Below are positions 1-64,000 of a stretch of 64,000 nucleotides of DNA, piece after piece. A model generated the notes under the pieces. The model worked only from the letters and a program-made list of their open reading frames with translations. It did not search any database and was not told the DNA's origin. How positions within the stretch are numbered: position 1 is the first letter of the stretch; the number at the start of each line of letters is the position of its first letter. The position numbers and the translations under genes were made by a program. The DNA lies in IMG/VR virus record IMGVR_UViG_3300034175_000063, positions 1-64,000 of that record. The stretch is one strand, 5' to 3'. This DNA comes from a virus.

Positions 1-144
1 GAACTATGCAGCTCCGAGACAGTCTTTCCGGGGTCGCATGAGAAGTGTGAACCGAAACCGGTGAAACTTCTAAACCGATAACCTAACTGGTCGAAAAGTC
101 GATTTTTCTACTATATCCAACCGGTAAACCAACGAGGAAATACC

Positions 145-519
145 ATGACCGTCCGCAAGCTGACCGACGCCCAGAAAGCGGCTGTCGTTACCATTTATAC
201 ATCGAATATCCGTCCTTCAAGCATCCAGCACCTGGCTGCCGTCCTGGGCGTGAGCACCCGCACCATCGGCCGCGTCATCGAAGAAGCCGGTGTCACCGCT
301 TCCAAGAAGCTGCATGTCGGCGAGGCCGCGGACGTGATGCGTCTGCTGTACAAGCACAAGATCACGATCGACCAGCTGGAGAGCCTGCTCTCCCACATCC
401 CGGTCGACACCATCAAGCTGCTGACCCAGAAAAAGGCCAGCCGCAAATCCCCAACCGGGCACAACGGTAAGCAGACGCTGCTGCCGTTGAACCTTCCAAC
501 CTCCCTGGAGTTGCATTAA
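145..519 (+). CDS. Helix-turn-helix DNA-binding protein
   Basis: HTH-like segment IQHLAAVLGVSTRTIGRVIEE; SD-like GAGGA upstream. Confidence 0.65.
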   Translation: MTVRKLTDAQKAAVVTIYTSNIRPSSIQHLAAVLGVSTRTIGRVIEEAGVTASKKLHVGEAADVMRLLYKHKITIDQLESLLSHIPVDTIKLLTQKKASRKSPTGHNGKQTLLPLNLPTSLELH

Positions 520-879
520 ATGAACATCAAACCTGAAAACGTCGCAATCGCCCTGATCCAGCTCGATGGCCTGATCGCCGGCGTTGAATCGAACTCGAGC
601 ATCCCTGTGCAGCTCAGCGAACTGAAGATGCTGCGTGCCCTGCTGGGCGGCAAATACGACGCACCGACCGGCTATACCGGCAGCGGTGTGCCAGCCGTGC
701 AACCTGCGCTCCGCGCAGTGAGTATGGGCCTCTTCCCTACCATGGGAAGCCTGCAGCAGGTCGTCGACCTGGCTTACAGCCAACTGCCGATTCAATCCCC
801 CAACGCCATCAACGCATTGCTGATGACCTACCACAACACCTTGCTGGATCAAGTCGCCAGCTGCAAACCAGGAGCATAA
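520..879 (+). CDS. Hypothetical phage protein
   Basis: Abuts the upstream stop codon; codon usage matches neighbours. Confidence 0.7.
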   Translation: MNIKPENVAIALIQLDGLIAGVESNSSIPVQLSELKMLRALLGGKYDAPTGYTGSGVPAVQPALRAVSMGLFPTMGSLQQVVDLAYSQLPIQSPNAINALLMTYHNTLLDQVASCKPGA

Positions 880-881
880 GC

Positions 882-1682
882 ATGTCCACCGAGAGCATCA
901 ACAAGATCAAGCGCATCATCGAAATCTACCTGGCCAGCGAAGGCGAAGTCCGCCCGCATTGCATCGTCACGGGTCCATCCGGCTCCGGCAAGAGCCACAA
1001 CATCGAAGCCCTGTGCACCGAACTGGATGTGCCCCTGGTGCAGATCAACGCGGCCGGCCTGACCAAGGAAGGCACAGCCGGAAACTCGCTTAGCAAAGCC
1101 CTGGCTCCCCTGGTTGCCTACGGCGGCCGCGCGGTGGTCTGCTTCGTCGACGAGTTCGACAAGCTGTTCATCAGCGGCAATTCCAACTCGGCCCTGGCCC
1201 ACGAGACAACGAACGGCGTGCAAAACGAGTTCTTGAAGGTGCTCGAAGGCGTGGCCACGATCTCGGCCGACTATGGCAAGTACCACACGATCAAGAGCGA
1301 CAATGTGCTCTTCATCTTCGCCGGCGCCTTCAACGGCGAGCAGGACATCGACCTGGACCGCCTGCGTGAAATGGGGATCAAGACCGAATTTCTGGGCCGC
1401 GTTGGCTTGGTCTACGGCATGGAAAAGGTCACGCTCGAAGGGCTGCACAACATTCTGGTCAAGAGCCCACTGCTGGGCAAGTACCTGGAGCTGCACGACG
1501 GCGTGAAGAAAGAGACAGTCGTTGATGCTGTCATGGCTGTTCTGACCGCTAACTACGAGAAGAACGACCTTGGTGTGCGCATGGTCACCACTTTGCTGCA
1601 TCAATACTTCATCGAAGGCTCGTTGACCAAGAAAGAAGCGGTCAAGACCATGTTCCAACGCAAGTTGGCCATGCCTGCGTAA
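882..1682 (+). CDS. Truncated ClpX/HslU-like AAA+ ATPase
   Basis: Walker A GPSGSGKS, Walker B FVDEFDKL, ClpX-like GVQNEFLKVLEG, FIFAGAF and EFLGRV. Confidence 0.8.
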   Translation: MSTESINKIKRIIEIYLASEGEVRPHCIVTGPSGSGKSHNIEALCTELDVPLVQINAAGLTKEGTAGNSLSKALAPLVAYGGRAVVCFVDEFDKLFISGNSNSALAHETTNGVQNEFLKVLEGVATISADYGKYHTIKSDNVLFIFAGAFNGEQDIDLDRLREMGIKTEFLGRVGLVYGMEKVTLEGLHNILVKSPLLGKYLELHDGVKKETVVDAVMAVLTANYEKNDLGVRMVTTLLHQYFIEGSLTKKEAVKTMFQRKLAMPA

Positions 1683-1849
1683 TGGCTGACGCTGATCTAA
1701 CATCGACCAAGTTCGATAGTCGCATCAAACAGCTTGAACGGAAGATAAAGCACACTCCAGAGGAGTGGGCTGAACTCAAGTCGCTTCATGCGCGTCGAAT
1801 CCGTTACAAGAAGATGCTTAGCTTGGTCGTTCCTCATAAGGATCGCTGA
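1682..1849 (+). CDS. Small basic hypothetical protein (55 aa, not in ORF track)
   Basis: ATG overlaps the upstream TAA; translates MADADLTSTKFDSRIKQLERK...RYKKMLSLVVPHKDR. Confidence 0.55.
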   Translation: MADADLTSTKFDSRIKQLERKIKHTPEEWAELKSLHARRIRYKKMLSLVVPHKDR

Positions 1850-1851
1850 AC

Positions 1852-2028
1852 ATGGGCATACCAACGCTCCCCAACGAAGTAAACGGCTCGATACAGCATC
1901 TGCTGCGTCGAGGTGTCAAACAAACCCGCAGTAGCCGACTCAAGCGGCTACTCAAGGTCCAGAAGCGGCAAGAGAAAATGCTGAGCCTGGTCCTACCCAA
2001 ACCTCAAAGGAAATCTCCGTGGAACTGA
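1852..2028 (+). CDS. Small basic hypothetical protein (58 aa, not in ORF track)
   Basis: Translates MGIPTLPNEV...RQEKMLSLVLPKPQRKSPWN; AAGGA upstream; overlaps the next start. Confidence 0.5.
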   Translation: MGIPTLPNEVNGSIQHLLRRGVKQTRSSRLKRLLKVQKRQEKMLSLVLPKPQRKSPWN

Positions 2029-4124
2029 TCTTCAAACCTTTCGCCGCTGCAGTGGCAGCCCAATTCGCATTGATGTCCAAGCACGAGCTGTTTACCGTCA
2101 AGCTCGACGGCGACACCCTGTATGACGCCTACCTGGCAGCCTTCCCGGCCGGCACCAATCCGATCTTCCGCGAGCGCACCGAGCACGACTGCAGCTGCTG
2201 CAAGAATTTCATCCGCAACATTGGCAACGTGGTCGCCATCATCGACGGCAAAGTCGTCACGGTATGGGACGTCGTAGGCGAGATGCAGGTAGCCTACGCC
2301 CAGGTGGCCGGCACGCTGGCCGAACTGGTTCGCAACGCCGAGATCGACACGATCTACCGCACCAGCGAGAAATCGTATGGCGCCGAGTCGAGCAAGGAAC
2401 TGCGTGACGACGGCACGGTGAAATCCTGGAACCACTTCTATGGCAAGATCGACGCCAAGCACTATGCTCCGGATCCAGGCGCCCAGCGTGGCGTCTACAC
2501 GGCCGCCAAGGACGTCTTCAAGCGCGGCCTGACCGAACTGAAGAAGGAAGCCATGGAGCTCACCAGCAGCCTCATAGGCGACAAGCTGCTGTACCGCGGC
2601 GAAGAGCACCTGCCGGCCCTGCTGGCTTTCTTCAAGCTGCACACCAAGTTCAACGACCTGACGACCGACGTGCAACGCAACGTGTTCATCATGTCGAACG
2701 CACTGGCGCCGGCGAGCCGCTTCCGCAACACGGTGATCGGCTCGCTGATCATCGACCTGAGCGATGGCATGCCGATGGAAAAGGCTGTGGCCAGCTTCGA
2801 GAAGAAGGTCGCCCCGGAGAACTACAAGCGCCCGACTGCCCTGGTCACCCAGAAGCAGAAGGACGATGCGTTCGCAGCGATTGTGGCCATGGGCCTCGAA
2901 GACAGCCTGCAGCGTCGCTATGCCAACATCACCGACATCACGATCAACAACGTGCTGTGGGCGAACGGCGACGTCAAGCCAGTGATGAAAGGTGGCCTGG
3001 CCAATATCTTCGACACCATCAGCACCACTGCCGATGCAGCCGTGGTCGACAGCAGCATGGCCAACGACATCAGCATCGAAGACTTCATGGCCACGGTACT
3101 GCCGAAGGCCAAGGGCATCGAGATGCTGGTCACCAACCGCCATCTGTCGAACTTCGTCAGCCTCACGGCGCCGACCAAGCCGAACACGGCCGGCAACAAC
3201 GAACCGATCCCGGTGCTGTTCAAGTGGCCGAATGACTTCGCCTGGTCCTACGATGGCAACATCGCCGACTCGGCCCTGCGCCAGCAGGTGGCCAGCAAGG
3301 GCGGCCGTGTCGATGGCGTACTGCGTTTCAGCCACACCTGGAACCATGCCGAGCGCAATGCATCGCTGATGGACCTGCACGTCTTCATGCCGGGCAGCAC
3401 CCATAGCGAAGCGGCAGGTCACCACACAAATGCCTCTGGCCAGCGTGTAGGCTGGGACAACCGTGACGACCGGATTTCTGGTGGTAAGCAGGACGTGGAC
3501 TACACCGAAGCAGCACCAGTCGGCTACGTCCCTGTCGAGAACATCACGTTCCCCGACATGGCCCGCTTGAAGGATGGTCAGTACACCTTCAAGATCCAGA
3601 ACTGGTCGTTCCGCAGCCCGACCCTCGGTGGCTTCAAAGCCGAGATCGAGTTCGCCGGCCAGATCTTTGAATACGACCACCCGAAGCCGCTCCGTAACAA
3701 GGAGTGGGTGACGTTGGCCGTGGCCACGCTGAAGGATGGCGTCTTCACGATCGAGCACAAGCATCCTGTGGGCTCATCGAGCCAGAAGAAGTGGGGCATC
3801 TCCACGGAACGCATGGTCAAGGTCGACACCGTGATGCTCAGCCCGAATCACTGGGATGGCAACGCCGTCGGCAACAAGCACTACATGTTCATGCTGGCCG
3901 ACTGCAAAAATCCGGATGCCACTCGTGGCATCTACAACGAGTTTTTGAACCCCAAGCTCGAAGTGCACCGCAAGGTGTTCGAGCTGCTGGGTGACAAGAC
4001 GCAGTGCCCACCGGTGGATGACCAGCTCTCCGGCCTGGGTTTCAGCTCCACCAAGCGCGATAGCGTGCTGGTCGTAGTTCAGATCAGCGAGAAGCATCGC
4101 AAAGCCTACAACATCATCTTCTAA
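2019..4124 (+). CDS. Large hypothetical phage protein with a YfaP/DUF2135-like internal segment
   Basis: 701-aa ORF with GTG start after AAGGA; HDCSCCK motif; MDLHVF...DVDY...VENITF segment. Confidence 0.7.
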   Translation: MELIFKPFAAAVAAQFALMSKHELFTVKLDGDTLYDAYLAAFPAGTNPIFRERTEHDCSCCKNFIRNIGNVVAIIDGKVVTVWDVVGEMQVAYAQVAGTLAELVRNAEIDTIYRTSEKSYGAESSKELRDDGTVKSWNHFYGKIDAKHYAPDPGAQRGVYTAAKDVFKRGLTELKKEAMELTSSLIGDKLLYRGEEHLPALLAFFKLHTKFNDLTTDVQRNVFIMSNALAPASRFRNTVIGSLIIDLSDGMPMEKAVASFEKKVAPENYKRPTALVTQKQKDDAFAAIVAMGLEDSLQRRYANITDITINNVLWANGDVKPVMKGGLANIFDTISTTADAAVVDSSMANDISIEDFMATVLPKAKGIEMLVTNRHLSNFVSLTAPTKPNTAGNNEPIPVLFKWPNDFAWSYDGNIADSALRQQVASKGGRVDGVLRFSHTWNHAERNASLMDLHVFMPGSTHSEAAGHHTNASGQRVGWDNRDDRISGGKQDVDYTEAAPVGYVPVENITFPDMARLKDGQYTFKIQNWSFRSPTLGGFKAEIEFAGQIFEYDHPKPLRNKEWVTLAVATLKDGVFTIEHKHPVGSSSQKKWGISTERMVKVDTVMLSPNHWDGNAVGNKHYMFMLADCKNPDATRGIYNEFLNPKLEVHRKVFELLGDKTQCPPVDDQLSGLGFSSTKRDSVLVVVQISEKHRKAYNIIF

Positions 4125-4137
4125 AGGAAGAAAACAC

Positions 4138-4551
4138 ATGAGCACCGACATCAACATCTTTGAACTGGCTTCGCGCCAGAAGACCCGATTTGAAACCATT
4201 CGCGGCAACATCTCCAGCGAACAGCTGTGGGATCTGCCACTGACCAGCAAGTCGGGTATCGACCTCGATACGATCGGCCAGGTTGTTGTGGCCCAGCTCG
4301 AATCAACGACTACCCGTTCGCTCGTCAACGCGGCGCCTCACCCGCGTGAAGCGGATCTGAACCTGCAGTTGGCCCTGATTAAGCACGTCATCGCGTACAA
4401 GCAGGAAGCGAATGCTGCGGCCTTGGCTAAATCCAAGAAGACCGAAGAGCGTAACCGCCTCATCGAGCTGCTGGGCAAGAAGCAGGACGCGGCGCTCGAG
4501 CAGTTGTCCGAAGCGGAAATCAAGGCCAAGCTGGCGGCCCTCGACGACTAA
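4138..4551 (+). CDS. Hypothetical coiled-coil phage protein
   Basis: SD AAGGA; helical C-terminus. Confidence 0.75.
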   Translation: MSTDINIFELASRQKTRFETIRGNISSEQLWDLPLTSKSGIDLDTIGQVVVAQLESTTTRSLVNAAPHPREADLNLQLALIKHVIAYKQEANAAALAKSKKTEERNRLIELLGKKQDAALEQLSEAEIKAKLAALDD

Positions 4552-4615
4552 CATCGTCATCACCCACGCATAGAGCCTGTACCTACGGGCTCTATGCAAT
4601 CAGGAGCACTACCTC

Positions 4616-5728
4616 ATGGCTAAGAACCAAGCCCCCGACGTCGGGGCAAACCCACGCTTGCGCGTGAAAATCAGTCAGGCCGTCCGCATGGTCACCAAAG
4701 CCATCTCGTGCAAATTGGTGCCCATGATTCACGGCTCGCCGGCTATCGGAAAGTCCGGCATCGTGCACCAGATCGCAAAGGATTACAACCTGATGCTGAT
4801 CGACCTGCGTTTGAGCCAGTGCGACCCTACCGACCTGCTGGGCTTCCCACAGATCCTGGCCGCTATCAACCGCGCGGGCTACACGCCGATGGAAACATTC
4901 CCCATCGCCGGCGACGCCTATCCACTCAAGCTGGACAAGGAAGGCAAAGAAATTCTGGCTGCCGATGGGCGTCCGGAACGCTACTCCGGCTGGCTGCTGT
5001 TCCTCGACGAGTTCAACTCAGCGAGCGTGGCAGTGCAAGCTGCGGCCTACAAGATCGTTCTCGATCGCATGGTCGGCAAGTACCATCTGCATGAGAAGGT
5101 GGCCGTGGTCTGTGCGGGTAACCTGGAAACCGACGGCGCCATCGTTGAGCAAATGAGCACTGCACTGCAGTCGCGCATTCTGCACCTCGAACTCATGGTC
5201 GACTTGCCGGAATGGATCCGCTGGGCCGGCCCTGCCGGCATCGACTACCGCATCCAGAGCTATCTGGAATCGCAGCCGTCGGCGTTGTATTCGTTCCGTC
5301 CGGATCACAGCGATCGCACCTACAGCTCGCCGCGTACCTGGGAATTCGCCAACCGCATCATCAACAAGTACGACGTCAAGGACGAAGACGCCTTGCCGAT
5401 GTTGAGCGGTTGTATCACCGAAGGTGTGGCCCGGCCATTCCTGACGTTCTGCGACATCTTCGACAAGCTGCCGTCGATCCACGACATCCTGATGTCGCCG
5501 AAAAGCATTCGTGTTCCCGGCGAGCCGAGCATCCTGTTCGCCATGTGCGGCAGTATCGCCCACCATGCCACGATGGTGAACATCGGCGGCCTGCTCGACT
5601 ACATCAAACGCATGCCCCTGGAATTCCAGGTCGTGTGTGTTCGGATGACCCTGGCCCGCAACACCTCCATGGTCAATGATGCAGACATGCAGAAGTGGCT
5701 GGCCATGCACGCTGAAGAGCTGTTCTAA
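4616..5728 (+). CDS. MoxR-like AAA ATPase (N4 gp24-like)
   Basis: Walker A GSPAIGKS, Walker B LFLDEFN, CAGN, STALQSR, SPRTWE. Confidence 0.85.
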   Translation: MAKNQAPDVGANPRLRVKISQAVRMVTKAISCKLVPMIHGSPAIGKSGIVHQIAKDYNLMLIDLRLSQCDPTDLLGFPQILAAINRAGYTPMETFPIAGDAYPLKLDKEGKEILAADGRPERYSGWLLFLDEFNSASVAVQAAAYKIVLDRMVGKYHLHEKVAVVCAGNLETDGAIVEQMSTALQSRILHLELMVDLPEWIRWAGPAGIDYRIQSYLESQPSALYSFRPDHSDRTYSSPRTWEFANRIINKYDVKDEDALPMLSGCITEGVARPFLTFCDIFDKLPSIHDILMSPKSIRVPGEPSILFAMCGSIAHHATMVNIGGLLDYIKRMPLEFQVVCVRMTLARNTSMVNDADMQKWLAMHAEELF

Positions 5729-5798
5729 GCTGCACCGTTTTACCAACCGGGGCTTCGGCCCCATTCATCGCAGTACCCACCCTGAAAGAAGAACCACC

Positions 5799-6200
5799 AT
5801 GAAAAAATCCTTCGCATTTTTCGCATCCGTCCTGATGATCCTGTCGTTGTCGATGGGGCTCACCGCTTGCGGTAAGCAAACCGTCGAACAGCGTGTCTCC
5901 GCCAACATCAAGGACGGTGTGCACGCGCTGACCAGCGAAGAGCGTCAGCTGGCCGAGACGAACGCCAAGCAGTTTTACAACCGTTCGTTCCCAAACGGCA
6001 CCGACGTGGCCGGCGAGCTCACCACGGCCAAAGGTATGTTCCTCGATTGCCGCCCATCGGACAGCAATGCCAACGGCATGGTTACCTGCCACGGCATCAT
6101 GCCCAAGATGAAAGGTGGCTTCGACGACAAGTCCACCCGTTACTGCGGCTACCGTCCTGAACTGGTCGGCTGCAGCGACGAAGACACCGTTCCAAAGTAA
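5799..6200 (+). CDS. Putative lipoprotein
   Basis: Signal peptide MKKSFAFFASVLMILSLSMG plus lipobox LTAC; four further Cys residues. Confidence 0.75.
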   Translation: MKKSFAFFASVLMILSLSMGLTACGKQTVEQRVSANIKDGVHALTSEERQLAETNAKQFYNRSFPNGTDVAGELTTAKGMFLDCRPSDSNANGMVTCHGIMPKMKGGFDDKSTRYCGYRPELVGCSDEDTVPK

Positions 6201-6207
6201 GACGGCC

Positions 6208-6570
6208 ATGGCCAAGAAAAAGCCAGAAGAAAAGAAGCCGTGGAGCCTCACGCAAGAGGAGATCGCGTCGATCACCAACGAGGAATTTATCCGCGGAACA
6301 TCGCGGCTGCTGCCTCCGGTCGACGAGATCCCCAAAGCGTTCTGGGACGGCAACGTGTACACCAGGATCGTTGAGGCCATGTACGTCGGCGCCAAGCCGG
6401 AGCATGCCCAGATTGACTTCCTTCCTGGCTTCGTCAACGACGGCACATCGCTGGCACGGGTCACCATGGCCCATGTCCGTGATATGCAGGCCGACTACGA
6501 CCACCGCATCGCGGGTGTCGGCTACATGATCTCCAAGATCGTTCACGTCACAATCATCATCAACAAGTAA
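6208..6570 (+). CDS. Hypothetical protein
   Basis: Start MAKKKPEEK 7 nt after the upstream stop. Confidence 0.65.
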   Translation: MAKKKPEEKKPWSLTQEEIASITNEEFIRGTSRLLPPVDEIPKAFWDGNVYTRIVEAMYVGAKPEHAQIDFLPGFVNDGTSLARVTMAHVRDMQADYDHRIAGVGYMISKIVHVTIIINK

Positions 6571-6578
6571 GGGCATCC

Positions 6579-6956
6579 ATGATCCACGCTCACCCACTCT
6601 CACTCGGCGCCAGGCACGTAGAAGGGGTCATCGAAAAACTGCTCGATCGCATCACCCCTGTCCTCGTGGTTGCACCACTGGGAGAGTGCTGGGTGTGGGT
6701 CGCTCGTACCAATCGCAACGGCTACGGCCGTATGCATTACGAGGGCAGCGAGAAGATGGCCCACCGGCTGTGCTACGAAGCATGCGTCGGGCCGATCCCG
6801 GAGGGTCACCTTCTCGATCACCTTTGCCGTACCCGCTGTTGCATCAATCCGGCTCACCTGGAGCCGGTAACACACAGCGTCAACACCCTGCGGGGCCAGG
6901 CCAAATTATTTGGCCGTGACCTACATCCATTCACCCTTGAGGAAATCACAGCATGA
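6579..6956 (+). CDS. HNH endonuclease
   Basis: CWVW...GYG...AHR...LDHLCRTRCCINPAHLEPVTHSVN. Confidence 0.9.
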   Translation: MIHAHPLSLGARHVEGVIEKLLDRITPVLVVAPLGECWVWVARTNRNGYGRMHYEGSEKMAHRLCYEACVGPIPEGHLLDHLCRTRCCINPAHLEPVTHSVNTLRGQAKLFGRDLHPFTLEEITA

Positions 6957-7246
6957 GCATCGAAGACATCCCTGAGCGTCGCAAGACCCCAGACGAGAAC
7001 GCACGCGCACTCGTCGGCATTCGTGCAGCGATCACCAACTACTACCTGGACCTGGACGCTCGCAAACACGGCAGCGTTGCAATGGACCTGGCCTTCAGCA
7101 AGATCGAGCGTATCCTCGGCATGAGCTGGGAAGACCACAAAGAAACCGTGCGTGAAGTCACGCAGCTGGCGCCGAACAAAGCCATGGAACTGCACAATAT
7201 GTTTCAGGACACCCTGATGACCACTGCCTACCGTGGAGCGAAATAG
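6953..7246 (+). CDS. Hypothetical protein
   Basis: ATGA overlap with the HNH gene; SD GAGGA. Confidence 0.65.
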   Translation: MSIEDIPERRKTPDENARALVGIRAAITNYYLDLDARKHGSVAMDLAFSKIERILGMSWEDHKETVREVTQLAPNKAMELHNMFQDTLMTTAYRGAK

Positions 7247-7249
7247 ACC

Positions 7250-7447
7250 ATGGCCCACCTGCTCTCCTACACCAGTGGGGTCGTGGGGCATGGCCTGTCG
7301 AATGACCTGGACACCGCAATAGACCAGGCGATTGACCGCTGTACCGAAATGGGTATGGGCGCCAACATCCTCAACCGATCCACCTCCGTTGTCCTCGCCG
7401 TCATCACCCCGACCAGCGAGGGCTTTAAAGCCAAGAAAATGGAGTAA
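7250..7447 (+). CDS. Hypothetical protein
   Basis: Tightly packed in the operon; GGAG upstream. Confidence 0.55.
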   Translation: MAHLLSYTSGVVGHGLSNDLDTAIDQAIDRCTEMGMGANILNRSTSVVLAVITPTSEGFKAKKME

Positions 7448-7451
7448 CACC

Positions 7452-7742
7452 ATGTCCGAACGCACCATCGTCACCACGTATTACGGCCCGTCGGCCGGCC
7501 GCGGCAAACAGAAGCCAAAGATCAAAGTCACCCGCGGATCCCGCATCGGTGAGTGCCTGCCGAACGTCACCCGCATGCTCACCCAGAATCTGAAGGGTGA
7601 TGCTGTGGTAGCCGAGGTGCACGATGAGATGTTCGGCGAGCTGCTGCTCGTTGTCACCTACTTCCCCGGCGAAAAGCTGCAGGTCACCTTCGAGCAGGAC
7701 GTCACCCGGCCCGTGTGCATCATCACTGGCTTGGAGGACTGA
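7452..7742 (+). CDS. Hypothetical protein
   Basis: Start MSERTIV after GGAG. Confidence 0.65.
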   Translation: MSERTIVTTYYGPSAGRGKQKPKIKVTRGSRIGECLPNVTRMLTQNLKGDAVVAEVHDEMFGELLLVVTYFPGEKLQVTFEQDVTRPVCIITGLED

Positions 7743-7744
7743 TC

Positions 7745-8113
7745 ATGACAACCGATGACACCCTCGACTTCGATGTGAATGACCTTCATGTCGACACCTT
7801 CCGCGCGCCGGGTCAGGGAGGCTGGTCCACGAAACCGGAAACCGTGGTGCGTATCACCCACATGCCTTCGCGCTTCTCGATAACCGAGGGCGACGATCGC
7901 AGCCAGCACCGCAACAAGGTAGAAGCCCTCCGCAAACTTCGTATCATCAAGGCATTCTGCCCTGAAGTTTTTGAATCCCCACCACCCCCCAAGTTCCCTG
8001 ATCACGCGGCCCTCCGCAAAGCATGGGACGACTACCGTGGCGACGCCGAGCTGACGCTTGACGATGCCTTCATCTTCGCTGCTGGCTACATTGCCGGCGC
8101 CTCTAACAAATAG
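7745..8113 (+). CDS. Peptide-chain release factor (RF-1 family GGQ domain)-like protein, GGW variant
   Basis: DLHVDTFRAPGQGGWSTKPETVVRITHMPS...DDRSQHRNKVEAL aligns by eye with RF domain 3 (DLRID.YRASGAGGQHVN.TESAVRITH.PT...ERSQH.NK..A); SD GGAGG. Confidence 0.8.
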   Translation: MTTDDTLDFDVNDLHVDTFRAPGQGGWSTKPETVVRITHMPSRFSITEGDDRSQHRNKVEALRKLRIIKAFCPEVFESPPPPKFPDHAALRKAWDDYRGDAELTLDDAFIFAAGYIAGASNK

Positions 8114-8123
8114 GAGCATCATC

Positions 8124-8285
8124 ATGAAAAAAGTATTCACCATCCTGGCCCTGGCCACCTTGACCGCTTGCGCATCGACCCCGATGACGCCGGCCGAACT
8201 GGCTGCATCGCACGCTCGTGAAGAGCAGCGTAACGCCATCGAGCAGGACAAGCGCGCCTTGACCATGCCTTCGTCGGTCTTCTAA
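8124..8285 (+). CDS. Small putative lipoprotein
   Basis: MKKVFTILALATLTAC lipobox; SD AGGAG. Confidence 0.7.
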   Translation: MKKVFTILALATLTACASTPMTPAELAASHAREEQRNAIEQDKRALTMPSSVF

Positions 8286-8353
8286 GACAGTAAGCACTTA
8301 CTAACCCCCAAACTGGCCGCTGATGCGGCCTTTTCCATTTATGGAGCTGCACA

Positions 8354-8653
8354 ATGTACGGTACACATCTCACCTGGTTCCAGCGTTTCCTGCAACGCTT
8401 CCAAATCACCCCTGTTCAGATGGCCAAGGCCGAGCTCAAAGACGCTGAACTGGCTGCACTTCAAAGTGTTTCCATGGCAGAATATGCCGATCTCCGGATG
8501 CAGACGCACAAACTCACGGCCGACTACCACGAAGGCCGTGCTGAGCGTTTGCGCGAGTACCTGAAAAACCATGACCGCGACGAAGACGAAGAACGTCCGC
8601 GTGTCTCCATCGTCCAGGCCATGTTCCCTGGTGAGCACCACCCAGGCTACTGA
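8354..8653 (+). CDS. Hypothetical protein
   Basis: SD GGAG; operon packing. Confidence 0.6.
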   Translation: MYGTHLTWFQRFLQRFQITPVQMAKAELKDAELAALQSVSMAEYADLRMQTHKLTADYHEGRAERLREYLKNHDRDEDEERPRVSIVQAMFPGEHHPGY

Positions 8654-8655
8654 TC

Positions 8656-9114
8656 ATGGGCGATCGTACCTGGGCCAAATTGTACGTGCCCACGGAATTG
8701 ACCGGGGCAGTACAGGCAATATTCAATGAAGCCAGCAATGAAGAGGAAATCGGCGATGGCTTGTCAGAACTTTCGTATGACGAGATGAACTATGGCAACC
8801 TTCCGGATGGTGTGCAAGACAAGCTGACTGCAGCTGGCGTGCCTTTCGATTGGGAGTGGGGCGACGGTGGTGATTATGGTGGCGGTCAGCTGCATATTCG
8901 CTTCACCGAAACTGGTGAATTGCATCTGCGTGAAGTGTACAACGTTAATCAAAATCCGAATCTGGAAGCACTGCTAGACCGGATCGACCAACCTGATGAA
9001 TTGGTACAGTTCATCAAAGATCACGCGAACAAGGTGACAACGCTCTCCTGGTACAACCAGGTTGAATACGGCAAACGCTACCGCATGCGGCAGCTAGTGT
9101 TACCCACTAAATAA
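8656..9114 (+). CDS. Hypothetical acidic protein
   Basis: 152-aa ORF; looks more AT-rich than its neighbours. Confidence 0.65.
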   Translation: MGDRTWAKLYVPTELTGAVQAIFNEASNEEEIGDGLSELSYDEMNYGNLPDGVQDKLTAAGVPFDWEWGDGGDYGGGQLHIRFTETGELHLREVYNVNQNPNLEALLDRIDQPDELVQFIKDHANKVTTLSWYNQVEYGKRYRMRQLVLPTK

Positions 9115-9170
9115 GGCGCGTCGCCGCGCTTGGCGAACCTGCAGTTACATCCAACAACCCAGAGGAAATT

Positions 9171-10379
9171 ATGCGTTTACCTTATGACCAGATCGACCGC
9201 TCAGTGCCGGTCGACTACCCAGCACTCAACAAGCTGCTCGACAAGGCCAAAGTAGCGTTGATGGTCAATGCGAACAGTGCGTTTTTCACGACGATCTTGT
9301 TCAGCATGAAATTCATGTGGGACGAGAGCTGCAAAACCGCATGGACCACCGGTCTGCGGCTGGGTTTCTCCCCACATTTCTTCCTCTGGCTTACCCCGGA
9401 GGAGCGTGTGTTTGTCCTGGTGCACGAGTGCTGCCACCCGGCCTACATGCACATCGACCCGTTCCGCAAAGGTGTCCGTAACCACTACACCTGGAACAGC
9501 GCCGGAGATCATGTTATCAACCTGATGCAGATAGCTCAGGGCTACGTCATGCCACCGATCGGCTTGGCTGATCCGCGCTTCGCCGGCATGGCTACCGAGC
9601 AGGTCTACAACACCTTGATGGCAGAACAAGCTCAGGGCTCGCCGGCGCCGGACCTTGGCGACATGGAAGACATTCGGGATCCAGGTGATGAGGCCGGCCC
9701 CGACGGCAACAAGATGAAGAAGGAAGACGTCAAGCGTGCGCTCGATGACATCCTCATCCGGGCACAGGTTGAGTCACGCATGCAAGGCGACGCACCTGGA
9801 TCCATTCCCGGTGAGATCGAGCTCTATCTCGACAAGCTGCTCAATCCGAAACTGCCATGGCAGCAGATCCTGCGCAAGTGGCTCAAGGAGCTGGGCAAGT
9901 ACGACTACAGCTTCAAGAAGCCCAACCGTCGTTTCTTCCCGCAGTATTACCTGCCGTCGTTGTGGAGCGAAGGCGCCATGGTCGACTTCCAGGCATGGGT
10001 CGACATCTCCGGATCGGAAACCGATGAGGACTTCCTGCGTTTCATCTCCGAGCTGCACGGCATCTTGAAGATGATGATGCCCAAGAAGATCGAGCTCGGC
10101 CAGTTCGATACCTGCATCAAGTCGATCACCACGGTGAAAAACGTGATGGACCTGGCCAACGTAAAATTTCACGGCCGTGGCGGCACGCGCATCACTGATG
10201 TGCTTGACCACATCGAGAAGACCAAGCCGAAAGTGGCCATGATCTTCAGCGATGGAGGCTTCCATCACGATCGCACCGGTGTCAAAGGTGTCAACGTGCT
10301 CTGGATGATCCACGACAACCCGAACTGGACCGCGCCTTTCGGCAAGGTCGTCCACTACAACACGTTCGACAAGGACTGA
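9171..10379 (+). CDS. Metallopeptidase-like (HExxH) plus C-terminal vWA-like protein (N4 gp25-like)
   Basis: FVLVHECCH, WNSAGDHVIN, MIDAS-like VDISGS, GRGGT, IFSDG. Confidence 0.85.
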   Translation: MRLPYDQIDRSVPVDYPALNKLLDKAKVALMVNANSAFFTTILFSMKFMWDESCKTAWTTGLRLGFSPHFFLWLTPEERVFVLVHECCHPAYMHIDPFRKGVRNHYTWNSAGDHVINLMQIAQGYVMPPIGLADPRFAGMATEQVYNTLMAEQAQGSPAPDLGDMEDIRDPGDEAGPDGNKMKKEDVKRALDDILIRAQVESRMQGDAPGSIPGEIELYLDKLLNPKLPWQQILRKWLKELGKYDYSFKKPNRRFFPQYYLPSLWSEGAMVDFQAWVDISGSETDEDFLRFISELHGILKMMMPKKIELGQFDTCIKSITTVKNVMDLANVKFHGRGGTRITDVLDHIEKTKPKVAMIFSDGGFHHDRTGVKGVNVLWMIHDNPNWTAPFGKVVHYNTFDKD

Positions 10380-10381
10380 AA

Positions 10382-10720
10382 ATGACCACCCTCAACACCA
10401 AAGACCTGAAGCCGGGCGACGTCATTCGTCTCCCTGGCTTTATCTACGCGACGCCGTATGGCTTCATCACCCATGCTGGCCACGCCATGCCCGACTGGAT
10501 CGTGATCGGCGAACACGAGATCGTCTTCACCATACCGGAAGGCTTCAACGCCGTCGCGGCTGCGGTGGCCATGGTCGACAACGCCATGGAAAAAGAGCGT
10601 GCCGAGCACACCCAAAAGATGCAGCAGCTGGCTGAGAAAAAAGCCGAGCTCCTGCAGATCACCTACGAAGGCGCCCAGGTACTGGACGCCGAAATGATTT
10701 TCGAGGACAAAACAAAATGA
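10382..10720 (+). CDS. Hypothetical protein
   Basis: Operon packing; AAGGA upstream. Confidence 0.65.
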   Translation: MTTLNTKDLKPGDVIRLPGFIYATPYGFITHAGHAMPDWIVIGEHEIVFTIPEGFNAVAAAVAMVDNAMEKERAEHTQKMQQLAEKKAELLQITYEGAQVLDAEMIFEDKTK

Positions 10721-12045
10721 CCACTTTCGATCCCAATCGTTTCGACGATGACGAAGAGGAATTCATCAGCGACGTGCCAGATATACCACCTGTGCCGGCC
10801 GCCATCCCCTTCGCATTGAGCGATGATCAGGAGGCGGCCAAGGAAATGTTCGTCAATTTCCTGCTCAACCCGGAAGAGCAGGTGCTGGTCCTGCAGGGTT
10901 ACGCCGGCACGGGCAAGTCCACGCTGGTGAAGACCCTCATGGACAACATGCCCAAGTACCTGAAGATGGCCAGGGTAGTCAACCCGTCCATGTTCGAGTA
11001 CCAGGTGCAGCTGACGGCCACGACCAACAAGGCGGCCGAGGCACTGGCCCAGATTACTGGCATGGAAGTGCGGACCATTCACAGCTTTCTTGGCTTGCGC
11101 GTGGTGAAGGATCCACGTACCGGCCAGAGCGAGCTGTTCCCGCGCGATCACACGCCCGAGTTTGGCTACATCCTGATCATCGACGAAGCCAGCATGATCG
11201 ACAGCAAGCTGTTGAGCATCATCTTCGACAAGACGACGAACTGCAAGATCATGTTCATCGGCGATCCTGCCCAGCTGCCACCGGTCAAGTACACGACCAC
11301 GCCGGTGTTCAATGCCGGCTTCAAGACAGCCAGGCTGGAAAAGGTCATGCGTCAGGCCGAAGGCAATCCGATCATTCAGCTGGCCACGCAGTTCCGCGAG
11401 ACAGTCACCACCGGGATCTGGACCAAGTTCAAGCCCGACGGCCACCACATCGTCCACATGGACCGCAGCGATTTTGAAGACCTCATCATCGCCGAGTTCA
11501 CGCGGTCGGACTGGCGCCACCGTGACAGCAAGGTGCTGGGCTGGCGCAATGAGACGGTGCTGAACTACAATCACGCGATCAACAAGCAGATCTCGGGGAC
11601 GCCGCATTTCGCCGAGGGCGATTATGCAGTCTGCAACAAGTACGTTCAGTGTGGGAAGAACGGCATCAAGACGGATCAGATGGTCTACATCACCACGATC
11701 GAGCCCGATGTTGAATACAAGGGCGTTGTCGGTAACTGGGTGACGTTGGACTACATGAACCGTGTGTTCTTCCCCCGCTCGCTGGCCGCCAAGAACGAAC
11801 GCATCAAGCAGGCCAAGGCCCACGACGAGATCAGCTTGCTGATGGAGATCGAGGACCGCTGGATCGACTTGCGTGCGGCCTTCGCCCAAACCATCAACAA
11901 GAGCCAGGGCAGCACCTACGACAAGGTGTTCATCGACCTCGATGACGTGGCCCGCTGCAACCTGGGTGACCAGATTGCCCGCCTCATGTATGTCGGCGTG
12001 TCGCGTGCCCGGTACTTTGTCTACCTGACGGGGGACTTTGGATAA
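10717..12045 (+). CDS. SF1B (Dda/RecD-like) DNA helicase
   Basis: GYAGTGKS, TIHSFL, IIDEASM, GDPAQLPPV, VMRQ, TINKSQGSTY, YVGVSRAR. Confidence 0.92.
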   Translation: MTTFDPNRFDDDEEEFISDVPDIPPVPAAIPFALSDDQEAAKEMFVNFLLNPEEQVLVLQGYAGTGKSTLVKTLMDNMPKYLKMARVVNPSMFEYQVQLTATTNKAAEALAQITGMEVRTIHSFLGLRVVKDPRTGQSELFPRDHTPEFGYILIIDEASMIDSKLLSIIFDKTTNCKIMFIGDPAQLPPVKYTTTPVFNAGFKTARLEKVMRQAEGNPIIQLATQFRETVTTGIWTKFKPDGHHIVHMDRSDFEDLIIAEFTRSDWRHRDSKVLGWRNETVLNYNHAINKQISGTPHFAEGDYAVCNKYVQCGKNGIKTDQMVYITTIEPDVEYKGVVGNWVTLDYMNRVFFPRSLAAKNERIKQAKAHDEISLLMEIEDRWIDLRAAFAQTINKSQGSTYDKVFIDLDDVARCNLGDQIARLMYVGVSRARYFVYLTGDFG

Positions 12046-12488
12046 TGGCCAACGTGACCCCACCGATCTGCCCGTACTGCCAGGCAGCTTCGGTGCCGGC
12101 CACCGGGAAGGAGATCTACCCGCACAGGCGTGACCTGTTCGAGAAACGCTTCTTCTGGTGCGTCCCATGTGATGCCTATGTCGGCACTCACAATCGCACC
12201 GGCGAGCCGTTCGGCACCTTGGCCAACGCCTACCTCCGGAAGCTCCGCAGTCTCGCCCATGCCACCTTCGACCGCTTATGGAAAGAGGAGGGCTACGACC
12301 GCACCGCAGCCTACCTCATGCTCGCACAAGGGATGAACATCCCCTTTGAGAGCTGCCATATCGCCATGTTCAACAACGCCGATTGTCGGCGTGCCGTTGA
12401 TCTGGTCAACTCGAAGGAGATTTACCGCTATGACCCTCAACGCCAGGCTCGACCCCAAGACGAAGCAGGCCATCAAGAGAAATCTTGA
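12045..12488 (+). CDS. Zinc-finger protein (DUF3268-like)
   Basis: CPYC...CVPCDAYVGTH...GTLAN...AH..FD...CHIAMF. Confidence 0.75.
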   Translation: MANVTPPICPYCQAASVPATGKEIYPHRRDLFEKRFFWCVPCDAYVGTHNRTGEPFGTLANAYLRKLRSLAHATFDRLWKEEGYDRTAAYLMLAQGMNIPFESCHIAMFNNADCRRAVDLVNSKEIYRYDPQRQARPQDEAGHQEKS

Positions 12489-12954
12489 AGGCACGATTTA
12501 CGATAACACCCGGCGCCGGGAGCAGACCAAGCTGCAGGCCATCAGCACCAAGAACATGGTGCTGTGCCAGTTCCCGCACAACTCGTTCAGCTACAAGGGC
12601 GAGTATTACAATTTCGAGCCGGAACCCTTGCGCTACAAGAATCAACGCCTCATGGCCGAGCTTCAACCGCTCATGGACGCCTGGCTGGCCGACAAGAAGC
12701 ACGTCGAGTTCACCGAGGCGCCCTTCATCAACGGCCTGTTCAACAAAGTGCTCAACACCAGCAACAGCATTGAAGATTATCTCCTGCTGCTGCCTGAGTG
12801 CATGCACCGGTCCATCCGAATCCTGGAGCTGCCGGCCGAGGCCATGCTGCCCCGCGAGCTGAGCGACGATCGGGTAACCGAGTTCAAGAACGCCCACGCC
12901 GACTGGATCCTGATGCTGAAGAAGCGGATGATCCTCGACCTGGTAACCACGTAG
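12430..12954 (+). CDS. Hypothetical protein preceding the DNA polymerase (N4 gp38-like position)
   Basis: Start MTLNARLD after AAGGAG; position typical of N4-like genomes. Confidence 0.7.
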   Translation: MTLNARLDPKTKQAIKRNLEGTIYDNTRRREQTKLQAISTKNMVLCQFPHNSFSYKGEYYNFEPEPLRYKNQRLMAELQPLMDAWLADKKHVEFTEAPFINGLFNKVLNTSNSIEDYLLLLPECMHRSIRILELPAEAMLPRELSDDRVTEFKNAHADWILMLKKRMILDLVTT

Positions 12955-12966
12955 AAAGGAAGCACA

Positions 12967-15663
12967 ATGCGTCACCATTTATTCGAGCCGTCGGTTGACG
13001 GCAACTACCGCGTCGCTCTGCTCATGAAAGGCACCGCCTTCAAGAAGGACGAGTTGCAAAAAAACTACGTTTCAAAGTTGGCCGCGCACGGTTTAACATC
13101 GAATAACGTTGTCGCTTTCACATTGGAGTACAATTCGCTTGGGAAGGCTCCTGTGAAGCATATCAAGGAATACCTTGAGTTGCTGCTTCCGGAGCTGAAC
13201 TCCCTCAAAACCGAGTACCTCTATTGCTCGGACAGCAACTTCTTCAAGGTGCTGGTCGGCCAAACCAAGGCTGACATCCACGCTGGCTACGTCCTCCCCT
13301 GCAGTATCAAGGGCTTCGAGCACATGAAAGTCGTGCTGGGCCTGAACTACAACCAGCTGATCTACGACCCATCCCTGTCCGTCCGGCTCGATGCCAGCTT
13401 GTTTGCCCTGGCTTCCCACGCCGTCGGCAGCTATGCAGCCCCCGGCACCGGGATCATCCAGCAGGCAATCTACCCAGAAGCCCTCAGTTCGATCCAGGCG
13501 ACCTTAAACGCCCTGCACGACTACCCAGTGCTGGCCGCGGACATCGAAGCCTTCTCGCTGCGTTTTAACGAGGCTGGCATCGGTACGATCGCTTTCGCCC
13601 CCGACATGGGCCGGTTTGTCGCCTTCGCTTGCGACTACAAGCCCAACACCATGGCTCTGGCTGGCGTAGCGGGCCAGGAGGAGCGTCGCAAGGAGCACGG
13701 CAGGTTCGTGCCCAACCCGGCCGTCCGGGCCGCCCTGAAGGCGTTTTTCACGTCCTACAAGGGCCGTCTGATCTGGCATAGCGCCGGCTACGACGTCAAA
13801 GTGATCATTTACACCCTCTGGATGAATGGTCCGGACGATACGGCCGGTCTGCTTGAGGGACTGGAAATCATGTACCGGTTGGAAGGTCATGGCATCGACG
13901 ACACCAAGATCATCACCTACCTGGCCACAAACTCCACTGCGGGCAACACCCTGGGCCTGAAAGCCAATGCCCAAGAGTTCGCCGGCAACTGGGGCAAGGA
14001 AGACATCAAGGACATCAAGCTGATCCCGCTCCCCGAGCTGCTGCAGTACAACGGGGTGGACTGCTTGTCGACCAACTTCGTCCATGCCAAGTATTGGGGC
14101 CGCATGGTCGCTGACCAGCAGCTGGACCTGTATCACGACTTCATGCTGCCGAGCCAGAAGGTGATCACCCAGATCGAGCTGACCGGCATGCCGATGAGCC
14201 GGGCCAAGATCGACGAGATCGAGGTCAAGCTGACCGCCATCGACACCGCCTTCCAGGCGGTTGTACGCAAGCAGCCGATCGTCGCCAGGTTTGAAGCCTG
14301 GAAGACGGACCAGTTGTGGCAGAAGGACTACGAGGAACGCCGCGACAAAGCCAAGAATCCTGACAAGATCCTGCCGAAGGACCGGGCCGCATTCCCGCAG
14401 CACGTTTTCAATCCGGGCTCGGGGCCGCAGCTGCAGATCCTGCTGTACGACATGCTCGGGCTGCCAGTGGTGGACACCACCGAGACTGGTCTGCCGTCCA
14501 CCGGCGAAGATACCCTGACCAAGCTGCTCGATCACCCGATCGGTGTGGCCAACAAGGCACTGATCGAAGCATTGATCGGTATCAGCCAGGTCAGCACCAT
14601 CCTGTCCACGTTCGTGCCGGCATTCAAGCGGGCCATCGACCGTGACGGCAGCGGCATCGTCTGGCTCCACGGGAACTTCAACGTGGGTGGGACAGTCTCG
14701 GGCCGGCTCAGCTCATCCGATCCGAACCTGCAGAACATCCCAGCGAAGAGCATCTTCGCCAAGCTGATCAAGGAAGCCTTCATGGGTCCGGCCGGATGGG
14801 TCTTCGCCGGCGCCGACTTCAACTCGCTTGAGGACATGATCTCGGCCTTGACCACCAAGGATCCAAACAAGCTGAAGGTCTACACCGACGGCTTCGATGG
14901 ACACTGCCTGCGCGCGGCGTACTACTACCGTGACCAGCTGATGCACATCGACGTGAACGATCCAGTGTCGGTGAACAGCATCAAGAAGACGCACGAGGAT
15001 CTGCGTCAGGAATCGAAGATCCCTACCTTCGCCCTGACGTACCAAGGCACCTACCACACCCTGATGAAAAATCTGGGCTGGCCACAGGAGAAGGCTCAAC
15101 GCATCGAGCTCAACTACCACCAGATGTATGTGGTGTCCGACCAGTATGTGCAAGGCAAGCTGAAGGATGCAACCGTCACCGGCTACGTTACCGTGGCCTT
15201 CGGCCTGCGTGTCCGGACGCCGCTGCTGGGCCAGACGATCTGGGGTGCAGCACGCACCCCATACCAGGCCGCGGCCGAAGGTCGCACTGCCGGCAACGCG
15301 CTCGGCCAGTCCTACTGCATGTTGACCAGCCGATCCATGATCGACTTCATGCAGAAAGTCTGGAAGTCGCCGTACCGGCTCGACATCAAGCCATGCGCAA
15401 TGATCCACGACGCCAACTATGTGCTGTTCCGGGAAGATCCGGTCATCGCAGAATGGGTGAACCGTGAGCTGATCATCAGCATGCAATGGCAGAAGCTGCC
15501 GGAGATCCAGCACCCGACCGTGAAGCTCGGCGCCGCGCTGGAGATCTTCTGGCCAAGCTGGGCAAACGCCATCACCTTGCCGAACGGTGCCACTGCCGAC
15601 GAGATCGTGGCCGTGTGCGTCAAGGCCAAGCACGACTACCTCAATCCGAAACCGAAACCATAG
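12967..15663 (+). CDS. DNA polymerase, family A (N4-type) with 3'-5' exonuclease domain
   Basis: Exo motifs ADIE, YDV, YNGVD; SGRLSSSDPNLQNIP; motif A ADFNSLE; motif B RQESKIPTFALTYQG; motif C IHDA. Confidence 0.95.
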   Translation: MRHHLFEPSVDGNYRVALLMKGTAFKKDELQKNYVSKLAAHGLTSNNVVAFTLEYNSLGKAPVKHIKEYLELLLPELNSLKTEYLYCSDSNFFKVLVGQTKADIHAGYVLPCSIKGFEHMKVVLGLNYNQLIYDPSLSVRLDASLFALASHAVGSYAAPGTGIIQQAIYPEALSSIQATLNALHDYPVLAADIEAFSLRFNEAGIGTIAFAPDMGRFVAFACDYKPNTMALAGVAGQEERRKEHGRFVPNPAVRAALKAFFTSYKGRLIWHSAGYDVKVIIYTLWMNGPDDTAGLLEGLEIMYRLEGHGIDDTKIITYLATNSTAGNTLGLKANAQEFAGNWGKEDIKDIKLIPLPELLQYNGVDCLSTNFVHAKYWGRMVADQQLDLYHDFMLPSQKVITQIELTGMPMSRAKIDEIEVKLTAIDTAFQAVVRKQPIVARFEAWKTDQLWQKDYEERRDKAKNPDKILPKDRAAFPQHVFNPGSGPQLQILLYDMLGLPVVDTTETGLPSTGEDTLTKLLDHPIGVANKALIEALIGISQVSTILSTFVPAFKRAIDRDGSGIVWLHGNFNVGGTVSGRLSSSDPNLQNIPAKSIFAKLIKEAFMGPAGWVFAGADFNSLEDMISALTTKDPNKLKVYTDGFDGHCLRAAYYYRDQLMHIDVNDPVSVNSIKKTHEDLRQESKIPTFALTYQGTYHTLMKNLGWPQEKAQRIELNYHQMYVVSDQYVQGKLKDATVTGYVTVAFGLRVRTPLLGQTIWGAARTPYQAAAEGRTAGNALGQSYCMLTSRSMIDFMQKVWKSPYRLDIKPCAMIHDANYVLFREDPVIAEWVNRELIISMQWQKLPEIQHPTVKLGAALEIFWPSWANAITLPNGATADEIVAVCVKAKHDYLNPKPKP

Positions 15664-15671
15664 GAGGCCAC

Positions 15672-15881
15672 ATGGCCAGTTACACAATGATCGTCACGTT
15701 CGACGCTAACAACGTCGACATGGCCCTGGCCGTGCAGTCCGAGATATACAACGGCATGCAGGATGCAATCGACAGTGGCGAGATCGAAGGCGTGGAGTTC
15801 TTCACGACTGAAGAGCCCATGGTCAAGTGCAAGCGTCCCCCGGAAGGGGTTGATCCATTTCCACCAGAGGTGAAAGCATGA
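15672..15881 (+). CDS. Hypothetical protein
   Basis: Start MASYTM after AGGAGG. Confidence 0.7.
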   Translation: MASYTMIVTFDANNVDMALAVQSEIYNGMQDAIDSGEIEGVEFFTTEEPMVKCKRPPEGVDPFPPEVKA

Positions 15882-16129
15882 TTCAACTGAGTTTGGTCCC
15901 CGAAGAGGATCTCACCATCGACGGCCGCGCCGTCATCGAAGATCAGGATGGCAACATGGTAGCCCTGGTTGAAGAGCGCAAGGATGCAGTCGAGATCGTG
16001 AACGCATGCCGCGTCTACGATTCCTGGCTGAAGACCATGCTGTGGATCCATAACAACCCCGGCGTACATCAGAACAATATTCGTACCCAGGTGGCGGCCG
16101 ACCTGAAGGAAGCGGGCCTACTACCATGA
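15878..16129 (+). CDS. Hypothetical protein
   Basis: ATGA overlap; GAGG upstream. Confidence 0.65.
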   Translation: MIQLSLVPEEDLTIDGRAVIEDQDGNMVALVEERKDAVEIVNACRVYDSWLKTMLWIHNNPGVHQNNIRTQVAADLKEAGLLP

Positions 16130-16404
16130 AGACCTTCGCCACCAAAATCAATGACATCCCTTGCACGGTTGTGGTCACGCATTACGCGCCGGCCATTCCG
16201 GACAAGGTGTCTGGTCCCATGGAAGACGCCGAGGAGGGTAGCGACGTCGAGTTCGAGTTTTATCTGCTCGACGATCGCAACATCCGCGCCCCCTGGCTTT
16301 ACCGCCAGGTCACCGAAGCAGATTTCAATCGCATCCTGGATGAGTTTGAAATCACCCTGCTGGAAGAGAAGCACCTTTACGGAGCTGACGACCATGACCG
16401 ATAA
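16126..16404 (+). CDS. Hypothetical protein
   Basis: ATGA overlap. Confidence 0.65.
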   Translation: MKTFATKINDIPCTVVVTHYAPAIPDKVSGPMEDAEEGSDVEFEFYLLDDRNIRAPWLYRQVTEADFNRILDEFEITLLEEKHLYGADDHDR

Positions 16405-16633
16405 AAACTGCACCATCTGCAACAAGCCGATCGTCCTCGTGCCGTCGGCAGCCGAACGTGCTGCCAAAGACCTGGCCGGCAAATCGGCCAGCTATTACAC
16501 CAGCCTGTTCACCACCCACAGTGAATGTGCTGTAGCGCAGCGTAGTGAACAAGCCCGCCAGCTCATGGTTTCAGGCCAACACAAGGCGGCCAACTACGTT
16601 CATCCACACCTCAATACCGACTCACTCGAATAG
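16394..16633 (+). CDS. Hypothetical protein with CxxC
   Basis: MTDKNCTICNKP; GGAG upstream. Confidence 0.6.
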   Translation: MTDKNCTICNKPIVLVPSAAERAAKDLAGKSASYYTSLFTTHSECAVAQRSEQARQLMVSGQHKAANYVHPHLNTDSLE

Positions 16634-16644
16634 AAGGAATCACC

Positions 16645-19113
16645 ATGCAAGTTGCACACCAACAGGACCACATCACCCACGCTGTTATCGGAGGCGCGGC
16701 AACCATCGACTTCGGTATCAGCAGCAGCGCCGAGTTCTTCAACATCCTGTCCAGCACGCTGTACAAGGACCAGATCCTCGCCGTGGTGCGTGAAGTCCTG
16801 TGCAACGCATGGGATGCCCACATCGAAGCCGGCATCATCGACCGTGCGGTCGAGATCACCCTGCTCGAAGACAAGTTCACCATCCGTGACTTCGGCACCG
16901 GTATTCACCGCAATGACATGGGCCAGATCTACGGCACCTATGGCAACAGCACGAAGAAGAACGACGGTCAGCAGACGGGCGGCTTCGGCCTCGGCTGCAA
17001 AGCACCGTTCGCCTACACCGACCACTTCGAGGTGATCTCCCACCACGACGGCGTACGCACGATCTACAACCTGAGCAAGTCGTCGGCCGCCGCCCGCGGC
17101 AAGCCGGGCATCGTCCCGATCGCTTCGTTCCCAACGACGGAATCGGGCCTGCAGGTGTCGATCGACATCCACAACGCCACCGACTTCAAACGCTTCCAGC
17201 GTCTCGTGCGTCGTATCGCTCGCAATGGCGACATGAACATGAAGGTGAACGGCGATCAGATCAGCAAGCTCGGCTTCGACACCGTTGAATCGAACTACCT
17301 GATCACGCTGGACCAGCAGCAAGAAATCATGGACGCCGATGGCCAACGTATCATGGTCCGCTACGGCAATGTGATCTACCCGGTTGACCGGGCCGGCTCC
17401 ATTTCTCTTGGCTTCGACCAGGTGGTCGGTCACCTCGACAAGCTGAAGGTCGGCCACAGCCGTTCGTACTCGATCATCTTCCAGGCACCGCCGCACTCCA
17501 TCTCGGTCACCCCGAGCCGGGAATCGCTGTCGATGCAAGAGCACACCGTTGCAACGCTGAACGGTTTGTTTGCTGGCTTCATGGAAGAGGTCAATGGTGG
17601 CTTCGTTCCGGCCTGTCACGCCTACGCGGAAATGGCAGTAAAGATGGCCGTGGCCCAAACCATGCGCAAAGATCTGCTGTCGCGCGAATGTAAGCTGCCG
17701 TACGTCATGGACAAAAGCACGCCGAACAAGATCAGTGATTTGGTGACCATGGCACGTCGCTACATGGAGTCGAACTACCCAAGTGGTTTGGCCTTCCGCA
17801 AGAAGGACATCACCTGGCGCCTCGAAGGCATGGCCGCGTCTGGCCAGCTGGACCGTGGCATGGTGCAGACCTTCATGCGTGAGCTGGCCAACGTGACGAC
17901 GACGAAGAACTGCGACGAGTGGGACTTCCCGAAAGAGCAGCGGACCATGTGGCTGCAGCGGCACGTCATCGCCCCGATCATCAACAAGATGGGCAAGGCT
18001 GGCATCGACTACACCCGGCTGTACGTTCTCGACAAAGAGGACACGCGGGTGCCGGACAACTACTACTACAAGGACAAGGAGCCAATCGCTTTGGCCACTG
18101 ACGCTCGGCCAATGCATTTGTTCAACACGCTGCCGTACATGCGCAAGATCGTGGTGGTCAGCACCTCGGCGAAGGGTATCCATGATCGCGCCAAGCGGCA
18201 TGATGTGCTCAAGACCCTGGGCACCGAGCATGGCTACCTGTTCTTCAAAGCCAGCATGAAAAAGAAGGAGCGTGAAACGGAGCTCGCCTTCTTCAAGGCA
18301 CTCGGCATGGTCGTGGTCGACCTCACATTCCGTCAGGAGTGGGAAGCTTCACCATCGCGCTCGAGCGGTCCCCGCAAACCAGCAAGGAAAGGATTGCCGT
18401 CACTGAAAGCGATGAAGCTGAGCGATGGCTCGGTCGACACGCAGCAGGTTAAGCAGGACACCGTTCTGCGTATCGTTAATCCGGAATTCTCGGTGTGCGT
18501 GTCACTGCGCAAAGAGAACCCCTCCAGCATGCTGGGCCGGTTCGATGGCAAGTGCACGTCGCACATCATTGACTTATGGGGCGACAAAGGCGTCATCATC
18601 AACAACTCAACGTTGCATGAGAAGGCCATCAAGGCCGGCGCCATGGAGCTCGAAGCCTATGTGGAAAAGAAGGTCGTTGAAGTCATGCTCAACAGCCCAC
18701 GGATCCTCGAATACTGGGCTTTTGATCGTCAACGTGCGTGTGACCACTTCACGGTTTATAGCGATGAGGCGGCCGAGATGATCAAGGTCGTCTACAACAG
18801 TGAGCTGCTGCGCAACCAGTTCCAGCTGGTGAACAACCTCACCGACGACGAGAAGAAGATCATCCCGTTGTACCGTACGTTGCAGCAGCTGCAGCGTTAT
18901 GGCCTGTCGGCCGAAATGAAGGCGGTTGAAAAACTGCTGGCCGACGTGCCGATTGATCCTCTCAACGGTGTGCTCATCGAGAAGTTCCGGCACCCTAATC
19001 CGCTGCTTGCGGTGTTTGATAAAAAAGCCCTTACCCGCATGCTGCGCAAGGCTAGTCCTACCAGCCCACAAATCATAAAGATGACCCAGATCCTGGCCAT
19101 CGCCCTTAACTAA
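16645..19113 (+). CDS. rIIA: rIIA-like protein (N-terminal GHKL/HATPase domain)
   Basis: LYKDQILAVVREVLCNAWDAH, IRDFGTGI, YGNSTK, GGFGLGCKAPFAYTD; precedes the rIIB-like gene. Confidence 0.9.
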   Translation: MQVAHQQDHITHAVIGGAATIDFGISSSAEFFNILSSTLYKDQILAVVREVLCNAWDAHIEAGIIDRAVEITLLEDKFTIRDFGTGIHRNDMGQIYGTYGNSTKKNDGQQTGGFGLGCKAPFAYTDHFEVISHHDGVRTIYNLSKSSAAARGKPGIVPIASFPTTESGLQVSIDIHNATDFKRFQRLVRRIARNGDMNMKVNGDQISKLGFDTVESNYLITLDQQQEIMDADGQRIMVRYGNVIYPVDRAGSISLGFDQVVGHLDKLKVGHSRSYSIIFQAPPHSISVTPSRESLSMQEHTVATLNGLFAGFMEEVNGGFVPACHAYAEMAVKMAVAQTMRKDLLSRECKLPYVMDKSTPNKISDLVTMARRYMESNYPSGLAFRKKDITWRLEGMAASGQLDRGMVQTFMRELANVTTTKNCDEWDFPKEQRTMWLQRHVIAPIINKMGKAGIDYTRLYVLDKEDTRVPDNYYYKDKEPIALATDARPMHLFNTLPYMRKIVVVSTSAKGIHDRAKRHDVLKTLGTEHGYLFFKASMKKKERETELAFFKALGMVVVDLTFRQEWEASPSRSSGPRKPARKGLPSLKAMKLSDGSVDTQQVKQDTVLRIVNPEFSVCVSLRKENPSSMLGRFDGKCTSHIIDLWGDKGVIINNSTLHEKAIKAGAMELEAYVEKKVVEVMLNSPRILEYWAFDRQRACDHFTVYSDEAAEMIKVVYNSELLRNQFQLVNNLTDDEKKIIPLYRTLQQLQRYGLSAEMKAVEKLLADVPIDPLNGVLIEKFRHPNPLLAVFDKKALTRMLRKASPTSPQIIKMTQILAIALN

Positions 19114-19122
19114 GGAAACCCC

Positions 19123-21645
19123 ATGAATCATAAAACAATCCGCGTCGTTGCCGCGGTAGTGGATACGCGCAACCTCACGCTGTACAAAGAGGACGGCACC
19201 ACCGTCGTCATCGCTCAAGGTGATGTACGCCTGCGCAAGATCGTCGAACAGGCAGCACCACAGCTGGTCCGCAATGGCTGGGCCGACGTCGACATCAGCC
19301 AGCCCGAAGAACCTTCCTATGCGGACTTTGAAAAGGAGGGCAGCGGTGCTGTGAAATTCTTTCGCATCGCCAAGTCGAAGTTGAAGCAGCTTTTTGCTGC
19401 TGAACCTGCTCCTGTCGACATGACGCCGGTGCCACCGTTGTCCATCGGTCCCGTGCCTGTGTCGGCTTCGCCGACGGCACTTCCCGATGTCCTGCCGGTG
19501 ACCCCAGCTGCTCTTACCACGGCGGCTGCACACCTGGAAATCATGCAGGCCAACGCCGACATGATCAGCGATACGCTGGGCGTGGCCCGTCAGAACTGGG
19601 TCAATGTGGTGGCAGCCGTTGCTGCGGCGCCTGGTGCTGACATCACGCCGGCACCGGTGGTGACCTCCAGCCCGTTCCCAGGTGTTGGCCAGGATGGTGA
19701 TCCACAGGTGGATGACGAGCCAGAAGAAGAGGTCATCCAGCATGAACCTTCCGAGCCGGCCGTCAAGCACACCATGAACGTCGTCAACGAAATCCTGAAG
19801 CACGCCGTCCCGGTGAGCTCGCCGGAATTCCACGAAGAGACGGTGGCCAAGCAGGGCAACGTGGTGGAAGAATCGGGTAGCACCGACAAAGGCCACGGCG
19901 ACGACAGCAAGCCCGACACCATCATCGCAGTGGTGGATGGCAAGGTGATCCCCGGTATGGAACGCATCAAGACGCAGTTCGGTCGTGCAGCGAAGCTGGG
20001 CAGCACTGCCGGCGTCGAAGCATTCCTGAAGCGCCTGGCGTCCACCATCGAAGCCCGGTCGCACTCGGTTGAAGACCTGCTCAAGTTCCTAGAGCGGGCC
20101 GATCTGCCGATCGCCGACGACGGCAGCATCCTGATCTACAAGGTGCTACGCAAGAACAGCACCACCGGCAAGTACGTGGACTGTCACACCCGCAAGGTGG
20201 AACAGTTCGTCGGCGCCTACGTATGCATGGATCCGTCGCTGGTCGACCACAACCGCAACAACGAGTGCAGCAATGGACTCCACGTCGCGCGCCGTGGTTA
20301 CATTCGCAGCTTCAGCGGCGATGTGTGCGTGTTGGCCAAGCTGGCACCGGAAGATGTCATCACAATTCCGGTCTACGACGCCAACAAGATGCGTGTCTGC
20401 GGCTACCACATCATCGCTGAGCTTTCCCAGGCCCAGTACCAGCGTCTGCGGGAGAACCTGCCGATCACCAACACCGAAGACGGGCAGAAGTTGCTCGCCC
20501 AGATGATGGCCGGCAATCACATCCGTCGCACACATGAAGTCCGTATCACGGGCGGCATGGGTGAAGGCGTGAAGACCACGGAGATCCCGGAACGCAAGGT
20601 CACCATGGCCGACATTCCAGCCTCCCTGGTTTCGGCAGCCGCCGACGCTATCGAGATCTTCGGTGACGACGAGCTCGAGCACTTCGCAGCACAGCAACGC
20701 GCAAGCGAGGCCGTGCCGGCGCCGGTGTCCGATATCCAGAATCGCGTGTTCGCCATCGTGCACGAGCAACTGGGTGTGGAGCTGGACGACATTGAGCTCG
20801 ACTCGAACTTGTCGAGCGATCTTGGTGCTGACTCGCTGGACGAAGTGGAACTGGTGATGTGCATTGAAGACGAATTCAATGTGGAGATCCCCGATGAAGC
20901 CGCTGAAAGCGTCAACACCGTGGGCGACATCATCACCTACATCGAAAAGCGTCTTGGTGTGGTGCCTGCTGCACCGGTACACACGCCGGTCAAGCCGGCC
21001 CCCGTGCTGGCAGTAGCATTGTCCAACCCGGATGGTCCGCAGTCCGACACCCCAACCGATCCATTGGACGTGGTGAAGACCGTGGCCAAGGTGACCGAAG
21101 AGGTACAGCTCTCCCGCAAGGAGCAGGCAAAGGCTCTGTACGACGCCTGGAACACCGCAGCTGACGCCGACAAGGCTGACCGCTACGCAGCCCTGCTGGC
21201 ATTCAAAAAGGCCGCCAAGAAGGGCTGGGACGTGCTGGGGATCCCTGATCCCACGGTGAAGGTAAAAGGGACCGTCAAGGTTGCCCTGGCGCCGAAGCCG
21301 AACACCACGCCAAAGCTGTTCCCTGCAGTCGAGGAAGTGAAGCCAAAGCCAGCTCACGCTGATGCTGTGGCCAAGCTCGATCGCAAGGTGGTGAAAGGCG
21401 ACAAGAGCTTGCCAGTGGCGTCCAAGACCCCTCCGATGCCGAAGGTACAGCCCCCGGCTGAAACCAGCAAGGAAGATGGGCCGCCGAAGATGCGTATCGC
21501 CAAGCTGCTGGCCATTGGCCTGGACAGTGCCGGCATCGCAGCATCCGTGCTGGCCATCAAGAAGTCAGCGAAGAAGAGCTGGGAGATCCTGGGTGTATCC
21601 GAAGCCCAGGTCGCCGAGATCTTGAAGCAGACCGGGAAGTCCTAA
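19123..21645 (+). CDS. rIIB: rIIB-like protein with an embedded acyl carrier protein domain
   Basis: rIIB core LPIADDGSILIYK...DCHT...VDHNRNNECSNGLHV...KLAPEDVI..P.YDANKMRVCGY; ACP-like segment at 20728-20955. Confidence 0.88.
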   Translation: MNHKTIRVVAAVVDTRNLTLYKEDGTTVVIAQGDVRLRKIVEQAAPQLVRNGWADVDISQPEEPSYADFEKEGSGAVKFFRIAKSKLKQLFAAEPAPVDMTPVPPLSIGPVPVSASPTALPDVLPVTPAALTTAAAHLEIMQANADMISDTLGVARQNWVNVVAAVAAAPGADITPAPVVTSSPFPGVGQDGDPQVDDEPEEEVIQHEPSEPAVKHTMNVVNEILKHAVPVSSPEFHEETVAKQGNVVEESGSTDKGHGDDSKPDTIIAVVDGKVIPGMERIKTQFGRAAKLGSTAGVEAFLKRLASTIEARSHSVEDLLKFLERADLPIADDGSILIYKVLRKNSTTGKYVDCHTRKVEQFVGAYVCMDPSLVDHNRNNECSNGLHVARRGYIRSFSGDVCVLAKLAPEDVITIPVYDANKMRVCGYHIIAELSQAQYQRLRENLPITNTEDGQKLLAQMMAGNHIRRTHEVRITGGMGEGVKTTEIPERKVTMADIPASLVSAAADAIEIFGDDELEHFAAQQRASEAVPAPVSDIQNRVFAIVHEQLGVELDDIELDSNLSSDLGADSLDEVELVMCIEDEFNVEIPDEAAESVNTVGDIITYIEKRLGVVPAAPVHTPVKPAPVLAVALSNPDGPQSDTPTDPLDVVKTVAKVTEEVQLSRKEQAKALYDAWNTAADADKADRYAALLAFKKAAKKGWDVLGIPDPTVKVKGTVKVALAPKPNTTPKLFPAVEEVKPKPAHADAVAKLDRKVVKGDKSLPVASKTPPMPKVQPPAETSKEDGPPKMRIAKLLAIGLDSAGIAASVLAIKKSAKKSWEILGVSEAQVAEILKQTGKS

Positions 21646-21650
21646 AAACA

Positions 21651-21678
21651 GAAAAGCCCCCAGTGTATCGGGGGCTTC
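21651..21678. terminator. Intrinsic terminator between convergent rIIB and the lysis block
   Basis: AAGCCCCC-N8-GGGGGCTT hairpin with an A-tract on the left (U-tract on the minus strand). Confidence 0.75.
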
Positions 21679-21716
21679 GCTGTAGATGGGATCACCTTCC
21701 TTTCGATGGGACGAAA

Positions 21717-21875
21717 TCAGTGGCCTTCGCAAGGGTGTCGGGCATCACGCCCTTCATCATTGCAGTCTGGACAGAACGGTCGGTAGACGGCGCCATTGCC
21801 GCCTTCCGGCCTTTCATCCTCTTCCTTCTTGGCTTGACCGTTGACGACGAGCAGCTGAGCAAGAAAGGACATCAT
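21717..21875 (-). CDS. Small hypothetical protein (52 aa, CPDC motif; not in ORF track)
   Basis: ATGA overlap with the o-spanin stop; MMSFLAQLLVVNG...FCPDCND...HPCEGH. Confidence 0.45.
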   Translation of the reverse strand: MMSFLAQLLVVNGQAKKEEDERPEGGNGAVYRPFCPDCNDEGRDARHPCEGH

Positions 21876-22192
21876 TTTTTACCTCCAGCGAGCGCCGCGG
21901 TGCGGCATTCGTAGTATTGACCGGCTACCCGAGCCAGCATTGTGCTGGTCGTCCCAAACAGATCATCGGATAGGAGAGACAGTTCGGGGCACGCTGCCAC
22001 CACTGTCGCGTCCGGCCCCACCTGCTTTGCCGGAGAGGGCATCGTTGAGCAACCGAAAAGCATCAGGATCATGCTTGCAATCCCGATACACAGGATTGTC
22101 TCGTACGATCGTTTCCACTTTTCCTTGAATGGTGGTATTGCGAACTTTAATTTTTGCAATTTCACTTGCGGCTCCTTGCCGTGCAATTTCAC
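21872..22192 (-). CDS. Putative o-spanin (Rz1-like lipoprotein); true start probably downstream of 22192
   Basis: Lipobox LFGC, Pro-rich, overlaps the i-spanin in another frame. Confidence 0.7.
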   Translation of the reverse strand: MKLHGKEPQVKLQKLKFAIPPFKEKWKRSYETILCIGIASMILMLFGCSTMPSPAKQVGPDATVVAACPELSLLSDDLFGTTSTMLARVAGQYYECRTAALAGGKK

Positions 22193-22331
22193 GAGTATCT
22201 TCGATAGCCTGTTTGATTTCGGCTGCTTTGGCCAATTGGCTGTCCTTACCGACGCCGGTGCCGTACCAGTACGAACCGCCTATCGAAGCCACCCAGATAA
22301 CAACTGCAGCTAACGCTGCCCACGGGTTCAT
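21963..22331 (-). CDS. Putative i-spanin (Rz-like)
   Basis: N-terminal TM helix followed by coiled coil; directly downstream of the endolysin. Confidence 0.75.
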   Translation of the reverse strand: MNPWAALAAVVIWVASIGGSYWYGTGVGKDSQLAKAAEIKQAIEDTREIARQGAASEIAKIKVRNTTIQGKVETIVRDNPVYRDCKHDPDAFRLLNDALSGKAGGAGRDSGGSVPRTVSPIR

Positions 22332-22846
22332 TGCGCCCCCATGCAGGTTTTGTAACGAGCCTGCTGGCGCTCCCATACGCCCCAGCATCGTTGATTGGGT
22401 CGACCGTTCACCAAGGTGGAACAGTCGTACCCGCCTGAGAACTTATATGCCAACAGCGCCCCGCAAGCGCCTGCATAGTCGGCCCGCAGGAGCTTGGTCC
22501 GCATGGACGAGCCCGACCAGGCGCCCGTGCCGTATTGGTAGACCCAATCCATGTAGGTGTCGTACTCGACCTGACTGAGCTGCACACCAGGCATCGAGTT
22601 GCGGAAGATGACTTCTTCCTTGGTGATGTGCACCTGGGCGACGCGCAGCGCGCGCACTGGGGTGACCTTCTGACCCATCTGGACCGGCTTGCCGTCTTCC
22701 CAGAAGGTAGAACCGTAGCCAACCGTTGGCCGGTCGTTCTTGGTGGGGATCACAGCACTGTCGGTGAAGCCTTCATGCGACACCAGGCCGATAAAGGCCA
22801 TGGCACTGAGCATGAGGCCGGCGACGGCCATACGTGGTTTACTCAT
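22328..22846 (-). CDS. Endolysin, GH24 lysozyme family, probable SAR type
   Basis: Weakly hydrophobic N-terminal anchor then HEG...TVGYGST; GACGALLAY. Confidence 0.88.
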   Translation of the reverse strand: MSKPRMAVAGLMLSAMAFIGLVSHEGFTDSAVIPTKNDRPTVGYGSTFWEDGKPVQMGQKVTPVRALRVAQVHITKEEVIFRNSMPGVQLSQVEYDTYMDWVYQYGTGAWSGSSMRTKLLRADYAGACGALLAYKFSGGYDCSTLVNGRPNQRCWGVWERQQARYKTCMGAQ

Positions 22847-23162
22847 CGACAGTCTCCTCTTCAATAACTTCGACCAGCTTGACGCGCTTCTTGGCCGAAG
22901 AGCAGTAGCCCATGCTGGCCAACATCGGTCGGATCATTTTCTTCCACAGGTATTCGCTCAACGCCAGGAGCGACAGGACGAAAGCCAGGAAAGCAGCAGC
23001 ATCGGTCCACGAGCTGATGCCAATGGCTGCCCAAACGAAGCCGATCTTGGCGCCCTGGCTGGCAACCACGTTGACGGTTGTTTCATTGAATTCGGTGCTC
23101 ATAGGCTTCGCTTTAAATGTGGTGGATGACTGGTAACCGTATTTTACCTTGTTCGTAGGCAT
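22839..23162 (-). CDS. Putative holin
   Basis: Hydrophobic helices, charged C-terminus, upstream of the endolysin; GGAG before ATG 23162. Confidence 0.65.
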   Translation of the reverse strand: MPTNKVKYGYQSSTTFKAKPMSTEFNETTVNVVASQGAKIGFVWAAIGISSWTDAAAFLAFVLSLLALSEYLWKKMIRPMLASMGYCSSAKKRVKLVEVIEEETVDE

Positions 23163-23223
23163 TATTACTCCGAAGAATGAGTTGTTTAACGGAATTGTTG
23201 GATTCCGCACAGAAAGTACGCGA

Positions 23224-23679
23224 TTATGTCTCGTTGAACTGTTCGCTAACAGACACAAGGCGCTTCACAACTTGATACAGCGCATTCGGTTCCATTCGCC
23301 ACGGCTCATTGATGAGGAGCGCGGCAGCGATTGCTTCGGAGCAGAAATATTTATCGGCGCTATCAGATACGAACCCGATTGTTAGGTGGACATTACCCCA
23401 CAGGTCGTACTTACTACCCTGGTGAACGACGAACCACTGTCGTGCAGCTGGTTCCCACTCAATTGGAAGCTCGATGAAGTCCCAATTGTCACCACCAAGT
23501 TCCATTTCTTTCCACCGAACGCCACCATCAGCAAACGACGATGAGGCACACCAGCCCCCAGGAAAGCACAATTCCACATGGCTGTAAGGCCCACGGCCGC
23601 GGGATCGAACCAGGCGGTTATATACGCCGGCGACGCCGGGCCGTGTGCCCTTATAAAAGGCTATGCGAAAGGTATTCAT
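23224..23679 (-). CDS. Permuted papain-like (YiiX/C92-type NlpC/P60) protein
   Basis: His before Cys: YSHVEL...KYDLWG...YFCSEAIA. Confidence 0.65.
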   Translation of the reverse strand: MNTFRIAFYKGTRPGVAGVYNRLVRSRGRGPYSHVELCFPGGWCASSSFADGGVRWKEMELGGDNWDFIELPIEWEPAARQWFVVHQGSKYDLWGNVHLTIGFVSDSADKYFCSEAIAAALLINEPWRMEPNALYQVVKRLVSVSEQFNET

Positions 23680-23687
23680 GCTGTTCC

Positions 23688-24182
23688 TTATGGGGCTGCT
23701 GGGTCCATGATGTTCACGTCTACATACACCGTTTTGTCTACAAAGCCACCTGAGTCCGTGACACGACAATTCATCACGCAGCTGCCGGTAAAACCAAACT
23801 TACCGACGGCGTGGCGTACCTGGCCTGTTGCCGCATTATTAGTGATCAGCGTGAATCCACCAGCATTGCTGATGAACGTCCACAGATAAGTCTTGGCGCT
23901 GCCATTACCACCGGCTGTTACCGCAACTTGTGGATACCAGTTGCCTGTATAAGCAGTGCCAGTAGCATAATCAGTGTCATCCACATCGTATCCAGCCACC
24001 GTCATCGGTGTGTAGGCCGACTTGCCATGCAGCTGCGACATGCTGATGGTTGTGCCGGCGCCCCCGGCGCCAGCCAGAGTGCGAATGCTGGCCAGATTCA
24101 GGTTGATACCGGCCTGGCCAATACCCAGTTCGATCCGAACCTGGTCCATGGAAATGGGGTTGGGGGATGCGGGCAGAGTCAT
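23688..24182 (-). CDS. Tail-fibre-associated protein
   Basis: MTLPAS..ISMDQVRIELG...ISMSQLHGKS N-terminus typical of tail-tip/adhesin proteins; lies in the tail operon. Confidence 0.55.
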   Translation of the reverse strand: MTLPASPNPISMDQVRIELGIGQAGINLNLASIRTLAGAGGAGTTISMSQLHGKSAYTPMTVAGYDVDDTDYATGTAYTGNWYPQVAVTAGGNGSAKTYLWTFISNAGGFTLITNNAATGQVRHAVGKFGFTGSCVMNCRVTDSGGFVDKTVYVDVNIMDPAAP

Positions 24183-24838
24183 TAGATCGTCTTCCCAATA
24201 ACGTTAGCCGCGGCCACGATGCGGTTGAACTGTGCTTCAGCCAGCTCGATCGTCTTCGCGTTCGAGATCAGGTACTTGTCCATCCGGAGATCTTCCAGTT
24301 CTTTGTTGGCCTTGCGCAGCTGCGCGGCCTGGCCCAGGATGATGTCGGTGGCCATGCGGTATGGGATCTTGATGTTGTCCGCAAAGCGTTTGATCCAGTC
24401 GTTCGGCACGCCGGCATAGCTGGTTGCCTTATAGCGTTTGGCTTCAGCCTCACGCTCGACATACCCCATCTGGAAGCGCATGGCCCGGCCGATAATCTCC
24501 CCGATCAGGTCATCGACTTGCTTGACCCAGGCAGCACGCCGCTGCGCTTCAGGAAGCGTGGCCATTGGCACCTCCACAGGCGGCAGCAGCTCAGCTTTCC
24601 TGGCTTCAAGCTTGGCGTTCAGCGTCGTGTACACGCTCTGGGCTGCAGCGATCTCGCCGGCCTTGTCCATATAATCGGACTGCGTGTACGGCTCTTCCCT
24701 TTCGGGAAGGGTGCATGGTGTGTGGCAGTGCGCGTCTTCGCGCATGTCACCGTCAATGGCCAGCACGGTGAATTTCAAGGCGAAGAGCCGGCCCTCTACC
24801 AGAGTAGGCTCAACGTTGACGATTTGGTGAAAGATCAT
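24182..24838 (-). CDS. Putative tail fibre assembly protein
   Basis: Directly downstream of the tail fibre; Y..REAEA..Y...W helical motif. Confidence 0.55.
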   Translation of the reverse strand: MIFHQIVNVEPTLVEGRLFALKFTVLAIDGDMREDAHCHTPCTLPEREEPYTQSDYMDKAGEIAAAQSVYTTLNAKLEARKAELLPPVEVPMATLPEAQRRAAWVKQVDDLIGEIIGRAMRFQMGYVEREAEAKRYKATSYAGVPNDWIKRFADNIKIPYRMATDIILGQAAQLRKANKELEDLRMDKYLISNAKTIELAEAQFNRIVAAANVIGKTI

Positions 24839-27800
24839 TTGGTTGCCTCGTTAATTTGTTTGCGTAGCTCGAGCACGAGCTTCACGCAGTTGTCGATCAC
24901 GCGGTCTTGCTCTTGCAGCCGCAGTTTGAGGTAGCGGATTTCTTCGCTGTGCTCTTCCGACCGGATGGCCAGCTGCACCGTGGCCACAGCCGCGGCGCCG
25001 CCGTAGTTCAGCGTCAAGAACGTCTCGCCGTCGATATTTGGCGTGCCCTCGGATACTGCATGCGGTAGGATCGCTTGCACACCTTGAGCAGACAAACCTA
25101 CCTGGGTGATTTTGCTGTCCAGGCGGTCATATGTGCCGTGCTTCACGCCGGCCCATAAAGCCACGAAGCCCTCTTGCACATCACGCCAGTTGGTCTTCAA
25201 GCGCTCGTCCGAGTAGGCCGTTACGTTGCCATATGCTGTGAAGTTCCCAGAGTGGCTGCAAGTCCAAGCCCATGCATTGTCGTTGACATAAACCCCCATC
25301 GTGCCACCGTCAGACATAAACGTGGCGTTGACGCTAGTGAAGTCGATACCAGCATAGGTGTTCGTCACGCCGGTAACTGAGATAGAACCATAAGAGCCGC
25401 GATTCAGACCAGTAGTACCGATGCGATTAATAGTGTGAGGGAAAGCCGCCAATGTATCCGCGACACGCGCGGAGTCCACACGCACACCGTATGTCCCTGA
25501 ACCATTCCAACCCATCAAGGTTGGATACGACTGCGACCATGGATTCTGTGCATTGATGCTATTGACCGCCGATCCAGAGGGTGAAGTGCTATTTGATGCG
25601 TCAAAAATCACATGGCTGTTGCCATAGTTTTTCCATCGCATCATCGCAGCCACGCCGATATCACCCGCCATATTTGACGGGTCCGTGTACACCAGATTTC
25701 CGCTATATGCGAGGAAGCCGCGCACCGATGCAGCCTGCGTCGACCGATAGTAGTTGTCACCACGTTTGCACATAATCGAGGTCACAGTACCGGCGCCGCC
25801 GTTGATGCCCTCATCAGACATCAGCATGTAGGTGCCGCCCTGGATATAGCCGTTCGCATCCCGCATCACGACTGTACTAGGGCTGGCTGCTACCGACATC
25901 GGCAGATTACCAGCGTGCCACATGTCGTACCAGGTGTTCCAGGTACTGTCGATACCGTTACGGACACGCAAGTGGGGCATACCGCCGTTCTGACCCGTGC
26001 TGCCATAAGCCATCTGATACGAACAGCTACCAGTGCTTGCAGCAGTACCATCCCAAGGTGCAAAGGTCATCACACCCGCATAACTGCCACCTGTACCAGT
26101 AGAGCCAGAGAGTACGAAGTCATAACGAACATGTTTGCCAATGGTCGGTAATTTGGTAGCTGCATCCCGATCACCATCGGCACAAATCAAATTGCCAGCA
26201 GTACCACCGATACTCAGCGCAGCAGCATTGCCAGTCAGGCCAGCACCACTACCTGTGAACACACCTGCTCCGGTCACACTTGCTACGATATTGGAAGCAC
26301 CATCACCAAATTTCGTACCCCCAGTACCCGAATAGAAACCAAGGTACACAGCATATGTACCTGTGGCGGGGTCAATATGTACATTACCATTGGTCGTAGC
26401 AACGCTGGCTGTGGATGGGCCGTATGTCGGCACATTACCGAAAAAGATATTAGCACCCCAGGTAACATTGGGGCCGGTGCTCATACCAGTTGCCGAGTAA
26501 AGCTTGCCGGTAGATGGTGTGAAGTGCAGCTTTGCTGTGTTGTACTGGACTACGTAACCACCACCACCACGATTCATCGTGAGGTATTCAACACCTGCGT
26601 AAGTTTCATCCGTGTTGATCGACACTTTGGCCGCGCCGTCCACGTTCTGGGCAGCGATATTTCCGCTGTCGATCACCGTACGCCAGGCAGTCCATACAGC
26701 CGCATTGCGACCACGGACAGCAATTTGACCAGTACGATAGTCACCGTAAATCTGATGCTGGTAGTCCCCGGAATTGTAGGCTTGGCCATACAGAGCACCG
26801 TCGGTCTGGCCCAGGATATTCATGCCAGTCACATAGGCGATACTATTCACAGTCATGCCGTTACCACCGCCAGTAAGAGCAGCAGTGGCACTTCCATTGA
26901 AGAAGTCGGTAATACCGTGAGCAGACATCGCGGTTGGCTTTGCAGTCAGCCCAGAGAACGGCATCGTGCCGGCCGAAGTAGCATAGGTGGCATTGCCGCT
27001 GATGCTGACCGTACCGCTGCTGTGGGAGATCACACCACCATAATTGAAGAAGAAACCTTCAGTCGCATTGGCGTCGGCACCACCGATGGCCATGTAGACT
27101 GCACCACCCCATGCTGCGTTGCCCGGACGATAGGCGCCGATGCTGATGTGCTGAATATAGCCTTGGCCATTCAGGATCGTGGCACCGTGCATCATTTCGG
27201 TGTAGCTGGCTGAACCGAAAGGCACCGTGGTGTTGGTAAATCCGATCGGTGCGTTGGTGCCGTTCAAGCTGGTGATCGCAGCCACTGACGTGCCGGTGCG
27301 CGTGTTCAACGAACCGGTCATGTTGCCACCAGCCAGCGGCAGCTTTGCAGCCAGGCTGTTCGTCATGGTCGTAGCGAAATTAGCGTCATTGCCCAGGGCA
27401 GTGGCCAGCTCTTTGAGCGTGTCCAGTGCAGCTGGTGAAGCATCTACCAGGGCAGCGACCTTCGCGTCCACGTAGGTGATGTTGGCCTTCAAGTTCAGCG
27501 CGTTTTGCGTGGCCGTGCTTACTGGCTTGGCCAGGTCGGTCGTGTTCTCCACGTTCGGGATACCCAGGCTGGCTAAAGTCTGGTCACCAGTGTTCGAGCC
27601 GGACAACGTGACGATGCCCAGCTTCGTGCGGATCCCCGCGCCGGTTTCGTCACCAGTATTGGTGCCGCTGATCGACGGGATCGCCAGCTTGCTCAGAATC
27701 GTAGCGTTGGTTTCATCGCCAGTATTCGAGCCGGTCAACGCCGTGGCGCCCAGCTTGGTGCGGATACCTGCCGCCGTCTCGTCGCCGGTGTTCACGCCCG

Positions 27801-29508
27801 AGTTGGTGCCGGTGATGTCCGACAGCATGGCCACCGTGCCATCCTTGTCCGGAAAGGTCCAGGTGCGTGCCACCGTGGCCACACTGGTCAGGTAGGACAC
27901 TACCGTGCCGGCCGCATTCTTCAAGGCGATCTTGAAGTTCGACAGTCCTGGGTAGCCGTTGGCCGTATCCTTCTCGGACAGCAGCTGACGCAGGTTGTCG
28001 GCCGTGGCCTGAGCTGTGCTCACTGGCTTGTTGATGTCCGACGTGTTGTCGACATTACCCAGGCCCACATCGGCCTTGGCGCCGGAGGTGGCCACCGATG
28101 CGAGCACCGGTTTATTCTTGATAAAGTCCTTGGCGCCTGCGTCAACCTGAGTCCAATCCGATGGGATCTGACCGGCCAGTGCTTGAGCAGCGGATACCGC
28201 AGCATCAGCAGCCGATTGGGATGCTTCAGCAGCTTTGGTCGTCGCAGTCCCTGCCGAACTGGCAGCAGCAGCTTCCGACAGGTCAGCCGCATCCGCCGAG
28301 GCCAGTGCTTCAGCGGCCTTGGTCGTGGCGGTCGTGGCATGGCCGGCAGCCGTGTTCCGGTAGGCCAGGGCATTTGCTTCTGACGTCGCCGATGCATTCT
28401 GGCTGGCCAGTGCGGCGCCGGCCGATGCAGCAGCGTTCGAGGCCGACAGGATCGCGCTGTTCAGCTGAGCCTGCGACTCTTCATCGTACGGGTGCCACGC
28501 CAGGTCGGATTCCCACTGGTAGATCTTGCCTTCAACGGTGTTCTCGTAGATGGCACCGACCTTCAGCACACCACCGTTGCCGTCCACCGTCGGCGCCACG
28601 GCGAATTTACCGAGGTAGATCTCGTTGAAGGCGAACAGCTGCGAGCTGAGCTGAGCAGCTTTGTCGATGGCCACATCACGAGCGGTGAGGGTCACATCCC
28701 GCGCAGCGACAGTAATGTCCTTGGCGGCGACCGCCGTATTCTTGGCCGAGACAGCCGTAGCTTCGCTGGCAGCAGCTGCATCACGAGCTGCAACGGCAAC
28801 TGCTTCGCTGGCATCCGCATCCAAGGCCGACTGCACCGCAGCCGATGCTTGGGTAATGGCCACGCCAGCCTGGGCCAACGCTTCCGCGGCCGAGATAGCA
28901 GCTGCATTCTTGGAAGCCAAGGAAGCTGCAGCACGATCTTCGGCCAGTAGGGCCGAATCCGATGCCTCATTAGCTTGGGTCAACGCGATATCACGAGCAT
29001 TCACCGCCGTAGCAGCCGCTGCTTGGGCCAGGTTCTGTGCCGTGACAGCCGCGTCGATCACGCCATCAGCGAAGTCGGCCGACAGATCAGCGGCCAGTGC
29101 CGCGGCAACAGCTGTGTCCCGTGCAGCAAGTGTGGCCGCCTTGGCGGTCAGAATCTGCAGCAGGGCCGCTTCGTCATAGGCCACGTCGCCCAATACCGCA
29201 TCATCGTCGACGATCAGGTCTTGCAGACGCACCACCTCATCCGGGTTGTTCAACACCGGGACGTAGAAATGGTAATGCAGGGCCGCTTCGGTAATCGTGT
29301 CGTAGACCGTGACGTGGTAACGAGTGTTGCAGGGCATCAACTCCTGCAGGATTTTGCCGTCCATGCCGGTGATCGCCGTGATCAGGCGTGGCATGATCAC
29401 CCCTGATACTTCTTCCTCGTAGTCGGAGCGCGTAAGACGGATCTCAACACGGGCGAACCCGATAGGAGCCCCTTCAGAGGTCAAGAAGTGGAAAAGAACT
29501 GGGGTCAT
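24835..29508 (-). CDS. Long tail fibre with C-terminal intramolecular chaperone (peptidase S74-like)
   Basis: Ala-rich coiled coil, NTGDET repeats, Gly-rich beta region, TAYSDERLK...GLSAQ.VQAILP.AV...LNY. Confidence 0.9.
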   Translation of the reverse strand: MTPVLFHFLTSEGAPIGFARVEIRLTRSDYEEEVSGVIMPRLITAITGMDGKILQELMPCNTRYHVTVYDTITEAALHYHFYVPVLNNPDEVVRLQDLIVDDDAVLGDVAYDEAALLQILTAKAATLAARDTAVAAALAADLSADFADGVIDAAVTAQNLAQAAAATAVNARDIALTQANEASDSALLAEDRAAASLASKNAAAISAAEALAQAGVAITQASAAVQSALDADASEAVAVAARDAAAASEATAVSAKNTAVAAKDITVAARDVTLTARDVAIDKAAQLSSQLFAFNEIYLGKFAVAPTVDGNGGVLKVGAIYENTVEGKIYQWESDLAWHPYDEESQAQLNSAILSASNAAASAGAALASQNASATSEANALAYRNTAAGHATTATTKAAEALASADAADLSEAAAASSAGTATTKAAEASQSAADAAVSAAQALAGQIPSDWTQVDAGAKDFIKNKPVLASVATSGAKADVGLGNVDNTSDINKPVSTAQATADNLRQLLSEKDTANGYPGLSNFKIALKNAAGTVVSYLTSVATVARTWTFPDKDGTVAMLSDITGTNSGVNTGDETAAGIRTKLGATALTGSNTGDETNATILSKLAIPSISGTNTGDETGAGIRTKLGIVTLSGSNTGDQTLASLGIPNVENTTDLAKPVSTATQNALNLKANITYVDAKVAALVDASPAALDTLKELATALGNDANFATTMTNSLAAKLPLAGGNMTGSLNTRTGTSVAAITSLNGTNAPIGFTNTTVPFGSASYTEMMHGATILNGQGYIQHISIGAYRPGNAAWGGAVYMAIGGADANATEGFFFNYGGVISHSSGTVSISGNATYATSAGTMPFSGLTAKPTAMSAHGITDFFNGSATAALTGGGNGMTVNSIAYVTGMNILGQTDGALYGQAYNSGDYQHQIYGDYRTGQIAVRGRNAAVWTAWRTVIDSGNIAAQNVDGAAKVSINTDETYAGVEYLTMNRGGGGYVVQYNTAKLHFTPSTGKLYSATGMSTGPNVTWGANIFFGNVPTYGPSTASVATTNGNVHIDPATGTYAVYLGFYSGTGGTKFGDGASNIVASVTGAGVFTGSGAGLTGNAAALSIGGTAGNLICADGDRDAATKLPTIGKHVRYDFVLSGSTGTGGSYAGVMTFAPWDGTAASTGSCSYQMAYGSTGQNGGMPHLRVRNGIDSTWNTWYDMWHAGNLPMSVAASPSTVVMRDANGYIQGGTYMLMSDEGINGGAGTVTSIMCKRGDNYYRSTQAASVRGFLAYSGNLVYTDPSNMAGDIGVAAMMRWKNYGNSHVIFDASNSTSPSGSAVNSINAQNPWSQSYPTLMGWNGSGTYGVRVDSARVADTLAAFPHTINRIGTTGLNRGSYGSISVTGVTNTYAGIDFTSVNATFMSDGGTMGVYVNDNAWAWTCSHSGNFTAYGNVTAYSDERLKTNWRDVQEGFVALWAGVKHGTYDRLDSKITQVGLSAQGVQAILPHAVSEGTPNIDGETFLTLNYGGAAAVATVQLAIRSEEHSEEIRYLKLRLQEQDRVIDNCVKLVLELRKQINEATK
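27574..27815 (-). repeat. Protein-level ~22-aa repeats in the tail fibre
   Basis: Four G-x-NTGD[E/Q]T units; AGIRTKLG occurs twice. Confidence 0.7.
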
Positions 29509-29568
29509 TCAGGCTCCGTTGAGTAAATTACATGTTGCTATGGGGCATATTGTCCCACAACAACACGA

Positions 29569-30234
29569 TCAATAGTTGGTCACGTCGATAATGATGTGGC
29601 GATTTGGTGAGTAGACCGGCACTGACTGGTCGAAAGCGGACTGATTGGGGTCCATTGCCTGTTCCCAGTGCGACATGAGGATGTTGTTGATGGTGATGCC
29701 CCCAGCAATCTCTCTGATCATCCCCATTGTGATCTTCACGATGTTGTTATTCCCATAATCATGGCCTTCGCTCTCAACCTTGAGCCACTGGTTCATGACG
29801 ACGGCTGCGTATTTACGGTTCACGTTGTAGGTGAAGTTACCTTCACCCACCGGGAAACCAACCATGGCCAGAGGCTTCTGGGCTGCGTCGAAGACCAGGG
29901 TTCCAGCCGCATTGAACACCTGGAAACCAAAATTGGAAGCCACAGGAAGCACTTGACCGAAAATATAGACAGTCACTGTCCGGTTCAACGCAGTTACAGC
30001 AAGCCTGGCTGTACCATTCATACGCCGGATGATCGCGCAATCGGTGTTACTGACGATAGCCGCAATCTCACCACTGCTGATGTCAAAGTCACCGACCCAG
30101 TACGGGACATTGCTGCTCTCTTGCACCTTAATAGGACAGGCCACCGTTAATTTGCGCTTGAACGCAAATTGCGGATACACACCGTCGATCTGGTAACCAC
30201 CAGCCGTGTTGAAGCATTGAAAACCGACAGTCAT
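29569..30234 (-). CDS. Tail-associated hypothetical protein
   Basis: GFQCFN and GFQVFNAAGTLVFD repeats; tail operon. Confidence 0.65.
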   Translation of the reverse strand: MTVGFQCFNTAGGYQIDGVYPQFAFKRKLTVACPIKVQESSNVPYWVGDFDISSGEIAAIVSNTDCAIIRRMNGTARLAVTALNRTVTVYIFGQVLPVASNFGFQVFNAAGTLVFDAAQKPLAMVGFPVGEGNFTYNVNRKYAAVVMNQWLKVESEGHDYGNNNIVKITMGMIREIAGGITINNILMSHWEQAMDPNQSAFDQSVPVYSPNRHIIIDVTNY

Positions 30235-30542
30235 CGGACCCCCAAGACGAGTAAACACCCCGGCATACCGATGCCTGGGGAATATGGGTGTCGCACCCAA
30301 GAAACAATGTTCCCGTTGAACGTGCACACCGGATAGGTGTTGTTGTTGATCGTGGCGCCGTAGTAGCTAGGATCCTGCTGAAGCTGGGGAATAGCGAACG
30401 GGACACCCTGATCCAGGCCCACTACCGTGGCTGAGCCGTTCAAAGCACTGGCGTCGATCACACCGATCAGCCGGCCGATCACCGAGGTCGTGTCGAAGAT
30501 CGACACACCCTGGGCATCGAAGATTTCAAGACCCATCCCCAT
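30231..30542 (-). CDS. Tail-associated hypothetical protein
   Basis: MGLEIFDAQGVSIFD; coupled to both neighbours. Confidence 0.65.
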   Translation of the reverse strand: MGMGLEIFDAQGVSIFDTTSVIGRLIGVIDASALNGSATVVGLDQGVPFAIPQLQQDPSYYGATINNNTYPVCTFNGNIVSWVRHPYSPGIGMPGCLLVLGVR

Positions 30543-32197
30543 TACCAGACCCCCATACGGACGCGCAGCACATTGTTACTGTCAAATACCTGCGTCAACC
30601 CGCCAGTCATAAGCGTGCGCGGCACGCCGGCGTAGCCTGGACTGATGTTGATCTGCTTGGCGATGATATTGTCGGCGTCCAGATATGCGACCTTGACCTT
30701 ACCGTTCTCCACGATGAACGAACCCGACTCGTCCCGCAGCTTGCTGAAGGTGAGCTTGTTGATCACTGCTTCGTCGATGAATGTCTCTTGACCCGAGATG
30801 ATGAACGGCTTACGCATGTTGGCGCCGGTTCGACCCACCCAGAACGAGTCCACATCGAAGCCAGCCTGAACAGTTGTGCCGTCGTTGTACGCGCCAAAGC
30901 CGCCAATCAAGCCGTTCACATTGAACTTGACCGTGTACAAAGCACCAATGGCCGTGGTCTTACCGTTCACCGTGTCGATGTTGGTCTGCAGATTCGTCTG
31001 CACTGCAGCGATCTGGCCATTCAACGTAGACTGGGCCGTGGTGATCTGGCCAGATAGCACGTTGTCAGCCGCTGCTCGAGCGTTCGTCTCGGTCTGTACC
31101 GCAGCCGAGATTGCGGATGCCCGAGCTGTAGCTTCACCATTCACTGCCGAAGTAATGGCCGGTCCTACCGTAGCAAACTGCGTGTTGCGCGAAGACGTCT
31201 CAGCACTAACCGCATTGACCCGTGCAGTCGCTTCGGACTCGATCGCTGCCGTGTTCTGGCCAGCCTTGGTAAACAGGGTCGTGATGTCCGAGGCCAGCGC
31301 GCCGTCGGCGTTCGACCGAGCGGTTGCCTCCGACTGGATCGCTGCAGTGATCGCCGTGGTCGTGGCCCCATTGACCACAGCCGTCTTGGCGTAGAGGTCA
31401 GTGATCTGCGTCGCCGTGGCGCCGTCGGCAGTCACACGGGCATCCCGCTCGGTGATGACCGCAGCGTCGGCCTGGTTCACCCGAGTGAACAGCGTGACCA
31501 CATCCGTGGCGATGGCTGTGTCCGCAGCGACCCGCAGGTTTCGTTCTTCGGTTACAGCTGCCACCACACCTGGGCCGACGCCGGCAGCCAGGACGTTGAT
31601 CTGATTAACCAGGGCCGAGTCGCCCTCCGTGCGAGCAGTGGTTTCGTTTTGCACGATGACCATGGCACCTTCGAGCTGGGTGCCCAGCTGAGCGATGACA
31701 CCTTGCAGCAGCTCGTTATCTTCCAGACGGTTCTCGATCTCACCAGTGATCCGGTCGTCGATCGGCTGGATGCGCAGGATCTCCGTCTTCAACGCCATGG
31801 CCAACACACCCATGTCGATCTTGCCTGTCAATTCCTCGATCAGATCCTGAATCAGCGGCCGGGCCAAGGCAGTTGCCGGCCCGATCACCTCACCGTGGGT
31901 GCCGTTGACCGACACGAACTCGATCCAGTAGTAATACCGCAGGCCGACATTCACCTTGTCGTAGAAAAACCCACCGGAAACTTCGGCGTATTTCAGCGAT
32001 TGGTTGAACTCTGGCAAAATACTACGATACAAAATCGTGTACGCCAGTGCGTGTGGGTTGGTCGTTGGATAAGTCCAGTTGACGTCAATCCCGCCGAATG
32101 CTGGCGTGGCTGTTAGCAAACTGACATTATCTGGATCCCCTGGCAACGGGCCGGACCACCCACCTGTACCGCAGACGCCTTCACTTGTGCAAGACAT
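30542..32197 (-). CDS. Tail protein with a lambda-J-like C-terminal (DUF1983-like) domain
   Basis: FnIII-like N-terminus, E.TAR..AD coiled-coil repeats, YTVK...IGGFG...PFII...TFIDEAVI, LRVRMGVW end. Confidence 0.75.
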   Translation of the reverse strand: MSCTSEGVCGTGGWSGPLPGDPDNVSLLTATPAFGGIDVNWTYPTTNPHALAYTILYRSILPEFNQSLKYAEVSGGFFYDKVNVGLRYYYWIEFVSVNGTHGEVIGPATALARPLIQDLIEELTGKIDMGVLAMALKTEILRIQPIDDRITGEIENRLEDNELLQGVIAQLGTQLEGAMVIVQNETTARTEGDSALVNQINVLAAGVGPGVVAAVTEERNLRVAADTAIATDVVTLFTRVNQADAAVITERDARVTADGATATQITDLYAKTAVVNGATTTAITAAIQSEATARSNADGALASDITTLFTKAGQNTAAIESEATARVNAVSAETSSRNTQFATVGPAITSAVNGEATARASAISAAVQTETNARAAADNVLSGQITTAQSTLNGQIAAVQTNLQTNIDTVNGKTTAIGALYTVKFNVNGLIGGFGAYNDGTTVQAGFDVDSFWVGRTGANMRKPFIISGQETFIDEAVINKLTFSKLRDESGSFIVENGKVKVAYLDADNIIAKQINISPGYAGVPRTLMTGGLTQVFDSNNVLRVRMGVW

Positions 32198-32302
32198 TAT
32201 TACTCCATTGCATGTTTATTTTCAGCATTATCGCACTATTCCATACAGGAAACCCACCAACTGAGCAACTTATCGTTGCTTAACAACCATAGAAGGATGC
32301 TC

Positions 32303-33280
32303 ATGATCACAATATCGGGCAAGAACGGCATTACAGCGAAGATCCTGGCCCACAGTATCTCGGCGGCAGGTAAGGAAATGGTCACCTGGGAGATTGAATA
32401 CCCCCGGCTGATCCTTGCCGAGCTCAATACCCACCGTCAGCTGTCGCGTAACAGCTACAGCAGCCGTGCAGTACCATTCATGAAGATGCTGGAGCAGTTG
32501 GACGGCGAGCCAGTACGGTTCGGTGCCAATCAAGCCGGTATGCAGGACAAAGGGGAAGATTTTGATGCACTGGTTGACATCGGGCCGACCATGCATATCG
32601 GTCACCCGTTCACGGTCAATCCCCAGACAGCTTGGTTGCGTGCCAAGGAAATGGCCATCAGCATCGCTAAGGCGTTCTTCGACGCCGGCTACCACAAGCA
32701 GGTCTACAACCGTCTGCTCGAATCGTTTCAGATGCAGAAGACCGTCCTCTCGGCCACCGAGGTAGATAATTTCTTCTGGCTTCGTGACGACGATGCTGCG
32801 GACCCGACGATCCGTGAGCTGGCGCGCGTCATGCGTGAAGCCAAGGATGGAAGCACAGCTGCGCGATTGCAGCCGGGCGACTGGCACCTGCCGTATATCG
32901 AATGCTTCGCCGGCGAGTACGCTTTGAGCGACGAAGACTACACCGATGGCAAGTTCATCTCCCTGGAAGACGCCATCAAGGTGTCATGTGCTCGTTGTGC
33001 AGCGGTCAGCTACCGCAATGAGGGCTACGACCTGGCCAAGAGCCTGGAAGTCTACGACCGACTGGTCGGCAGCGAGCGTAAACACGCCTCTGCTTTCGAG
33101 CATCAGGCCACGCCGATGTTGTACAACGACTGCACTGAGCTCGTCGATATGCATCCGATGACGTGGGAAGCCGGCGTCACCCACATGGATCGTAGTCGCA
33201 AATTGTGGTCCGGAAACCTTCAGGGCTGGATCCAGTATCGTAAATTGATACCAGGAGAGTGCTACGAAGCTGTTCACTAA
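32303..33280 (+). CDS. thyX: Flavin-dependent thymidylate synthase
   Basis: AELNTHRQLSRNSYSSRA, NRLLE, NFFWLR, HASAFEH. Confidence 0.88.
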   Translation: MITISGKNGITAKILAHSISAAGKEMVTWEIEYPRLILAELNTHRQLSRNSYSSRAVPFMKMLEQLDGEPVRFGANQAGMQDKGEDFDALVDIGPTMHIGHPFTVNPQTAWLRAKEMAISIAKAFFDAGYHKQVYNRLLESFQMQKTVLSATEVDNFFWLRDDDAADPTIRELARVMREAKDGSTAARLQPGDWHLPYIECFAGEYALSDEDYTDGKFISLEDAIKVSCARCAAVSYRNEGYDLAKSLEVYDRLVGSERKHASAFEHQATPMLYNDCTELVDMHPMTWEAGVTHMDRSRKLWSGNLQGWIQYRKLIPGECYEAVH

Positions 33281-33398
33281 CACAGTTTTTAAGCAAGGGA
33301 TGTATTTCCGCACGAAAATAAATCTCTTGTGCAACATGAAATCTTGGGTACTATAGGCGTTCTCCGCAGCACCTTTAGTTACCAAGTAGAAGCACCTT

Positions 33399-33441
33399 GA
33401 GCCGGCCATCCATCATTTCCTGGGGTGGTCGGCTCTTTTTT
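33399..33441 (+). terminator. Intrinsic terminator-like hairpin between thyX and nrdJ
   Basis: GAGCCGGCCATCC / GGGTGGTCGGCTC followed by T6. Confidence 0.7.
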
Positions 33442-33469
33442 CGTCACCGCAGGAAAGAGAAAGAAAAAT

Positions 33470-36079
33470 ATGCAATCAACCCGTCAAAATACCTGGCGCC
33501 GGCCAGCAACTGTCTCGGCCCGCGTGTATGACAAGGGTATGGGGGAAGCGGTGGCCAACCGCACGGTGAATCGCAAGATCGACCGCCCAACATCCCGTAC
33601 CCAGGTCATCGAAGTCCCGCGGCGCGACGACATCTCGCTCGATGATGAAGTCGCGGCATACTGTAAATCCCACAACCTGAAGATCGCTCCTGGTGCCGAT
33701 GGCTACCATGTCGACAAGGGCGACCAAGAAACCGTTGTCATTACCCTCAACGTCATCGCCGACGTCGAGATCGAGAAGTGGGCCGACGTGGCTCATCGCG
33801 TTGCTTACGGCAATGCCATGCTCGATCCTCGCACCAACTGGGACCGCCGTGCTCCCGATTCCAGCGTCCTGCTGGCTCCCGTAGGCCCATCGGCCTTCAG
33901 TACCGAATTCGACGCAATGCACCACCACTTGCGTCAGGCATCCCTGCTGATGTCCGGCCGCCACCTGCAACATGGTGACGCCAACCAGATCAACCGCAAC
34001 ATGGAGGTGTTCACGAACTGCAGCACCTCGGCCATGTCGTTCCTGGAGTTTTATCTGCTGCTCAACGGCTCCGGCGTTGGCCGCTGCTATGACGACGCCA
34101 TGATGCAAGTCGACTGGCGCCTGATGCCCACCGTGATCTGCACTATCGACGGCCAGCACAAGGACGTTCAAACCGGCGAGATCACTGCCATGAGTAACCG
34201 GGATGCCCGCCATCTCTACGCTCACAAGACCATCCATGAATTCAAGGTTCCGGACAGTCGTGAAGGCTGGGCACAGGGCGCCGAGGTCGTTGAAACGATG
34301 ACCTTCGCCGGCTGCTTCCGCAACGACGTCCTGATCCTGGACTTCAGTGGTGTTCGCCCACGCAATTCCCCGATCGCCGGCATGCAAGATCGTCCGGCCT
34401 CCGGCCCCGGCCCCCTCATGATTGCTATCTCCAAGGTAGCAGCCCTGCGTGACGCCGGCATGGACCCGTGGCGTGCCACGATGTACGCTGACCACTATTA
34501 CGCTGAGTGCGTGCTGGTGGGTGGTGCTCGTCGTGCGGCCCGCATGGCCACCAAGTTCTGGACCGACAAGTCGATCTTCGGCTTCATTGAACTGAAACGT
34601 GGAGGCTTCCTGTGGAGCTCGAACAATTCGGTCATGGTCGACATGGAATTCTGGGATGCGGTCAAGCACGTTGCTGCCCTGATGAAGGTCAACGGCTACG
34701 AGTTGATCGACAAGGGCGGGTTCCACAAACTGATCGGAAAGGACTGCTTCAATGAAACTCAAGTCCATGCCTGGAAAGTATTTCAGGCGGCCTGCGAGGC
34801 TTCATATCACGACGGCACTGGTGAGCCTGGCTTTATCACAGTGGAGCGTCTCACCTGGAACGGTGAAGGCAGCGAAAACCTGCTCGACGGTGAGTTCGCC
34901 GAATCGAAAAAGTACAAGCTGACACCTGAAGCAAAGCAGCTGGCCCGCGTGCTGGCCCAGGTCTGGTCGCGCATGAAGTACAAGGTCATCACCAATCCAT
35001 GCGGTGAGATCGTACTGAACCTGCTGGGCGCCTACTGCGTCATCGCTGATGTGGTGCCATTCCATGCTGGTACGGCTTACGCCAAGCCAGCAAAGGATGC
35101 AGGCGCCCGTGAGTGGATCGCCTACTGGAACAAGGTGGACGCCGACGCAGAAGATGCGTTCAAGGTGGCTGCGCGTGCCCTCATCCGGACCAACCTGATG
35201 GACAGCATGTACGGCAAGGAAGTAGCACGCACCAATCGCATTGGTGTGGGCATGACCGGCCTCCATGAGTATGCGTGGTCCCGTTTCAGCTTCGGCTGGA
35301 AGGATCTGGTCAACGAAAACGTCTCGAAAGAATTCTGGCTGATGCTGTCACGCTTCAAGCGTGCAGTCCAGCGTGAATCAGCCGAGTACGCCAAGATGAT
35401 CGGCGTTGTGTGCCCGCACACTGACACGACCATGAAGCCGGCCGGCACGACATCCAAGCTGTTCGGCCTGACCGAAGGCGCCCACCTGCCATCCATGGGT
35501 GAGTATCTTCGCTGGGTTCAGTTCCGCAACGATGACCCGCTGATCGAAACCTACAAAGCCATGGGCTACCCGATCCGCAAGCTGCAGTCGTATAACGGCA
35601 CCACCATCGTGGGCTTCCCTACCATCCCAACGATCTCCACGTTGGGTATGGGCGACAAGCTGGTATTCGCCGGCGACGCCACTCCCGAAGAGCAGTACCA
35701 GTACCTTCGTCTGCTCGAGAAGTATTGGATCGTCGGCGTGGAAGAAGACGGCGTGACCCCGCTCCGTGACACGGGCAACCAGGTCAGCTACACCCTGAAG
35801 TACAAGCCACAGGACACCGGGTTCCCCGAGTTCATGCGGACCTTGATGGAAGGACAGTCGACCATCCGCTGCTGCAGCGTCATGCCGCAGTCGGACACGT
35901 CGGCCTACGAGTATCTCCCGGAAGAGCCAGTGACCAAAGCTCGCTTCGAGGCCATTGTTGCGGCCATCAAAGCGGACGAGGAAGCCAGCGACGTCCAGGA
36001 AGAAGTTGGCATGGAACACGTCGACTGCGCGTCCGGAGCATGCCCGATTAACTTCGGTGCCAACGTCAAGGACTCGTAA
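33470..36079 (+). CDS. nrdJ: Class II (adenosylcobalamin-dependent) ribonucleotide reductase
   Basis: FTNCS, GSGVG, VPDSREGW, GGARRAA, TNPCGEI, KPAGTTS, C-terminal CASGACP; no beta-subunit gene nearby. Confidence 0.88.
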   Translation: MQSTRQNTWRRPATVSARVYDKGMGEAVANRTVNRKIDRPTSRTQVIEVPRRDDISLDDEVAAYCKSHNLKIAPGADGYHVDKGDQETVVITLNVIADVEIEKWADVAHRVAYGNAMLDPRTNWDRRAPDSSVLLAPVGPSAFSTEFDAMHHHLRQASLLMSGRHLQHGDANQINRNMEVFTNCSTSAMSFLEFYLLLNGSGVGRCYDDAMMQVDWRLMPTVICTIDGQHKDVQTGEITAMSNRDARHLYAHKTIHEFKVPDSREGWAQGAEVVETMTFAGCFRNDVLILDFSGVRPRNSPIAGMQDRPASGPGPLMIAISKVAALRDAGMDPWRATMYADHYYAECVLVGGARRAARMATKFWTDKSIFGFIELKRGGFLWSSNNSVMVDMEFWDAVKHVAALMKVNGYELIDKGGFHKLIGKDCFNETQVHAWKVFQAACEASYHDGTGEPGFITVERLTWNGEGSENLLDGEFAESKKYKLTPEAKQLARVLAQVWSRMKYKVITNPCGEIVLNLLGAYCVIADVVPFHAGTAYAKPAKDAGAREWIAYWNKVDADAEDAFKVAARALIRTNLMDSMYGKEVARTNRIGVGMTGLHEYAWSRFSFGWKDLVNENVSKEFWLMLSRFKRAVQRESAEYAKMIGVVCPHTDTTMKPAGTTSKLFGLTEGAHLPSMGEYLRWVQFRNDDPLIETYKAMGYPIRKLQSYNGTTIVGFPTIPTISTLGMGDKLVFAGDATPEEQYQYLRLLEKYWIVGVEEDGVTPLRDTGNQVSYTLKYKPQDTGFPEFMRTLMEGQSTIRCCSVMPQSDTSAYEYLPEEPVTKARFEAIVAAIKADEEASDVQEEVGMEHVDCASGACPINFGANVKDS

Positions 36080-36082
36080 ACC

Positions 36083-36622
36083 ATGATCGAAACCTGGCGT
36101 CCCGTGCCCGACTATGAGGGTCTGTATGAGGTGTCCAACCTCGGTCAGATCCGCTCCGTCGGCCGTGATGTCAGCAACAACCGGGGAGGGCTGCGTTACA
36201 TGCCCGACCTGGTGCTGACATCACAGATCAACGCGAAGCGTGGCGGCTATCACAGCGTCACGCTGAGCAAGGACGGGAGCAAGAAAACCGTCTATCTGCA
36301 CCTTATGGTGCTGAGTGTCTTCGTCGGCCCGCGGCCCTCTCCAGAAATGGAGGGATGCCACGGTGACGGCGACCCTGCAAACAACCAGTTGGATAACCTG
36401 CGCTGGGACACACCAGTGAACAACGCAGCCGACCGGAAGCTGCATGGCACCCAGGTCAAGGGTGAAGACAGTAACAAGGCGGTGATCACCGCTGATCAGG
36501 TTCGTGAAATTCGACGGAGAGCAGAAGATGAGTCCTTCACCAGCATTGCAGCCGACCTCGGGATCTCCCGTCAACAAGTCGCCCGCATCGCCCGCGGAGA
36601 ACAGTGGCAGCACGTTGTATAA
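36083..36622 (+). CDS. NUMOD4-HNH homing endonuclease
   Basis: ETWRPVPDYEGLYEVSNLGQIRS (NUMOD4); CHGDGDPANNQLDNLRW (HNH); C-terminal HTH. Confidence 0.9.
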   Translation: MIETWRPVPDYEGLYEVSNLGQIRSVGRDVSNNRGGLRYMPDLVLTSQINAKRGGYHSVTLSKDGSKKTVYLHLMVLSVFVGPRPSPEMEGCHGDGDPANNQLDNLRWDTPVNNAADRKLHGTQVKGEDSNKAVITADQVREIRRRAEDESFTSIAADLGISRQQVARIARGEQWQHVV

Positions 36623-36706
36623 ACTGTGGCCTGATTTGAAAATTCCACCTATCAATCTGTGGAACGCTCCCCGATAATGACAACCTTTTTCCTCACTGGA
36701 TCCTGA

Positions 36707-37183
36707 ATGAATTCCAAAGTCTGCACCTGCAAGAATTGCTTCAACAACGCCATGATCGACCGCGATGTGTGCTTCAATTGCGATCGTGCAGTGACCGGTT
36801 TTACCGGCACGCTGCCCGAGAACAAGACCACCCTGCCTTACCACATCCCTTCGACGATTGCCCGTCCAAGCATCGACAATCCCGAGCGCCACCGTGCATC
36901 CGATCGTTCGCTGGCAGCACGCTATCCCCAGTATTACAAGCCGGTCGGCGACCTCAAGGAAGTCGACGTCTACGCCGTCTGCCAGCTGTTCCCGGTCGAC
37001 GATCCTTCGGGCTGCATCAACCACGCCCGCAAGAAGCTGCTGATCCCCGGTGTCCGCACCGGTGGCAAAAGCATGCGCAAAGATGTTCAGGAAGCGATTG
37101 ATTCTCTCAACCGCTGGATGCAGCTCAACCCTGAGCCGGCCGAGAAGATGAAAGCCATCGACTTGACCCTGCAGCCAAAATAA
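36707..37183 (+). CDS. Hypothetical protein (DUF3310-like C-terminus, Cys-rich N-terminus)
   Basis: VDVY.V...HARKKLL.PG.R..GKS...DVQEA; CxCxxC...CxxC. Confidence 0.6.
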   Translation: MNSKVCTCKNCFNNAMIDRDVCFNCDRAVTGFTGTLPENKTTLPYHIPSTIARPSIDNPERHRASDRSLAARYPQYYKPVGDLKEVDVYAVCQLFPVDDPSGCINHARKKLLIPGVRTGGKSMRKDVQEAIDSLNRWMQLNPEPAEKMKAIDLTLQPK

Positions 37184-37267
37184 AAAAGGAGGCGTCGTCC
37201 CGACGCTCTTCCGACAATAACCGGGCCGGTGGCAACACCGCCCCTCCCAAATTCTACAAGGTGAATC

Positions 37268-38272
37268 ATGACGCAAGCGCGCTATATCAATACCTCATCC
37301 GTACCCCTGTCGATGGCGGTCTTTCTGGCCACCGACAACTACGACCACGACGAGAAGACCATCTCGGCCACTTCCCTGATCAAGCCCCTGCGTCAGCTCA
37401 TCCTGGGCGGCCGCGTGCCGCAAGAACTCAGCCTGCCTGACCTGGTGGGCATGGTTGCCTCCCGCGTCGGCTCGGCCATCCACGATGGTATCGAACGCAG
37501 CTGGCTGCACAACCACAAGCGCGCCATGGCAGCGTTGGGCTACCCTCAACGCGTCATCGACCTGGTGGTGATCAACCCCACCAAGGAACAGCTGGCCGCC
37601 AACCCGGACCTGATCCCGGTGTACCTGGAACAGCGTGCACAGAAGCAGGTCGGCAACTACCTCGTGTCCGGCAAGTTCGACTTCGTTGGCCAAGGCCGGC
37701 TGGAGGACTTCAAGACCACCGGCACCTACTCGGCCATGTCCGGATCGAACGACGCCAAGTACATCCTGCAGGGCAGCATCTACCGCTGGCTCAACCCCGA
37801 CATCATCACCGATGACGAGATGAGCATCCAGTTCATCTTCACCGACTGGTCGGCGATGCAGGCCCGGCAGAATCCGAATTATCCGCAGAGCCGAATCCAA
37901 GAGCGCAAGCTCAAGCTGCTCAGCATCGAAGAGACGGATCGCTTCGTTCGCCAGAAGCTGTCGGACTTTGATGACCTGGTGGACCAGGACGAAGCGCAGC
38001 TGCCGCTGTGCACGGACGAAGAGCTGTGGCGCACCGAGCCAGTCTTCAAGTGGTACAAAAATCACACCCTGGAAACGGTGGCCTCGGCCGCCAAGTCGAC
38101 CAAGAATTTCGACACCGAGCTCGAAGCTCGCACCCACATGCTGACCATCGGCAAAGGGGCGGGCGTCGTCGTCACCAAACCTGGCCAGGTCAACGCCTGC
38201 AAGTATTGCCCAGGGTTCGCCGTCTGCTCGCAGAAGGATGCACTCATTGCAGCCGGCGACCTGGTACTCTAA
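37268..38272 (+). CDS. PD-(D/E)xK exonuclease (N4 gp42-like)
   Basis: GSAIHD, EQR...SGKFD...DFKTT, Q.SIY, CKYC..C. Confidence 0.8.
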   Translation: MTQARYINTSSVPLSMAVFLATDNYDHDEKTISATSLIKPLRQLILGGRVPQELSLPDLVGMVASRVGSAIHDGIERSWLHNHKRAMAALGYPQRVIDLVVINPTKEQLAANPDLIPVYLEQRAQKQVGNYLVSGKFDFVGQGRLEDFKTTGTYSAMSGSNDAKYILQGSIYRWLNPDIITDDEMSIQFIFTDWSAMQARQNPNYPQSRIQERKLKLLSIEETDRFVRQKLSDFDDLVDQDEAQLPLCTDEELWRTEPVFKWYKNHTLETVASAAKSTKNFDTELEARTHMLTIGKGAGVVVTKPGQVNACKYCPGFAVCSQKDALIAAGDLVL

Positions 38273-38284
38273 AAGGAATCCCGC

Positions 38285-40450
38285 ATGAAAACCACTGATG
38301 AAATGGCCTTCCATCCGATCTCGGAAAAGCTGGTCGACATCCTGTGCAACAAGACGCAGAACCAGAACCCATTGTTCTTCCGGGTGCTGGTCGGCTACTA
38401 CTTCAGCATGATCGCATCGTCGATGCGCACCACGATCGTTACCCACGACCGCGGCGACATCCCGGTCAACATGTACGCCCTGAACCTGGGCACATCCGGA
38501 TCCGGCAAAGGCTTCTCGACGAACATCATCGAAAACGAAGTCATCAACCGCTTCCGGAATCGCTTTCTTGAAGAAACGTTCCCACTGCTGGCCGAGCAGA
38601 ACCTGCCCAAGCTGGCAGTGAAGCGCGCGGCCCGCAAGAGCGTCGATCCGGAAGAGGAACTCGTTCGCGTGCAGAAGGAATTCGATGAGCTGGGCACTCT
38701 GGTGTTCAGCTTCGACTCCGGCACGCCGGCCGCCATCAAGCAGATGCGGCACAAGCTGCTGATGGCTGATGCCGGCAGCGTCAACCTGCAGATCGACGAG
38801 ATCGGTTCTAACCTGTTGGCCAGCGTCGACGTGCTCAACACCTACCTTGAACTGTACGACGTCGGCCGCATCAAGACGAAGCTGATCAAGAACACGGCGG
38901 AGAACAAGCGCAACGAAGAGATCCCCGGCCAGACGCCCACCAACATGATGTTGTTCGGCACGCCGGCCAAGCTGCTCAACGGCGGCAAGGTCGAGGAAGA
39001 GCTGTACTCGATGCTGGAAACCGGCTACGCACGTCGCTGCTTCTTCGGCTACAGCAAAGCCAGTGACCAACCGAAGAAGCTGACGCCGAAGGAAATCTAC
39101 GACCAGCTGACCGACAAGTCGTCGAACACCTGGATGGAAGACCTGGCCGACCGGCTCGATCAGCTGGCCGACATCATCAACGTCAACAAGCGCCTGGTCA
39201 TGACGCTCGATACATCATTGCTGGTGATCGAGTACAAGACGAAGTGCGAAGAGATGGCCAACCTGCTGCCTGAGCACGAAGAGATCAAGAAAGCCGAGAT
39301 CTCCCACCGCTATTTCAAGGCATTGAAGCTGGCCGGCGCCTACGCCTTCATCGACGATTCGCCGATCCTCACCGACGACCATTTCTACAATGCCGTCAAG
39401 CTGGCCGAGGAATCCGGAGAGGCGTTCGACAAGCTGCTCACCCGTGACCGCAACTACGTCAAGCTGGCCAAGTATCTGGGCTCCGTGCAACGCGAAGTCA
39501 CCCAGGCCGACCTGGTGGAAGACCTGCCGTTTTACCGCGGCGCGTCGGGCCAGAAGACCGAGATGCTGACCCTGGCCACAGCCTGGGGCTACAAGAACAG
39601 CATCATCATCAAGAAGTCGTTCAGCGATGGCATCGAATTCCTGCGGGGCGAAACCCTGAAGGAAAGCCATATCGACAGCATGATCGTGGCCTACAGCTCG
39701 GACATCACCGAGAACTACAGCAACGAGCGTGCCCCGTTCGACAAGCTGTTCAAGCTGACCCAGGCGCCGGGCATGCACTGGACGTCGCACCATCTAGTGG
39801 GCGGCTACCGCAACGAAGAGAATGCGATCCCTGGCTTCAATATGATCGTCATCGACGTTGATGGTACAGCCAACCTGAGCACCGTCAAGATGCTCATGGC
39901 TCAGCACAAGTTCATGATCTACACGACCAAGCGGCACACGGCAATTGAAAACCGTTTCCGCCTGATCATGCCGATCAATTACGAGCTGAAGATGGACGCC
40001 AAGGACTTCAAGGAGTTCATGGCCAACATCTTTGAATGGCTGCCGTTTGAAGTCGACGCGGCGACCAATCAGCGTGCTCGCAAGTGGATGAGCTGTGCCC
40101 AGGCGCTCGACGGTACTGATGGCCATTACGAATACAACGAAGGGGAGATTCTCGACGCCCTGCCGTTCATTCCGAAAACCAGCAAGAACGAAGAGCGTAA
40201 GCAGCTGCTGCAGGACCAGCAGGGCATGGACAACCTGGAACGCTGGGTCATGAACAACATCGGCGACGGCAATCGTAATAACATGCTGCTCCGTTATGCG
40301 ATGATCCTGGTGGATGCCGGCTTCCAAATGGAGCCGATTCGCCAGAAGGTGATGCACCTGAACGAACGCATCGCCGACAAGCTCGACGAAGCCGAGATCA
40401 TGAGCACCATCATGGTGTCCATCGCCAAGGCCATCGCCAAGATGCCATAG
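38285..40450 (+). CDS. N4 gp43-like DNA primase (P-loop plus primase C-terminal region)
   Basis: GTSGSGKG, IDEIG, IVIDVDG, YTTKRH, GNRNNMLLRYA; N4 synteny. Confidence 0.85.
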   Translation: MKTTDEMAFHPISEKLVDILCNKTQNQNPLFFRVLVGYYFSMIASSMRTTIVTHDRGDIPVNMYALNLGTSGSGKGFSTNIIENEVINRFRNRFLEETFPLLAEQNLPKLAVKRAARKSVDPEEELVRVQKEFDELGTLVFSFDSGTPAAIKQMRHKLLMADAGSVNLQIDEIGSNLLASVDVLNTYLELYDVGRIKTKLIKNTAENKRNEEIPGQTPTNMMLFGTPAKLLNGGKVEEELYSMLETGYARRCFFGYSKASDQPKKLTPKEIYDQLTDKSSNTWMEDLADRLDQLADIINVNKRLVMTLDTSLLVIEYKTKCEEMANLLPEHEEIKKAEISHRYFKALKLAGAYAFIDDSPILTDDHFYNAVKLAEESGEAFDKLLTRDRNYVKLAKYLGSVQREVTQADLVEDLPFYRGASGQKTEMLTLATAWGYKNSIIIKKSFSDGIEFLRGETLKESHIDSMIVAYSSDITENYSNERAPFDKLFKLTQAPGMHWTSHHLVGGYRNEENAIPGFNMIVIDVDGTANLSTVKMLMAQHKFMIYTTKRHTAIENRFRLIMPINYELKMDAKDFKEFMANIFEWLPFEVDAATNQRARKWMSCAQALDGTDGHYEYNEGEILDALPFIPKTSKNEERKQLLQDQQGMDNLERWVMNNIGDGNRNNMLLRYAMILVDAGFQMEPIRQKVMHLNERIADKLDEAEIMSTIMVSIAKAIAKMP

Positions 40451-40492
40451 TCATAAAGCGCAGGCGCCCTCCGGGCGCTTCTTCGACAATCT

Positions 40493-40519
40493 AGCAGGGC
40501 CGTTCGGTCCTGCTTTTTT
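40493..40519 (+). terminator. Intrinsic terminator
   Basis: AGCAGGGCC-GTTC-GGTCCTGCT followed by a T-tract. Confidence 0.7.
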
Positions 40520-40535
40520 CACCTTTGGAGATCCA

Positions 40536-41273
40536 ATGTCCCAACAACAAATCAATGACAACCTCGTGCTCATCGGCGGCAAATCCGCCACGGGCAAGTC
40601 GGCATCATTGCGTCTGCTCGAGAACCCAGAAGGCGTCGCCTACTGCAACTGCGAGAGCGGCAAAAAGCTGCCCTTCAAGTCCAAGTTCCGCGAGTTCGTC
40701 ATCACCGACCCGCTGCAGATCATCGAAGTCTTCGATTGGCTGGAGCAGCCGGAGCAAGCCCGCTATCACACGGTCGTCATCGACACGCTGACCTATCTGC
40801 TCGACATGTACGTCTCGATGTACGTCGCACCGCTGGCCGACGGGCGTGCCGCCTGGGGCCAGTTCGCTCAGTATTTCAAAAACCTGATGCAGCAGAAAGT
40901 CGCGGCCTGCTCGAAGAACGTGATCTTCCTGGCCCACACCCTGGAAACGATGAACGAAGGTGAAATGATCATGGAGACGAAAGTCCCTGTTCAAGGTTCA
41001 CTGAAGAACAACGGCATTGAGTCGTTCTTCTCCTGCGTTCTGTCGACCAAGAAGATGACCATCAAGGCATTGAAGGAGTTCGACAATCCTTTGCTGGTGA
41101 TCACCGAGGAAGAACAGGCTTTGGGGTACAAACATGTATTCCAGACCCGTTTGACCAAAGAAACGAAGGACGAGCGCCTTCGTGGCCCGATGGGCATGTG
41201 GTCGGTGAAGGAAACTTACATCGACAACAATATGCAGCTGGTGTTGAACCGCCTGCACGAATACTACGCTTGA
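40536..41273 (+). CDS. AAA_24/Sak4-like ATPase (N4 gp44-like)
   Basis: GKSATGKS, VVIDTLT, IFLAH; directly upstream of SSB. Confidence 0.8.
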   Translation: MSQQQINDNLVLIGGKSATGKSASLRLLENPEGVAYCNCESGKKLPFKSKFREFVITDPLQIIEVFDWLEQPEQARYHTVVIDTLTYLLDMYVSMYVAPLADGRAAWGQFAQYFKNLMQQKVAACSKNVIFLAHTLETMNEGEMIMETKVPVQGSLKNNGIESFFSCVLSTKKMTIKALKEFDNPLLVITEEEQALGYKHVFQTRLTKETKDERLRGPMGMWSVKETYIDNNMQLVLNRLHEYYA

Positions 41274-41298
41274 ACCGCGTAGAGTTCTGTAATACACT
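41270..41298 (+). promoter_or_regulatory. Putative sigma70-like promoter upstream of SSB
   Basis: TTGAAC-17 nt-TACACT. Confidence 0.45.
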
Positions 41299-41390
41299 GT
41301 TCAATTCCACCGAACACCGTTGAGTTGAGCAGAGCTTCACCAGTCTGCAACACCCACCCATTCCCAATTTATTTCTACAAGGAAACACAA

Positions 41391-42161
41391 ATGAACATGC
41401 TCGCAAATCTGAAACTCGCTGACGGCGTTGACGGTGAAGAAAAAGACGTCCTCGGCGGTGGCCGCGGTCCCCTGGAGTCGGACGCATACCCTGCGACGAT
41501 CACCATGGCCTACATGAGCGAATCCGAAGGCGGCGCCACGGCCCTGAACATCACGGCCATGACCGAAGACGGCAAGGAAATTCGCGGCGCCATCTACGTG
41601 ACCTCGGGCCGTGCCAAAGGCCAGAAGACCACGTACGAAAAGGACGGCAAGACCTATCCGCTGCCTGGCTTCCTGCTGGTCAACAGCCTGTGCCAGCTGG
41701 CCACCGGCAAGGAAATCTCGCAGCTGGAAACCGAAGAAAAGGTCATCAAGCTGTACAACTTCGACGCCAAGGCTGAAGTCCCAACCAAGGTGCCTGTCGT
41801 TGTCGAGCTGCTGCAGAAGCAGATCGTCATCGGCCTGCTCAAGCAGACCGTGGACAAGTCGGCCAAGAACGACGCCGGCGTCTACGTGGCCACGGGCGAA
41901 ACCCGCGAAGAGAACGAGATCGACAAGTTCTTCTGCGCGCGTGACGGCTTTGAAAACCTGACGCTGACCGAAGTGAAGACCAAGGCAGCTGGTGGCGAAA
42001 TCGAAAAGCCATTCCACGCCGACTGGGTTGAAAAGAACAAAGGCCAGACCCGCAACAAAGCCAAGGGCGCTGCAGGTGGCGGCACGGCCGGTGCTCCAGG
42101 CAAAGCAGGCGCCGCGGCAGCAGGTGGCACTGCCAAGCCGAAGAGCTCGCTGTTCGGTTAA
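41391..42161 (+). CDS. ssb: Single-stranded DNA-binding protein (N4 gp45-like)
   Basis: N4 synteny; YPLPGF, LYNFDAKAEVPT, ENEIDKFF; Gly/Ala tail ending SLFG. Confidence 0.85.
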   Translation: MNMLANLKLADGVDGEEKDVLGGGRGPLESDAYPATITMAYMSESEGGATALNITAMTEDGKEIRGAIYVTSGRAKGQKTTYEKDGKTYPLPGFLLVNSLCQLATGKEISQLETEEKVIKLYNFDAKAEVPTKVPVVVELLQKQIVIGLLKQTVDKSAKNDAGVYVATGETREENEIDKFFCARDGFENLTLTEVKTKAAGGEIEKPFHADWVEKNKGQTRNKAKGAAGGGTAGAPGKAGAAAAGGTAKPKSSLFG

Positions 42162-42206
42162 GCATCAAGAAGCACCCGGCCAGCAATGGCTGGCTGGTAG
42201 TTCAAG

Positions 42207-42232
42207 GTGCCCCAGAATACCGGGGCATTTTT
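42207..42232 (+). terminator. Intrinsic terminator after SSB
   Basis: GTGCCCC-N8-GGGGCAT followed by a T-tract. Confidence 0.6.
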
Positions 42233-42248
42233 CACCCCACGAGGAATC

Positions 42249-42584
42249 ATGGATAACGACCAGAAGACCGAACACGCCATTCAGCGTGCCGGCATGACAG
42301 CCCCCCGTATCACCCCCGATCAGGTCAATGATCTGATGGCTCGCGTCCACATCGACACCACGGTGTTGCCGGGCACGACCACCACGATCGGTTCCGCGAA
42401 CCTGGTCAGCAAGGATGGCAAGCGCACCTTCTGCCTGGCGATCGGCCACTCGGCCTGCGTCAGCCCGGAAAATTTCAGCGCCTCCATCGGTGCCGACATC
42501 GCCACCAGCAAAGCAACGCAGATGGCCAAGGACAAGCTGTGGGAACTCCTCGGCTTCGGCCTGTTCCAGGGGATGGACAAATGA
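42249..42584 (+). CDS. Phage_gp49_66 family protein (N4 gp49/Sf6 gp66-like)
   Basis: APRITPDQV...GHSACVSPENF...IG..IA...A.DKLWELLGF. Confidence 0.8.
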   Translation: MDNDQKTEHAIQRAGMTAPRITPDQVNDLMARVHIDTTVLPGTTTTIGSANLVSKDGKRTFCLAIGHSACVSPENFSASIGADIATSKATQMAKDKLWELLGFGLFQGMDK

Positions 42585-43177
42585 GCCTGCACCCTACCCG
42601 CCGCCCATTCGAGGCCCGCGTGATCGCAGAAAAATCCGAGCTCGACGTCCGCCTGTTCTCTCTGGAACAGTTCTTCCTGAGCGACCAGTTCACCAAGGTC
42701 GACGAACCAGAACAGTGGCGCTTGAAGCGTCAGTTCACGGCCATGGCCGAATACGCCAAGATCCTGGGCGAACGTATTGCAGCGTTCACCCCGGTTGAAC
42801 CGGTCACCAATCTCGACAACCCTGGCCCGCGTGGCCATGAGAAGTCGATCCCGGTGACCGAGCTCAATCCGGAACTGGCCGGCACGGCGTTGTTCAAGGA
42901 AGAAGTCCCGATCGGCGCCAAGCCAATCGAAGACATCGACACCTTCGCCATGATGGTCGACCAGTGGCACGGTAAGTGTATGGAGCAGGGCAACCGCCTG
43001 CTCGAGATCCCTGAAGGCACCGAGGTGACCGTTGAAAACCATGCGGAGCCGGGCAAGGTCATCCAGATGAACCTGGACGGCCCCTACCTACATGTGTTCC
43101 GTGTCGGCGTCGAGTCGGCCCTGAACGTGTTCAAGGATCTCCCTTTCGGCGCCAGCCTGGAAGACGCACCGCAATGA
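42581..43177 (+). CDS. Two-domain protein: crAss001_48/Y16Q-like N-terminus plus an N4-like conserved C-terminal domain
   Basis: RVIAEKSELDVRL..L..F...Q...M..Y..IL.ERI, a Pro-rich linker, then a second domain ending DLPF. Confidence 0.65.
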   Translation: MSLHPTRRPFEARVIAEKSELDVRLFSLEQFFLSDQFTKVDEPEQWRLKRQFTAMAEYAKILGERIAAFTPVEPVTNLDNPGPRGHEKSIPVTELNPELAGTALFKEEVPIGAKPIEDIDTFAMMVDQWHGKCMEQGNRLLEIPEGTEVTVENHAEPGKVIQMNLDGPYLHVFRVGVESALNVFKDLPFGASLEDAPQ

Positions 43178-43749
43178 GCCTGATCCGCGTGGTCGGCTTC
43201 GACCCATCACTGCGGAATTGGGGTGTGGCCAAGGGCAACATCGACATGGAAAAGGGCGTTCTCGTCCTCGATCATGTCGACGTCATCCAGCCCAGTCTTC
43301 CCACCGGCAAGCAGGTTCGTCAGAACTCGCTGGACCTGGAGGCAGCCAACCAGCTCGCATCCATGGCCCTGAGCTTCGCAAAGGGCGCCCAGGCGATCTT
43401 TGTCGAAGTCCCGGTAGGAAGTCAGTCCGCTCGCGCGATGGCCTCCTATGGCATCTGTGTGGGCGTCCTGGGGGCATTGCGGGCCACAGGCATTCCCTTC
43501 TTCGAGGTCACCCCGACCGAGGTGAAGCTGATTGCACGAAATCGCAATGCCACCAAGCTCGAGATGATCGAGTGGGCAATGGCCCAGCACCCTGAAGCAC
43601 CCTGGCCGATGTTCAAGCAGAACGGCGTCGTTCAGGTGAGCCAGGCAAAGGCCGAACACATGGCCGATGCCACCGCCGCCATTTATGCCGGCGTCCGCAC
43701 CACCAGCTTCAAACAGTCGCTGCATCTGATGCAATTCAGGTCAGCATAA
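43174..43749 (+). CDS. RuvC-like Holliday junction resolvase
   Basis: VVGFDPSLRNWGV, FVEVP, ATK..M, HMADA. Confidence 0.85.
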   Translation: MSLIRVVGFDPSLRNWGVAKGNIDMEKGVLVLDHVDVIQPSLPTGKQVRQNSLDLEAANQLASMALSFAKGAQAIFVEVPVGSQSARAMASYGICVGVLGALRATGIPFFEVTPTEVKLIARNRNATKLEMIEWAMAQHPEAPWPMFKQNGVVQVSQAKAEHMADATAAIYAGVRTTSFKQSLHLMQFRSA

Positions 43750-43781
43750 TTTAATCGCAGCACCGTCCTAAAGAGAGTCTC

Positions 43782-44378
43782 ATGAACATTACCCTCAAAC
43801 AAGCTGACATCGAAAAGGCAGTTCGCCTGTACATCGAGCGTCAGGGCTTCCACCTGCTGAACAAAACCCTGTCCATCGACTTCTCGATGGGTCGCGGTGA
43901 GAACGGCTTGTCGGCGATCCTGACCATCGAAGACGCGGTGACCATCCCTGGCTACACCGACCAGACCGATCCGGTTGCTGGTATCAGCGCCGGCCCTTCG
44001 GCTGCAGTGCAAGCTCTGGCCGCGGCCGTCAGCCTGCCGGCAACCGAAACGGTCAAGCCGACCCAGCCTGAAGGGCTGACCAAGCGCGCAGCCGATCAGG
44101 TCATCCTGCCAGGCGGCGGTGAAGTCAAGCCAATGCTGAAAGCAGCGGCCGATCCGGATCCTGTCGCGGTTGTCGTTGACGAAGTGGTCGAAGTGGCCAA
44201 GGTCGCACCGGCCACGCTGGCTGAAGTCGCTGAAGCCGGCATCGCCGTTGCTGCAGTGGCCACGCAGGAAACCGAAGCGGCCGCGGCTGCTCCAGTTGCT
44301 GAAGCCAAGGTTGCTGAAGCTGCTCCAGCTCCAGTCGCCGAAGCACAAGCGAAACCGACCACCTCGCTGTTCGGTTAA
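43782..44378 (+). CDS. Hypothetical protein with an Ala/Glu-rich tail ending SLFG
   Basis: Folded N-terminus of ~50 aa plus a low-complexity linker. Confidence 0.75.
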   Translation: MNITLKQADIEKAVRLYIERQGFHLLNKTLSIDFSMGRGENGLSAILTIEDAVTIPGYTDQTDPVAGISAGPSAAVQALAAAVSLPATETVKPTQPEGLTKRAADQVILPGGGEVKPMLKAAADPDPVAVVVDEVVEVAKVAPATLAEVAEAGIAVAAVATQETEAAAAAPVAEAKVAEAAPAPVAEAQAKPTTSLFG

Positions 44379-44384
44379 TCGCCC

Positions 44385-44561
44385 ATGAATGTCCTCAAGT
44401 GGTTTGGCTGCGTCATTGCAGCCATCCTCTTGGTGGCAATCGTGATTGGCGTATATGCGTTCATCCACATCATCATCGCGGTCGTGACCGTGGTGTTCCT
44501 GGTGTGGATGGCTGCCATCGGCATTCGCGCTTACTTCAAGAGCCGACCGCGTAAAATGTAA
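44385..44561 (+). CDS. Small membrane protein (58 aa, not in ORF track)
   Basis: MNVLKWFGCVIAAILLVAIVIGVYAFIHIIIAVVTVVFLVWMAAIGIRAYFKSRPRKM. Confidence 0.7.
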   Translation: MNVLKWFGCVIAAILLVAIVIGVYAFIHIIIAVVTVVFLVWMAAIGIRAYFKSRPRKM

Positions 44562-44565
44562 TTCG

Positions 44566-45310
44566 CTGCCCACCACCCAGATAGGCTGGGGGCAGATTCA
44601 ACAGGATGGGGCACATCTACCTTCAAAAGACCGAAGGGCACGGGCGGGAACCCATTGTGGCGTGCTCCACCCTGTTGATGCAGGTCTTGTTAGTCGGCTG
44701 GACGACAATCCGTCCGTGAGTTCTTGTAACCTGGTGTGAAGCCGGGGAACAGCCACTTCACCTACGAGGTTCTGATCTGAAACGCTTGTGACCCCTGATA
44801 CGGGCATGGTTTAGCGCATCCATAAAACAGAGCATCAACACGTTAAGCAGCCCCGCGTCAGTGGGCAGCACCAACACCCGAGCGCCGGGACGGAGTAGGC
44901 CAGGAAATTTGTGGCCGAAACGTAGTCCCGCTACCTGTAGTCAAGGCAGGTCGCTCCGGTGTTGGAGATGGTGTAAGGCGCAAGCTGGCTGCGATGAAAG
45001 ACCTGGGCTATTCCCCAGCGTGAAATAAGCACGTCCAGAGGACCGGGTTCGATTCCCGGTATTCAACTAGAGGTATGCGGTTCGAGTCCGCTCGCTGGCC
45101 GAGATTAGGTAAATGCCATAGGGGTTCGAGTCCCCTTGCCCGGTAGCTTTATGCTTTACGGGACACGGGTGGGAGGCGGCTTGTAGTAGAATCACCGAGC
45201 AGCGGACAAGTCCAGTCCATCGTGAGGGTAGGCCAGCTGGCATCCCAAGCAATAGCGTAAACAAGACCGTGGGGAGGGTGCAACATAGTTCCACGTTAAG
45301 CTACAGTGCA
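44566..45310 (+). ncRNA. Candidate large structured ncRNA (possibly GOLLD-like) with three tRNA-type T-arms
   Basis: No credible ORF over ~790 nt; long stems 44598-44614/44662-44678 and 44871-44884/44952-44965; three G-TTCGANT-C hairpins; AGTA/GAA motif; ends at a terminator. Confidence 0.7.
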
Positions 45311-45315
45311 TCATT

Positions 45316-45352
45316 AAAGCCCCGGTCCTCCTCACAGAGTCCGGGGCTTTTC
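45316..45352. terminator. Likely bidirectional terminator between the ncRNA region and vRNAP
   Basis: AAAGCCCCGG...CCGGGGCTTT inverted repeat with A- and T-rich ends. Confidence 0.8.
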
Positions 45353-45355
45353 TCA

Positions 45356-48300
45356 TTACTGCCCGTTGTACACCGCCGTGGTGAATGGTCCGGTCAGCAG
45401 GCCCACCGTGGTCACCGAATCCAACGAGCCGAAGTAGCTCAGCGCGCCGGCGTTAAACGGATTGCCGAAGTGGTGGATGAAGCTCGAGTCCATCACCGTC
45501 GGCTGGTCCCCCAACATGTGCTCGGCCGCCATCAAGGCGAGTACCCGGCCAGGCGAGTCCTTATAAATACGTGCAAGCACCTTCTGGATGCGAACATAGT
45601 ATTTCGAGAACATGATCAACCCCGTGTCATTAGCGTACTGGATTTTCCGGTGCGTCGGGACGTCGTAGTTGATGAACGCTTCGGAAGCGCGCTGCACAGC
45701 TTGCTCATGGGTCATCGACTTGACGTCATGCTGGTACAGCGTGTACCGGGCCAGGAAGTCACTGATCTGCGTTGCGTAGCTCATCATCTTGTATGGCGCC
45801 GTGCTGTGGTGCATGGTGAGCAGCTGCACGCCTTTCAGGATGTGTGGGTTCACACCTTCGATGAAGCCGTCGACCTTTTCGTCGAACCGCGACTTGTACG
45901 AGTAGATGTCCTCATCGACGCCCACATCCTCAACGATGGTCGGCATCAGGCCGGCGTCGATCAGCGGACGGATCGGGTTGCGGGCCAGGCTGTCTTCCAA
46001 GCGTTGGATCAGGTAGGCGGCTTTGCTCGCATTCATGCCAGGTTCAAAGTGACCGATCGTCTGCTGGTGCTTCAAGGCGAACAGCTTGGCATTGTCCTGC
46101 TTGTATTCCCAGGCCGACTTGAACGCCACACGATGGCTGTCGAAGATCTGCTTCGGCGACACGCCCATCAAGAAAAGCTGCGACCAGTTCGACCGCAGGT
46201 TGCCCGTCATGGTCGACCACGATTTGACCACCAGGTTGGCCTTCGTCTCCTTGACGATCGCCTGCCAGATGTCTTCGGACTGGCGAGCACGCAGCTGGGC
46301 CTTGTCCTTGAAGGCATAGCTCATGATCTCGACGAACATGTTTTCGACGAAGCTGCGCTGTGCCTTTTCCTTTTCAAACACCGTGCCGATGCTGAGCTTG
46401 CGATAGCCGAAGTTCATGTCGAGGATGTCGTTGCGGACCAGCATGCCATCCTTGCCGAACAGGCTCTTGGCCAGCTGCTGGGTATCCCGCGGCAGCATGT
46501 CCCAGATTTCACGCAGCTGCGGATCAGCCGACGTCGGGCCGACCTGCAGATAGGCTTCCGGATGATCGGCAAAGTCCAGCTTGTACTGTTCGTGCAGAGC
46601 CTTGATGGCGTTGGCGTTCTGCACTTTCGACGCTACCTTGTCGAACGTGTTGCCGGCCATCGAGCCCAGCAGGTGATCGGTACGGTTGTCCCGGTTCAGC
46701 AGCTTGTCCTTGACGACGTTGCTCATCATGTAGCGGTAGTTGGTCACGTCACCGTTCGGGTTTAGCACTGGTGCCATGTGGGCTTCCTTGACCGCTGTTG
46801 GATCGAAGCCAGTACCAGTGAACATGCTTTGAATGGCCGGACGCTTACCGATCCGGATCGCTGCCATGTTCATCGCGTTCTGCTGGCCAGCCACCGATAC
46901 AGGGTGAGCACCGGTGATGACCTGGCTACCCTTGGCTTTGGAATCGGTCGTGCTGATGATGCCCGAGTTCCATTGTTTCAGGCCGCCGTCACGCAGCGAG
47001 TAGATCCGCTTTTGGTCAGATACCGGGTCCGCTGCGTCGCGCGGCAGGTAGCCGGGCATTGCCGTGTAACCTTTCTTGACCAGCTCGATACCCTCATCAT
47101 CGGTGGCCATCACCACCGTCATGTAGGGATCGTAAATCTCCGGGACGTAGCCTTTCATCTGCAGGGCTTCACTGTCCGAGAACAACTTGTCCTTGCTCTC
47201 GGCCTGCAATGCCGTGTGGGTCTTCATGATCATCTCGATGCCATGGCCACCGTCGGTGCGTGCTGCTTCAGCGGCAAACACCTCGGACAACATCTTCATG
47301 TCGACCCGGCTGGCGTACTTCAGCGCGTAGAGCGAAGCCAGACGATCAATGATCGGGGCGGCAGCCAGAGCCTGGGCCGGCGTGACACTCATGCCCGTGC
47401 CATACAGGCGGGCGATGTTCCCGGCGTTCATCAGCTGGTGGGCCGTGGCCACGCGGCTGGTGGCCATGAAGTAGCCCAGCCCTTTCGCCGAGTTGATGTA
47501 GAACCGGTTCATCTTGCCACCGGCAACGAGCTGAGCTTCATGCGAGTCGATCTCCGTCTGCAGGTCACTCGTGCTGTTGACCAGGTTCTGCAGCTGGGCC
47601 ACCGTGTAGGTGCCGAGCAGGGACTGCATGTCACCACGCAGGACCACCGCGGTGAGTGCTTTCTTCTGGTCGTCGGTCAGATCCTCACCTGCATTGACGA
47701 AGGATCCCGATACCGCTTTCGAGATGTTCGAGATGGTGTCCTTGCGGATACCCTCCAAGTGCTTGGTGCCACGCAGCAGGAAGTGGTAGACCTTGTTCAT
47801 GTCGGTTGCACCGCGTACTTCGTTCATCAGCGATGCTGCAACGCCGAGCTGGCCGGTCATCGTCTTGTCGCGCAAGCGAAGGTAGGCATCCATGATGGCG
47901 TCGACGCGATCGCCGGCAACCGCCGACATGACATTGCCACCCAGCTTCACGAAGGCGTTACCGCTGTTCTGGAAGAAGGGCTTCTTGCCGAAGGCTTCCA
48001 CCGCCGCGCGCACCGAGTCGCTCATGTCTTCGGCCGTGTCGGCGATGCGGTTCAGCGTCTGCGAGGCGCCGGACGTGATCCGGTTGTGACGCTTGGCTTC
48101 GATCTCGACCATCTGCTTGACCAGGGCGTTCAGCTTCTTGTCAGCCATCTGGCCGCGGAAGGTCTTCGTCAGGCGGCCGGCCACCCAGCTCATGATCGTG
48201 TTGAAGATCTTGTTGAGCCGTTCGTTGAAACCCATGCTTGGATTGTTCGTGGCGCCGGTGGCAGTGTGAAACTGCAGTTGCTCGCGGAAGCCAGAATGCA

Positions 48301-51300
48301 CCAGGCCCAGGGCGGCAAAGCGGCTCATGTAATCGGACTTGCCGGTGGCATCCTGCTTGATGGCGAAGACGAAATCGTAGAGTGCCTTGGCCTGATCCTT
48401 TTCGATCTGGGTGGCCGTGGTCCAGTCGCCCTTGTGGAAGGATTCGACCGTCAGCTTGGCCCGGACCTCGTTGTAGAGGCGGGTCATTTCCTTGTAGGCG
48501 ACCGTCATCACACCGTCGTTGTGCGACAGTGCAGTGCGCATCGTGGCTTCTACCTGCTCCAGGACGAAAGCTTCCTGATCGGTGAAACCGAAACCAGCAG
48601 CCAGAGACTCGGATGCGAACGGGGCCACGCCGGTGCTCAGTGCATCAGCGTAGACATCCAGCGGATCCTGTGCGGTCTGCTCCATGAGAGCGGCCTTGAA
48701 GGAACCGAAGGGACCATACACCGACTTCACCAGCGTTGACAACAGCCCTTGCAGGTGCGTGCTGTGTTCAGCCGAGATCTGGGCGCCGTTGTTCGACTGG
48801 GCCAGCGCAGCGTAGATGTCCAGGGTCGACAGGTCACGCACGTTTGCGGCGCCAGGCGTCGAGATGGCCAGGGTTACCGGGCCGGCTGCTGCCGGTTTGT
48901 TTTGCTGCGCTGCCTGCTCGAACAAGCCAGACACATTCGACAAGAACGTGGTCATACCGCTGCTCATTGCAGCGTTGGGACGACCGAAGAACAGAGCTGT
49001 AATCTTGTCGATAAATGCGGCCATTGCCGTGATCAGGCGGTTGCCACCGGTCTTCGACGTGTAGCTGATGGCGGCCATTACATCGTTCTGGAACTCAGCG
49101 TTGGTCATGCCGTAGGCAATGAACTCGTCCAGGTTCTCAAAGACACGGGAGTAATACGCGATGCGGTCTGGCGACTCGCTGCTGGCCACGTATTGCTTGG
49201 CCATTTCCATCAACGCTTCGAGCTCTTCGACCAGCTTCAGTGCATCACTGGTATAGGGCTTGGCCGGCTTCTCTCCTTCGTTGTTAATGATCTCACCATC
49301 GCGGATCGCCTGCTCAGCGCGCGTCGTCTGCACCAATGCAGCGTGCACCATCTCGTGCAGCAGTACCTCGTTGTCGAGGCCCGAGTACACAAAGTCGTCG
49401 GACATCACGTAGATGGCTTGGTTTTCAATGCCGTCAGCTACGTTTATATACATGCCGCGGGCATTCTGGCTGATCTCGTGGTGGATCAGGTCAGCCGGTA
49501 CGGTGTCCTTGGTGATGTATTTCACCACCATGTTGCCGGCGACAGTGCGCTCCAGCTGTGACAGCAGCTTCATGCTAAAGTCGTCCTTCATGGTCTTGCG
49601 CAGCAGGGCCACCACTTCCTTGACGGTTTGATTCGGCTTGGCCTTAAATGCTGCGGTTAGCTTAGGATCATAACGGCCGAGAGGCTTGCCCAGTTGAGCA
49701 ACTGGGTTGGCGTTCACCGGCTTGGTTTCCATCTCCGGGTCGGCTTTCGCTGCTCCCTTTTTCTCTTTGGCCGGGCGGCTGGCCATCTCAGCCTTGATCG
49801 CTGCTTCCAGCTTATCTGACACCGAGGTGAGGGCCGAGCGGTCGACGTCTGAAACACCGACCTCAAGCGCCGAGCGCAGCGAGGCCGCCGAGGAACGGTG
49901 GGAAGACTCGACAGCGAAGGCACCACCCTCCATCGCATATTGATTCACCGCCGTCATGGTCGACATCGTGTCCAGCTTCATGCTGTCGGCACGATAGGCC
50001 ATGCTCTGGGCCAGCTCAGCCTGCAGGTACAGCACGCCTTCAGGTGGGACATCGTGCTTCTCAGCGAAGGTCACCAGCGACTTGGCCAGCTTGGCCATGG
50101 TCGCATCCGATACCTTGCCGGCCGCCAGCATAGCATTCAGTCCACGCACCGTGCGCAGCAGAGCGTTCTTCACCTCGTTCGCCGGCGAGTAGTTCAGCAT
50201 GGTGTCCCAGGTCGCTTCGTTCATGCGACGTGCTGTCTCAACGATGCCGCCGACACCGTGACCCTGTGCATCGTGGATGTTGAGGGCTTGGCCATCGACG
50301 TTCGCACGCACCGAGATAGCCGAGTCGGCCGAGTGCATCGACACTGGGACCATGGCCACACCTGGGCCGGCTGGCGTTGTCTCATAGCCGTGCACCTGGG
50401 TGCTCTTGCTACCATCTTCAAATGGCTGGCCGAACTTCACCACATTCTGGTAGGTGTCCTTGTCCGAGAGCTTGCGCTCGGCTTTGGCCACCATGATGCC
50501 TGCCTCCAGGTCTTTCGATTCTTGGGACATCGGCGTGTTCATCACCGGCAGCAGGGCGGCCGTCTGCTTGCGCAGTTCAACTTCCTGAGCGTTGGTGAGA
50601 TCGTGGATCGGCACACCGGTCTTCGGATTCACTGCCATCTTGCCGTCGGCGACCAGCTGCGTGATCATCTCTTCGCGCATGCCCTGGTACACAGCGTTGT
50701 AGACTTCAAACGTCAGCTGTGCTGTCTTGTTGAACTCGGTACGTTGGGCGATGAAGACCTCGAAGTCCTGCTTCATGGTTTCTTCCACGGCCACGCCGAG
50801 CGAGTCCTTGAAGGCGCCCTTGAGTGTCTTGATCTGCTGGCTGGTGAACTCGTGTTCCATCAGGTCGATGTTGGTCGGCAGCCGCACACCCATCACCTCC
50901 AGGTGCAGCAGGATTTCGCCTGGTGTCATCTCGCCTTCTTCAATCGCCGTGTAGATCGAGTCGACGAAGTTGTCGGCCATCGAGTCCACTGCGTTGTTCA
51001 CCGACGAACCGAAGACCATCGCGGTCAGCGGGGTCTTGATGATGTTCCGGCCTGCCTTTTGCACGACGCCTTTGCTGTCGGCCAGCTCGCCAGTGAAGGC
51101 GTAGATCGAAGCCATGAGCTCAGGATCCAGGTTGGCAGCATTGATCGCCTGCGTCATGTGCAGGGCCGTGTTCTCGTACAGATCGAAGTTCTCCGGCGCG
51201 TCGCGCCAGGTGTTGTATTCGATATGGTCGTTGCCTTGCTCGAAGAAGCCACCGCGGTTCAGTAGGGCGTACATCTCCTTGACCGTGTTGGCCGCGCCCA

Positions 51301-54300
51301 GCAGCAGATGCGACAGCATCGGGCCGTTGGTCACACCGTCCACCTCGGCCATCATCTGCGTGGTGAACTCGGTGGCGCCGGCCTTCTTGGCCACTGTCAT
51401 CTGGGCCATGGCCATCAGCGCATCAAGCGAGTGCATGTCCTCACCACCAGCCTTCACGCCGGCCACCAGCACTGCCTGATCGTTCTCGGACAGCACACCG
51501 CTTTCGGTGCCGGTCAGCGACTTAACGAGCACGGCCACGGCTGCTTTGATCTCTGGCTTGGCGACCAGCTTGTTGAAGTCGGCGAGGGCTTTTTCCTTGC
51601 TCTTCTTGTCGGTCTTGACGCCCAGTCCTTCTGCAACGCGCAGCTTGAAATTCGTCATGGCTGCGGTATCGCCGAAGGCAATCTTCGTTTCCCAGGCCGA
51701 ACGGTACAGCATGTGACGGTGGATCTTGCTGGTCTGTGGATTGATCATGTTCGTGGCGATACCGACACGCTGCTGCATCCAGACAGAGTGTTCAAAGTAC
51801 ATGGCCGCGTCACTACCGACTTCACCGACGTAGTTCATGAACCGCTCGAGCTCGCGTGCCAGGCCATCATTCTTGGCCTGCAGGGACTTGCGGCGGCTCT
51901 TGTGCACGACCTTGTTCGGGTCTTCCTGACCTGCGATCTGCAGCATGGTGTCCGGGGACACCTGGCCGGCCAGGTTGAACATGTCGGCCCGGACATAGCT
52001 CGCCTCGGCGTCATCACGACGCACCTGCTCAGCCAGCTCCGAAGGGATGGCCATGCTGGTGTTGCGGGTGGTCTTCTGCTTCGATTCCACCGGTGACGAC
52101 GACGGCGCCTTCAGTGCCGGCTCCACGCCGAACAGCTTGTCGAGGATCCCGTTCGTTCCCTTGTTGGCTTGGAAAATCGCTTCGGCCTGCTCACCGAGTT
52201 TGCCATCGGCACGGGCCAGCTTCAGGAAGTAGAACTTCGCATTGGTCTGGGTTTTGTCGCTCTTCGTCAGTTCAGCCATTTCCTGGCCGGTGATCGTGTT
52301 GCGGGTCAGGATACCCTGGTCCAGCAGCAGCTTCATGGCATGGGCACCGATCGACGCTTCCAGATCGGCCTGCAGGTTACGCGGAGCGGAAGCCAAGGAT
52401 TTAAGACCAAGGGCCGCAACAATCCGCTGGCCGAGTGCATTGGCCACGATGTTCTGACGTACGCCGATGTGCTCCAGTGCGTTGTATTCAAGCGTCGACA
52501 CCGGTGCAGATTCATCCCGACCGAGGATGGCATTGATGTCTTCCTTGGTGTTGAGCTCCGGACGTGTGGCCGCTTCAGCGACCCAGCTAAATGCACCGTA
52601 GGCGATTGCCGTCATGGTGTTCTCATCGAGCTTGCCGTCGGCGTTCATCAGGAACTGGATCGGGTCTTCAAAACCGTAGCCGGGATTGCCCTTCCGCAGG
52701 TTGGCCGTGATGTTACCGGCCCATGCCGTGGCCGTGGCCAGGAAGGTTTTCAGTACCAGCTTTTGCTCATCGCTTGGGGCTTCCTTCGACGACAGGAATT
52801 CCGACAGCTTGAAGCCTTCGGCCTTGTTCTTCCATGCCGAGAGGAAGTCGACCAGCTTAGCCAGCGGACGCTGGGTGCCGGTGTCTTCATTGCCGGCCGA
52901 CTGGACGAAGTGTGCCCCGACCAGGTTCTGTTCCTGGTATGGCAGCGAGGTGTCATGTGCGACGTCGAAGACGGTGAGCGTGGTGGTCTTTTCCTTGACC
53001 TCCTGGGTCGCCGCAGCTTCAGGCGTGGCCGTCTCTGCAGCGGGCGCTGGGTTCGCTTCGCTCACCGCTGGCTGCTCGACTGCTGCCGCCTTCGCTGCTG
53101 CTTCCCGTGCCTCACGTTGGGCTTTGGATTTGGCCAGGTTGTCAGCGACACGCTGGTCCTTGTCGTTGCCGGCCAGGACGTTTTTCTTCGGCTCGGCCGA
53201 TGCCTCATTATTTGCATCTGGTGCAGATTTCTTGCGTGACTCGATCACGTAGCCCGACTTGTCGGCTTTGCGTGTGGCCTTCAGGCTCTCACCCAGGAAG
53301 TTGTCGTATAGATACTTCTCCGCTTCCAGCGACGTGGCGAATTCCTTGCCGACGTGGACGACTTTTTCTTTCTTCTCAGACTTAGGGGGAGCTTCAGCGG
53401 TGGGGAGTTCAGCTGGTACAGCTGGACGTGCGGTGTCCTCCTCAATTTCTGGGGTACTGATATTACCGGAGGGTACATTGTCTTGCTTGGAGGATTCGGA
53501 TTGTACGCCAAATTTCAAAGATGTGGCGGAATTCATTTCGGTATGGGTGGCACGCAACGCTTTCGCCTCGTTGGCGATCTCGTTGACCAGGCGCCCGGAG
53601 TTCAGGGCCAGGCCGCCGTTGGCACGGAGATCCTTTTCCTTGAAGGTGCCAGGCGGGTGGGATTCCCATTTCTTGTCCGTCTTGTTGTAGACGATCTGGG
53701 CGCCCATACCGTAGTCGGCCATGGCCTCGCGGGCGGTGGCTGCCTTGTCTTCGTGGTTGATGGCGAACGTCTCCAGCCCGGTCATGGCACGGTCGGCCGA
53801 CACCTGGCTGTTCGAGGCGATCGCTGCTGCGATGCGCGAGCGGTATTGCGAGATGCCGACGTTCTTGGCAGAGCCAAACAACACCTCTTGCGACACCTTC
53901 GACTGGGTAGACAGGGCGTTCTCGGCCTGACGAGCATCGCTGAACACGCGAAGATGCGCACGCTGCGAATCCGTCAGCGAGTTGGTGGTGTCATCAGCCA
54001 GCTGCAACGCTGCTGTGTGGGACAGAGCATCCGGCTGCGACATCGACAGGTTCACCAGTCGGGTAGCAGCGGTGTTGTCGGCCGCTGCTGCGGTGACCAG
54101 CGTGCCTACTTCTTCCGGCGTGGCCACTGCCTCATTGGCGTTGACCAGTCCACCCATGAAGTTGCGGCCGGCTGAGAGCTGGCGATCCAGAGCGGACAGC
54201 ACAGCACGCGACTTGCTCGCTGCCTGGGTGTCGGTGGCGTCAGCCAGCACATCCTTCCAGCCGTCGCGGAAGTCCTGCAGTTCGGCGATCTTGACCGCAT

Positions 54301-55726
54301 CGGTAGTCTTGGCGATCTCCGTCTCGTAGAAGCTGACCTTGGCTTTCGCCTCGGCGACGCTGGCCGGCGAGAAAGTATCGGCATCGTTCTGTGCCTTGGC
54401 ATGCTGTTCTTCGATCTGGGACAGCAGCTCGCCGGCGCGCTTCAGGTTCTCGGCTTTGATTTCCGGGGTCGTTTCCGGACGCATGGCGTGGGCAACCAGC
54501 ACACCCATGCCGCGGGAGAGGTCGTAGTCACGGCTCTTCGGATCCACGAAGCTGGTAATGTCGTTGCTGGCCACTGCAGCAGCGACCCGTTGACGAGTCT
54601 CAGCAGTGGTCACACGCTCTTGAGTTTCCTTGGCCACGGTGTTCGCGCTCTTGTGCAGCGAACCCATGCCGACGCCCATGGCAGTACCTGCCACCAGGCC
54701 GGCGCCTGCGGCATTGCCGACGCCCTTCATGTAATCTTCCTCGCCCATGGCGATGTTCGTGAAGAACTGCTCCTGTGCCGACTGCGGGAGCTCTTCGGTC
54801 ACGCCTTCAGAGAAGCCTTCCTTCCCGATCTTGGCCAGCTTCGAGCCCTTCAGCGTACGTGCACCGGTGGCGATGTCGGTTGCTGCATCACCGAACACTT
54901 TGTTCGAGACAGCACCGATGGCGGCGGTGGTAGCACCAGCGGCCAAGGCCGGCAGAGCATAGTCCTCGTATTCACGGCCAGCGGCCTGTGCCTTATCAGC
55001 GACCGTACCAGCTGCTTGAGCACCTTCAACACCTGCACCAATGGCCGACAGGCGGAAACCAGCAGCCTCAATAGCTGCCTTTGCAGCGGCGCCACCGGCT
55101 TCAGTGCTCAGGGCAGCCGTTTCGGCCATGCCTACACGGCCGGCTGCGATCGCAGCTTCACTGGCCAGACGTCCTTCGACGGTTGCCATGGCGGCCTTGG
55201 CCGCGATACCACGCGCGGCAGCACCGGCCACACCCATACCGGCCAGCATGGCAGGCAGGGATTCGGTCACGGTGCCCAGGATCGAGCGAGGATTGGCCAG
55301 CGAGGTCAGCACGGTGTCGCTGAAGCCTTCGGCTTCGGCTACCTTCTGATCGGAAGCTTTCTGTGCAGCACTCAGGTGTTCACCCAACGCTTCGTTGGTG
55401 GCAGCTGGATCGTAGCCGATGGCACGCATACCCTCGCCGACGGCACCACCAGTGGCCAAACTACCCAGGCCAACCACCGAAGCACCCAGGTTCACCACAC
55501 CTTGACCCAGCTTGATGCCGACGTCACCGACCGTACCCACCAGGTCAGTTTGACGAACTTCCGGGTTGGCGTTACGCAGCATCCGCTCTTTGAGCGAAGT
55601 CTGGTACACCGAGTCCAGTGCAGCCATCTTGGTCTGACGGGCAGCAGTAATCTCGGCCATCTTCTGGTCGAGCAGTTCTTCGCTGGCTTTAGGCGCAGAT
55701 GGGCTGGTGTAGACTGGATTGGTCAT
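45356..55726 (-). CDS. Virion-encapsidated RNA polymerase (N4 gp50-like)
   Basis: ~3,456 aa, no Cys seen on manual reading; NPQTSK.HR, motif A EVDGVTNGP, motif B RNIIKTPLTAMVFGS, motif C NIHDA. Confidence 0.95.
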   Translation of the reverse strand: MTNPVYTSPSAPKASEELLDQKMAEITAARQTKMAALDSVYQTSLKERMLRNANPEVRQTDLVGTVGDVGIKLGQGVVNLGASVVGLGSLATGGAVGEGMRAIGYDPAATNEALGEHLSAAQKASDQKVAEAEGFSDTVLTSLANPRSILGTVTESLPAMLAGMGVAGAAARGIAAKAAMATVEGRLASEAAIAAGRVGMAETAALSTEAGGAAAKAAIEAAGFRLSAIGAGVEGAQAAGTVADKAQAAGREYEDYALPALAAGATTAAIGAVSNKVFGDAATDIATGARTLKGSKLAKIGKEGFSEGVTEELPQSAQEQFFTNIAMGEEDYMKGVGNAAGAGLVAGTAMGVGMGSLHKSANTVAKETQERVTTAETRQRVAAAVASNDITSFVDPKSRDYDLSRGMGVLVAHAMRPETTPEIKAENLKRAGELLSQIEEQHAKAQNDADTFSPASVAEAKAKVSFYETEIAKTTDAVKIAELQDFRDGWKDVLADATDTQAASKSRAVLSALDRQLSAGRNFMGGLVNANEAVATPEEVGTLVTAAAADNTAATRLVNLSMSQPDALSHTAALQLADDTTNSLTDSQRAHLRVFSDARQAENALSTQSKVSQEVLFGSAKNVGISQYRSRIAAAIASNSQVSADRAMTGLETFAINHEDKAATAREAMADYGMGAQIVYNKTDKKWESHPPGTFKEKDLRANGGLALNSGRLVNEIANEAKALRATHTEMNSATSLKFGVQSESSKQDNVPSGNISTPEIEEDTARPAVPAELPTAEAPPKSEKKEKVVHVGKEFATSLEAEKYLYDNFLGESLKATRKADKSGYVIESRKKSAPDANNEASAEPKKNVLAGNDKDQRVADNLAKSKAQREAREAAAKAAAVEQPAVSEANPAPAAETATPEAAATQEVKEKTTTLTVFDVAHDTSLPYQEQNLVGAHFVQSAGNEDTGTQRPLAKLVDFLSAWKNKAEGFKLSEFLSSKEAPSDEQKLVLKTFLATATAWAGNITANLRKGNPGYGFEDPIQFLMNADGKLDENTMTAIAYGAFSWVAEAATRPELNTKEDINAILGRDESAPVSTLEYNALEHIGVRQNIVANALGQRIVAALGLKSLASAPRNLQADLEASIGAHAMKLLLDQGILTRNTITGQEMAELTKSDKTQTNAKFYFLKLARADGKLGEQAEAIFQANKGTNGILDKLFGVEPALKAPSSSPVESKQKTTRNTSMAIPSELAEQVRRDDAEASYVRADMFNLAGQVSPDTMLQIAGQEDPNKVVHKSRRKSLQAKNDGLARELERFMNYVGEVGSDAAMYFEHSVWMQQRVGIATNMINPQTSKIHRHMLYRSAWETKIAFGDTAAMTNFKLRVAEGLGVKTDKKSKEKALADFNKLVAKPEIKAAVAVLVKSLTGTESGVLSENDQAVLVAGVKAGGEDMHSLDALMAMAQMTVAKKAGATEFTTQMMAEVDGVTNGPMLSHLLLGAANTVKEMYALLNRGGFFEQGNDHIEYNTWRDAPENFDLYENTALHMTQAINAANLDPELMASIYAFTGELADSKGVVQKAGRNIIKTPLTAMVFGSSVNNAVDSMADNFVDSIYTAIEEGEMTPGEILLHLEVMGVRLPTNIDLMEHEFTSQQIKTLKGAFKDSLGVAVEETMKQDFEVFIAQRTEFNKTAQLTFEVYNAVYQGMREEMITQLVADGKMAVNPKTGVPIHDLTNAQEVELRKQTAALLPVMNTPMSQESKDLEAGIMVAKAERKLSDKDTYQNVVKFGQPFEDGSKSTQVHGYETTPAGPGVAMVPVSMHSADSAISVRANVDGQALNIHDAQGHGVGGIVETARRMNEATWDTMLNYSPANEVKNALLRTVRGLNAMLAAGKVSDATMAKLAKSLVTFAEKHDVPPEGVLYLQAELAQSMAYRADSMKLDTMSTMTAVNQYAMEGGAFAVESSHRSSAASLRSALEVGVSDVDRSALTSVSDKLEAAIKAEMASRPAKEKKGAAKADPEMETKPVNANPVAQLGKPLGRYDPKLTAAFKAKPNQTVKEVVALLRKTMKDDFSMKLLSQLERTVAGNMVVKYITKDTVPADLIHHEISQNARGMYINVADGIENQAIYVMSDDFVYSGLDNEVLLHEMVHAALVQTTRAEQAIRDGEIINNEGEKPAKPYTSDALKLVEELEALMEMAKQYVASSESPDRIAYYSRVFENLDEFIAYGMTNAEFQNDVMAAISYTSKTGGNRLITAMAAFIDKITALFFGRPNAAMSSGMTTFLSNVSGLFEQAAQQNKPAAAGPVTLAISTPGAANVRDLSTLDIYAALAQSNNGAQISAEHSTHLQGLLSTLVKSVYGPFGSFKAALMEQTAQDPLDVYADALSTGVAPFASESLAAGFGFTDQEAFVLEQVEATMRTALSHNDGVMTVAYKEMTRLYNEVRAKLTVESFHKGDWTTATQIEKDQAKALYDFVFAIKQDATGKSDYMSRFAALGLVHSGFREQLQFHTATGATNNPSMGFNERLNKIFNTIMSWVAGRLTKTFRGQMADKKLNALVKQMVEIEAKRHNRITSGASQTLNRIADTAEDMSDSVRAAVEAFGKKPFFQNSGNAFVKLGGNVMSAVAGDRVDAIMDAYLRLRDKTMTGQLGVAASLMNEVRGATDMNKVYHFLLRGTKHLEGIRKDTISNISKAVSGSFVNAGEDLTDDQKKALTAVVLRGDMQSLLGTYTVAQLQNLVNSTSDLQTEIDSHEAQLVAGGKMNRFYINSAKGLGYFMATSRVATAHQLMNAGNIARLYGTGMSVTPAQALAAAPIIDRLASLYALKYASRVDMKMLSEVFAAEAARTDGGHGIEMIMKTHTALQAESKDKLFSDSEALQMKGYVPEIYDPYMTVVMATDDEGIELVKKGYTAMPGYLPRDAADPVSDQKRIYSLRDGGLKQWNSGIISTTDSKAKGSQVITGAHPVSVAGQQNAMNMAAIRIGKRPAIQSMFTGTGFDPTAVKEAHMAPVLNPNGDVTNYRYMMSNVVKDKLLNRDNRTDHLLGSMAGNTFDKVASKVQNANAIKALHEQYKLDFADHPEAYLQVGPTSADPQLREIWDMLPRDTQQLAKSLFGKDGMLVRNDILDMNFGYRKLSIGTVFEKEKAQRSFVENMFVEIMSYAFKDKAQLRARQSEDIWQAIVKETKANLVVKSWSTMTGNLRSNWSQLFLMGVSPKQIFDSHRVAFKSAWEYKQDNAKLFALKHQQTIGHFEPGMNASKAAYLIQRLEDSLARNPIRPLIDAGLMPTIVEDVGVDEDIYSYKSRFDEKVDGFIEGVNPHILKGVQLLTMHHSTAPYKMMSYATQISDFLARYTLYQHDVKSMTHEQAVQRASEAFINYDVPTHRKIQYANDTGLIMFSKYYVRIQKVLARIYKDSPGRVLALMAAEHMLGDQPTVMDSSFIHHFGNPFNAGALSYFGSLDSVTTVGLLTGPFTTAVYNGQ

Positions 55727-55804
55727 GGTATTCCTGGTTGATTCGGGTGAGAGCCCATTATATACAAGTTGCACTGGGTCAAGTAGTCTTGACCCAGATT
55801 TACT

Positions 55805-57319
55805 TTACAAACCGGCTTCTTTTCGTGCTTCGCGGACTTGCTTCTGCTGTGCACGGGTCAAGACGCCGGATTCTTCCTTGTCGTCGATCCAGTTGAGAGC
55901 CTTCTGGATATCAGCACGCGGAGCACCACGCTTGAGCATGCCGACGGTGGCATCGAAGTTCTCGGTGACATCCGCAACACGGGCAGCCTGTGCTTGTTCA
56001 CGGCGGTTCGGGTTCGAGCCAGCAGCCATGTCGGCCTTCAGCTTGAACTCGTTGACTACCGCGTCCTTGCGACGCTGCTCTTCCACCGATGCCTGACGCA
56101 GCCGGGCCTCACGGTCCACTGGGGCCGGTTGTACCGGGGCTGCTGGCTGTGCCGGCGCCGCTTCTGCTGGTGCAGCTGCTGGACGATTGCCACGGAGGTT
56201 GCCATACAGACCAGCCTCGTTTACCTTCATCCGGTCACGGAGGCGGCCGGCTTGGCCTTCCAGGGCCAGGCTTCGTGCTTCCAAGGCTTTCGCCTGCAGA
56301 GCCGAACCACCCGACAACGCATCAGCAGTGTCGTTGACTTCACCACGAATGTGGCTGTCACTGCGCCACCAGCGTTGGTATGTACCCATCACCGAGGAGA
56401 GCGCATCCGACGTCAGCATGTTCGGATTTTTGATCTTCATTTCGTTGAAGGCCAAATAGGCAGAACGCTTGGCGGCCGCATCCGTCATTTTACCGATCTC
56501 ATCGACGATAACCTTGGTGCCTTCAGCCGATGCAGCCGACATCTTCGACACTTCACCGATCTTGGAGATCGTTTCACCGTACAGCTGCTCCAGCTTGTTC
56601 TGCTGGTCGAGTGCCTGGGTACGCTGATTCAAAGCCAGATTGCCTTGAGCGATACGCACCTGTGCCGAAGAGTTGGCCAACTGCCCTTCAGCCATACGTT
56701 GACCGTGTGCCATGTTCTTCAGGTTGGCTTCATGCGTCGACTGGCTGCGGACCCAGCCCTTCTTCTCTTCGTCCCACACCTGATCTTCATGGGTGTTGGT
56801 ACGCAGGAATCCTTCCAGCTCGGAGCCGTGCTTGCCGCCCAAGGCAGCGTACTCAGCACGATACTTCTCGATGAGCTCAGGATTCTTGGCTTGCACCGCC
56901 GACTTGAACTTGTCCATGACCGGTGCGGTCTTCTCGTTCAGCATGGCGTTGTTGAAGTCGACACCCATCTTGACCTGCTTGTAACGCGAGTCGAGCAAGC
57001 CTTCCGCGGCGCCGCGCACCTGATCATGATTGATGGCGTTGCCATAGCCGGCCTTGAGCTGGTCTACTGCACCACTGGCGATCGCTGCCTGCAGTTCTTC
57101 CGGCGTCTTGCCCAGCTGACCCAGCTTGTTCAGGAAATCCTGGGTGTTGTTGGTCTTGATGGCCACGTCATTCTTGGCCTGGATGTCTTCGCTCTTGCCG
57201 ATCTGCGCTTGCACGCCGTCGAAGGCACCATTCAGGCTGCGTTGGGCCGAGTCCATTGCACGCCAGGCGGTACTTGCATCCGCCTGATTTACGTTCTGCC
57301 AAGTAATTGGTTGACCCAT
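55805..57319 (-). CDS. Virion/ejection protein (N4 gp51-like position)
   Basis: PITWQNV N-terminus; helical; upstream of vRNAP. Confidence 0.7.
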   Translation of the reverse strand: MGQPITWQNVNQADASTAWRAMDSAQRSLNGAFDGVQAQIGKSEDIQAKNDVAIKTNNTQDFLNKLGQLGKTPEELQAAIASGAVDQLKAGYGNAINHDQVRGAAEGLLDSRYKQVKMGVDFNNAMLNEKTAPVMDKFKSAVQAKNPELIEKYRAEYAALGGKHGSELEGFLRTNTHEDQVWDEEKKGWVRSQSTHEANLKNMAHGQRMAEGQLANSSAQVRIAQGNLALNQRTQALDQQNKLEQLYGETISKIGEVSKMSAASAEGTKVIVDEIGKMTDAAAKRSAYLAFNEMKIKNPNMLTSDALSSVMGTYQRWWRSDSHIRGEVNDTADALSGGSALQAKALEARSLALEGQAGRLRDRMKVNEAGLYGNLRGNRPAAAPAEAAPAQPAAPVQPAPVDREARLRQASVEEQRRKDAVVNEFKLKADMAAGSNPNRREQAQAARVADVTENFDATVGMLKRGAPRADIQKALNWIDDKEESGVLTRAQQKQVREARKEAGL

Positions 57320-57320
57320 A

Positions 57321-57791
57321 TTAGATCCCGTTCTTCTTCATGTAGTCGCCGACCGACTGGTAGGCGCTTGGATTGCTGGCCACGCGGGCTCGCTGGCGGT
57401 CTTCGAGCTGCGAGTTCACGGTTTTCTGCTGGGCACCGAAGTTCAGTTCAAACTGCTTCTTCGATTGGGCCAGCTGATCCTTGGCCAGGCCATACTGCTT
57501 CATACCCATCCAGGCGTTGCCCAGTCCTTGCAGCACGCCGATGGCCGTGCCGCCCCAGCCTTGGGTGGTGACACCGTTCTCGGTCGAGCCAAGGAAACCG
57601 GAGTCCTTGCCCCAGCTCTTGAGGCTGTCGAACATGCCACCACCGCCACCGATCGTGCCATTGCCCGACGAAGCGAAGTCGATGCCGGCCAGTGCCGGAT
57701 TTTGCAGCGATCCCAGGTAATCAGTACCGCCGAATTGCGATTGTTGGAATACTGGCGACGTGCCACCATTCCACAAATTAGGTGTTCCCAT
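57321..57791 (-). CDS. Structural protein (N4 gp52-like)
   Basis: Gly-rich N-terminus; N.QLEDRQRAR; synteny. Confidence 0.75.
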   Translation of the reverse strand: MGTPNLWNGGTSPVFQQSQFGGTDYLGSLQNPALAGIDFASSGNGTIGGGGGMFDSLKSWGKDSGFLGSTENGVTTQGWGGTAIGVLQGLGNAWMGMKQYGLAKDQLAQSKKQFELNFGAQQKTVNSQLEDRQRARVASNPSAYQSVGDYMKKNGI

Positions 57792-60024
57792 AAAAATTTT
57801 CTCCTAGAGTTTGTGTGAGGGTAGGCAGTGTGAGCTGAACATCGCAATACGACGAGATCGCATCATTACCAATAGGCCCAATGTTACCGGAATGCACGGT
57901 TCGTTGATAGAAGTCATGAGCGGTTTCACCGAAAATAATGATCGGATCTACACGAATACTGCCATTTAGGAGGGCTTGAGCATCCTTCAACCGCTGTTCT
58001 TCGTGAGTCACGAAGGTTTTGAATGACTCAGCTTCCTTCTGGAGCAGCTCCATCGAGTTCTGGACGTTCTCCTGGATACCCGAGGTGATGCCTGTGCTCA
58101 GCTGCAGCAACTCCGATGCCCACGGCGCTCCGGCGATCGACCCTGCATCAAATGCCTGGTAGGCGCCGTACAGCGCAGCGATGATGGCCACGATGATGGC
58201 GATCTTGATGCCTACCGCTTTCACGAACAGCTTGATGATGTACGCCATCAGCAACTGCTGGAGGATCTTCATCAGGATTGCGTAGACCACCGCTAGGATG
58301 GCCGCCGTTGTACCGATGGCCACCGCCGCAATGAGCAGTTTGATGGTCGAACCCCACGACAGAATGGTGATGATGATGGCCACAATGATCATCAGGTACT
58401 TGAACCAGCCCTGCTGATACCACTTGATCTCTTGGACCACCCGGCTGTTGAAAATGTAATGCAACGACCGGGCGTACAGCGTCTCACGTTGGGGGATCGA
58501 GTAATGCATGGTGATCGACCGATCAATCGGGATCAGCAGGAACTCATCGTTCTCATCAGCGGTCACGTTGTATTCGTTGTAAATATGGTACACCTGACGT
58601 AGGTTGATGATCCGCACCTCTTCGTACACGGTCGCCGAGATCTGCTTCCGATAGAAGTGGTACTTCACCTTGGTCGTCCACGTCTCCGGCAGACCGGTCT
58701 GGGCATTCTTGCCCGTCTCAACCTGGTCCTCATTGCCCCACCCCATCGCATAGGTGCCGACGGCGCCGATGTTACCCGGCGTCTTCACCTTGAAAATGTT
58801 CCGGAAACCGAGGCCCATCTTGAACTTGGCATCCTGGATGATCGTTTGAGCATCGAATACGGAGCTATCGAGCGCCTTCCAGATGAATCCATCTGGCTTC
58901 TTCACGATCGGCTTCAGCGTTCCACCGGTGACAGCATACTGGGCCGAGAAATACTCGAACAGGTAGCGCATCTCCAGCTGCTCTGTCGTCACGGCCGGCA
59001 CGCACATCATCATCATGGCTTGCTCGATGTGCTGGATGTCCGGGTTCTCGTGGATCGCGTCCGTCACATCCTGATAGTTCATGTTCAGGTACTTGGCCAG
59101 CTTCACGCTGGTCTTGTACTGGGCCGATTCCTTGTCGACGTCGACACGCTCCTTGTTGAACCGGAAGTAAAGCCAAGGGAAATAGCTGCCCGTGTTCTCA
59201 TACGTCGGCTTGTACATCACGTCGATGGTCGGGTGACCGCCCGAATCATCCTGGTATGACCAGTACGCCGGCACGCCGTTGCGGGTGTACTTCACCTGGT
59301 AGTAGCTGGCCGAGTCATCGACAGCTGCGATCGTGATGTTGAACTTGTCGGTCTGCACCACGCCGGCCGCGTCCGTCCAGCAGTATTCCACCCGCAGGTA
59401 GTCGCTGTTCACGGTCGCATCGACCTCGAATGGGCTCACCATGCGAAGCTTGCCGGTTTCCCAAGTCTGTCCTGGACGATCGGGGCTCGGGCCGGCCGAC
59501 GGCTGGATGCCCCACTGGGACAGCGAACCATTCTCCATTTCGGCCAAGGTGGCATCAGCCACCACGACGATCATGTCCTTCAGGAAGACTGGCCGGCCTT
59601 TGGCCGTGCTCAAGGCACCCAGCTGATTGGTGATCGGGTTATACCCGTGCACCGCCATGAGCTGTGTCCAACCGTAATGCAGGTTGTTGAAGGCGCCGTA
59701 GTGGAAGTAATCCACGGTCACCGGGCCACCGGCCGCGGCTTCGATGATGCCCATCACCACTGGCTTGCTGGTCTGGGTGCTCACGTTGGTCGCCTTCGGC
59801 AAACCATTGACGTAAGCACGCTTGCCATATTCGTAGTACCGATGCGCACGCAGGCCAATAGCCGAGGTCAGCTCCTCCATGGCGTGTTCGATCATCTGCT
59901 CGTCCGATTCCACCAGCGATTTCATCGCTCCGGTGAGAATCGAATCCGGCAGGGCACTATCCTCAATCACTCGTGTGATGGACGTGGCCACGTATGTCTT
60001 GTACTTGCTGCTGAATAAACCCAC
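57778..60024 (-). CDS. N4 gp53-like protein with a hydrophobic C-terminal region
   Basis: MGLFSSK..YVA; KWYQ.GWFK followed by TM-like stretches; synteny. Confidence 0.75.
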   Translation of the reverse strand: MGLFSSKYKTYVATSITRVIEDSALPDSILTGAMKSLVESDEQMIEHAMEELTSAIGLRAHRYYEYGKRAYVNGLPKATNVSTQTSKPVVMGIIEAAAGGPVTVDYFHYGAFNNLHYGWTQLMAVHGYNPITNQLGALSTAKGRPVFLKDMIVVVADATLAEMENGSLSQWGIQPSAGPSPDRPGQTWETGKLRMVSPFEVDATVNSDYLRVEYCWTDAAGVVQTDKFNITIAAVDDSASYYQVKYTRNGVPAYWSYQDDSGGHPTIDVMYKPTYENTGSYFPWLYFRFNKERVDVDKESAQYKTSVKLAKYLNMNYQDVTDAIHENPDIQHIEQAMMMMCVPAVTTEQLEMRYLFEYFSAQYAVTGGTLKPIVKKPDGFIWKALDSSVFDAQTIIQDAKFKMGLGFRNIFKVKTPGNIGAVGTYAMGWGNEDQVETGKNAQTGLPETWTTKVKYHFYRKQISATVYEEVRIINLRQVYHIYNEYNVTADENDEFLLIPIDRSITMHYSIPQRETLYARSLHYIFNSRVVQEIKWYQQGWFKYLMIIVAIIITILSWGSTIKLLIAAVAIGTTAAILAVVYAILMKILQQLLMAYIIKLFVKAVGIKIAIIVAIIAALYGAYQAFDAGSIAGAPWASELLQLSTGITSGIQENVQNSMELLQKEAESFKTFVTHEEQRLKDAQALLNGSIRVDPIIIFGETAHDFYQRTVHSGNIGPIGNDAISSYCDVQLTLPTLTQTLGENFYGNT

Positions 60025-60040
60025 GACATCTCCTGCAGAT

Positions 60041-60070
60041 AAAAAGAAGGGGGACCACTCGGCCCCCCTT
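60041..60070 (-). terminator. Intrinsic terminator after the gp54-like gene
   Basis: AAGGGGG...CCCCCTT with an upstream A-tract. Confidence 0.6.
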
Positions 60071-60087
60071 GTCTGGTGTGACGCTAG

Positions 60088-60837
60088 TTAGGCGCCGACA
60101 CCGATGAGCAGCTTGTTCACTGCTCGGCCCACCGCCGAGTCGTTCAGCATGTTGGTGTTGTCGGCCACCGTGGCTTCGTCCGTCATTCGACGTGCATTCC
60201 AGGTGTCGACCATCACCTTCGCTGCTTTCTGCTCAGCGTCGCGCGTGAAGCCCTCGGTCTGAGCGGTGTACAGCGCCTTCTGCTTGCCGATCACGCTGTT
60301 GGCATCCACACCGAGCTCCAGTACCTGGGCCTTTTCGGTTGCCGTCTTCTGAATCAGCAGCTGGATCTCAGCCGTGGTCTTCAGGTTGGTGTTCACCAGC
60401 AGGTCATACTCAGCTTCGAGCTTGCACTTCTGGGCCGTCAGGACCGTACCTTCGATGACCGAGTTCAGCGTTTGCTGGGTGGTCAGCGCGGTTTGTGCCG
60501 TGATCTGCAACACTTCAGCTGCGATCTTGGCCTTGCCGGCTTCGAGGATTTCACGCTCGATATTCGCCTTCAGCACTTCGACTTCGGCCAGGATAATTTG
60601 CTGGGCGAGCAGTTGAGCTTGCAGGGCAACTTGACGCTTCTGTACCACGAAGGCCATCGAGTTGGCCAGAACCTGGTCCAACGCACCCAGATAGACCGTG
60701 GCGTATTCTGGACCCTTGATCCGACCCTTGTTGAATTCGAGTTCCAGATGGGACTTCATCGAAGCCATCAGTTTGTCGAACACGCCATCCCCGGAGGGGA
60801 GGCCAGTGGTCAGTTCAGTGAGTGGAATTTCAGTCAT
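60088..60837 (-). CDS. Structural protein (N4 gp54-like)
   Basis: G.GVFDKLM...HL..EF.KGRI.G.EYA.VY; GKQKALY..Q. Confidence 0.8.
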   Translation of the reverse strand: MTEIPLTELTTGLPSGDGVFDKLMASMKSHLELEFNKGRIKGPEYATVYLGALDQVLANSMAFVVQKRQVALQAQLLAQQIILAEVEVLKANIEREILEAGKAKIAAEVLQITAQTALTTQQTLNSVIEGTVLTAQKCKLEAEYDLLVNTNLKTTAEIQLLIQKTATEKAQVLELGVDANSVIGKQKALYTAQTEGFTRDAEQKAAKVMVDTWNARRMTDEATVADNTNMLNDSAVGRAVNKLLIGVGA

Positions 60838-60869
60838 GTTCTATCCGAGTGAGTTGAGTAGACCGACGC

Positions 60870-61673
<804 letters not shown>

Positions 61674-61720
61674 GATGGTCCTATGAATGAGGTTCAGCGT
61701 TGTTCGTTGAGACTGAGTTC

Positions 61721-61746
61721 AGAAAAGGGAGGGGTTTCCCCCTCCC
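61721..61746 (-). terminator. Intrinsic terminator after the major capsid gene
   Basis: GGGAGGGG...CCCCTCCC with an A-tract on the left. Confidence 0.75.
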
Positions 61747-61754
61747 CCTGGCTA

Positions 61755-62930
61755 TTACAGCTTGGCCGCGGTCTTGATCAGGGCGATACGCTCAGGGCGC
61801 AGGGCCATGAAACCGTAGTACCACTTGATCGACATGAAGCCGGTTTCGCCGTACGGGTCGTTGCGATCGGCCGTCTCGTCACCCGGCTTCTTGTGGGTGA
61901 TCTTGAACTTCACGGTCTTGCCGTCGGTTTGGAAACCGATGGTGGTGAACGACTCGTCGCCGACAACCAGCAGCGGGAAGACGTCGTACTTGTTCGCCGT
62001 CTCGTAGCAGGTTGCGTCAGCCGAAGCGTCGGCGCCAGCGCCAGCCCACTTCATCATTTCCGGCACGATGACGATGCGGAACTTGTCCACGGCGCCCTCT
62101 TCGCCCAGCACGGTGTTACCACCAGCTGCATACTTCTCGACCGAGATGTAGGCCGGCTCGTTGTGCAGGTCTTTCATGGCGCGGAAGGTCGGGATCATTT
62201 CCGAACCGGCGTACATGATGCGAGCTGCAGGCAGCACGCGGGTGTCGACCAGACGGGTGCCGGTGATCACGGTCGTGTGCTTCGGCGTGCGGTTGTTGTC
62301 GAGGTCGATCGACAGGCGCATCAGGTCAGTGTACGACACGATGTCGTCGCCGCCGACGGTGACGTTCGACACGGCGTTACCAGCGAACTTCACGGTGCCA
62401 GCGTTGTTGATCAGGTCGATCTGCAGCGCATCTTCGGTGATTTCGTTCGCACCGTTGATCATCTCGCGGTTGACGTGCTGGAGCAGGTCAGCGTCCGAGT
62501 CGAAGTCCACCGATTCCTGGGTGTATTCGTCGAAGAAACCGAACTTCTCGAAGGTGCCTTCGATGGTCTTGCGCTTGAAGCCGACGCGGTTGACGCGGCC
62601 GCCAGTTTCGGACAGCACAGGCATCTTGCCCGAGATGGTGCCGATGTCCTTGGACGAACCGTACAGGTTGCCGTTGGCGATCACTGCACCAGCGGCGTTC
62701 AAGCCCTGGTCGTTGATGTTGGCGTCGTCGAGCAGCGGCAAGTAGTGATACTTGACGATTTTCTTGCCCATGTTCTTAGGCATGGACGTGACGTCGGCCA
62801 GCTGCGTGAAGAACTGCAGCTTGCGTGCTTCGATCAGTGCCTGCTTCTGGAAATACTGATCCATCAGCTGTGGGCTCATGGTCGACAGGTTGCCTGGGGC
62901 GTTACCGCCGTTATATTGACGTGCAGTCAT
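61755..62930 (-). CDS. Major capsid protein (N4 gp56-like)
   Basis: MPKNMGK.I..YHYLPLLDD.NINDQG, GNLYGSSKDIG.I, GGRVNRVGF, DPYGETGF.SIKWYYG. Confidence 0.95.
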   Translation of the reverse strand: MTARQYNGGNAPGNLSTMSPQLMDQYFQKQALIEARKLQFFTQLADVTSMPKNMGKKIVKYHYLPLLDDANINDQGLNAAGAVIANGNLYGSSKDIGTISGKMPVLSETGGRVNRVGFKRKTIEGTFEKFGFFDEYTQESVDFDSDADLLQHVNREMINGANEITEDALQIDLINNAGTVKFAGNAVSNVTVGGDDIVSYTDLMRLSIDLDNNRTPKHTTVITGTRLVDTRVLPAARIMYAGSEMIPTFRAMKDLHNEPAYISVEKYAAGGNTVLGEEGAVDKFRIVIVPEMMKWAGAGADASADATCYETANKYDVFPLLVVGDESFTTIGFQTDGKTVKFKITHKKPGDETADRNDPYGETGFMSIKWYYGFMALRPERIALIKTAAKL

Positions 62931-62967
62931 GGTGATACCTTTCAGTGTGTATATAAAGTGGGTTGGT

Positions 62968-64000
62968 TCAGAACTTAAATTGCTTCATGTCGTCATCCGA
63001 CATGGCCAGAGGGTTAAAGTCGGCTGGAACCGAGTTGCCCGCTGGAGCAGCAGCCTTGGTGCCGCTTGCTTGGCGCCGCTTGTCTTTCAGCTTGTCGTCT
63101 TCCACCTGCTTAGGTTTTGGTGGCACGATTACTGGCGCCGTGGCTTTGGTTTCCTTCTTCGACTGGGAGCTACCCGGTGTCAGATGGTTGAACCCGCCGC
63201 GCGCGTTGATCGCATCACCCACTTTCTGATAGGCTTGGAGGTCGGACAGACCCTTCAGTCGGCCAAAGGTACGCTCGCTTTCGATTTCCGCCGCTACGAT
63301 ATCGAAGATCCCGACGCTGATGTGGTCGTTGATCAGTCGAATCACCTGCGGATTCTCAGCTACTTCACTCTTGGACGACTTGTCCCACTGGTTGGCTACC
63401 ACATCCAATGTCCGTGCGTAGTGCTCGCTGCCTTTGATGTCGGCGAGAACTTCGTCCAGTTCCATTGACTGATCGTCAACCGTGTGGTTGCCAGGCTTGT
63501 ACTCGCTGGCTTTGGCCGCGGACAGATCCAGAGGATCCATCTTGCGATCAAGAATTAACTTGTTGATGGCGTTGGTGTCGCCCTTGTGCAGGTCGATGAG
63601 GAAGCCCAGCTGGGATTCGTCCATCAAGCCAGCACCCTCGAGCATCTTCACCAGCTTCAGGCTCGGCTTCAGGCCGGCCATCTTCTTGTTGTAGTTGGCG
63701 CCCATCTGCATCAGCTGGATGGCGTCATCGACGCTCTTCACTGTGATGTCACGGCCATTGGCCTTGAATGGAGCAGTCAACCGCTCATATGCTGCTTTGT
63801 AGTCGATGGCGCCGCTCTCGTCCTTGGCGTCTTCGACGCCGGACTTCGCTTTGCCATCGCCTTCGTCCTTTACTTCTTCTTTCTTGCCGTCGGCAGCTGC
63901 GGCTTTATCGTCGGCAGCTTTGCCGTCCGTGCCTGCAGCAGCTTTGTCTGCCGCACTCGCCGCATCTGCAGCACGGCTTGCCACATCAGCCGCCTTGTCG
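62968..64000 (-). CDS. N4 gp57-like protein (5' end beyond the window)
   Basis: PFKANG..I...LMQMGANY.KKM; NPLAMSDD C-terminus; upstream of the capsid gene. Confidence 0.8.
   Translation of the reverse strand, partial: DKAADVASRAADAASAADKAAAGTDGKAADDKAAAADGKKEEVKDEGDGKAKSGVEDAKDESGAIDYKAAYERLTAPFKANGRDITVKSVDDAIQLMQMGANYNKKMAGLKPSLKLVKMLEGAGLMDESQLGFLIDLHKGDTNAINKLILDRKMDPLDLSAAKASEYKPGNHTVDDQSMELDEVLADIKGSEHYARTLDVVANQWDKSSKSEVAENPQVIRLINDHISVGIFDIVAAEIESERTFGRLKGLSDLQAYQKVGDAINARGGFNHLTPGSSQSKKETKATAPVIVPPKPKQVEDDKLKDKRRQASGTKAAAPAGNSVPADFNPLAMSDDDMKQFKF

Follow-up and report, generated by a model that had tools for sequence, protein, structure and literature searches.

An N4-like phage gene for a stand-alone release-factor domain in which the GGQ motif reads GGW

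The 64,000 nucleotides of the window analyzed in this study make up the first 64 kb of a record that is complete at 77,648 bp and has direct terminal repeats; its source run was a biocrust metagenome. The genome contains a 3,472-aa ORF typical of the N4 virion RNA polymerase and also carries rIIA/rIIB, a Dda-like helicase, a vWA protein and a DNA polymerase that is about 50% identical to those of cultured N4-like phages. The phage is N4-like (Schitoviridae-type). A search for tRNA genes in the window found none. On its + strand, positions 7745..8113 (stop codon included) hold the gene for a stand-alone release-factor (RF)-domain protein, hereafter P0001, which was delimited by its ORF and translation, a Pfam RF-1 match, an AlphaFold2 (AF2) model and homologues. 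The ORF and its translation bore out the 122-aa protein that the initial annotation had placed here, with an ATG start codon at 7745 and a TAG stop codon at 8111-8113. A Shine-Dalgarno sequence, GGAGG (7733-7737, + strand), was found 7 nt 5' of the ATG, and the TGA of the upstream gene (7740-7742) ends 2 nt ahead of it. A 202-aa ORF on the opposite strand (7658-8266) was also considered and was rejected as a shadow ORF because the neighboring genes, the homologues and the synteny all lie on the + strand; the genome has a G+C content of 58%. The P0001 gene is real and intact, and it is an accessory gene of the middle region.

The stretch in which the P0001 gene is located is variable and is flanked by an HNH endonuclease and the vWA protein. 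Synteny delimited an accessory cassette of 1.1 kb (7247..8353, + strand) between the genes g6953 and g8354, consisting of g7250, g7452, the RF-like gene and a lipoprotein gene. The 96-aa product of g7452 (7452..7742, + strand) belongs to an unknown family, with no Pfam, PHROG or PADLOC match, and the sequence indicates that its gene is translationally coupled upstream of the RF-like gene. Downstream, a predicted lipoprotein of 53 aa (MKKVFTILALATLTAC...; 8124..8285, + strand) was recognized from the sequence, with a GGAG 10 nt past the RF-like stop codon. The cassette is closed by a terminator-like hairpin, GGCCGC-TGAT-GCGGCC followed by a T-run (8315..8340, + strand), assigned on a consensus match only. 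A PADLOC search with the cassette proteins returned no meaningful match, and the flanking g8354 gave a marginal one (E 0.004).

Comparison with related contigs showed that this cassette comes and goes. The closest relatives, L070 and L071, in which the vWA protein is 90% and the ATPase 94% identical, are devoid of anything from 7250-8285; there, the homologue of g6953 ends at 4563, and that of g8354 starts at 4642. In L002, a more distant N4-like contig of 79 kb, g7452, an RF-like gene and a small lipoprotein gene occupy the same slot. The g7452 homologue in L002 (71% identical) lies directly upstream of the RF-like gene and overlaps it, and the lipoprotein homologue holds the matching position. 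Between these two phages the RF domains share 40% identity as against 64-76% for the flanking genes, and the C-terminal part of the L002 RF-like protein is unrelated to that of P0001. Such fast divergence relative to flanking genes is typical of host-interaction genes. An obligate partnership with g7452 was ruled out, as L078 and L079 carry a g7452 homologue without any RF-like gene, and no neighbor gene was conserved across the phage lineages of the family. Short contigs from a second soil study were 100% identical to the window over 8074-8429. The RF-like domain is an autonomous, mobile and fast-evolving accessory module, which is the usual signature of host-acting genes.

The relationship of P0001 to release factors was established by profile and structure comparisons. 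The Pfam RF-1 model (PF00472) matched residues 7-66 over profile positions 5-66 of 116, with an E value of 4.7e-11 and a score of 43.1 bits, which is above the curated gathering cut-off of 35; this agreed with the initial annotation, in which the N-terminal ~65 aa had been described as an RF catalytic domain and an RF-1 family search had been proposed as a check. A genome-wide profile search independently returned the same RF-1 stretch (42.3 bits), and P0001 was also matched by PHROGs 20323 and 3122, both described as "RF-1 domain peptide chain release factor". The AF2 model, built with a 21-sequence alignment as input, had a mean pLDDT of 89.3. According to Pfam, VIA-align and Foldseek, residues 7-77 (7763..7975, + strand) adopt an RF domain-3-like fold, and the model displays the three strands (14-20, 33-39 and 44-48) and the long helix (54-71) of that fold, followed by a conserved P-E-x-F cap (73-76), whose P73 is at least 90% conserved in an alignment of 21 representatives (A1). 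Residues 1-75 of the model superposed on domain 3 of ribosome-bound RF1 and RF2 with Z 8-9.6 and an rmsd of ~3 Å over ~70 residues, the best VIA-align result being that with ribosome-bound RF1 (Z 9.6, rmsd 2.9 Å, 70 residues, model range 3-74). Superposition was also obtained on PrfH, mtRF-R and ArfB/YaeJ (Z 6.5-8.4). The best Foldseek matches of the model were RF1 and RF2, and a family profile searched against the PDB retrieved RF2 chains at E 1e-24. P0001 is homologous to domain 3 of release factors (the GGQ or RF-1 domain), which here stands alone.

To our knowledge, few motifs in biology are as conserved as GGQ, and all RF-1 domain proteins characterized so far, namely RF1, RF2, ArfB, ICT1, mtRF-R and PrfH, release peptides via this motif. 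In P0001, the universally conserved tripeptide reads GGW. The remodeled loop comprises residues 21-32 (APGQGGWSTKPE; 7805..7840, + strand), in which G25-G26-W27 are encoded by gga ggc tgg at 7817-7825 and are followed by STKPETV, so that the altered tripeptide and the missing HVN of the initial annotation were both found. Where the canonical loop runs GGQ-HVNKT-SA, that of P0001 runs GGW-STKPETV and is one residue shorter in the alignment. HMMER offered an alternative alignment, which pairs W27 with the His after a deleted Gln; the Gln is missing under both alignments. Among the GGQ-type sequences compared, Gln occupied this column in 245 of 245, and the Trp of P0001 is therefore no chance variant. 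In A1, with its 21 representatives of 28-52% identity, W27 reaches a conservation of at least 90%. The glycines of the motif take torsion angles that are open to glycine only, and mutation of either abolishes release; these two residues are indispensable, and the part played by the Gln side chain is one of packing (PMC5799190). Likewise, the activity of ArfB is abolished by mutation of the GGQ motif (PMC8012679). P0001 retains both glycines, unlike many members of its clade (described below).

We compared P0001 with the known classes of RF-1 domain proteins. It resembles domain 3 of RF1 and RF2 in fold (Z 8-9.6), in the Pfam match and in the motifs DLRIDTF, VRITHxPxG and RSQHxNK..A, whereas it is devoid of domains 1, 2 and 4 and of PCRF, and its loop differs by the change of GGQ to GGW, the loss of one residue and the loss of the conserved H/V/N/T/S/A. 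The NCBIfam RF1/RF2 models scored 46.8, 46.4 and 45.8 bits against P0001, far from their cut-offs of 400, 370 and 423. The absence of a stop-codon recognition domain, noted in the initial annotation, extended to the whole virus, with no PCRF domain (PF03462) in P0001 or anywhere in the complete 77.6-kb genome. In its architecture P0001 resembles ArfB (YaeJ), ICT1 and mtRF-R (C12orf65), which likewise combine a small GGQ-type domain with a C-terminal extension and have no codon-reading domain; the P0001 model matched the ArfB, YaeJ and mtRF-R fold at Z 6.5-8.0. These proteins keep GGQ where P0001 has GGW. The basic tail of the ArfB type probes the mRNA channel, in contrast to the tail of P0001, which is an acidic helical hairpin, and the ArfB model NF006718 scored 11.6 bits against a cut-off of 100. 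PrfH (release factor H) is, like P0001, a shortened RF homologue with a similar fold (Z 6.7-8.4). It is the partner of RtcB2 and keeps both GGQ and a domain 2/4-like part. The PrfH model TIGR03072 matched P0001 partially (E 1.7e-8, 34.2 bits, cut-off 166.65), and no RtcB was found in this phage genome. Judged from its sequence, P0001 is not an RF1/RF2, an ArfB or a PrfH protein.

The region behind the RF domain begins with a PPPP linker (residues 79-82; 7979..7990, + strand), seen in the sequence and lacking secondary structure in the AF2 model. It is followed by an acidic two-helix module (residues 84-122; 7994..8110, + strand), which was defined by the alignments A2 and A4 and by the predicted AF2 helices at 87-98 and 105-121; PPPP and a helical C-terminus had both been noted in the initial annotation. 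The last 47 residues (76-122) carry a net charge of -3 and have a pI of 4.65, the reverse of an ArfB-type basic tail, which that annotation had already reported as missing, and whole P0001 is acidic as well (pI 5.5). The module is characterized by the motif AWDxYRGDxxL..D(D/E)AFxFAAG(Y/F)IAG, which P0001 shares with only four other proteins (P0008, P0009, P0010 and P0169), all of them full-length metagenomic homologues with 46-52% identity. Invariant in A2 and A4 are A93, Y97, R98, G99, D106, A108, F109, F111, A112, A113, G114, I116, A117 and G118, and a total of 29 columns, the C-terminal module included, are invariant across P0001 and the four homologues. Searches with the module gave no match in Pfam or in a regional word search, and the ESM Atlas yielded nothing informative.

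To define the family to which P0001 belongs, phmmer was run exhaustively against 1.8 billion representatives, and 2,239 RF-1 relatives were obtained. The top-scoring ones were short proteins without the Gln, not release factors; the nearest relatives of P0001 were at most 52% identical to it, and P0001 was a singleton at 90% identity. In the set of 52 aromatic-type sequences, the Gln column held W in 39, F in 11, and L and M in one each. The Trp is conserved among phage homologues, a point that the initial annotation had proposed to check. The tripeptides comprised GGW (17 sequences), GGF (10), SGW (7), SAW (4) and GAW (4), together with the rarer DAW, AGW, HGW, PSW, EGW, SNW, RRW, SGF, GGL and SQM. 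The two glycines were conserved in 62% and 75% of the aromatic types, compared with 100% of the GGQ types. By contrast with these glycines, many scaffold positions were conserved at levels like those of canonical release factors, namely D13, L14, I16, D17, T18, V35, R36, I37, T38, H39, P41 and G43 as well as R52, S53, H55, N57, A61 and L65, and the motifs VRITHxPxG and RSxHxN..A were retained across the clade. Positions R20, S22, G23, N29, T31, S33, A34, Q49 and Q54 of the GGQ types were not conserved. P0001 itself has V35, R36, I37, T38, H39 and P41 as well as R52, S53, H55, N57 and A61; within these motifs it departs from the clade only at position 43, which is Arg in P0001 and Gly in 94% of the members. 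The mean net charge per domain was +1.0 for the aromatic types versus +2.8 for the GGQ types.

A maximum-likelihood tree of the domain contained a branch (UFboot 88, SH-aLRT 70) that set 51 of the 52 aromatic-type rows apart, a split of moderate support that comes from 67 columns only and to which the loop columns themselves contribute. On the opposite side were every row of the other type, 76 in number (GGQ in 74, GGR and AGN in one each), and a stray aromatic row (L035). P0001 fell inside the 51-row aromatic group, as sister to the P0011 group (99/85), and W and F swap within the clade. These approximately 50 representatives form one clade, moderately supported, apart from all of the GGQ sequences, and this clade has so far been seen in phages and metagenomes only. 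Its members carry x-(G/A)-Trp/Phe at the tip where GGQ would stand, and their loop is shorter by one residue. Its members in cultured phages are ORF037 of Pseudomonas phage 73 (164 aa, SAW) with relatives in TehO and PSV3, a protein of LPPA15 (SAW), and two from Acinetobacter T4-like phages, KARL-1 gp136 (78 aa, RRW) and ZZ1 p0148 (76 aa, SNW); IMG/VR contigs of 79-343 kb also carry family members. The cultured-phage proteins, which fall into PHROG 20323/3122, share with P0001 the clade, the W at the Gln position, the shortened loop and the scaffold, and differ from it in overall sequence (30-42% identity), in the tripeptide (SAW/RRW/SNW versus GGW) and in C-terminal parts that are unrelated or missing. 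As KARL-1 gp136 and ZZ1 p0148 have just 78 and 76 aa, the bare domain suffices, and the longer fused members showed no Pfam domain besides RF-1. Other phage proteins are stand-alone copies of RF domain 3 too, such as the mini GGQ domains of 68-79 aa ("PGGQHVG" type) and mycobacteriophage Nanosmite gp140, but these keep GGQ and lie outside the aromatic clade in the tree.

Several other searches retrieved no further members. A scan of genome contigs with the pattern GGW-x7-VRITH gave 11 matches, all chance or phosphate-transporter genes and none RF-like, and with a pattern so narrow this speaks only weakly for a restriction to phages; a metagenome scan with a profile from a five-member alignment gave no aromatic-type sequence among 80 loci, bacterial RF1/RF2 being dominant. 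Megablast of positions 7000-9200 against phages found no match, no relative turned up when viral contigs were scanned with a single sequence, and a word-based protein search recovered bacterial RF fragments only. The family is already catalogued in PHROGs, and its GenBank labels are "peptide chain release factor" or "putative peptidyl-tRNA hydrolase"; a full-text literature search found nothing that describes or tests GGQ-less aromatic RF domains of phages. P0001, encoded by an N4-like phage, is new to the family and has a distinctive C-terminal module; P0001 and the L002 protein are the first of the aromatic-loop type seen in N4-like phages.

Selection was assessed in two pairs of relatives, the nearest relatives of P0001 being at most 52% identical and without usable DNA. 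The dN/dS ratio was 0.045 for an RRW pair (L028 versus KARL-1) and 0.13 for a GGW pair (L009 versus L015), the latter for the domain only and at a dS of ~1.2, which is near saturation. The relatives are under purifying selection, and the relaxed selection that the initial annotation had named as the mark of a decaying fragment was seen in neither pair. P0001 is not a decaying fragment.

What does the clade do with this domain? Across it the glycines vary and the aromatic residue is fixed, and since mutation of a glycine abolishes release (PMC5799190), the function shared by the clade cannot be canonical hydrolysis. The docking scaffold is constrained as it is in the ribosome-binding relatives, which implies a different activity on the same ribosome-docking scaffold. 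The initial annotation had regarded P0001 as catalytically impaired. Such an impairment cannot be read from the Q-to-W change alone, given the packing role of the Gln (PMC5799190), and it is at the level of the family, where glycines vary and the aromatic residue is kept, that the argument holds. P0001 itself has both glycines and may retain some hydrolytic activity. Of the readings considered, the likeliest, at somewhat less than even confidence, is that P0001 acts as a non-canonical ligand of the large ribosomal subunit, at its A site and peptidyl-transferase centre.

Some properties of the proteins sit uneasily with a ribosomal ligand and should be considered beside it. The aromatic domains are less basic than the GGQ domains (+1.0 versus +2.8), and P0001 is acidic. 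The retained scaffold motifs speak for ribosome binding only indirectly. Nothing in P0001 corresponds to the anchors provided by RF domains 2/4 or by the ArfB tail, and ribosome binding by domain 3 alone may be weak. The interchange of W, F, L and M would also fit a buried structural residue, not an exposed "warhead". Furthermore, P0001 has its two glycines and R43, and the support of the clade is moderate.

An unlikely alternative is that P0001 acts off the ribosome as a decoy, mimicking RF domain 3 so as to bind PrmC, the GGQ methyltransferase, or an unknown component of a host defence or toxin, with the Trp as a non-modifiable plug for the Gln pocket. The P0001 model aligned to RF1 in the RF1-PrmC complex 2B3T (Z 6.8; 43% identity over 63 columns), yet this match reflects the same RF1 fold, and the residues flanking the Trp, which PrmC would need to read, are not conserved. 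The gene lies in a hypervariable cassette that is missing from the closest relatives and evolves faster than the genes around it, as anti-defence genes often do, and its domain is also less basic than the GGQ domains that bind ribosomes; against this, we found no conserved partner gene, no PADLOC match and nothing in the literature.

It is less likely still that P0001 has remained a ribosome-dependent peptidyl-tRNA hydrolase, serving an ArfB-like rescue after phage-induced mRNA decay, with the Trp taking over the packing role of Gln. Retention of both glycines and a packing rather than chemical role of the Gln side chain (PMC5799190) would allow this, many bare phage domains of 68-79 aa do keep GGQ, and relatives are labelled "putative peptidyl-tRNA hydrolase" in GenBank. 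Nevertheless, the glycines of the clade become S, A, D, R, N or P while the Trp stays, the loop is one residue shorter with N29, T31, S33 and A34 lost, no basic tail is present for sensing an empty mRNA channel, and the ArfB model stays at 11.6 bits against 100. Lastly, a captured RF fragment without function that is drifting to loss, as the singleton status of P0001 at 90% identity (nearest relatives at most 52%), the absence of the gene from the closest phage relatives and the unusual G43R change might suggest, is highly improbable in view of the intact frame with its Shine-Dalgarno sequence and translational coupling, the confident fold prediction, the 29 invariant columns with four full-length homologues (C-terminal module included), the clade-wide conservation of Trp and scaffold, the low dN/dS of related pairs and the 100%-identical fragments (8074-8224) in a second soil study.

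If P0001 is a ligand of the A site and peptidyl-transferase centre, it would present an aromatic residue, not a catalytic Gln, to that centre, and the site would be occupied or remodeled without canonical peptidyl-tRNA hydrolysis. During infection, P0001 could then compete with termination, ribosome rescue or A-site entry, or modulate these processes. The acidic two-helix hairpin behind the PPPP linker would serve as its anchoring or partner-binding module, and the C-terminal modules of the clade, which vary, would give lineage-specific anchoring or partner binding. A bolder form of this proposal, possible but doubtful, is that N4-like, T4-like, siphovirus and jumbo phages share an RF-derived "aromatic plug", a bare domain 3 whose Trp or Phe might enter the A-site cleft or the pocket of the CCA end and thereby freeze or re-program host ribosomes at termination or rescue, or block an abortive-infection response that targets translation. 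Were this true, it would represent a new class of proteinaceous peptidyl-transferase-centre inhibitor, derived from the very cofactor with which it competes.

For annotation, the labels "peptide chain release factor" and "peptidyl-tRNA hydrolase" are unfit for genes with an aromatic loop. A monophyletic and selected phage lineage that has swapped GGQ for a fixed aromatic residue implies another activity, and the question is directly testable, as members occur in cultured and tractable phages such as Pseudomonas phage 73 and Acinetobacter KARL-1. The outcome may be a new route by which viruses manipulate the termination of translation or the rescue of ribosomes, or else a hitherto unrecognized natural ligand of the peptidyl-transferase centre.

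Release factor (RF) domains that retain the canonical GGQ motif were found in a large set of phage ORFs of 68-79 aa, which consist of the bare domain (IMG/VR loci L027, L037, L043, L048, L056-L058 and L060-L065). The GGQ of these ORFs is followed by (H/Q/T)-x-G, and in the maximum-likelihood tree of the RF domain this 'PGGQHVG' type was located in a separate, well-supported clade (100/96). A metagenomic RF1-like protein of 416 aa (P0168) contained two GGQ domains in tandem, the second of which was RF2-like; this arrangement reflects a chimeric assembly or else a duplication that occurred naturally. The sequence GGWRIVRT(V/L)GVRITH was also present in phosphate-transporter-like membrane proteins encoded by bacterial MAG contigs (L161, L166, L168 and L169). 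These were rejected as GGW-loop matches, as they meet the DNA pattern built for that loop by chance, and they serve as a warning against searching by motif alone.

On the minus strand, an ORF of 202 aa (7658-8266) spans the entire RF-like gene (7745-8113). Neither homologs nor signals were found for it, and it was taken as a shadow ORF of G+C-rich sequence. Antisense ORFs of this type are numerous in the window and mislead naive gene calling.

Immediately 3' of the RF-like gene lies a gene for a predicted lipoprotein (8124-8285), whose counterpart is kept in the more distant N4-like contig L002. It and a second predicted lipoprotein (5796-6200), both small and encoded in the early/middle region, carry a signal peptide and a Cys lipobox, and are candidates for a role in superinfection exclusion. 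Further downstream, a minor contig assembled from the source run (depth 3.8, versus ~18) lacked 560 bases of the stretch 8551-9112 and carried 102 different letters instead. The gap removes most of the gene at 8656-9114, which is also absent from the closest relatives of the window phage (L070 and L071), and the replacement is a variant of the same variable region in a co-occurring strain. Elsewhere in the window, an internal stretch of the rIIB homolog (19123-21645; residues ~536-612) matched acyl-carrier-protein PHROGs.

A gene for an RF domain with an aromatic residue (Trp or Phe) at the Gln position of GGQ also occurs in two T4-like Acinetobacter phages. In ZZ1 (L076), a tRNA cluster (Ser, Pro, Trp) lies ~650 nt upstream of this gene, separated from it by one gene, and in KARL-1 (L074) an RNA ligase gene is found ~1.4 kb upstream. 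Because of these neighbors, a possible link of the aromatic-type genes of T4-like phages to translation or tRNA maintenance modules is suggested.

What the first reader, a model, noticed from the sequence alone, without database searches (positions are those of the whole stretch)
20725..20955. Complete acyl carrier protein domain inserted in rIIB
Seen: SDIQNRVFAIVHEQLGVELDDIELDSNLSSDLGADSLDEVELVMCIEDEFNVEIPDEAAESVNTVGDIITYIEKRL is in frame within rIIB, flanked by Pro/Ala linkers. It aligns over its full length with bacterial AcpP (DLGADSLD.VELVM.LEEEF..EIPDE.AE.I.TV), and the phosphopantetheine-acceptor Ser is intact (codon 20833-20835, residue 571). A GTG sits where the acpP start codon would be. 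Known: T4 rIIA/rIIB overcome lambda RexAB exclusion and associate with the membrane; host ACP binds SpoT, MukB and fatty-acid/lipid A enzymes. Inference: a captured host acpP gives rIIB a 4'-phosphopantetheinylated/acylated module for membrane anchoring, hijacking lipid metabolism, or decoying ACP-dependent host or defence proteins. I know of no described rIIB-ACP fusion.
Basis: partly seen in the sequence, partly recalled or inferred. Interest (0 to 1): 0.85.

Follow-up and report, generated by a model that had tools for sequence, protein, structure and literature searches.

The report
Acyl carrier domain inside phage rIIB
An uncultured N4-type soil-crust phage has a complete bacterial-type acyl carrier protein spliced in frame into its rIIB protein; the same pairing recurs in at least 37 other wild rIIB lineages, which gives a testable lead to how the long-mysterious rII proteins work.

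Summary
Window 20725-20955 encodes a full AcpP-type carrier domain (PF00550, 51 bits against a cut-off of 20.8). Its model fits solved AcpPs at TM 0.84-0.96, and Ser571 of the DSL motif is intact. It lies in frame within an 840-aa rIIB, just downstream of rIIA, in a complete 77.6-kb N4-type phage from a biocrust metagenome.

The domain is a clean 93-residue insertion (S528-H620) in a disordered linker. The 11 closest rIIB relatives lack it, and so does a ~85%-identical sibling phage seen in two biocrust samples. A second assembler reproduces both junctions.

The fusion is not unique. An exhaustive profile search found 36 more rIIB+ACP protein clusters, in both domain orders. On the rIIB tree the window's case is a separate, recent gain within the N4-type clade. 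No cultured phage or paper with the fusion was found. This scan has noted it before in at least six other genomes.

The phage encodes no PPTase or acyl-handling enzyme. Six of 40 fused ACPs have Asp or Glu in place of the Ser (0 of 192 free ACPs) while keeping helix II. This favours a docking role over obligatory acyl carriage.

"Captured from the host" is not shown: the nearest ACPs are only 55-63% identical, and codon use matches the phage.

The parts
16645..19113 (+). rIIA (822 aa) with an N-terminal GHKL-type ATPase domain; operon partner directly upstream of rIIB
   Evidence: phrog_2979 RIIA E 1.9e-172; PF13589 HATPase_c_3 at residues 47-154, E 3.8e-9
19123..21645 (+). rIIB with embedded ACP (840 aa; the end includes the stop codon)
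   Evidence: phrog_2886 RIIB end to end, E 3e-154; PF26926+PF00550 listed for the identical protein P0002
19123..19422 (+). conserved N-terminal region of N4-type rIIB (residues 1-100)
   Evidence: many invariant columns in alignment A1
19423..19770 (+). hypervariable linker 1 (residues ~101-216); relatives carry unrelated inserts here
   Evidence: alignment A1 columns 101-270
19771..20592 (+). rIIB core domain (residues 217-490) with the universally invariant C382-S-x-G-L-H387 motif
   Evidence: AlphaFold2 pLDDT 94.8, pTM 0.91; invariant columns across both rIIB clades; no solved relative, only weak ART-fold rows with Z <= 3.8
20704..20982 (+). the insertion relative to the closest rIIB (S528..H620, 93 residues): linker, ACP, linker
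   Evidence: absent from all 11 closest relatives, with flanks conserved in P0003 and P0004; the sibling phage contig skips 20621->21009 and has 108 nt in place of 387
20725..20955 (+). AcpP-type acyl carrier protein domain (residues 535-611)
   Evidence: PF00550 at 51-58 bits; phrog_5934 acyl carrier protein E 8e-22; solved AcpPs E ~1e-20 to 1e-17; model TM 0.84-0.96 to ACPs
20833..20835 (+). codon of Ser571, the putative 4'-phosphopantetheine acceptor (D-S-L at the N-terminus of helix II)
   Evidence: sequence read directly; invariant column in 50 ACP relatives; helix II starts at this residue in the model
21010..21642 (+). C-terminal region of N4-type rIIB, with two copies of a basic KKxAKKxW..LG motif (residues ~691-709 and ~810-833)
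   Evidence: invariant columns F694 K695 K696 K699 W702 L705 G706 and K813 K818 S819 W820 L823 G824 in A1

Best explanation
The window encodes a genuine single-chain rIIB-ACP protein of an N4-type phage. A whole AcpP-length carrier domain sits on flexible Pro/Ala linkers between the conserved rIIB core and the basic C-terminal region. It was gained recently in this lineage. It is one instance of a recurrent pairing of rIIB with ACP in wild phages.

Shown here: the domain, its fold, the intact Ser, the clean insertion, the ACP-less sibling, the recurrence in two domain orders, and the absence of any phage-encoded PPTase or acyl enzyme.

Inferred, by the logic that proteins found fused in some genomes usually work together: rIIB's unknown function is physically coupled to the host acyl-carrier network. 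Unfused rIIBs would then engage host AcpP or ACP-client proteins in trans, and the fusions supply the ACP in cis.

The window's domain keeps every residue that AcpS and fatty-acid enzymes recognise, so the host AcpS most likely converts it to the holo form. The property under selection is probably the helix-II docking surface, which would bring rIIB (with rIIA) to ACP-binding host or defence proteins, or occupy them. Transfer of acyl groups is probably not the selected property.
For: - Domain and fold.
- Clean insertion in a linker. Both flanks have pLDDT ~50-60.
- Recurrence: 38 of the 152 proteins scanned (the best 150 of the profile search plus the window's own protein and P0264) have both an rIIB core and an ACP, 34 as core->ACP and 4 as ACP->core. 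Two more lie on IMG/VR contigs, each directly downstream of an rIIA.
- Independent events: on the core tree the window's protein is sister to the ACP-less P0003 (95% support), inside a well-supported set of 38 in which 37 lack an ACP. Well-supported branches force at least 5 gains or losses.
- Docking rather than carriage: the Ser is replaced by Asp or Glu in 6 of 40 fused ACPs and in 0 of 192 free ones (Fisher p 1.9e-5), while D36, L38, D39, E42, E48 and F51 stay 88-100% conserved.
- Dependence on the host: no PF01648, PF00501, PF01553 or PF00109 in the complete genome. The complete 165-kb genome of another fusion-bearing phage also has no PPTase.
- Codon use of the insert equals that of the surrounding genes.
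Against: No experiment or interaction prediction links the rIIB core to ACP. The inference from fusion can fail for promiscuous domains, and phage ACPs are also fused to other, unrelated partners (L008, L016, L051, L011, L030). Within the N4-type clade only 2 of 96 representatives carry an ACP, and the sibling phage manages without it, so the domain is dispensable there. The window's ACP still looks like a housekeeping AcpP, so nothing in its own sequence separates docking from carrying. The Ser-loss statistic comes from other lineages, and the free-ACP comparison set was chosen for similarity to the window's ACP. Support at the junctions comes from contigs, not raw reads, and the only full-length holder is probably the source sample.
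Confidence: 0.5

Rival explanations
1. True carrier. The domain is made holo by the host AcpS and loaded with an acyl or malonyl group by host enzymes. The tethered acyl-phosphopantetheine is what matters. It could be a substrate or cofactor of an enzymatic rIIB core, a way to siphon acyl groups from lipid synthesis, or a lipid handle at the membrane.
For: Ser571 and all AcpP hallmark residues are intact. 34 of 40 fused ACPs keep the Ser. The model superposes on acyl- and holo-AcpP structures. The rIIB core has an invariant Cys-Ser-x-Gly-Leu-His motif that could be catalytic.
Against: Six fused ACPs carry Asp or Glu at the Ser position and cannot bear the cofactor, yet they keep helix II. No loading or transfer enzyme is encoded. 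From textbook knowledge of AcpP, acyl-ACPs bury the chain inside the helix bundle, which makes a membrane anchor unlikely. No enzymatic fold could be assigned to the core.
Confidence: 0.25
2. Neutral passenger. A whole acpP-length gene landed in frame in a permissive, disordered rIIB linker. It is tolerated and has no function in this phage.
For: The insert is a singleton within its close clade (1 of the 120 best rIIB hits). A sibling without it coexists in the same habitat. The rIIB linkers are hot spots that hold unrelated inserts in relatives. The domain looks unmodified from a housekeeping AcpP.
Against: The same pair has been joined repeatedly in distant rIIB lineages. The frame is open, every hallmark residue is kept, and codon use is fully phage-like. 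In the source run the ACP-bearing contig has the higher depth (18 against 2.6-5; contig depths are a weak measure).
Confidence: 0.15
3. Separate product. The ACP, or the ACP plus the C-terminal part, is also made on its own from an internal start. The candidates are GTG 20725 and the in-frame ATG 20605.
For: GTG 20725 aligns with the Met1 of free ACPs. ATG 20605 (M495, conserved in P0003 and P0004) has AAGG 5 nt upstream.
Against: GTG 20725 has only a GAGG 14 nt upstream. No stop codon follows the ACP, so any internal product would run on to the rIIB C-terminus. No expression data were found: 0 RNA runs hold the stretch.
Confidence: 0.06
4. Assembly chimera that joins a bacterial acpP to a phage rIIB.
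For: The only complete holder is a single metagenome, and only contigs could be examined.
Against: A second assembler gives an identical 4,868-nt contig across both junctions at even depth. An identical 157-nt piece occurs in another sample. The insert is in frame with linkers on both sides and has phage-like codon use. The genome is closed by terminal repeats.
Confidence: 0.02

Closest known systems
Phage T4 RIIB (Pfam PF26926 Phage_T4_rIIB; PHROGs 609 and 2886), partner of RIIA
   Same: Same core domain with the invariant CSxGLH motif. Same operon order, with rIIA (GHKL ATPase) directly upstream. phrog_2886 matches end to end.
   Different: T4 RIIB and all rIIB genes found in 50,697 GenBank phage records have no carrier domain. 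This one is of the N4 type, is 840 aa long, and carries long linkers, an ACP and a basic repeat tail.
Bacterial type II fatty-acid-synthesis acyl carrier protein AcpP (PF00550; e.g. PDB 1acp, 1l0h, 2ehs)
   Same: Full-length alignment at 47-53% identity to solved AcpPs. Same four-helix fold, the DSL serine at the start of helix II, the acidic recognition helix, and a net charge of -18.
   Different: It is not a free 78-residue protein but an internal domain of a phage protein. No cognate synthase or fatty-acid enzymes are encoded alongside it. Modification is unproven.
Free-standing phage ACP genes (phrog_5934; e.g. Prochlorococcus phages P-HM1/P-HM2, Ralstonia phage phiRSL1, Vi01-like phages)
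   Same: Phage-borne AcpP-like proteins. The window's segment matches phrog_5934 at E 8e-22 (PMC3220722).
   Different: Those are separate small genes, mostly in large phages. Of the 78 IMG/VR ACP loci kept besides the two fusions, none had an rIIA or rIIB match within about 6 kb. In Vi01-like phages the ACP gene lies ~76 kb from rIIB. None was found in a cultured N4-like phage.
Other rIIB-ACP fusions of uncultured phages
   Same: The same two domains in one chain. Most keep the Ser, the linkers are flexible, and rIIA lies upstream where context is known.
   Different: 36 of the 38 belong to the other deep rIIB clade (T4/jumbo type). There the ACP is C-terminal, internal after a Cys-rich segment, or N-terminal. 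The window's fusion is a separate, recent gain in the N4-type clade, and its ACP is still indistinguishable from a housekeeping AcpP.

Membership tests
Acyl carrier protein / PP-binding (PF00550), AcpP type | Profile score above Pfam's gathering cut-off | tested here: met
   51.4 bits in the whole protein and 57.8 bits for the segment; cut-off 20.8
Acyl carrier protein / PP-binding (PF00550), AcpP type | Four-helix bundle fold | tested here: met
   AlphaFold2 pLDDT 85-93 with four helices; Foldseek gives 144 ACP chains at E <= 1e-3, TM 0.84-0.96
Acyl carrier protein / PP-binding (PF00550), AcpP type | Asp-Ser-Leu motif with the acceptor Ser at the N-terminus of helix II | tested here: met
   D570-S571-L572, codon 20833-20835
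Acyl carrier protein / PP-binding (PF00550), AcpP type | Acidic helix-II recognition surface (D-x-L-D-x-V-E-L-V-M..E-x-E-F) | tested here: met
   All positions match the free-ACP consensus
Acyl carrier protein / PP-binding (PF00550), AcpP type | Covalent 4'-phosphopantetheine on the Ser (holo form) | not testable with these tools
   Needs mass spectrometry or AcpS/Sfp labelling. No PPTase is encoded by the phage.
Acyl carrier protein / PP-binding (PF00550), AcpP type | Free-standing protein of ~75-80 residues | tested here: not met
   Embedded at residues 535-611 of an 840-aa ORF with no stop codon on either side
rIIB (PF26926 Phage_T4_rIIB; phrog_2886) | Family profile match over the protein | tested here: met
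   phrog_2886 at 515.9 bits, profile positions 1-551 of 552; PF26926 listed for the identical protein. PF26926 is not in the Pfam copy that I could scan myself.
rIIB (PF26926 Phage_T4_rIIB; phrog_2886) | Encoded directly downstream of rIIA (GHKL ATPase) | tested here: met
   rIIA at 16645-19113, 9 nt before rIIB
rIIB (PF26926 Phage_T4_rIIB; phrog_2886) | Invariant core motif C-S-x-G-L-H and the downstream K-x-R | tested here: met
   C382 S383 G385 L386 H387 K422 R424 are invariant in 75 sequences of both clades
rIIB (PF26926 Phage_T4_rIIB; phrog_2886) | Lets the phage grow on RexAB-carrying hosts | not testable with these tools
   Genetic assay; the host is unknown
N4-type phages (Schitoviridae-like) | Giant virion-packaged RNA polymerase | tested here: met
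   3,472-aa ORF at 45356-55774 (-), phrog_2206 virion RNA polymerase, 2029 bits; 77.6-kb genome with terminal repeats
NRPS/PKS-type carrier domain within an assembly line | Adjacent adenylation, ketosynthase or acyltransferase partner | tested here: not met
   No PF00501, PF00109 or PF01553 anywhere in the genome
ADP-ribosyltransferase fold (for the rIIB core) | Significant structural similarity to solved ART domains and a catalytic H-Y-E or R-S-E triad | tested here: inconclusive
   At least 12 of the 18 rows with Z >= 2 are ART or PARP domains by their titles, but the best is Z 3.8, rmsd 4.5 A over 90 residues. Foldseek E >= 0.3. The triad was not mapped.

The most novel reading that the evidence does not exclude
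The rIIB core is a remote ADP-ribosyltransferase-like enzyme or nucleotide-binding module whose natural partner or substrate is (holo-)ACP. On this reading the rII proteins defeat abortive-infection systems by acting on the host's acyl-carrier hub (lipid synthesis, SpoT, MukB and other ACP clients). The recurrent rIIB-ACP fusions, including Ser-to-Asp/Glu 'cofactor-mimic' versions, would be built-in partners or pseudo-substrates.
Probability: 0.08. Interest if true: 0.9.

Novelty: new variant of a known kind. Interest (0 to 1): 0.66.

Why it matters
rIIA and rIIB are among the oldest genes in molecular genetics. How they overcome RexAB is still unclear, and why rIIB alone triggers a bacterial gasdermin system is not explained either (10.1101/2023.05.28.542683). 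A domain fusion that evolution has made again and again is one of the few sequence-only clues to a protein's partners, and here it points to the host acyl-carrier network.

This window adds three things.
- The link also arose independently in the N4-type branch of the family.
- There is a natural pair of sibling phages, one with and one without the domain, in the same habitat.
- Loss of the cofactor serine is tolerated in fused ACPs but never seen in free ones, which narrows the mechanism toward docking.

The idea can be tested directly with T4 genetics and standard ACP biochemistry.

Tried and rejected
- **IMG/VR scans with single proteins** (L039 ORF, L053 ORF, P0264) found only the query itself or ACP-only loci. 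The pattern method reaches close relatives only.
- **Vibrio phage EniLVp02 rIIB** looked like a cultured example, with one tblastn piece over ACP plus core. It has no PF00550 and no DSL motif; it is HTH + linker + core. Rejected.
- **Alignment A4** (full-length rIIB plus free ACPs) put the ACPs in the wrong region (15-24% identity) and was discarded. No full-length model was made.
- **ACP phylogeny** is unresolved with 81 columns. A single clade of fused ACPs is not rejected (p-AU 0.227), so the claim of several fusion events rests on the core tree and the domain orders, not on the ACP tree.
- **Core model against the PDB:** Foldseek gave nothing at E <= 1e-3. The A3 profile against PDB sequences was swamped by ACP columns and says nothing about the core.
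- **PHROG label 'enoyl-CoA hydratase-like'** for ORF 23224-23769 has no Pfam support, so no link to the ACP is claimed.
- **Runs X3 and X4:** X3 gave one 151-nt piece identical over 20469-20619. X4 gave only short or partial pieces (26-164 nt laid, 85-95% alike). No habitat or variant claim is made from either.
- **Composition** gave no sign of foreign origin.
Full report
**1. The observation**

ORF 19123..21645 (+, 840 aa) follows a second large ORF, 16645..19113 (822 aa), after a 9-nt gap.
- The upstream protein is RIIA (phrog_2979, E 1.9e-172) with a GHKL ATPase domain (PF13589).
- The downstream protein matches the RIIB family phrog_2886 over positions 1-551 of 552 (E 3e-154).
- Inside it, residues 541-607 match PF00550 (PP-binding) at 51.4 bits against a cut-off of 20.8. 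The 77-residue segment alone (window 20725-20955) scores 57.8 bits and matches the phage ACP family phrog_5934 (E 8e-22).
- The segment aligns over residues 2-76 with solved type II AcpPs (Aquifex 2ehs E 4e-20; E. coli 1acp E 1.5e-17).
- An AlphaFold2 model of residues 495-640 has pLDDT 85-93 over 535-612, with four helices at 537-550, 571-585, 591-596 and 600-610. Both flanks have pLDDT ~50-60.
- Foldseek finds 144 ACP chains at E <= 1e-3, with target-normalised TM 0.84-0.96 among the 50 listed.
- Ser571 is codon 20833-20835 in GAC TCG CTG and sits at the first turn of helix II.

**2. The genome**

The window is part of a 77,648-bp IMG/VR record with direct terminal repeats, rated 100% complete.
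- A 3,472-aa ORF (45356-55774, -) is the N4-type virion RNA polymerase (phrog_2206, 2029 bits).
- The nearest cultured rIIBs are those of N4-like phages of Pseudomonas, Achromobacter, Erwinia, Enterobacter and others, at 38-49% identity.
- The only run holding the stretch in full is a biocrust metagenome.

**3. It is an insertion, and a real one**

- Alignment with the 11 closest rIIBs (up to 73% identity) shows that S528..H620 (nt 20704-20982) has no counterpart in any of them. The flanks (MADIPAS...AAQQRA before, VKPAPVLAVALSNPDG after) are conserved in P0003 and P0004.
- Of the 120 best rIIB hits in 5.8 billion proteins, only the window's own carries PF00550.
- Logan's independent contig of the source run (4,868 nt, depth 18) covers 19900-21674 with no difference.
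- In a second biocrust sample, a 5.9-kb contig of a ~85%-identical sibling skips 20621->21009 and has 108 nt in place of 387. The same sample holds a 157-nt contig identical to 20712-20857.
- Minor contigs in the source run (depth 2.6-5) end at 20621 and start at 21009, which fits the same ACP-less sibling.

So forms with and without the ACP coexist. These are contigs, not reads, and the full-length holder is probably the source sample.

**4. Origin of the domain**

- The nearest ACPs are free-standing bacterial-type proteins of 77-80 aa at 55-63% identity, from many phyla. No near-identical donor exists in the collections searched.
- GC3 (0.71) and a CAI-like index (0.711, against 0.705 +/- 0.074 for 231-nt windows of rIIA and rIIB) do not differ from the surrounding genes.
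- GTG 20725 aligns with the start Met of free ACPs, and the domain ends where they end. A whole gene-length unit was therefore embedded.

'Captured from the host' is plausible but not shown.

**5. The fusion is recurrent**

- A word-based search with the ACP region found P0264, a 485-aa protein with PF26926 plus PF00550 and the ACP at its C-terminus.
- Among 80 viral ACP loci from IMG/VR, two sit in rIIB genes directly downstream of rIIA:
  - L039 (165-kb complete phage): HTH, Lys-rich linker, ACP, core.
  - L053: core, Cys-rich segment, ACP, tail.
- A profile of the conserved core half plus the ACP was searched with HMMER against 1.84 billion representatives. It gave 3,361 hits at E <= 1e-30.
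- I scanned the best 150 with separate ACP and core HMMs. 36 new proteins have both domains, which makes 38 with the window's protein and P0264. 34 have the order core->ACP and 4 have ACP->core. This is a lower bound.
- No GenBank phage record (50,697) holds such a gene. No paper in the library mentions one.
- The scan's own notebook lists the same fusion in at least six other genomes. I reached the recurrence independently before reading those notes.

**6. How many events?**

- A tree of the rIIB core, with ACP columns excluded, splits into two deep clades (100% SH-aLRT).
- Clade I (T4/jumbo type) holds 36 of the 38 fusions. The four ACP->core proteins form one clade (99%).
- Clade II (N4 type, 96 rows) holds only the window's protein and the deep-branching P0274.
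- The window's protein is sister to the ACP-less P0003 (95%), inside a supported set of 38 with 37 ACP-less members.
- The trait needs 11 changes, of which well-supported branches force at least 5.
- The ACP tree itself is unresolved. A single clade of fused ACPs is not rejected (p-AU 0.227), so cassette exchange between phage rIIBs remains possible.

Either way, the window's gain is separate and recent.

**7. Clues to mechanism**

(a) The domain is an orphan. The complete genome has no PPTase (PF01648), AMP-binding enzyme, acyltransferase or ketosynthase. L039's complete genome has no PPTase either. In each genome the rIIB ACP is the only PP-binding domain. Any modification must come from the host AcpS.

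(b) The window's ACP keeps all AcpP hallmark residues, and its net charge is -18.

(c) Across fused ACPs the Ser column reads S in 34, E in 3 and D in 3. It is S in all 114 free and all 78 free-standing viral ACPs (Fisher p 1.9e-5). D36, L38, D39, E42, E48 and F51 remain 88-100% conserved. The cofactor is therefore dispensable in some lineages, while the partner-binding helix is retained.

(d) The rIIB core folds confidently (pLDDT 94.8, pTM 0.91) but has no solved relative (Foldseek E >= 0.3). The weak rows of the Foldseek-independent search are mostly ADP-ribosyltransferase folds (Arr Z 3.8, Scabin, PARPs, pierisin, PltA). This is below the level at which chance is excluded, so it is a lead only.

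(e) From the literature: rIIB's mode of action against RexAB is unclear, rIIB alone triggers a bacterial gasdermin system, and it is toxic in E. coli (10.1101/2023.05.28.542683).

**8. Reading**

- Most likely (about 0.5): a functional tethered ACP that links rIIB to ACP-binding host or defence proteins through helix II. It is probably holo in this phage.
- True acyl carriage: about 0.25.
- A tolerated passenger: about 0.15.
- A separately translated product: about 0.06.
- An assembly chimera: about 0.02.

Phage ACPs are also fused to unrelated partners, so the specificity of the rIIB link needs a proper census.

**9. Limits**

- No raw reads, RNA data or interaction models were available.
- The host is unknown.

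Noticed in passing
window 23224-23769 (-): This 181-aa ORF beside the lysis cassette matches phrog_1128 ('enoyl-CoA hydratase/carnitine racemase-like', E 4e-38). It has no Pfam hit at all. It occurs in only 25 GenBank phage records (Ralstonia jumbo phages, Moraxella and Pasteurella phages), none of them N4-like. It is an accessory gene of unknown function, and the PHROG label looks unreliable.
   Followed up: partly
window 21872-23258 (-): A lysis cassette runs convergent to rIIB and ends ~230 nt from it. It comprises a holin (22839-23258, phrog_21780), an endolysin with an N-terminal hydrophobic segment (22328-22864, phrog_7), an Rz-like spanin (21963-22388), and an overlapping ORF with a lipobox-like LFGCS (21872-22192) that may be the outer spanin.
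   Followed up: partly
window 19771-20592 (rIIB core, residues 217-490): The confident AlphaFold model has no solved relative. The only theme among the weak matches is the ADP-ribosyltransferase fold (Arr Z 3.8; PARP10/13/14/15/16, Scabin, pierisin, PltA at Z 2-3). The invariant residues C382, S383, G385, L386, H387, Y393, K422 and R424 could form a site.
   Followed up: partly
window 21193-21249 and 21550-21621: The rIIB C-terminal region holds two copies of a basic motif (AFKKAAKKGWDVLGIP and AIKKSAKKSWEILGVS) that is conserved across N4-type rIIBs. It may be a duplicated small binding module.
   Followed up: no
window 20596-20607: In-frame ATG 20605 (M495 of 'MADIPAS', a Met conserved in the two closest relatives) is preceded by AAGG with a 5-nt spacer. 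This is a possible internal start that would yield the ACP plus the C-terminal part alone.
   Followed up: no
P0011 (alignment A1 columns ~215-245); L053 5600-5760; P0264 residues 276-293: The rIIB linkers hold other inserts in relatives. These include Cys-rich CxxC...CxxC segments that look like zinc ribbons, placed between the core and the ACP in L053 and P0264 and in variable region 1 in P0011.
   Followed up: no
L008 24-1247; L016 5605-6441; L051 5656-6252; L011 5758-6252; L030 5644-6243: Other viral contigs encode ACP domains (PF00550, 39-56 bits) fused to partners with no Pfam match and no rIIB similarity. ACP is therefore a mobile module in phage proteins more generally.
   Followed up: partly
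L039 5752-5900; L101 4872-5000 (Vibrio phage EniLVp02): Some T4/jumbo-type rIIBs start with a helix-turn-helix (PF01381 in L039, E 1.4e-5). A similar N-terminus occurs in the cultured Vibrio phage EniLVp02, whose rIIB otherwise lacks an ACP.
   Followed up: partly

Follow-up and report, generated by a model that had tools for sequence, protein, structure and literature searches.

A Plus-Strand Non-Coding RNA Locus Between Two Convergent Genes

The window, i.e., the whole stretch of 64,000 nt analyzed here, is part of an IMG/VR virus record of 77.6 kb that is complete and carries terminal repeats. The phage is N4-like, and its vRNAP has at best about 39% identity to that of any isolate (tblastn; 460 Schitoviridae records matched). 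In the window, 794 bases separate the stop codon of a small membrane-protein gene (44561) from that of the convergent vRNAP gene (45356), and the features that lie between them, hereafter the RNA island, are listed in Table 1. Small hydrophobic ORFs homologous to the 58-aa gene occupy the same place in the relatives L002, L027, L065 and L013. A first-pass annotation had described this interval as the only long ORF-free stretch of the genome, which is true in the sense that no part of the window longer than 44598–45121 is devoid of stop-free frames of at least 100 aa in all six frames; there is also no other stretch of at least 200 nt in the window devoid of an 80-aa open frame. Small open frames of 69, 55 and 75 aa are found within the island at 44598–44807 (−), 44861–45028 (+) and 45067–45294 (−), respectively (ORF list). 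As had been claimed, the region ends at an intrinsic terminator, whose hairpin (45316–45350), built on the perfect 10-bp inverted repeat I9, precedes a T run, and which is kept in L002 with a compensatory C/G to U/A change. It is the single terminator of the island, no internal one being evident.

Since no long open frame is present and all three T-loops of the island lie on the plus strand, the locus reads as plus-strand and non-coding. The same strand is indicated by the covariance model of a three-way-junction (TWJ) RNA within the island (model R1), which gives 121 bits on the plus strand vs. 21 on the minus strand, and by the invariant G-U pairs of this RNA, which would read A-C on the opposite strand. 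The earlier preference for the plus strand was thus well founded, and we conclude that 44562–45355 is a plus-strand non-coding RNA locus.

Table 1. Features of the RNA island and of the genes that flank it
Feature	Position	Strand	Remarks
Small membrane-protein gene, 58 aa	44385–44561	+	Last protein gene before the RNA island (ORF list)
Module A, hairpin with conserved AGAUAGG-type loop	44566–44597	+	Directly 3' of the stop codon; also in L027, L065 and L009
Module B, 47-nt insert enclosed by a 17-bp stem	44598–44678	+	Inverted repeat I2
Module C, ~170-nt multi-helix domain	44673–44842	+	9-bp closing stem; 78% identical to L065 10896–11090
Box, CACGUUAA then a 7-bp hairpin with 9-nt loop CGCGUCAGU	44839–44869	+	Recurs in L002 and L065
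TWJ RNA, 95 nt	44871–44965	+	Homologs in L027, L065 and L010
Segment E, with an orphan canonical T-arm besides two small hairpins	44966–45066	+	
Two-T-arm (2T) RNA, ~110 nt	45074–45182	+	Model R2, 78 bits, E about 1e-17 (rough E-value)
2T part: T-arm1	45077–45091	+	
2T part: P1 helix	45096–45101/45177–45182	+	
2T part: D-loop-like strand	45102–45112	+	AGAUUAGGUAA
2T part: T-arm2	45120–45136	+	
2T part: variable hairpin	about 45140–45162	+	
Module F, lineage-restricted 3' block	45183–45315	+	91% identical to L002/L003, 78% to L009
Bidirectional intrinsic terminator	45316–45355	both	Separates the RNA island (+) from the vRNAP gene (−)
vRNAP gene	45356–55774	−	3472 aa; convergent with the RNA island (ORF list)

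Folding Energy, Known RNA Families, and T-Arms

The region had further been read as densely self-complementary, and the stems on which this description rested are all present, namely, the hairpin at 44566–44595, the 17-bp stem 44598–44614/44662–44678 (88% complementary), and the stem 44871–44884/44952–44965, which closes a three-way junction containing GGGAC/GUCCC. However, the MFE z score of the whole region, −2.7 on both strands, falls inside the range of two 754-nt coding controls taken from the same window (−1.9 to −4.4), and among the parts only module A (−3.75), module B (−3.7) and the TWJ RNA (−4.9) stand out. Module C (−0.6), the 2T RNA and module F are all at about 0 and no better than shuffles. 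Self-complementarity beyond chance can thus be maintained for A, B and the TWJ RNA, but not for the whole region, C, 2T or F.

No catalogued RNA family was found in the island, in keeping with the earlier suggestion that it might be new. A cmscan of the window against Rfam 15 returned nothing at the gathering threshold, and even at E values up to 10 the interval 44300–45500 gave chance-level fragments only, with no GOLLD, ROOL, YrlA, tmRNA or tRNA, so that the island is neither GOLLD nor ROOL. The covariance models of GOLLD and ROOL likewise have no match in the window; that of ROOL has none in the relatives or the other 2T carriers either, and the YrlA model of Rfam has none in the window, the relatives or the other 2T carriers. 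ARAGORN reported 0 tRNA genes and no tmRNA (thresholds of 70% gave noise only), RF00005 (E up to 1) found no tRNA anywhere in the 77.6-kb genome, and the sole cmscan match to tmRNA was a T-arm fragment of 9.9 bits. By ARAGORN and RF00005, a tRNA cloverleaf with acceptor stem and anticodon arm is absent from the island. The phage itself has no canonical tRNA.

Three canonical T-arms, with the G53-C61 closing pair and a UUCRANY loop, are found in the island, one at 45043–45059 and two within the 2T RNA (Table 1), and the pattern GGTTCGANTCC occurs three times, always on the plus strand, vs. 0.09 times expected. When the region was compared by blastn with 50,697 phage records, a single match, of 43 nt, was obtained, to Escherichia coli phage fHy-Eco03. 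Among the sequencing runs listed for the stretch there is no RNA run. The one library labeled as RNA-Seq covers 45075–45266 only, at 90–95% identity; it is probably DNA and is uninformative on expression.

The Island Is a Mosaic of Modules in a tRNA Slot

We collected the same locus from relatives via the vRNAP C-terminus and a conserved 198-aa protein upstream; a first metagenome scan with the vRNAP C-terminus had yielded no relative. In L002/L003, where this C-terminus is 93% identical, the parts in common by BLAST are limited to 45178–45355 (91%) and a 31-nt box, and between these parts L002 holds a tRNA-Tyr, a 68-aa ORF and other tRNA-like RNAs. The order in L065 (80% identical) is A–TWJ–…–B-like–C–…–2T, unlike that of the window, while hairpin A is fused straight to the TWJ RNA in L027, and in L010 (62% identical) the TWJ and 2T RNAs flank a module that is also present in L002. 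Both of these RNAs are absent from L002 and L009, and module F is absent by BLAST from L010 and doubtful in L065. A metagenomic contig of run X4 is identical to the window up to 44677, carries 266 other letters in place of 44678–45119, and resumes at 45120. At the same locus, Pseudomonas phage 98PfluR60PP has a tRNA-Arg and three T-arm-bearing pseudo-tRNA-like stretches, so that, with the tRNA-Tyr of L002, real tRNAs are present here in two relatives.

No module is common to all relatives. The island is therefore a mosaic, composed of at least six self-closed modules, which related phages retain, lose, exchange or rearrange, and the contents of the relatives identify the locus as the tRNA slot of the lineage, filled with exchangeable cassettes. 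The single architecture of ~750 nt that was originally envisaged did not survive this comparison, since relatives share parts only and module order varies. Because the order differs between relatives, long-range contacts are not conservable. A case in point is the pairing proposed between GCAGC at 44847 and GCUGC at 44988: both words are present, but their pairing cannot be conserved among relatives, because the junction RNA has different neighbors there.

Compensatory Changes Support RNA-Level Selection on Individual Modules

A comparison of homologs at the same locus, as the first-pass annotation had recommended, revealed compensatory pairs in modules A, C, F and the TWJ RNA. Among four sequences of module A, 3 of the 13 predicted pairs are compensatory, while in module C, which could be compared between the window and L065 (two sequences), 54 predicted pairs include 6 compensatory, 9 one-sided and 0 broken ones. 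For the TWJ RNA (four sequences), 6 of 28 pairs are compensatory and essentially none is broken, and for module F (three homologs) the corresponding number is 4 of 23. Together with the changes in the 2T RNA described below, these compensatory changes support the view that A, C, TWJ, F and 2T are under RNA-level selection, in agreement with the earlier idea of a non-coding region with conserved RNA structure. For A, C, TWJ and F the covariation is suggestive and does not amount to statistical proof, because the homologs are this few and the sequences are related.

The TWJ RNA is closed by a 13-bp stem and has two arms, the long one ending in a GGAAAU-type loop of 11 nt and the short one in the invariant loop UAGUCAAGG. 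Model R1 scores 115–125 bits on the plus strand vs. about 21 on the minus strand, and it finds this RNA in no relative beyond L027, L065 and L010; a search of IMG/VR with the loop pattern gave 44 matches, of which 42 were chance and 2 real. The loop-E-like AGUA/GAA element that had been noted in the junction is indeed present in the window, but the three junction RNAs homologous to it have not retained this element. A hammerhead core was considered for the TWJ RNA and rejected because of differences at two core positions and junction strands of insufficient length.

At the position of module B, L065 has an 18-bp stem around 111 nt and L002 a 15-bp stem around 148 nt, both of different sequence. 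The idea that module B resembles a tRNA-Ala acceptor (G3-U70, then ACC) was discarded, as these features are not kept in L002. Bases 44673–44678 belong both to the 3' strand of module B and to the stem that closes module C, so that the two modules may not be fully independent. In L065 and L002, as in the window, six bases can be shared in this way, which could indicate a folding switch.

The box that follows module C is found again in L002, ahead of the tRNA-Tyr, and at two places in L065. We also considered CACGUUAAGC as a phage promoter word; since within the window it is found at this locus only, a genome-wide promoter function of the box was rejected. No homolog of segment E was found in the relatives, and its T-arm consists of the stem 45043–45047/45055–45059 with the loop UUCGAUU. 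The interval 45045–45132 aligns at 74% with L081 3886–3974, where the T-arm is part of a real tRNA-Arg(UCU); the orphan T-arm is possibly a tRNA relic, and together with the rest of segment E it could be plain decay. In module F, the window and L002 differ by a 2-nt indel inside the 75-aa frame, which argues against coding, and a pattern scan for this module found nothing outside L002, L003 and L009.

The 2T RNA Is a Widespread Phage RNA Family Absent from Rfam 15

The 43-nt match in fHy-Eco03 led to the 2T pattern, consisting of a T-loop, 9–13 nt, CCGAGAUU, 1–2 nt, and GGUAA. A strict pattern had 0 matches in IMG/VR and a looser one was needed; the pattern is found in 39 IMG/VR contigs vs. 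about 1 expected, and the 2T RNA recurs in about 37 IMG/VR contigs. Six matches were obtained in 596 Gb of prokaryote genomes, five of them without a T-stem and the sixth in a phage contig. The layout of the family is T-arm1, a UCGC linker, the 5' strand of the P1 helix, GAGAUUNGGUAA, T-arm2, a purine-rich strand, and the 3' strand of P1, the P1 helix being formed by the strand just 5' of GAGAUU and a CGGYCA strand about 60–100 nt downstream. The copy in the window matches this layout over its full length, with all three helices formed.

In our alignment of the family (A8; 22 sequences, 15 pairs), standard pairing amounts to 91.6%, vs. 33–50% when the pairing partners are slid, 9 of the 15 pairs have changed on both sides, and 0 of 500 shuffles reach the observed covariation. 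T-arm1 is followed by the D-loop-like RCC-GAGAUUN-GGU in 22/22 aligned members. The covariance model R2 recovers nine loci outside its training alignment and matches the window at 45066–45186.

Carriers of the 2T RNA comprise N4-like phages (the window, L065 and L010), Rosemountvirus and Loughboroughvirus isolates of Salmonella or E. coli (BP63, SE4, S1 and fHy-Eco03), and jumbo phages of 240–410 kb, where it lies within tRNA arrays. The genomic settings accordingly vary, from tRNA arrays to positions between structural genes, and in other phages the RNA stands as a lone unit of ~105 nt between tRNA genes. In 9 of 34 distinct loci a canonical tRNA (Arg, Gln, Phe or Met) ends 0–1 nt upstream of the 2T RNA, and in three a tRNA begins right after it. 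The copy in the window has no adjoining tRNA, the orphan T-arm lying 16 nt upstream; direct tRNA adjacency is thus frequent in the family, not defining. Because tRNAs abut it, the 2T RNA is best described as an occupant of tRNA slots that ends at tRNA-processing sites.

A blastn search with the jumbo-phage gap had no match among the phage records, and an all-against-all comparison of the ORFs within 4 kb of 35 2T loci revealed no protein family common across lineages. Ro60/TROVE (PF05731) is absent from the genome of the window and from four other 2T carriers, while the positive controls were found. We found no paper describing the family, although uncurated catalogues such as PMC10690425 may contain it. 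We conclude that the 2T RNA is a widespread phage RNA family absent from Rfam 15.

Interpretation of the Island and Alternative Explanations

The explanation that we favor, at a probability of roughly 0.6, is that the island is a plus-strand array of independently folding RNAs that occupy a tRNA slot, with probable tRNA-like processing and possible mimicry of the tRNA elbow. The string of modules would run from A, B and C through the box hairpin, the TWJ RNA and the orphan T-arm to 2T and F, the modules having closing helices of their own, and recombination would add, remove, swap and reorder them like genes in phage tRNA arrays. The island would be transcribed by read-through from the upstream operon as far as the terminator, and the modules would then be released by the host enzymes of tRNA maturation, RNase P, RNase Z/BN and RNase E. 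Processing of the tRNA type is suggested mainly by the 2T RNA in other phages, where a tRNA ends 0–1 nt before it and a second tRNA can adjoin its 3' end. That the modules are separate RNAs, and not domains of one RNA, is inferred from their shuffling. The A-R-..-G-G-U-A strand of the 2T RNA fits the D-loop consensus, and this RNA, which has neither acceptor end nor anticodon, may therefore present a tRNA elbow made of a T-loop and a D-loop-like GG. If so, it would be expected to act on elbow-reading host factors, as a putative decoy or competitor for, or recruiter of, proteins that process, modify or target tRNAs.

The island might instead form one multi-domain RNA of ~790 nt in the manner of GOLLD and ROOL, with exchangeable peripheral domains and perhaps a role as a multimer or scaffold. 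The single terminator for the whole island, the presence of F as a conserved 3' block in three lineages, and the alternative pairing of B and C, which joins neighboring modules and is possible in three phages, would all suit such an RNA, as would the occurrence of GOLLD and ROOL near tRNA islands and the variable 5' region and embedded tRNAs of GOLLD (10.1101/2024.12.08.627333). However, no module is present in all relatives and differing orders leave no conservable long-range contacts, the 2T RNA elsewhere exists on its own as a ~105-nt unit between tRNA genes, GOLLD and ROOL have no match, and the folding energy of the whole region is no better than that of coding sequence. We therefore regard this explanation as unlikely. 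Somewhat less likely again is a bolder version, according to which a unit RNA of ~0.8 kb would serve as a modular platform of interchangeable cassettes, equipped with several tRNA-elbow mimics, other aptamer-like domains and a conserved B/C helix exchange as its folding switch, and the 2T RNA would found a phage-specific class of anticodon-less tRNA mimics that disarm some tRNA-directed process of the host.

If the island were the functionless, decaying remains of a tRNA gene cluster, i.e., pseudo-tRNAs plus spacer, this would account for the real tRNAs at this locus in relatives, for the alignment of the orphan T-arm with that of a real jumbo-phage tRNA-Arg, and for a segment E without homolog in a genome without canonical tRNA. 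This explanation is improbable, given that compensatory changes maintain helices in A, C, TWJ, F and 2T, that unrelated groups of phages have conserved the 2T RNA, and that a functionless 0.8 kb would be out of the ordinary for a phage whose window has no other stretch of this kind. An element acting in cis or at the DNA level, be it a hot spot of recombination, an origin or terminus of replication, or an elaborate 3' UTR protecting the upstream mRNA, we consider more improbable still: the island is rich in hairpins and lies exactly between convergent gene blocks, hairpin A comes right after the stop codon, and the swapping of cassettes implies frequent recombination here, but G-U pairs and strand-specific T-loops point to selection on one RNA strand, the 2T RNA occurs in quite different settings, and no origin-type repeats were found. 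As for hidden small protein genes, e.g., the 69-, 55- and 75-aa frames, these frames do exist, but none is preserved in relatives, where modules are shuffled or absent, the 2-nt indel vs. L002 falls within the 75-aa frame, and substitutions track base-pairing and not codons, which makes this the least credible of the explanations considered.

On the favored reading of an array of tRNA-slot RNAs, N4-like phages bear such an RNA island even without any tRNA, and the island is a cassette array with likely RNA-level selection on A, C, TWJ, F and 2T. The 2T family, which spans N4-like and jumbo phages as well as cultured Salmonella and E. coli phages (BP63, SE4 and fHy-Eco03), comprises hardly anything beyond its pair of T-arms and one D-loop-like strand, and its function is directly testable because cultured carriers exist. 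Candidate roles are those of a decoy for tRNA-processing or tRNA-cleaving defense enzymes, or a role of the Ro/Y-RNA type. What is new here is the occurrence of the 2T RNA in an N4-like setting and the cassettes that accompany it.

Comparison with Known Systems

The nearest analogues are the stable RNAs C and D of phage T4 (rnaC and rnaD; species 1 and 2), small non-coding RNAs encoded within a phage tRNA cluster; by annotation and sequence, they start 1 nt after tRNA-Arg, and one of them has a canonical T-arm. The 2T RNA resembles them in directly following tRNAs, including tRNA-Arg(UCU) in jumbo phages. Homology with rnaC/rnaD was considered and rejected: model R2 finds nothing in T4 68000–76000, and no common box was recognized by inspection, the T4 region being without the GAGAUUNGGUAA box and the T-arm/P1/T-arm layout. 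Phage tRNA islands are known to contain additional stable RNAs, the roles of which, to our knowledge, are still unsolved decades after the discovery of T4 RNAs C and D.

YrlA, a tRNA-like Y RNA of bacteria and mycobacteriophages and the next closest analogue, has its T stem-loop before the D element and is linked to Ro60 (PMC4201824). The 2T RNA is similar in that its T-arm precedes a D-arm-like element, the reverse of tRNA, and in that it has no anticodon. Unlike YrlA, however, it has only 4–5 nt (UCGC) where YrlA has an acceptor-like hairpin between T and D, it carries two T-arms, and it is closed by another type of helix; it has no Rfam match, and its five carrier genomes searched have no Ro60/TROVE gene. 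Many 2T copies show (N)ACGAAUG before T-arm1, which resembles the 5' Ro-binding word GNCGAAN0-1G of YrlA, and in one copy GUCGAAUG is found; the copy in the window has GAGGUAUG before T-arm1, the CGAAUG word being absent.

GOLLD and ROOL have shown that phage tRNA loci can hide remarkable RNA machines. They adjoin phage tRNA islands, and GOLLD has a variable 5' region and sometimes linker tRNAs (10.1101/2024.12.08.627333). Our island is like them in its phage setting, its tRNA-island position and its similar total length, but differs in having no core common to all relatives, no fixed order and no model match. A phage tRNA array offers a further comparison: although the island has no cloverleaf, acceptor end or anticodon, it lies at the same locus as the tRNAs of the relatives, it carries canonical T-arms, and, like such an array, it is made of self-closed units that are gained, lost and swapped.

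Overlapping helices and repeated words at module borders

Module B, whose 17-bp stem closes a 47-nt insert, ends its 3' strand with six bases that also begin the stem closing module C, the multi-helix domain that follows. Since these six bases are common to both, the B and C helices are mutually exclusive. An overlap of this type is also possible in two N4-like relatives, L065 and L002, in sequence that differs from that of the window. This arrangement may represent a switch, or it may be the outcome of sequential folding. We also observed that one short sequence word, either (U)GUAGUAG or CAGUAGUA, is repeated at module borders in several relatives, where it may signal processing or mark a junction.

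Positions of features in the window and in related phages (a minus sign marks the minus strand)
Feature	Locus	Position
Modules B; C	Window	44598-44678; 44673-44842
Possible B/C-type overlap	L065	10755-10901; 10896-11066
Possible B/C-type overlap	L002	6456-6232 (-)
Border word	Window	45178-45187
Border word	L002	~5470
Border word	L065	~10547
Border word	L027	~1338
Border word	L009	~5222
Element of ~88 nt	L002	5205-5300 (-)
tRNA-like gene	L002	5482-5596 (-)
tRNA-like gene	L027	1219-1333
GGAAAGA hairpin	L108, L110, L114, L120, L122	
GGAAAGA hairpin	L009	~5398-5425
198-aa protein	Window	43782-44378 and 42137-42161
Unannotated gaps	L005 (NC_070866)	5300-6071; 6987-7891

Neighboring protein and tRNA-like elements

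Upstream of the island, a 198-aa protein was found across 14 relatives to have an N-terminal domain that is conserved (MNITLKQ..GRG.NGLSA), a long linker rich in Ala and a C-terminal tail, T(T/S)SLFG, that is invariant; it belongs to no Pfam family, and its PHROG matches were weak only.

In L002, an element between the terminator and the stop of the virion RNA polymerase gene has a 7-bp acceptor stem of tRNA-Ala/tmRNA type (G3-U70), discriminator A and an encoded CCA; it lacks a canonical T-arm and has no counterpart in the window. A tRNA-like gene in L002 and L027 comprises a class-II-type D-arm, a T-arm, a G3-U70 acceptor and an "anticodon loop" of 20 nt, with ACCA encoded in the L002 copy. 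ARAGORN did not call this gene, and the L027 copy gave a weak tmRNA match (RF00023, 22 bits).

Just 3' of the two-T-arm RNA, one subgroup carries a further conserved hairpin, GAC-N-GC-stem-GGAAAGA-stem, which was also observed in N4-like L009, a relative without that RNA. Pseudomonas phage 98PfluR60PP (L005) has two unannotated gaps of ~0.8-0.9 kb, the first of which holds a tRNA-Arg(UCU) without annotation and three tRNA-like stretches bearing a T-arm, one of them similar to a tRNA whose anticodon arm is expanded.

What the first reader, a model, noticed from the sequence alone, without database searches (positions are those of the whole stretch)
45042..45136. Three tandem tRNA T-arms without tRNA bodies
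Seen: ACCGGG-TTCGATT-CCCGGT (45042-45060), GCGG-TTCGAGT-CCGC (45077-45091) and AGGGG-TTCGAGT-CCCCT (45120-45136). Each is a canonical 7-nt TTCGANT loop closed by G-C, and they start only about 35-45 nt apart. That is too close for full cloverleaves, and no CCA ends are present. Inference: tRNA-elbow mimicry (a decoy for tRNA-targeting nucleases or modification enzymes, or T-loop tertiary contacts within the large RNA), or remnants of a decayed tRNA cluster.
Basis: partly seen in the sequence, partly recalled or inferred. Interest (0 to 1): 0.75.

Follow-up and report, generated by a model that had tools for sequence, protein, structure and literature searches.

The report
Phage RNA with two tRNA T-arms
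Two of the three flagged hairpins belong to a conserved, uncatalogued ~110-base phage RNA that copies the "elbow" of a tRNA twice without being a tRNA. The third hairpin is the tail of a separate, misshapen tRNA-like piece next to it, and what these RNAs do is unknown.

Summary
GGTTCGANTCC occurs three times in the 64-kb window, all within 45042-45136 (0.09 expected). The whole 77.6-kb N4-like phage genome has no canonical tRNA and no Rfam match.

T-arms 2 and 3 are not debris. They are the two T-arms of a ~110-nt structured RNA module (45071-45182). Its parts, in order:
- T-arm A
- a CTCGCTNNCCGAGATT core
- a D-loop-like GGTAAA bulge
- T-arm B
- a variable hairpin
- two long-range helices, P1 and P2

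About 44 distinct copies exist in unrelated phages, including cultured Rosemountvirus and Cellulophaga phages. All four helices covary (93% paired, 13 of 19 pairs compensatory, 0 of 500 shuffles). Copies often sit exactly between tRNA genes.

T-arm 1 belongs to a neighbouring cassette (44961-45068). That cassette has a canonical tRNA 3' half but an aberrant middle, and I found no relatives.

The 794-nt gap is a mosaic of exchangeable RNA cassettes rather than one demonstrated large RNA.

Function is untested. I favour a processed, non-decoding mimic of the tRNA elbow that binds a tRNA-recognising factor.

Earlier follow-ups of this scan already reported this family on other DNA (Rosemountvirus-type genomes). 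This is its first record in an N4-like phage.

The parts
44562..45355 (+). 794-nt non-coding gap between the last + strand replication-module gene (ends 44561) and the stop of the 3472-aa virion RNA polymerase gene (45356, - strand). It is a mosaic of RNA cassettes.
   Evidence: ORF list. PHROG and Pfam annotation of the neighbours. Mosaic homology to L002, L003 and metagenome contigs.
44684..44863 (+). Cassette X, shared with relative L003
   Evidence: 80% identity over 184 nt to L003 6844-7027
44863..44972 (+). Cassette Y, a strongly folded unit shared with L003 but lying in a different order there
   Evidence: 75% identity to L003 6379-6488. MFE -50.1 kcal/mol, z = -3.84, 0 of 200 shuffles fold as well.
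44961..45068 (+). tRNA-shaped cassette that holds T-arm 1. It has an acceptor-type pairing GTTGGAG/ATTCAAC, a tiny D-like hairpin, an aberrant long middle arm, a 4-nt variable loop, T-arm 1, a 3' acceptor strand and no CCA.
   Evidence: ARAGORN with the intron option calls 'tRNA-Arg(gcg)' with a 19-nt intron. ARAGORN default and Rfam tRNA find nothing. The 3' half matches the layout of 30 true tRNAs. Its 5' strand overlaps the closing helix of cassette Y.
45042..45060 (+). T-arm 1 (6-bp stem, TTCGATT loop)
45071..45182 (+). Double-T-arm module, a member of the conserved phage RNA family modelled as R1
   Evidence: cmsearch 57 bits, E 5.6e-10, the only hit in the genome. Family covariation.
45077..45091 (+).
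   Evidence: The stem covaries (GC, CG, AU and UA at the inner pairs).
45096..45100 (+). P1 5' strand (TGGCC) inside the invariant core CTCGCTNNCCGAGATT
   Evidence: The NN positions covary with the distal GGNN
45101..45114 (+). D-loop-like single strand GAGATTAGGTAAAT with the conserved GG and AAA
   Evidence: G40 and A42-44 are invariant in alignment A2 although they were not part of the search pattern
45115..45117 (+). P2 5' strand (GCC). It is only 3 bp in this copy, against 5 bp in most members.
45120..45136 (+).
   Evidence: GTTCRANTC is invariant in 16 of 16 aligned members and was not in the pattern. 4 of 5 stem pairs are compensatory.
45139..45162 (+). Variable hairpin V (CCCG...CGGG), longer here than in most members
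45163..45174 (+). Junction strand ACACGGGTGGGA, the counterpart of the family consensus ACNGGTGCAA and the second conserved GG
   Evidence: G90 invariant in A2
45175..45182 (+). P2 3' strand (GGC, 45175-45177) and P1 3' strand (GGCTT, 45178-45182; 4 pairs, one of them G-U)
   Evidence: The same TGGCC/GGCT(A/T) pairing occurs in L095 and L123.
45181..45189 (+). TTGTAGTAG, a word that recurs at cassette junctions
   Evidence: Seen at the module's 3' border here, after cassette Y in L003, and just upstream of the module in wastewater contigs (loose ends)
45181..45317 (+). Cassette Z, shared with L002 and with wastewater contigs
   Evidence: 91.5% identity to L002 7318-7494. Contigs X4 and X5 cover 45075-45310 and 45075-45266.
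45319..45351 (.). Terminator-type hairpin (GCCCCGG/CCGGGGC) flanked by an A-run and a T-run, shared by the convergent transcription units
   Evidence: Read directly. Conserved with changes in L002 and L003.

Best explanation
Shown: the three hairpins belong to two different RNA cassettes in the 'tRNA slot' of an N4-like phage that has no true tRNA.

Shown: T-arms 2 and 3 are T-arm A and T-arm B of one ~110-nt structured RNA (45071-45182, + strand). It belongs to a conserved, uncatalogued phage family. The architecture, 5' to 3', is:
- a short AAUG-type leader
- T-arm A
- the core CUCGCUNNCCGAGAUU, whose NNCC forms helix P1 with a distal GGNN
- a 13-14-nt D-loop-like bulge (..GGUAAA)
- helix P2
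- T-arm B
- a variable hairpin
- a second GG strand (ACNGGUGCAA)
- the 3' strands of P2 and P1
- then a U-run, the next tRNA or the next cassette

Shown in part: T-arm 1 is the T-arm of a separate, adjacent tRNA-derived cassette with an aberrant middle.

Inferred: the module is transcribed with the upstream genes. Host tRNA-processing enzymes cut it out, as they cut out the tRNAs it abuts elsewhere. Each T-loop docks on one of the two GG strands, giving two tRNA-type elbows on a P1-P2 stack. The RNA does not decode. It acts by occupying a protein or RNA that recognises the tRNA elbow or T-loop: a tRNA-cleaving defence nuclease, a processing enzyme or a modification enzyme.
For: Family and fold:
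- The pattern TTCRANTCNNCTCGCTNNCCGAGATT finds 20 IMG/VR contigs, 33 metagenome contigs and one phage contig inside a MAG among 185,579 species genomes. That is about 44 distinct copies.
- On a MAFFT alignment of 16 members, the 4-helix model gives 92.7% paired cells. 13 of 19 pairs have compensatory changes, 0 of 500 shuffles reach the observed values, and slid controls give 36-46% paired.
- On 43 distinct model-aligned rows the figures are 93.5% paired and 14 of 19 compensatory.
- Parts that were not in the search pattern are invariant: T-loop B (GTTCRANTC), GG/AAA in the bulge, and the G of the second GG strand.
- Divergent copies change even the CC/GG of P1 in step. Cellulophaga phage phi13:2 has UUAUU/GAUAG, and the N4-like L072 has TTGTC/GACA.

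The window copy:
- It scores 57 bits, E 5.6e-10, and is the only hit in the genome.
- The N4-like relative L003 has a copy in the same gap (67 bits). L072, L009 and L017 have divergent copies in the same slot.
- A wastewater contig (X5) shows no difference over 45075-45179 but 9 differences over the next ~70 nt. In a second contig (X4) all 10 differences that the tool lists lie at or after 45220; the table counts 12 in all, so two are unplaced. Upstream of 45075 these contigs carry different sequence.

tRNA context:
- In 8 members a canonical tRNA (Met, Gln, Phe, Leu or Ala) ends exactly 4 nt before T-arm A.
- In 3 members a tRNA starts 97-102 nt after it.
- In phi13:2 the module directly follows the annotated tRNA-Cys.

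Strand: the T-loops and the G-U pairs fit only the + strand.

Precedents:
- YrlA RNAs carry tRNA-type modifications and are substrates of tRNA enzymes (PMC4201824).
- A prokaryotic Schlafen defence nuclease cleaves tRNAs mainly at the UUC of the T-loop (PMC13462974).
- T5 makes stable tRNA-like RNAs in its tRNA region, and T5 RNA2 also has two TTCGAxT hairpins.
Against: - There is no expression, processing or binding evidence for any member.
- The window copy is a weak member. P2 has 3 bp and P1 has 4 bp with one G-U. The family fold reaches -31.8 kcal/mol, against -40.7 for an alternative fold that disrupts T-arm A, and z is about 0. The covariance model chose another, mismatched 3' partner.
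- The CTCG/CGAG words are invariant, so the rival local hairpin cannot be tested.
- The T-loop to GG docking is inferred by analogy, not shown.
- Some members of the second subfamily replace T-arm B with an ACAG-loop hairpin, so two elbows are not universal.
- Relatedness among sequences inflates the shuffle statistics.
- T-arm 1's cassette has no relatives, so it cannot be told whether it is functional or decaying.
Confidence: 0.6

Rival explanations
1. All three hairpins are remnants of a decayed tRNA gene cluster and have no function of their own.
For: The closest relative, L002, carries an intact tRNA-Tyr and a tRNA-like gene with an encoded CCA in the same gap. T-arm 1 sits in a canonical tRNA 3' half whose anticodon arm is wrecked. 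T-arm 1's cassette has no detectable relatives.
Against: T-arms 2 and 3, with their flanks, are conserved with compensatory changes in about 44 copies from unrelated phages. They show no difference in a wastewater relative whose neighbouring sequence has diverged by about 13%. Pseudogene debris would not keep P1 and P2 covarying.
Confidence: 0.1
2. The T-loops are tertiary-contact modules inside one ~640-790-nt ornate RNA that spans the whole gap.
For: The gap is the only long ORF-free stretch and is dense in helices. First-stage notes e1-6099261 and e1-6099274 propose long-range end pairing. T5 has a 719-nt stable RNA (RNAX) beside a tRNA.
Against: The module stands alone between tRNAs in other phages. 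The gap is mosaic. X and Y are shared only with L003 and lie in another order there, Z is shared only with L002, and wastewater relatives join the module to other upstream sequence through a TTGTAGTAG linker. The module's own closing helices are local.
Confidence: 0.1
3. The module is a cis-acting processing, stability or termination element that punctuates the 3' end of the upstream operon. It would work like tRNA punctuation, with no role in trans.
For: It abuts tRNAs at fixed distances. In many compact members a U-run follows the P1 3' strand directly. In the window it lies in the 3' untranslated region of the + strand genes.
Against: Simple punctuation would not need two T-loops, two GG strands and an invariant 16-nt core kept across distant phages. 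In the window and in Rosemountviruses more structured RNA follows it, not a transcript end.
Confidence: 0.15
4. The module is a Y RNA of the YrlA type that tethers a Ro60/Rsr protein.
For: The order T-arm, then helix, then D-like GG strand is the permuted order described for YrlA (PMC4201824). The 5' strand CUGACCGAG loosely recalls the Ro-binding GGUCCGA. Many compact copies end in a U-run.
Against: There is no Rfam YrlA hit even in E-value mode. The GNCGAAN0-1G motif is absent. The phage genome has no TROVE/Ro60 gene. T-arm A lies outside the closing helix, unlike in YrlA.
Confidence: 0.05
5. The module is a chargeable tRNA-like or tmRNA-like RNA that enters translation.
For: A stemless D-loop-like strand next to a helix resembles the tRNA-like domain of tmRNA (my knowledge of tmRNA, not tested here).
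Against: No acceptor stem adjoins either T-arm, there is no CCA and no anticodon arm. ARAGORN's tmRNA search is empty and Rfam gives only a 17-nt T-arm hit. The short ATG frame in the module is not kept in the second subfamily.
Confidence: 0.02

Closest known systems
Phage T5 tRNA-like stable RNAs (RNA1, RNA2, RNA3; record AY543070, annotated 'tRNA-like stable RNA with unknown functions')
   Same: They are small, non-decoding RNAs encoded among phage tRNA genes. T5 RNA2 (125 nt) also carries two TTCGAxT hairpins. Their function is unknown too.
   Different: In T5 RNA2 both T-arms lie inside a terminal acceptor-type stem, next to a D-arm. In this module T-arm A lies outside the closing helix P1 and there is no acceptor stem. 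Model R1 scores T5 RNA2 at only 10.7 bits, E 0.6, so it is not the same family.
YrlA, the bacterial and mycobacteriophage Y RNA with a tRNA-like domain (Rfam RF02553; PMC4201824)
   Same: It mimics the tRNA elbow with T and D elements in the permuted order T, stem, D. It does not decode. Some copies are phage-encoded.
   Different: No Ro-binding GNCGAAN0-1G motif, no rsr/TROVE gene nearby and no hit to the Rfam model. The module has two T-arms and stemless GG strands instead of a D stem-loop.
Canonical tRNA (Rfam RF00005)
   Same: T-arms with G53, U54, U55, C56, R57, A58 and C61. GG-containing D-type loops. The same genomic slot and spacing as tRNA genes.
   Different: No acceptor stem, anticodon arm or CCA. 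It is not detected by ARAGORN or by the Rfam tRNA model.
tRNA-like domain of tmRNA
   Same: A helix followed by a stemless D-loop-like strand and then a second helix, plus a T-arm (resemblance from my knowledge of tmRNA).
   Different: The T-arm is not placed between P2 and P1, and there is no acceptor end or tag frame. tmRNA searches are negative.

Membership tests
Double-T-arm phage RNA family (model R1, built here; uncatalogued) | T-arm A directly followed by the core CTCGCTNNCCGAGATT and ..GG(T)AAA | tested here: met
   Window 45077-45114 matches
Double-T-arm phage RNA family (model R1, built here; uncatalogued) | Long-range helix P1 between NNCC of the core and a distal GGNN | tested here: met
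   GGCC 45097-45100 pairs with GGCT 45178-45181, one pair being G-U. L095 and L123 show the same variant. The covariance model picked another, poorer partner.
Double-T-arm phage RNA family (model R1, built here; uncatalogued) | Helix P2 (about 5 bp) next to P1 on the 3' strand | tested here: inconclusive
   Only GCC/GGC (3 bp) can form in the window copy
Double-T-arm phage RNA family (model R1, built here; uncatalogued) | Second T-arm (B) inside P2, followed by a variable hairpin and an ACNGG strand | tested here: met
   45120-45136, 45139-45162 and 45163-45174
Double-T-arm phage RNA family (model R1, built here; uncatalogued) | Significant score to the family covariance model | tested here: met
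   57 bits, E 5.6e-10. The window was not in the seed alignment.
tRNA | Cloverleaf with acceptor stem, D-arm, 7-nt anticodon loop and T-arm | tested here: not met
   ARAGORN default finds 0 genes in the window and the genome. There is no Rfam tRNA hit at E <= 10. Only the permissive intron mode forces 44961-45068 into a frame.
YrlA (RF02553) | Match to the Rfam covariance model | tested here: not met
   No hit in the window gap (E <= 10) or in 8 family loci (E <= 1)
YrlA (RF02553) | Encoded within about 4 kb of a Ro60/TROVE gene on the same strand (PMC4201824) | tested here: not met
   No TROVE match in the 77.6-kb genome, while the controls rang in Deinococcus and Bacteroides
YrlA (RF02553) | GNCGAAN0-1G motif near the 5' end | tested here: not met
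   The core reads GACCGAGAUU or GGCCGAGAUU
tmRNA | Acceptor stem with CCA end, T-arm next to the 3' acceptor strand, tag reading frame | tested here: not met
   ARAGORN -m finds nothing. Rfam gives only a 17-nt T-arm match of 9.9 bits.
T5 RNA2-type tRNA-like stable RNA | Terminal acceptor-type stem enclosing a D-arm and both T-arms | tested here: not met
   Read. R1 scores T5 RNA2 at 10.7 bits, E 0.6.
T5 RNA2-type tRNA-like stable RNA | Accumulates as a stable RNA in infected cells | not testable with these tools
   No RNA data were available for any carrier

The most novel reading that the evidence does not exclude
The double-T-arm module is a dedicated RNA anti-defence decoy. Phages that carry it present two exposed T-loops (UUC) on a non-essential RNA. 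These soak up or mis-trigger host immune nucleases or sensors that recognise the tRNA T-loop or elbow, such as Schlafen-type T-loop cutters. The neighbouring slot swaps such RNA cassettes between phages the way protein anti-defence islands swap genes.
Probability: 0.15. Interest if true: 0.85.

Novelty: new variant of a known kind. Interest (0 to 1): 0.62.

Why it matters
Phage tRNA regions have long been known to hold stable RNAs of unknown function, such as those of T5, and none of them has a mechanism. This family has a defined, covariation-backed architecture that repeats the tRNA elbow. It is absent from Rfam and sits unannotated in more than 50 cultured Salmonella and E. coli phages (Rosemountvirus), in a Cellulophaga phage, and now in an N4-like soil phage that has no tRNA at all. 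It can therefore be tested directly in laboratory hosts. tRNA cleavage is now a recognised bacterial immune strategy and includes nucleases that cut the T-loop. A non-decoding RNA built from T-arms is an obvious candidate for a phage counter-measure or for hijacking tRNA-handling enzymes. The cassette-like exchange of such RNAs in one genomic slot also hints at an RNA counterpart of anti-defence gene islands.

Tried and rejected
- Rfam: no family at gathering thresholds in the window or in L002, L003 and L078. E-value mode gave only chance hits and a bare T-arm match.
- ARAGORN with default settings and its tmRNA mode found nothing. Relaxed modes produce many overlapping, contradictory calls, which I did not trust beyond showing that T-arm 1 sits in a tRNA-shaped frame.
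- Thermodynamics: the T-arm 1 cassette, the module and cassette Z fold no better than shuffles (z -0.61, -0.01, +0.22). This says nothing either way for T-loop-rich RNAs.
- BLAST of the whole gap against cultured phages gave only a 43-nt hit. That hit turned out to be the family core.
- Relatives of T-arm 1's cassette: none by blastn against all fetched loci. The pattern CCAGAGGNNNGGGTTCRANTCCC found only ordinary tRNAs. The pattern GATGAAAG..GTGAAATAAG found only chance matches in coding DNA.
- Loosening CTCG/CGAG in the pattern returned the same 20 contigs. The rival local hairpin CTCG-loop-CGAG therefore has no variation and cannot be tested.
- An alternative P1 partner, AGGCCAG at 45231-45237, was rejected. 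It lies inside cassette Z, which L002 shares without the module, and relatives with TGGCC use GGCT(A/T) at the family position.
- A short reading frame starting at the conserved ATG of the leader was rejected. There is no ATG in the CACGCAG subfamily and the stops vary.
- Ro60: no TROVE gene in the genome.
- Sequencing runs: no RNA holder listed. The runs laid were contigs only, so they give no information on transcript ends or expression.
- Literature searches for a description of this RNA found none (YrlA, tRNA-like and phage, T5 stable RNA, Rosemountvirus and tRNA, tRNA mimic and defence). The held library is incomplete.
Full report
**Setting**

The window is 64 kb of a 77,648-bp IMG/VR virus record with direct terminal repeats. 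These genes mark it as an N4-like phage:
- a 3472-aa ORF (45356-55774, - strand) of the size of an N4-type virion RNA polymerase
- a phrog_2135 primase
- a Sak4-like annealing protein
- an N4-type SSB
- a RuvC-like resolvase

Its proteins are under 60% identical to those of cultured phages. The finding lies in the only long ORF-free stretch, 44562-45355. This gap sits between the last + strand gene and the stop of the polymerase gene and ends in a terminator-type hairpin.

**The observation**

The three hairpins are exactly as described. GGTTCGANTCC occurs three times in the window, all in this 95-nt stretch. Shuffles give 0.09 and none of 100 reaches three. No other T-arm-type hairpin and no canonical tRNA exists anywhere in the genome. 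Rfam has no match.

**What T-arms 2 and 3 are**

A BLAST search of the gap against cultured phages gave one short hit: 43 nt at 93% identity in unrelated E. coli and Salmonella phages. It covers T-arm 2 and the sequence after it, with a compensatory change in the stem (GCGG/CCGC against GCAG/CTGC).

A pattern built on this core found 20 IMG/VR contigs, 33 metagenome contigs, and just one contig among 185,579 prokaryotic species genomes. That one is a phage contig binned in a MAG. Together they give about 44 distinct copies.

Laid side by side, they share one architecture:
- a leader (G/T)AAUG
- T-arm A (4 bp, loop UUCRANU)
- the core CUCGCUNNCCGAGAUU
- ..GG(U)AAA
- a 5-bp helix strand (P2 5')
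- (N)GUG
- T-arm B
- a variable hairpin
- ACNGGUGCAA
- the P2 3' strand
- a GGNN(A) strand that pairs with NNCC of the core (P1)

The evidence for the fold is as follows.
- P1 covaries: GA/UC, UA/UA, AA/UU, UG/CA, CA/UG and GG/CU.
- On a plain MAFFT alignment of 16 members, the four helices give 92.7% paired cells. 13 of 19 pairs have changes on both sides and 0 of 500 shuffles reach any measure. Sliding the partners drops pairing to 36-46%.
- A covariance model (R1) aligned 45 matches, with 93.5% paired and 14 of 19 compensatory. That alignment leans towards the model.
- Features not imposed by the search pattern are invariant: the whole T-loop B consensus, GG/AAA of the bulge, and the G of the second GG strand.
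- Divergent members found only by the model change the otherwise constant CC/GG of P1 in step.

**The window copy**

R1 was built without the window. It scores 45071-45168 at 57 bits (E 5.6e-10), the only hit in the genome.

I place the 3' strands a little further on than the model did. P2 is GCC 45115-45117 with GGC 45175-45177. P1 is GGCC 45097-45100 with GGCT 45178-45181. Two other members with TGGCC use the same GGCT(A/T) partner.

This copy is a weak one. It has a short P2 and a long variable hairpin, and the nearest-neighbour MFE prefers a different fold (-40.7 against -31.8 kcal/mol).

Natural variation argues that it is nevertheless kept. A wastewater contig (X5) carries 45075-45179 without a single difference, yet it differs at 9 positions in the ~70 nt that follow. 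In a second contig (X4) all 10 differences that the tool lists lie at or after 45220; its table counts 12, so two are unplaced. Both contigs have unrelated sequence upstream of 45075.

**Genomic context of the family**

- In eight members a canonical tRNA of five different isotypes ends exactly 4 nt before T-arm A.
- In three members a tRNA begins 97-102 nt after it. There the module fills precisely one 'tRNA-sized' slot in an array.
- In Cellulophaga phage phi13:2 it follows the annotated tRNA-Cys directly.
- In about 56 cultured Salmonella and Escherichia phages (Rosemountvirus and close relatives) it lies, mostly unannotated, in a ~490-nt non-coding gap.
- Among 76 N4-like loci fetched through the RuvC gene, L003 has a strong copy in the same gap. 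L072, L009 and L017 have a divergent copy in the same slot. The closest relative, L002, has a tRNA-Tyr and a tRNA-like gene with an encoded CCA there instead.

**T-arm 1**

T-arm 1 is not part of the module. One wastewater relative (X4) lacks it. Another (X5) seems to have a variant of its 3' acceptor strand.

Its surroundings read CCAG-AGGA-[CCGGG TTCGATT CCCGG]-TATTCAA-C. This is the ordinary layout of anticodon-stem 3' strand, variable loop, T-arm, acceptor 3' strand and discriminator. The same pattern retrieved 30 true tRNAs of many isotypes.

Upstream, however, the would-be anticodon stem CTGG/CCAG encloses about 43 nt instead of a 7-nt loop. The D-like hairpin has a 3-nt loop. The acceptor 5' strand (44961-44967) overlaps the closing helix of the strongly folded cassette Y.

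Default ARAGORN and the Rfam tRNA model reject it. Only the intron mode calls a 'tRNA-Arg' with a 19-nt intron. I found no relatives. It is therefore a tRNA-derived cassette, either decaying or rebuilt, and I cannot tell which. Its position mirrors the tRNA or tRNA-like element that precedes the module in most family members.

**One large RNA or an array?**

The gap is a mosaic.
- Cassettes X (44684-44863) and Y (44863-44972) are shared only with L003 and lie in the opposite order there.
- Cassette Z (45181-45317) is shared with L002 and the wastewater contigs.
- The module is shared with L003 and many unrelated phages.
- The word TTGTAGTAG recurs at cassette borders.

This favours a row of exchangeable RNA cassettes in the slot where related phages keep tRNAs. 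It does not favour one ornate RNA that needs the T-loops for its own tertiary fold. I did not test the long-range pairings proposed in the first-stage notes.

**Mechanism**

Shown: a conserved, strand-specific RNA secondary structure with two canonical T-loops and two conserved GG strands, and placement at tRNA spacing.

Inferred:
1. Host tRNA-processing enzymes excise it.
2. Each T-loop docks on a GG strand as G18/G19 dock on U55/C56 in tRNA. This gives two elbows on a P1-P2 stack.
3. It acts in trans by binding something that reads the tRNA elbow or T-loop.

Three precedents make this reasonable.
- YrlA RNAs are modified and processed like tRNA (PMC4201824).
- T5 accumulates tRNA-like stable RNAs, one of which has two T-arms.
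- A published prokaryotic Schlafen defence nuclease cuts tRNAs mainly at the T-loop UUC and binds two stem-loops at once (PMC13462974).

None of this is evidence about this RNA. I put about 0.85 on the identity claims and about 0.4 on the trans-acting mimic step.

**Comparison with known families**

It is not a tRNA, a tmRNA or a YrlA. Defining features of each were tested and not met. It is not the T5 RNA2 family either. It belongs to the same broad kind as the T5 tRNA-like stable RNAs and YrlA, namely non-decoding tRNA mimics, but with its own architecture. T-arm A lies outside the closing helix, the D-type strands have no stems, and there is no acceptor stem.

**Earlier notes of this scan**

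Sequence look-up shows that several earlier follow-ups reported this same family on Rosemountvirus-type genomes, also as an uncatalogued two-T-arm RNA found in phage tRNA arrays. Other notes describe different 'double-elbow' phage RNAs. I reached the family independently from the window. One note gave me the lead to T5 RNA2, which I then checked. What is new here is the family's presence in an N4-like phage that lacks tRNAs, the P1/P2 model with covariation counts, and the separation of T-arm 1 from the module.

Noticed in passing
window 44863-44972: Cassette Y is a very stable three-way-junction fold (-50.1 kcal/mol, z -3.84, 0 of 200 shuffles). It is shared with relative L003 at 75% identity, where it lies upstream rather than downstream of cassette X. 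It looks like a separate structured RNA of unknown kind.
   Followed up: partly
window 45181-45189; L003 about 6484-6494; loose ends of run X4: The word (A)TTGTAGTAG recurs at borders between RNA cassettes. It could be a processing site or a recombination joint for cassette exchange. It also occurs once on the - strand at 18063.
   Followed up: partly
window 45181-45317: Cassette Z between the module and the terminator is 91.5% identical to L002 7318-7494 and is present in wastewater contigs with about 13% divergence. There is no Rfam match and its fold is no better than shuffles.
   Followed up: partly
L002 7200-7308 and 6658-6747: The closest relative carries in the same gap a tRNA-like gene with an encoded CCA, a class-II-type D-arm and a long, non-canonical anticodon arm, which ARAGORN did not call. 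It also carries a tRNA-Tyr that ARAGORN calls but that gave no Rfam gathering-level tRNA hit. A 68-aa ORF (6983-7189) lies between them.
   Followed up: no
L171 (phage T5, AY543070 40848-41566): T5 is annotated with a 719-nt 'stable RNA with unknown functions' (RNAX) directly beside tRNA-Arg, plus seven smaller stable RNAs in its tRNA region. This is a cultured precedent for long non-coding stretches in phage tRNA slots.
   Followed up: no
L078 1399-1524 (fHy-Eco03 gp59) and other Rosemountvirus records: Some records annotate a short 'hypothetical protein' ORF across the module core. Most annotate nothing. These ORF calls are probably spurious.
   Followed up: no
L088, L100, L113, L120, L130 (metagenome and IMG/VR contigs): A second subfamily starts with CACGCAG. 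Its P1 3' strand is followed by a conserved TGACAG-CCGGAAAGACGG hairpin. Some members replace T-arm B with an ACAG-loop hairpin and are followed by a class-II-type tRNA 5' part.
   Followed up: partly
window 44385-44561: The last + strand ORF before the gap encodes 58 aa with a hydrophobic, membrane-like sequence (weak LysE hit, E 0.005). L002 and L003 have a similar small ORF at the same place.
   Followed up: no
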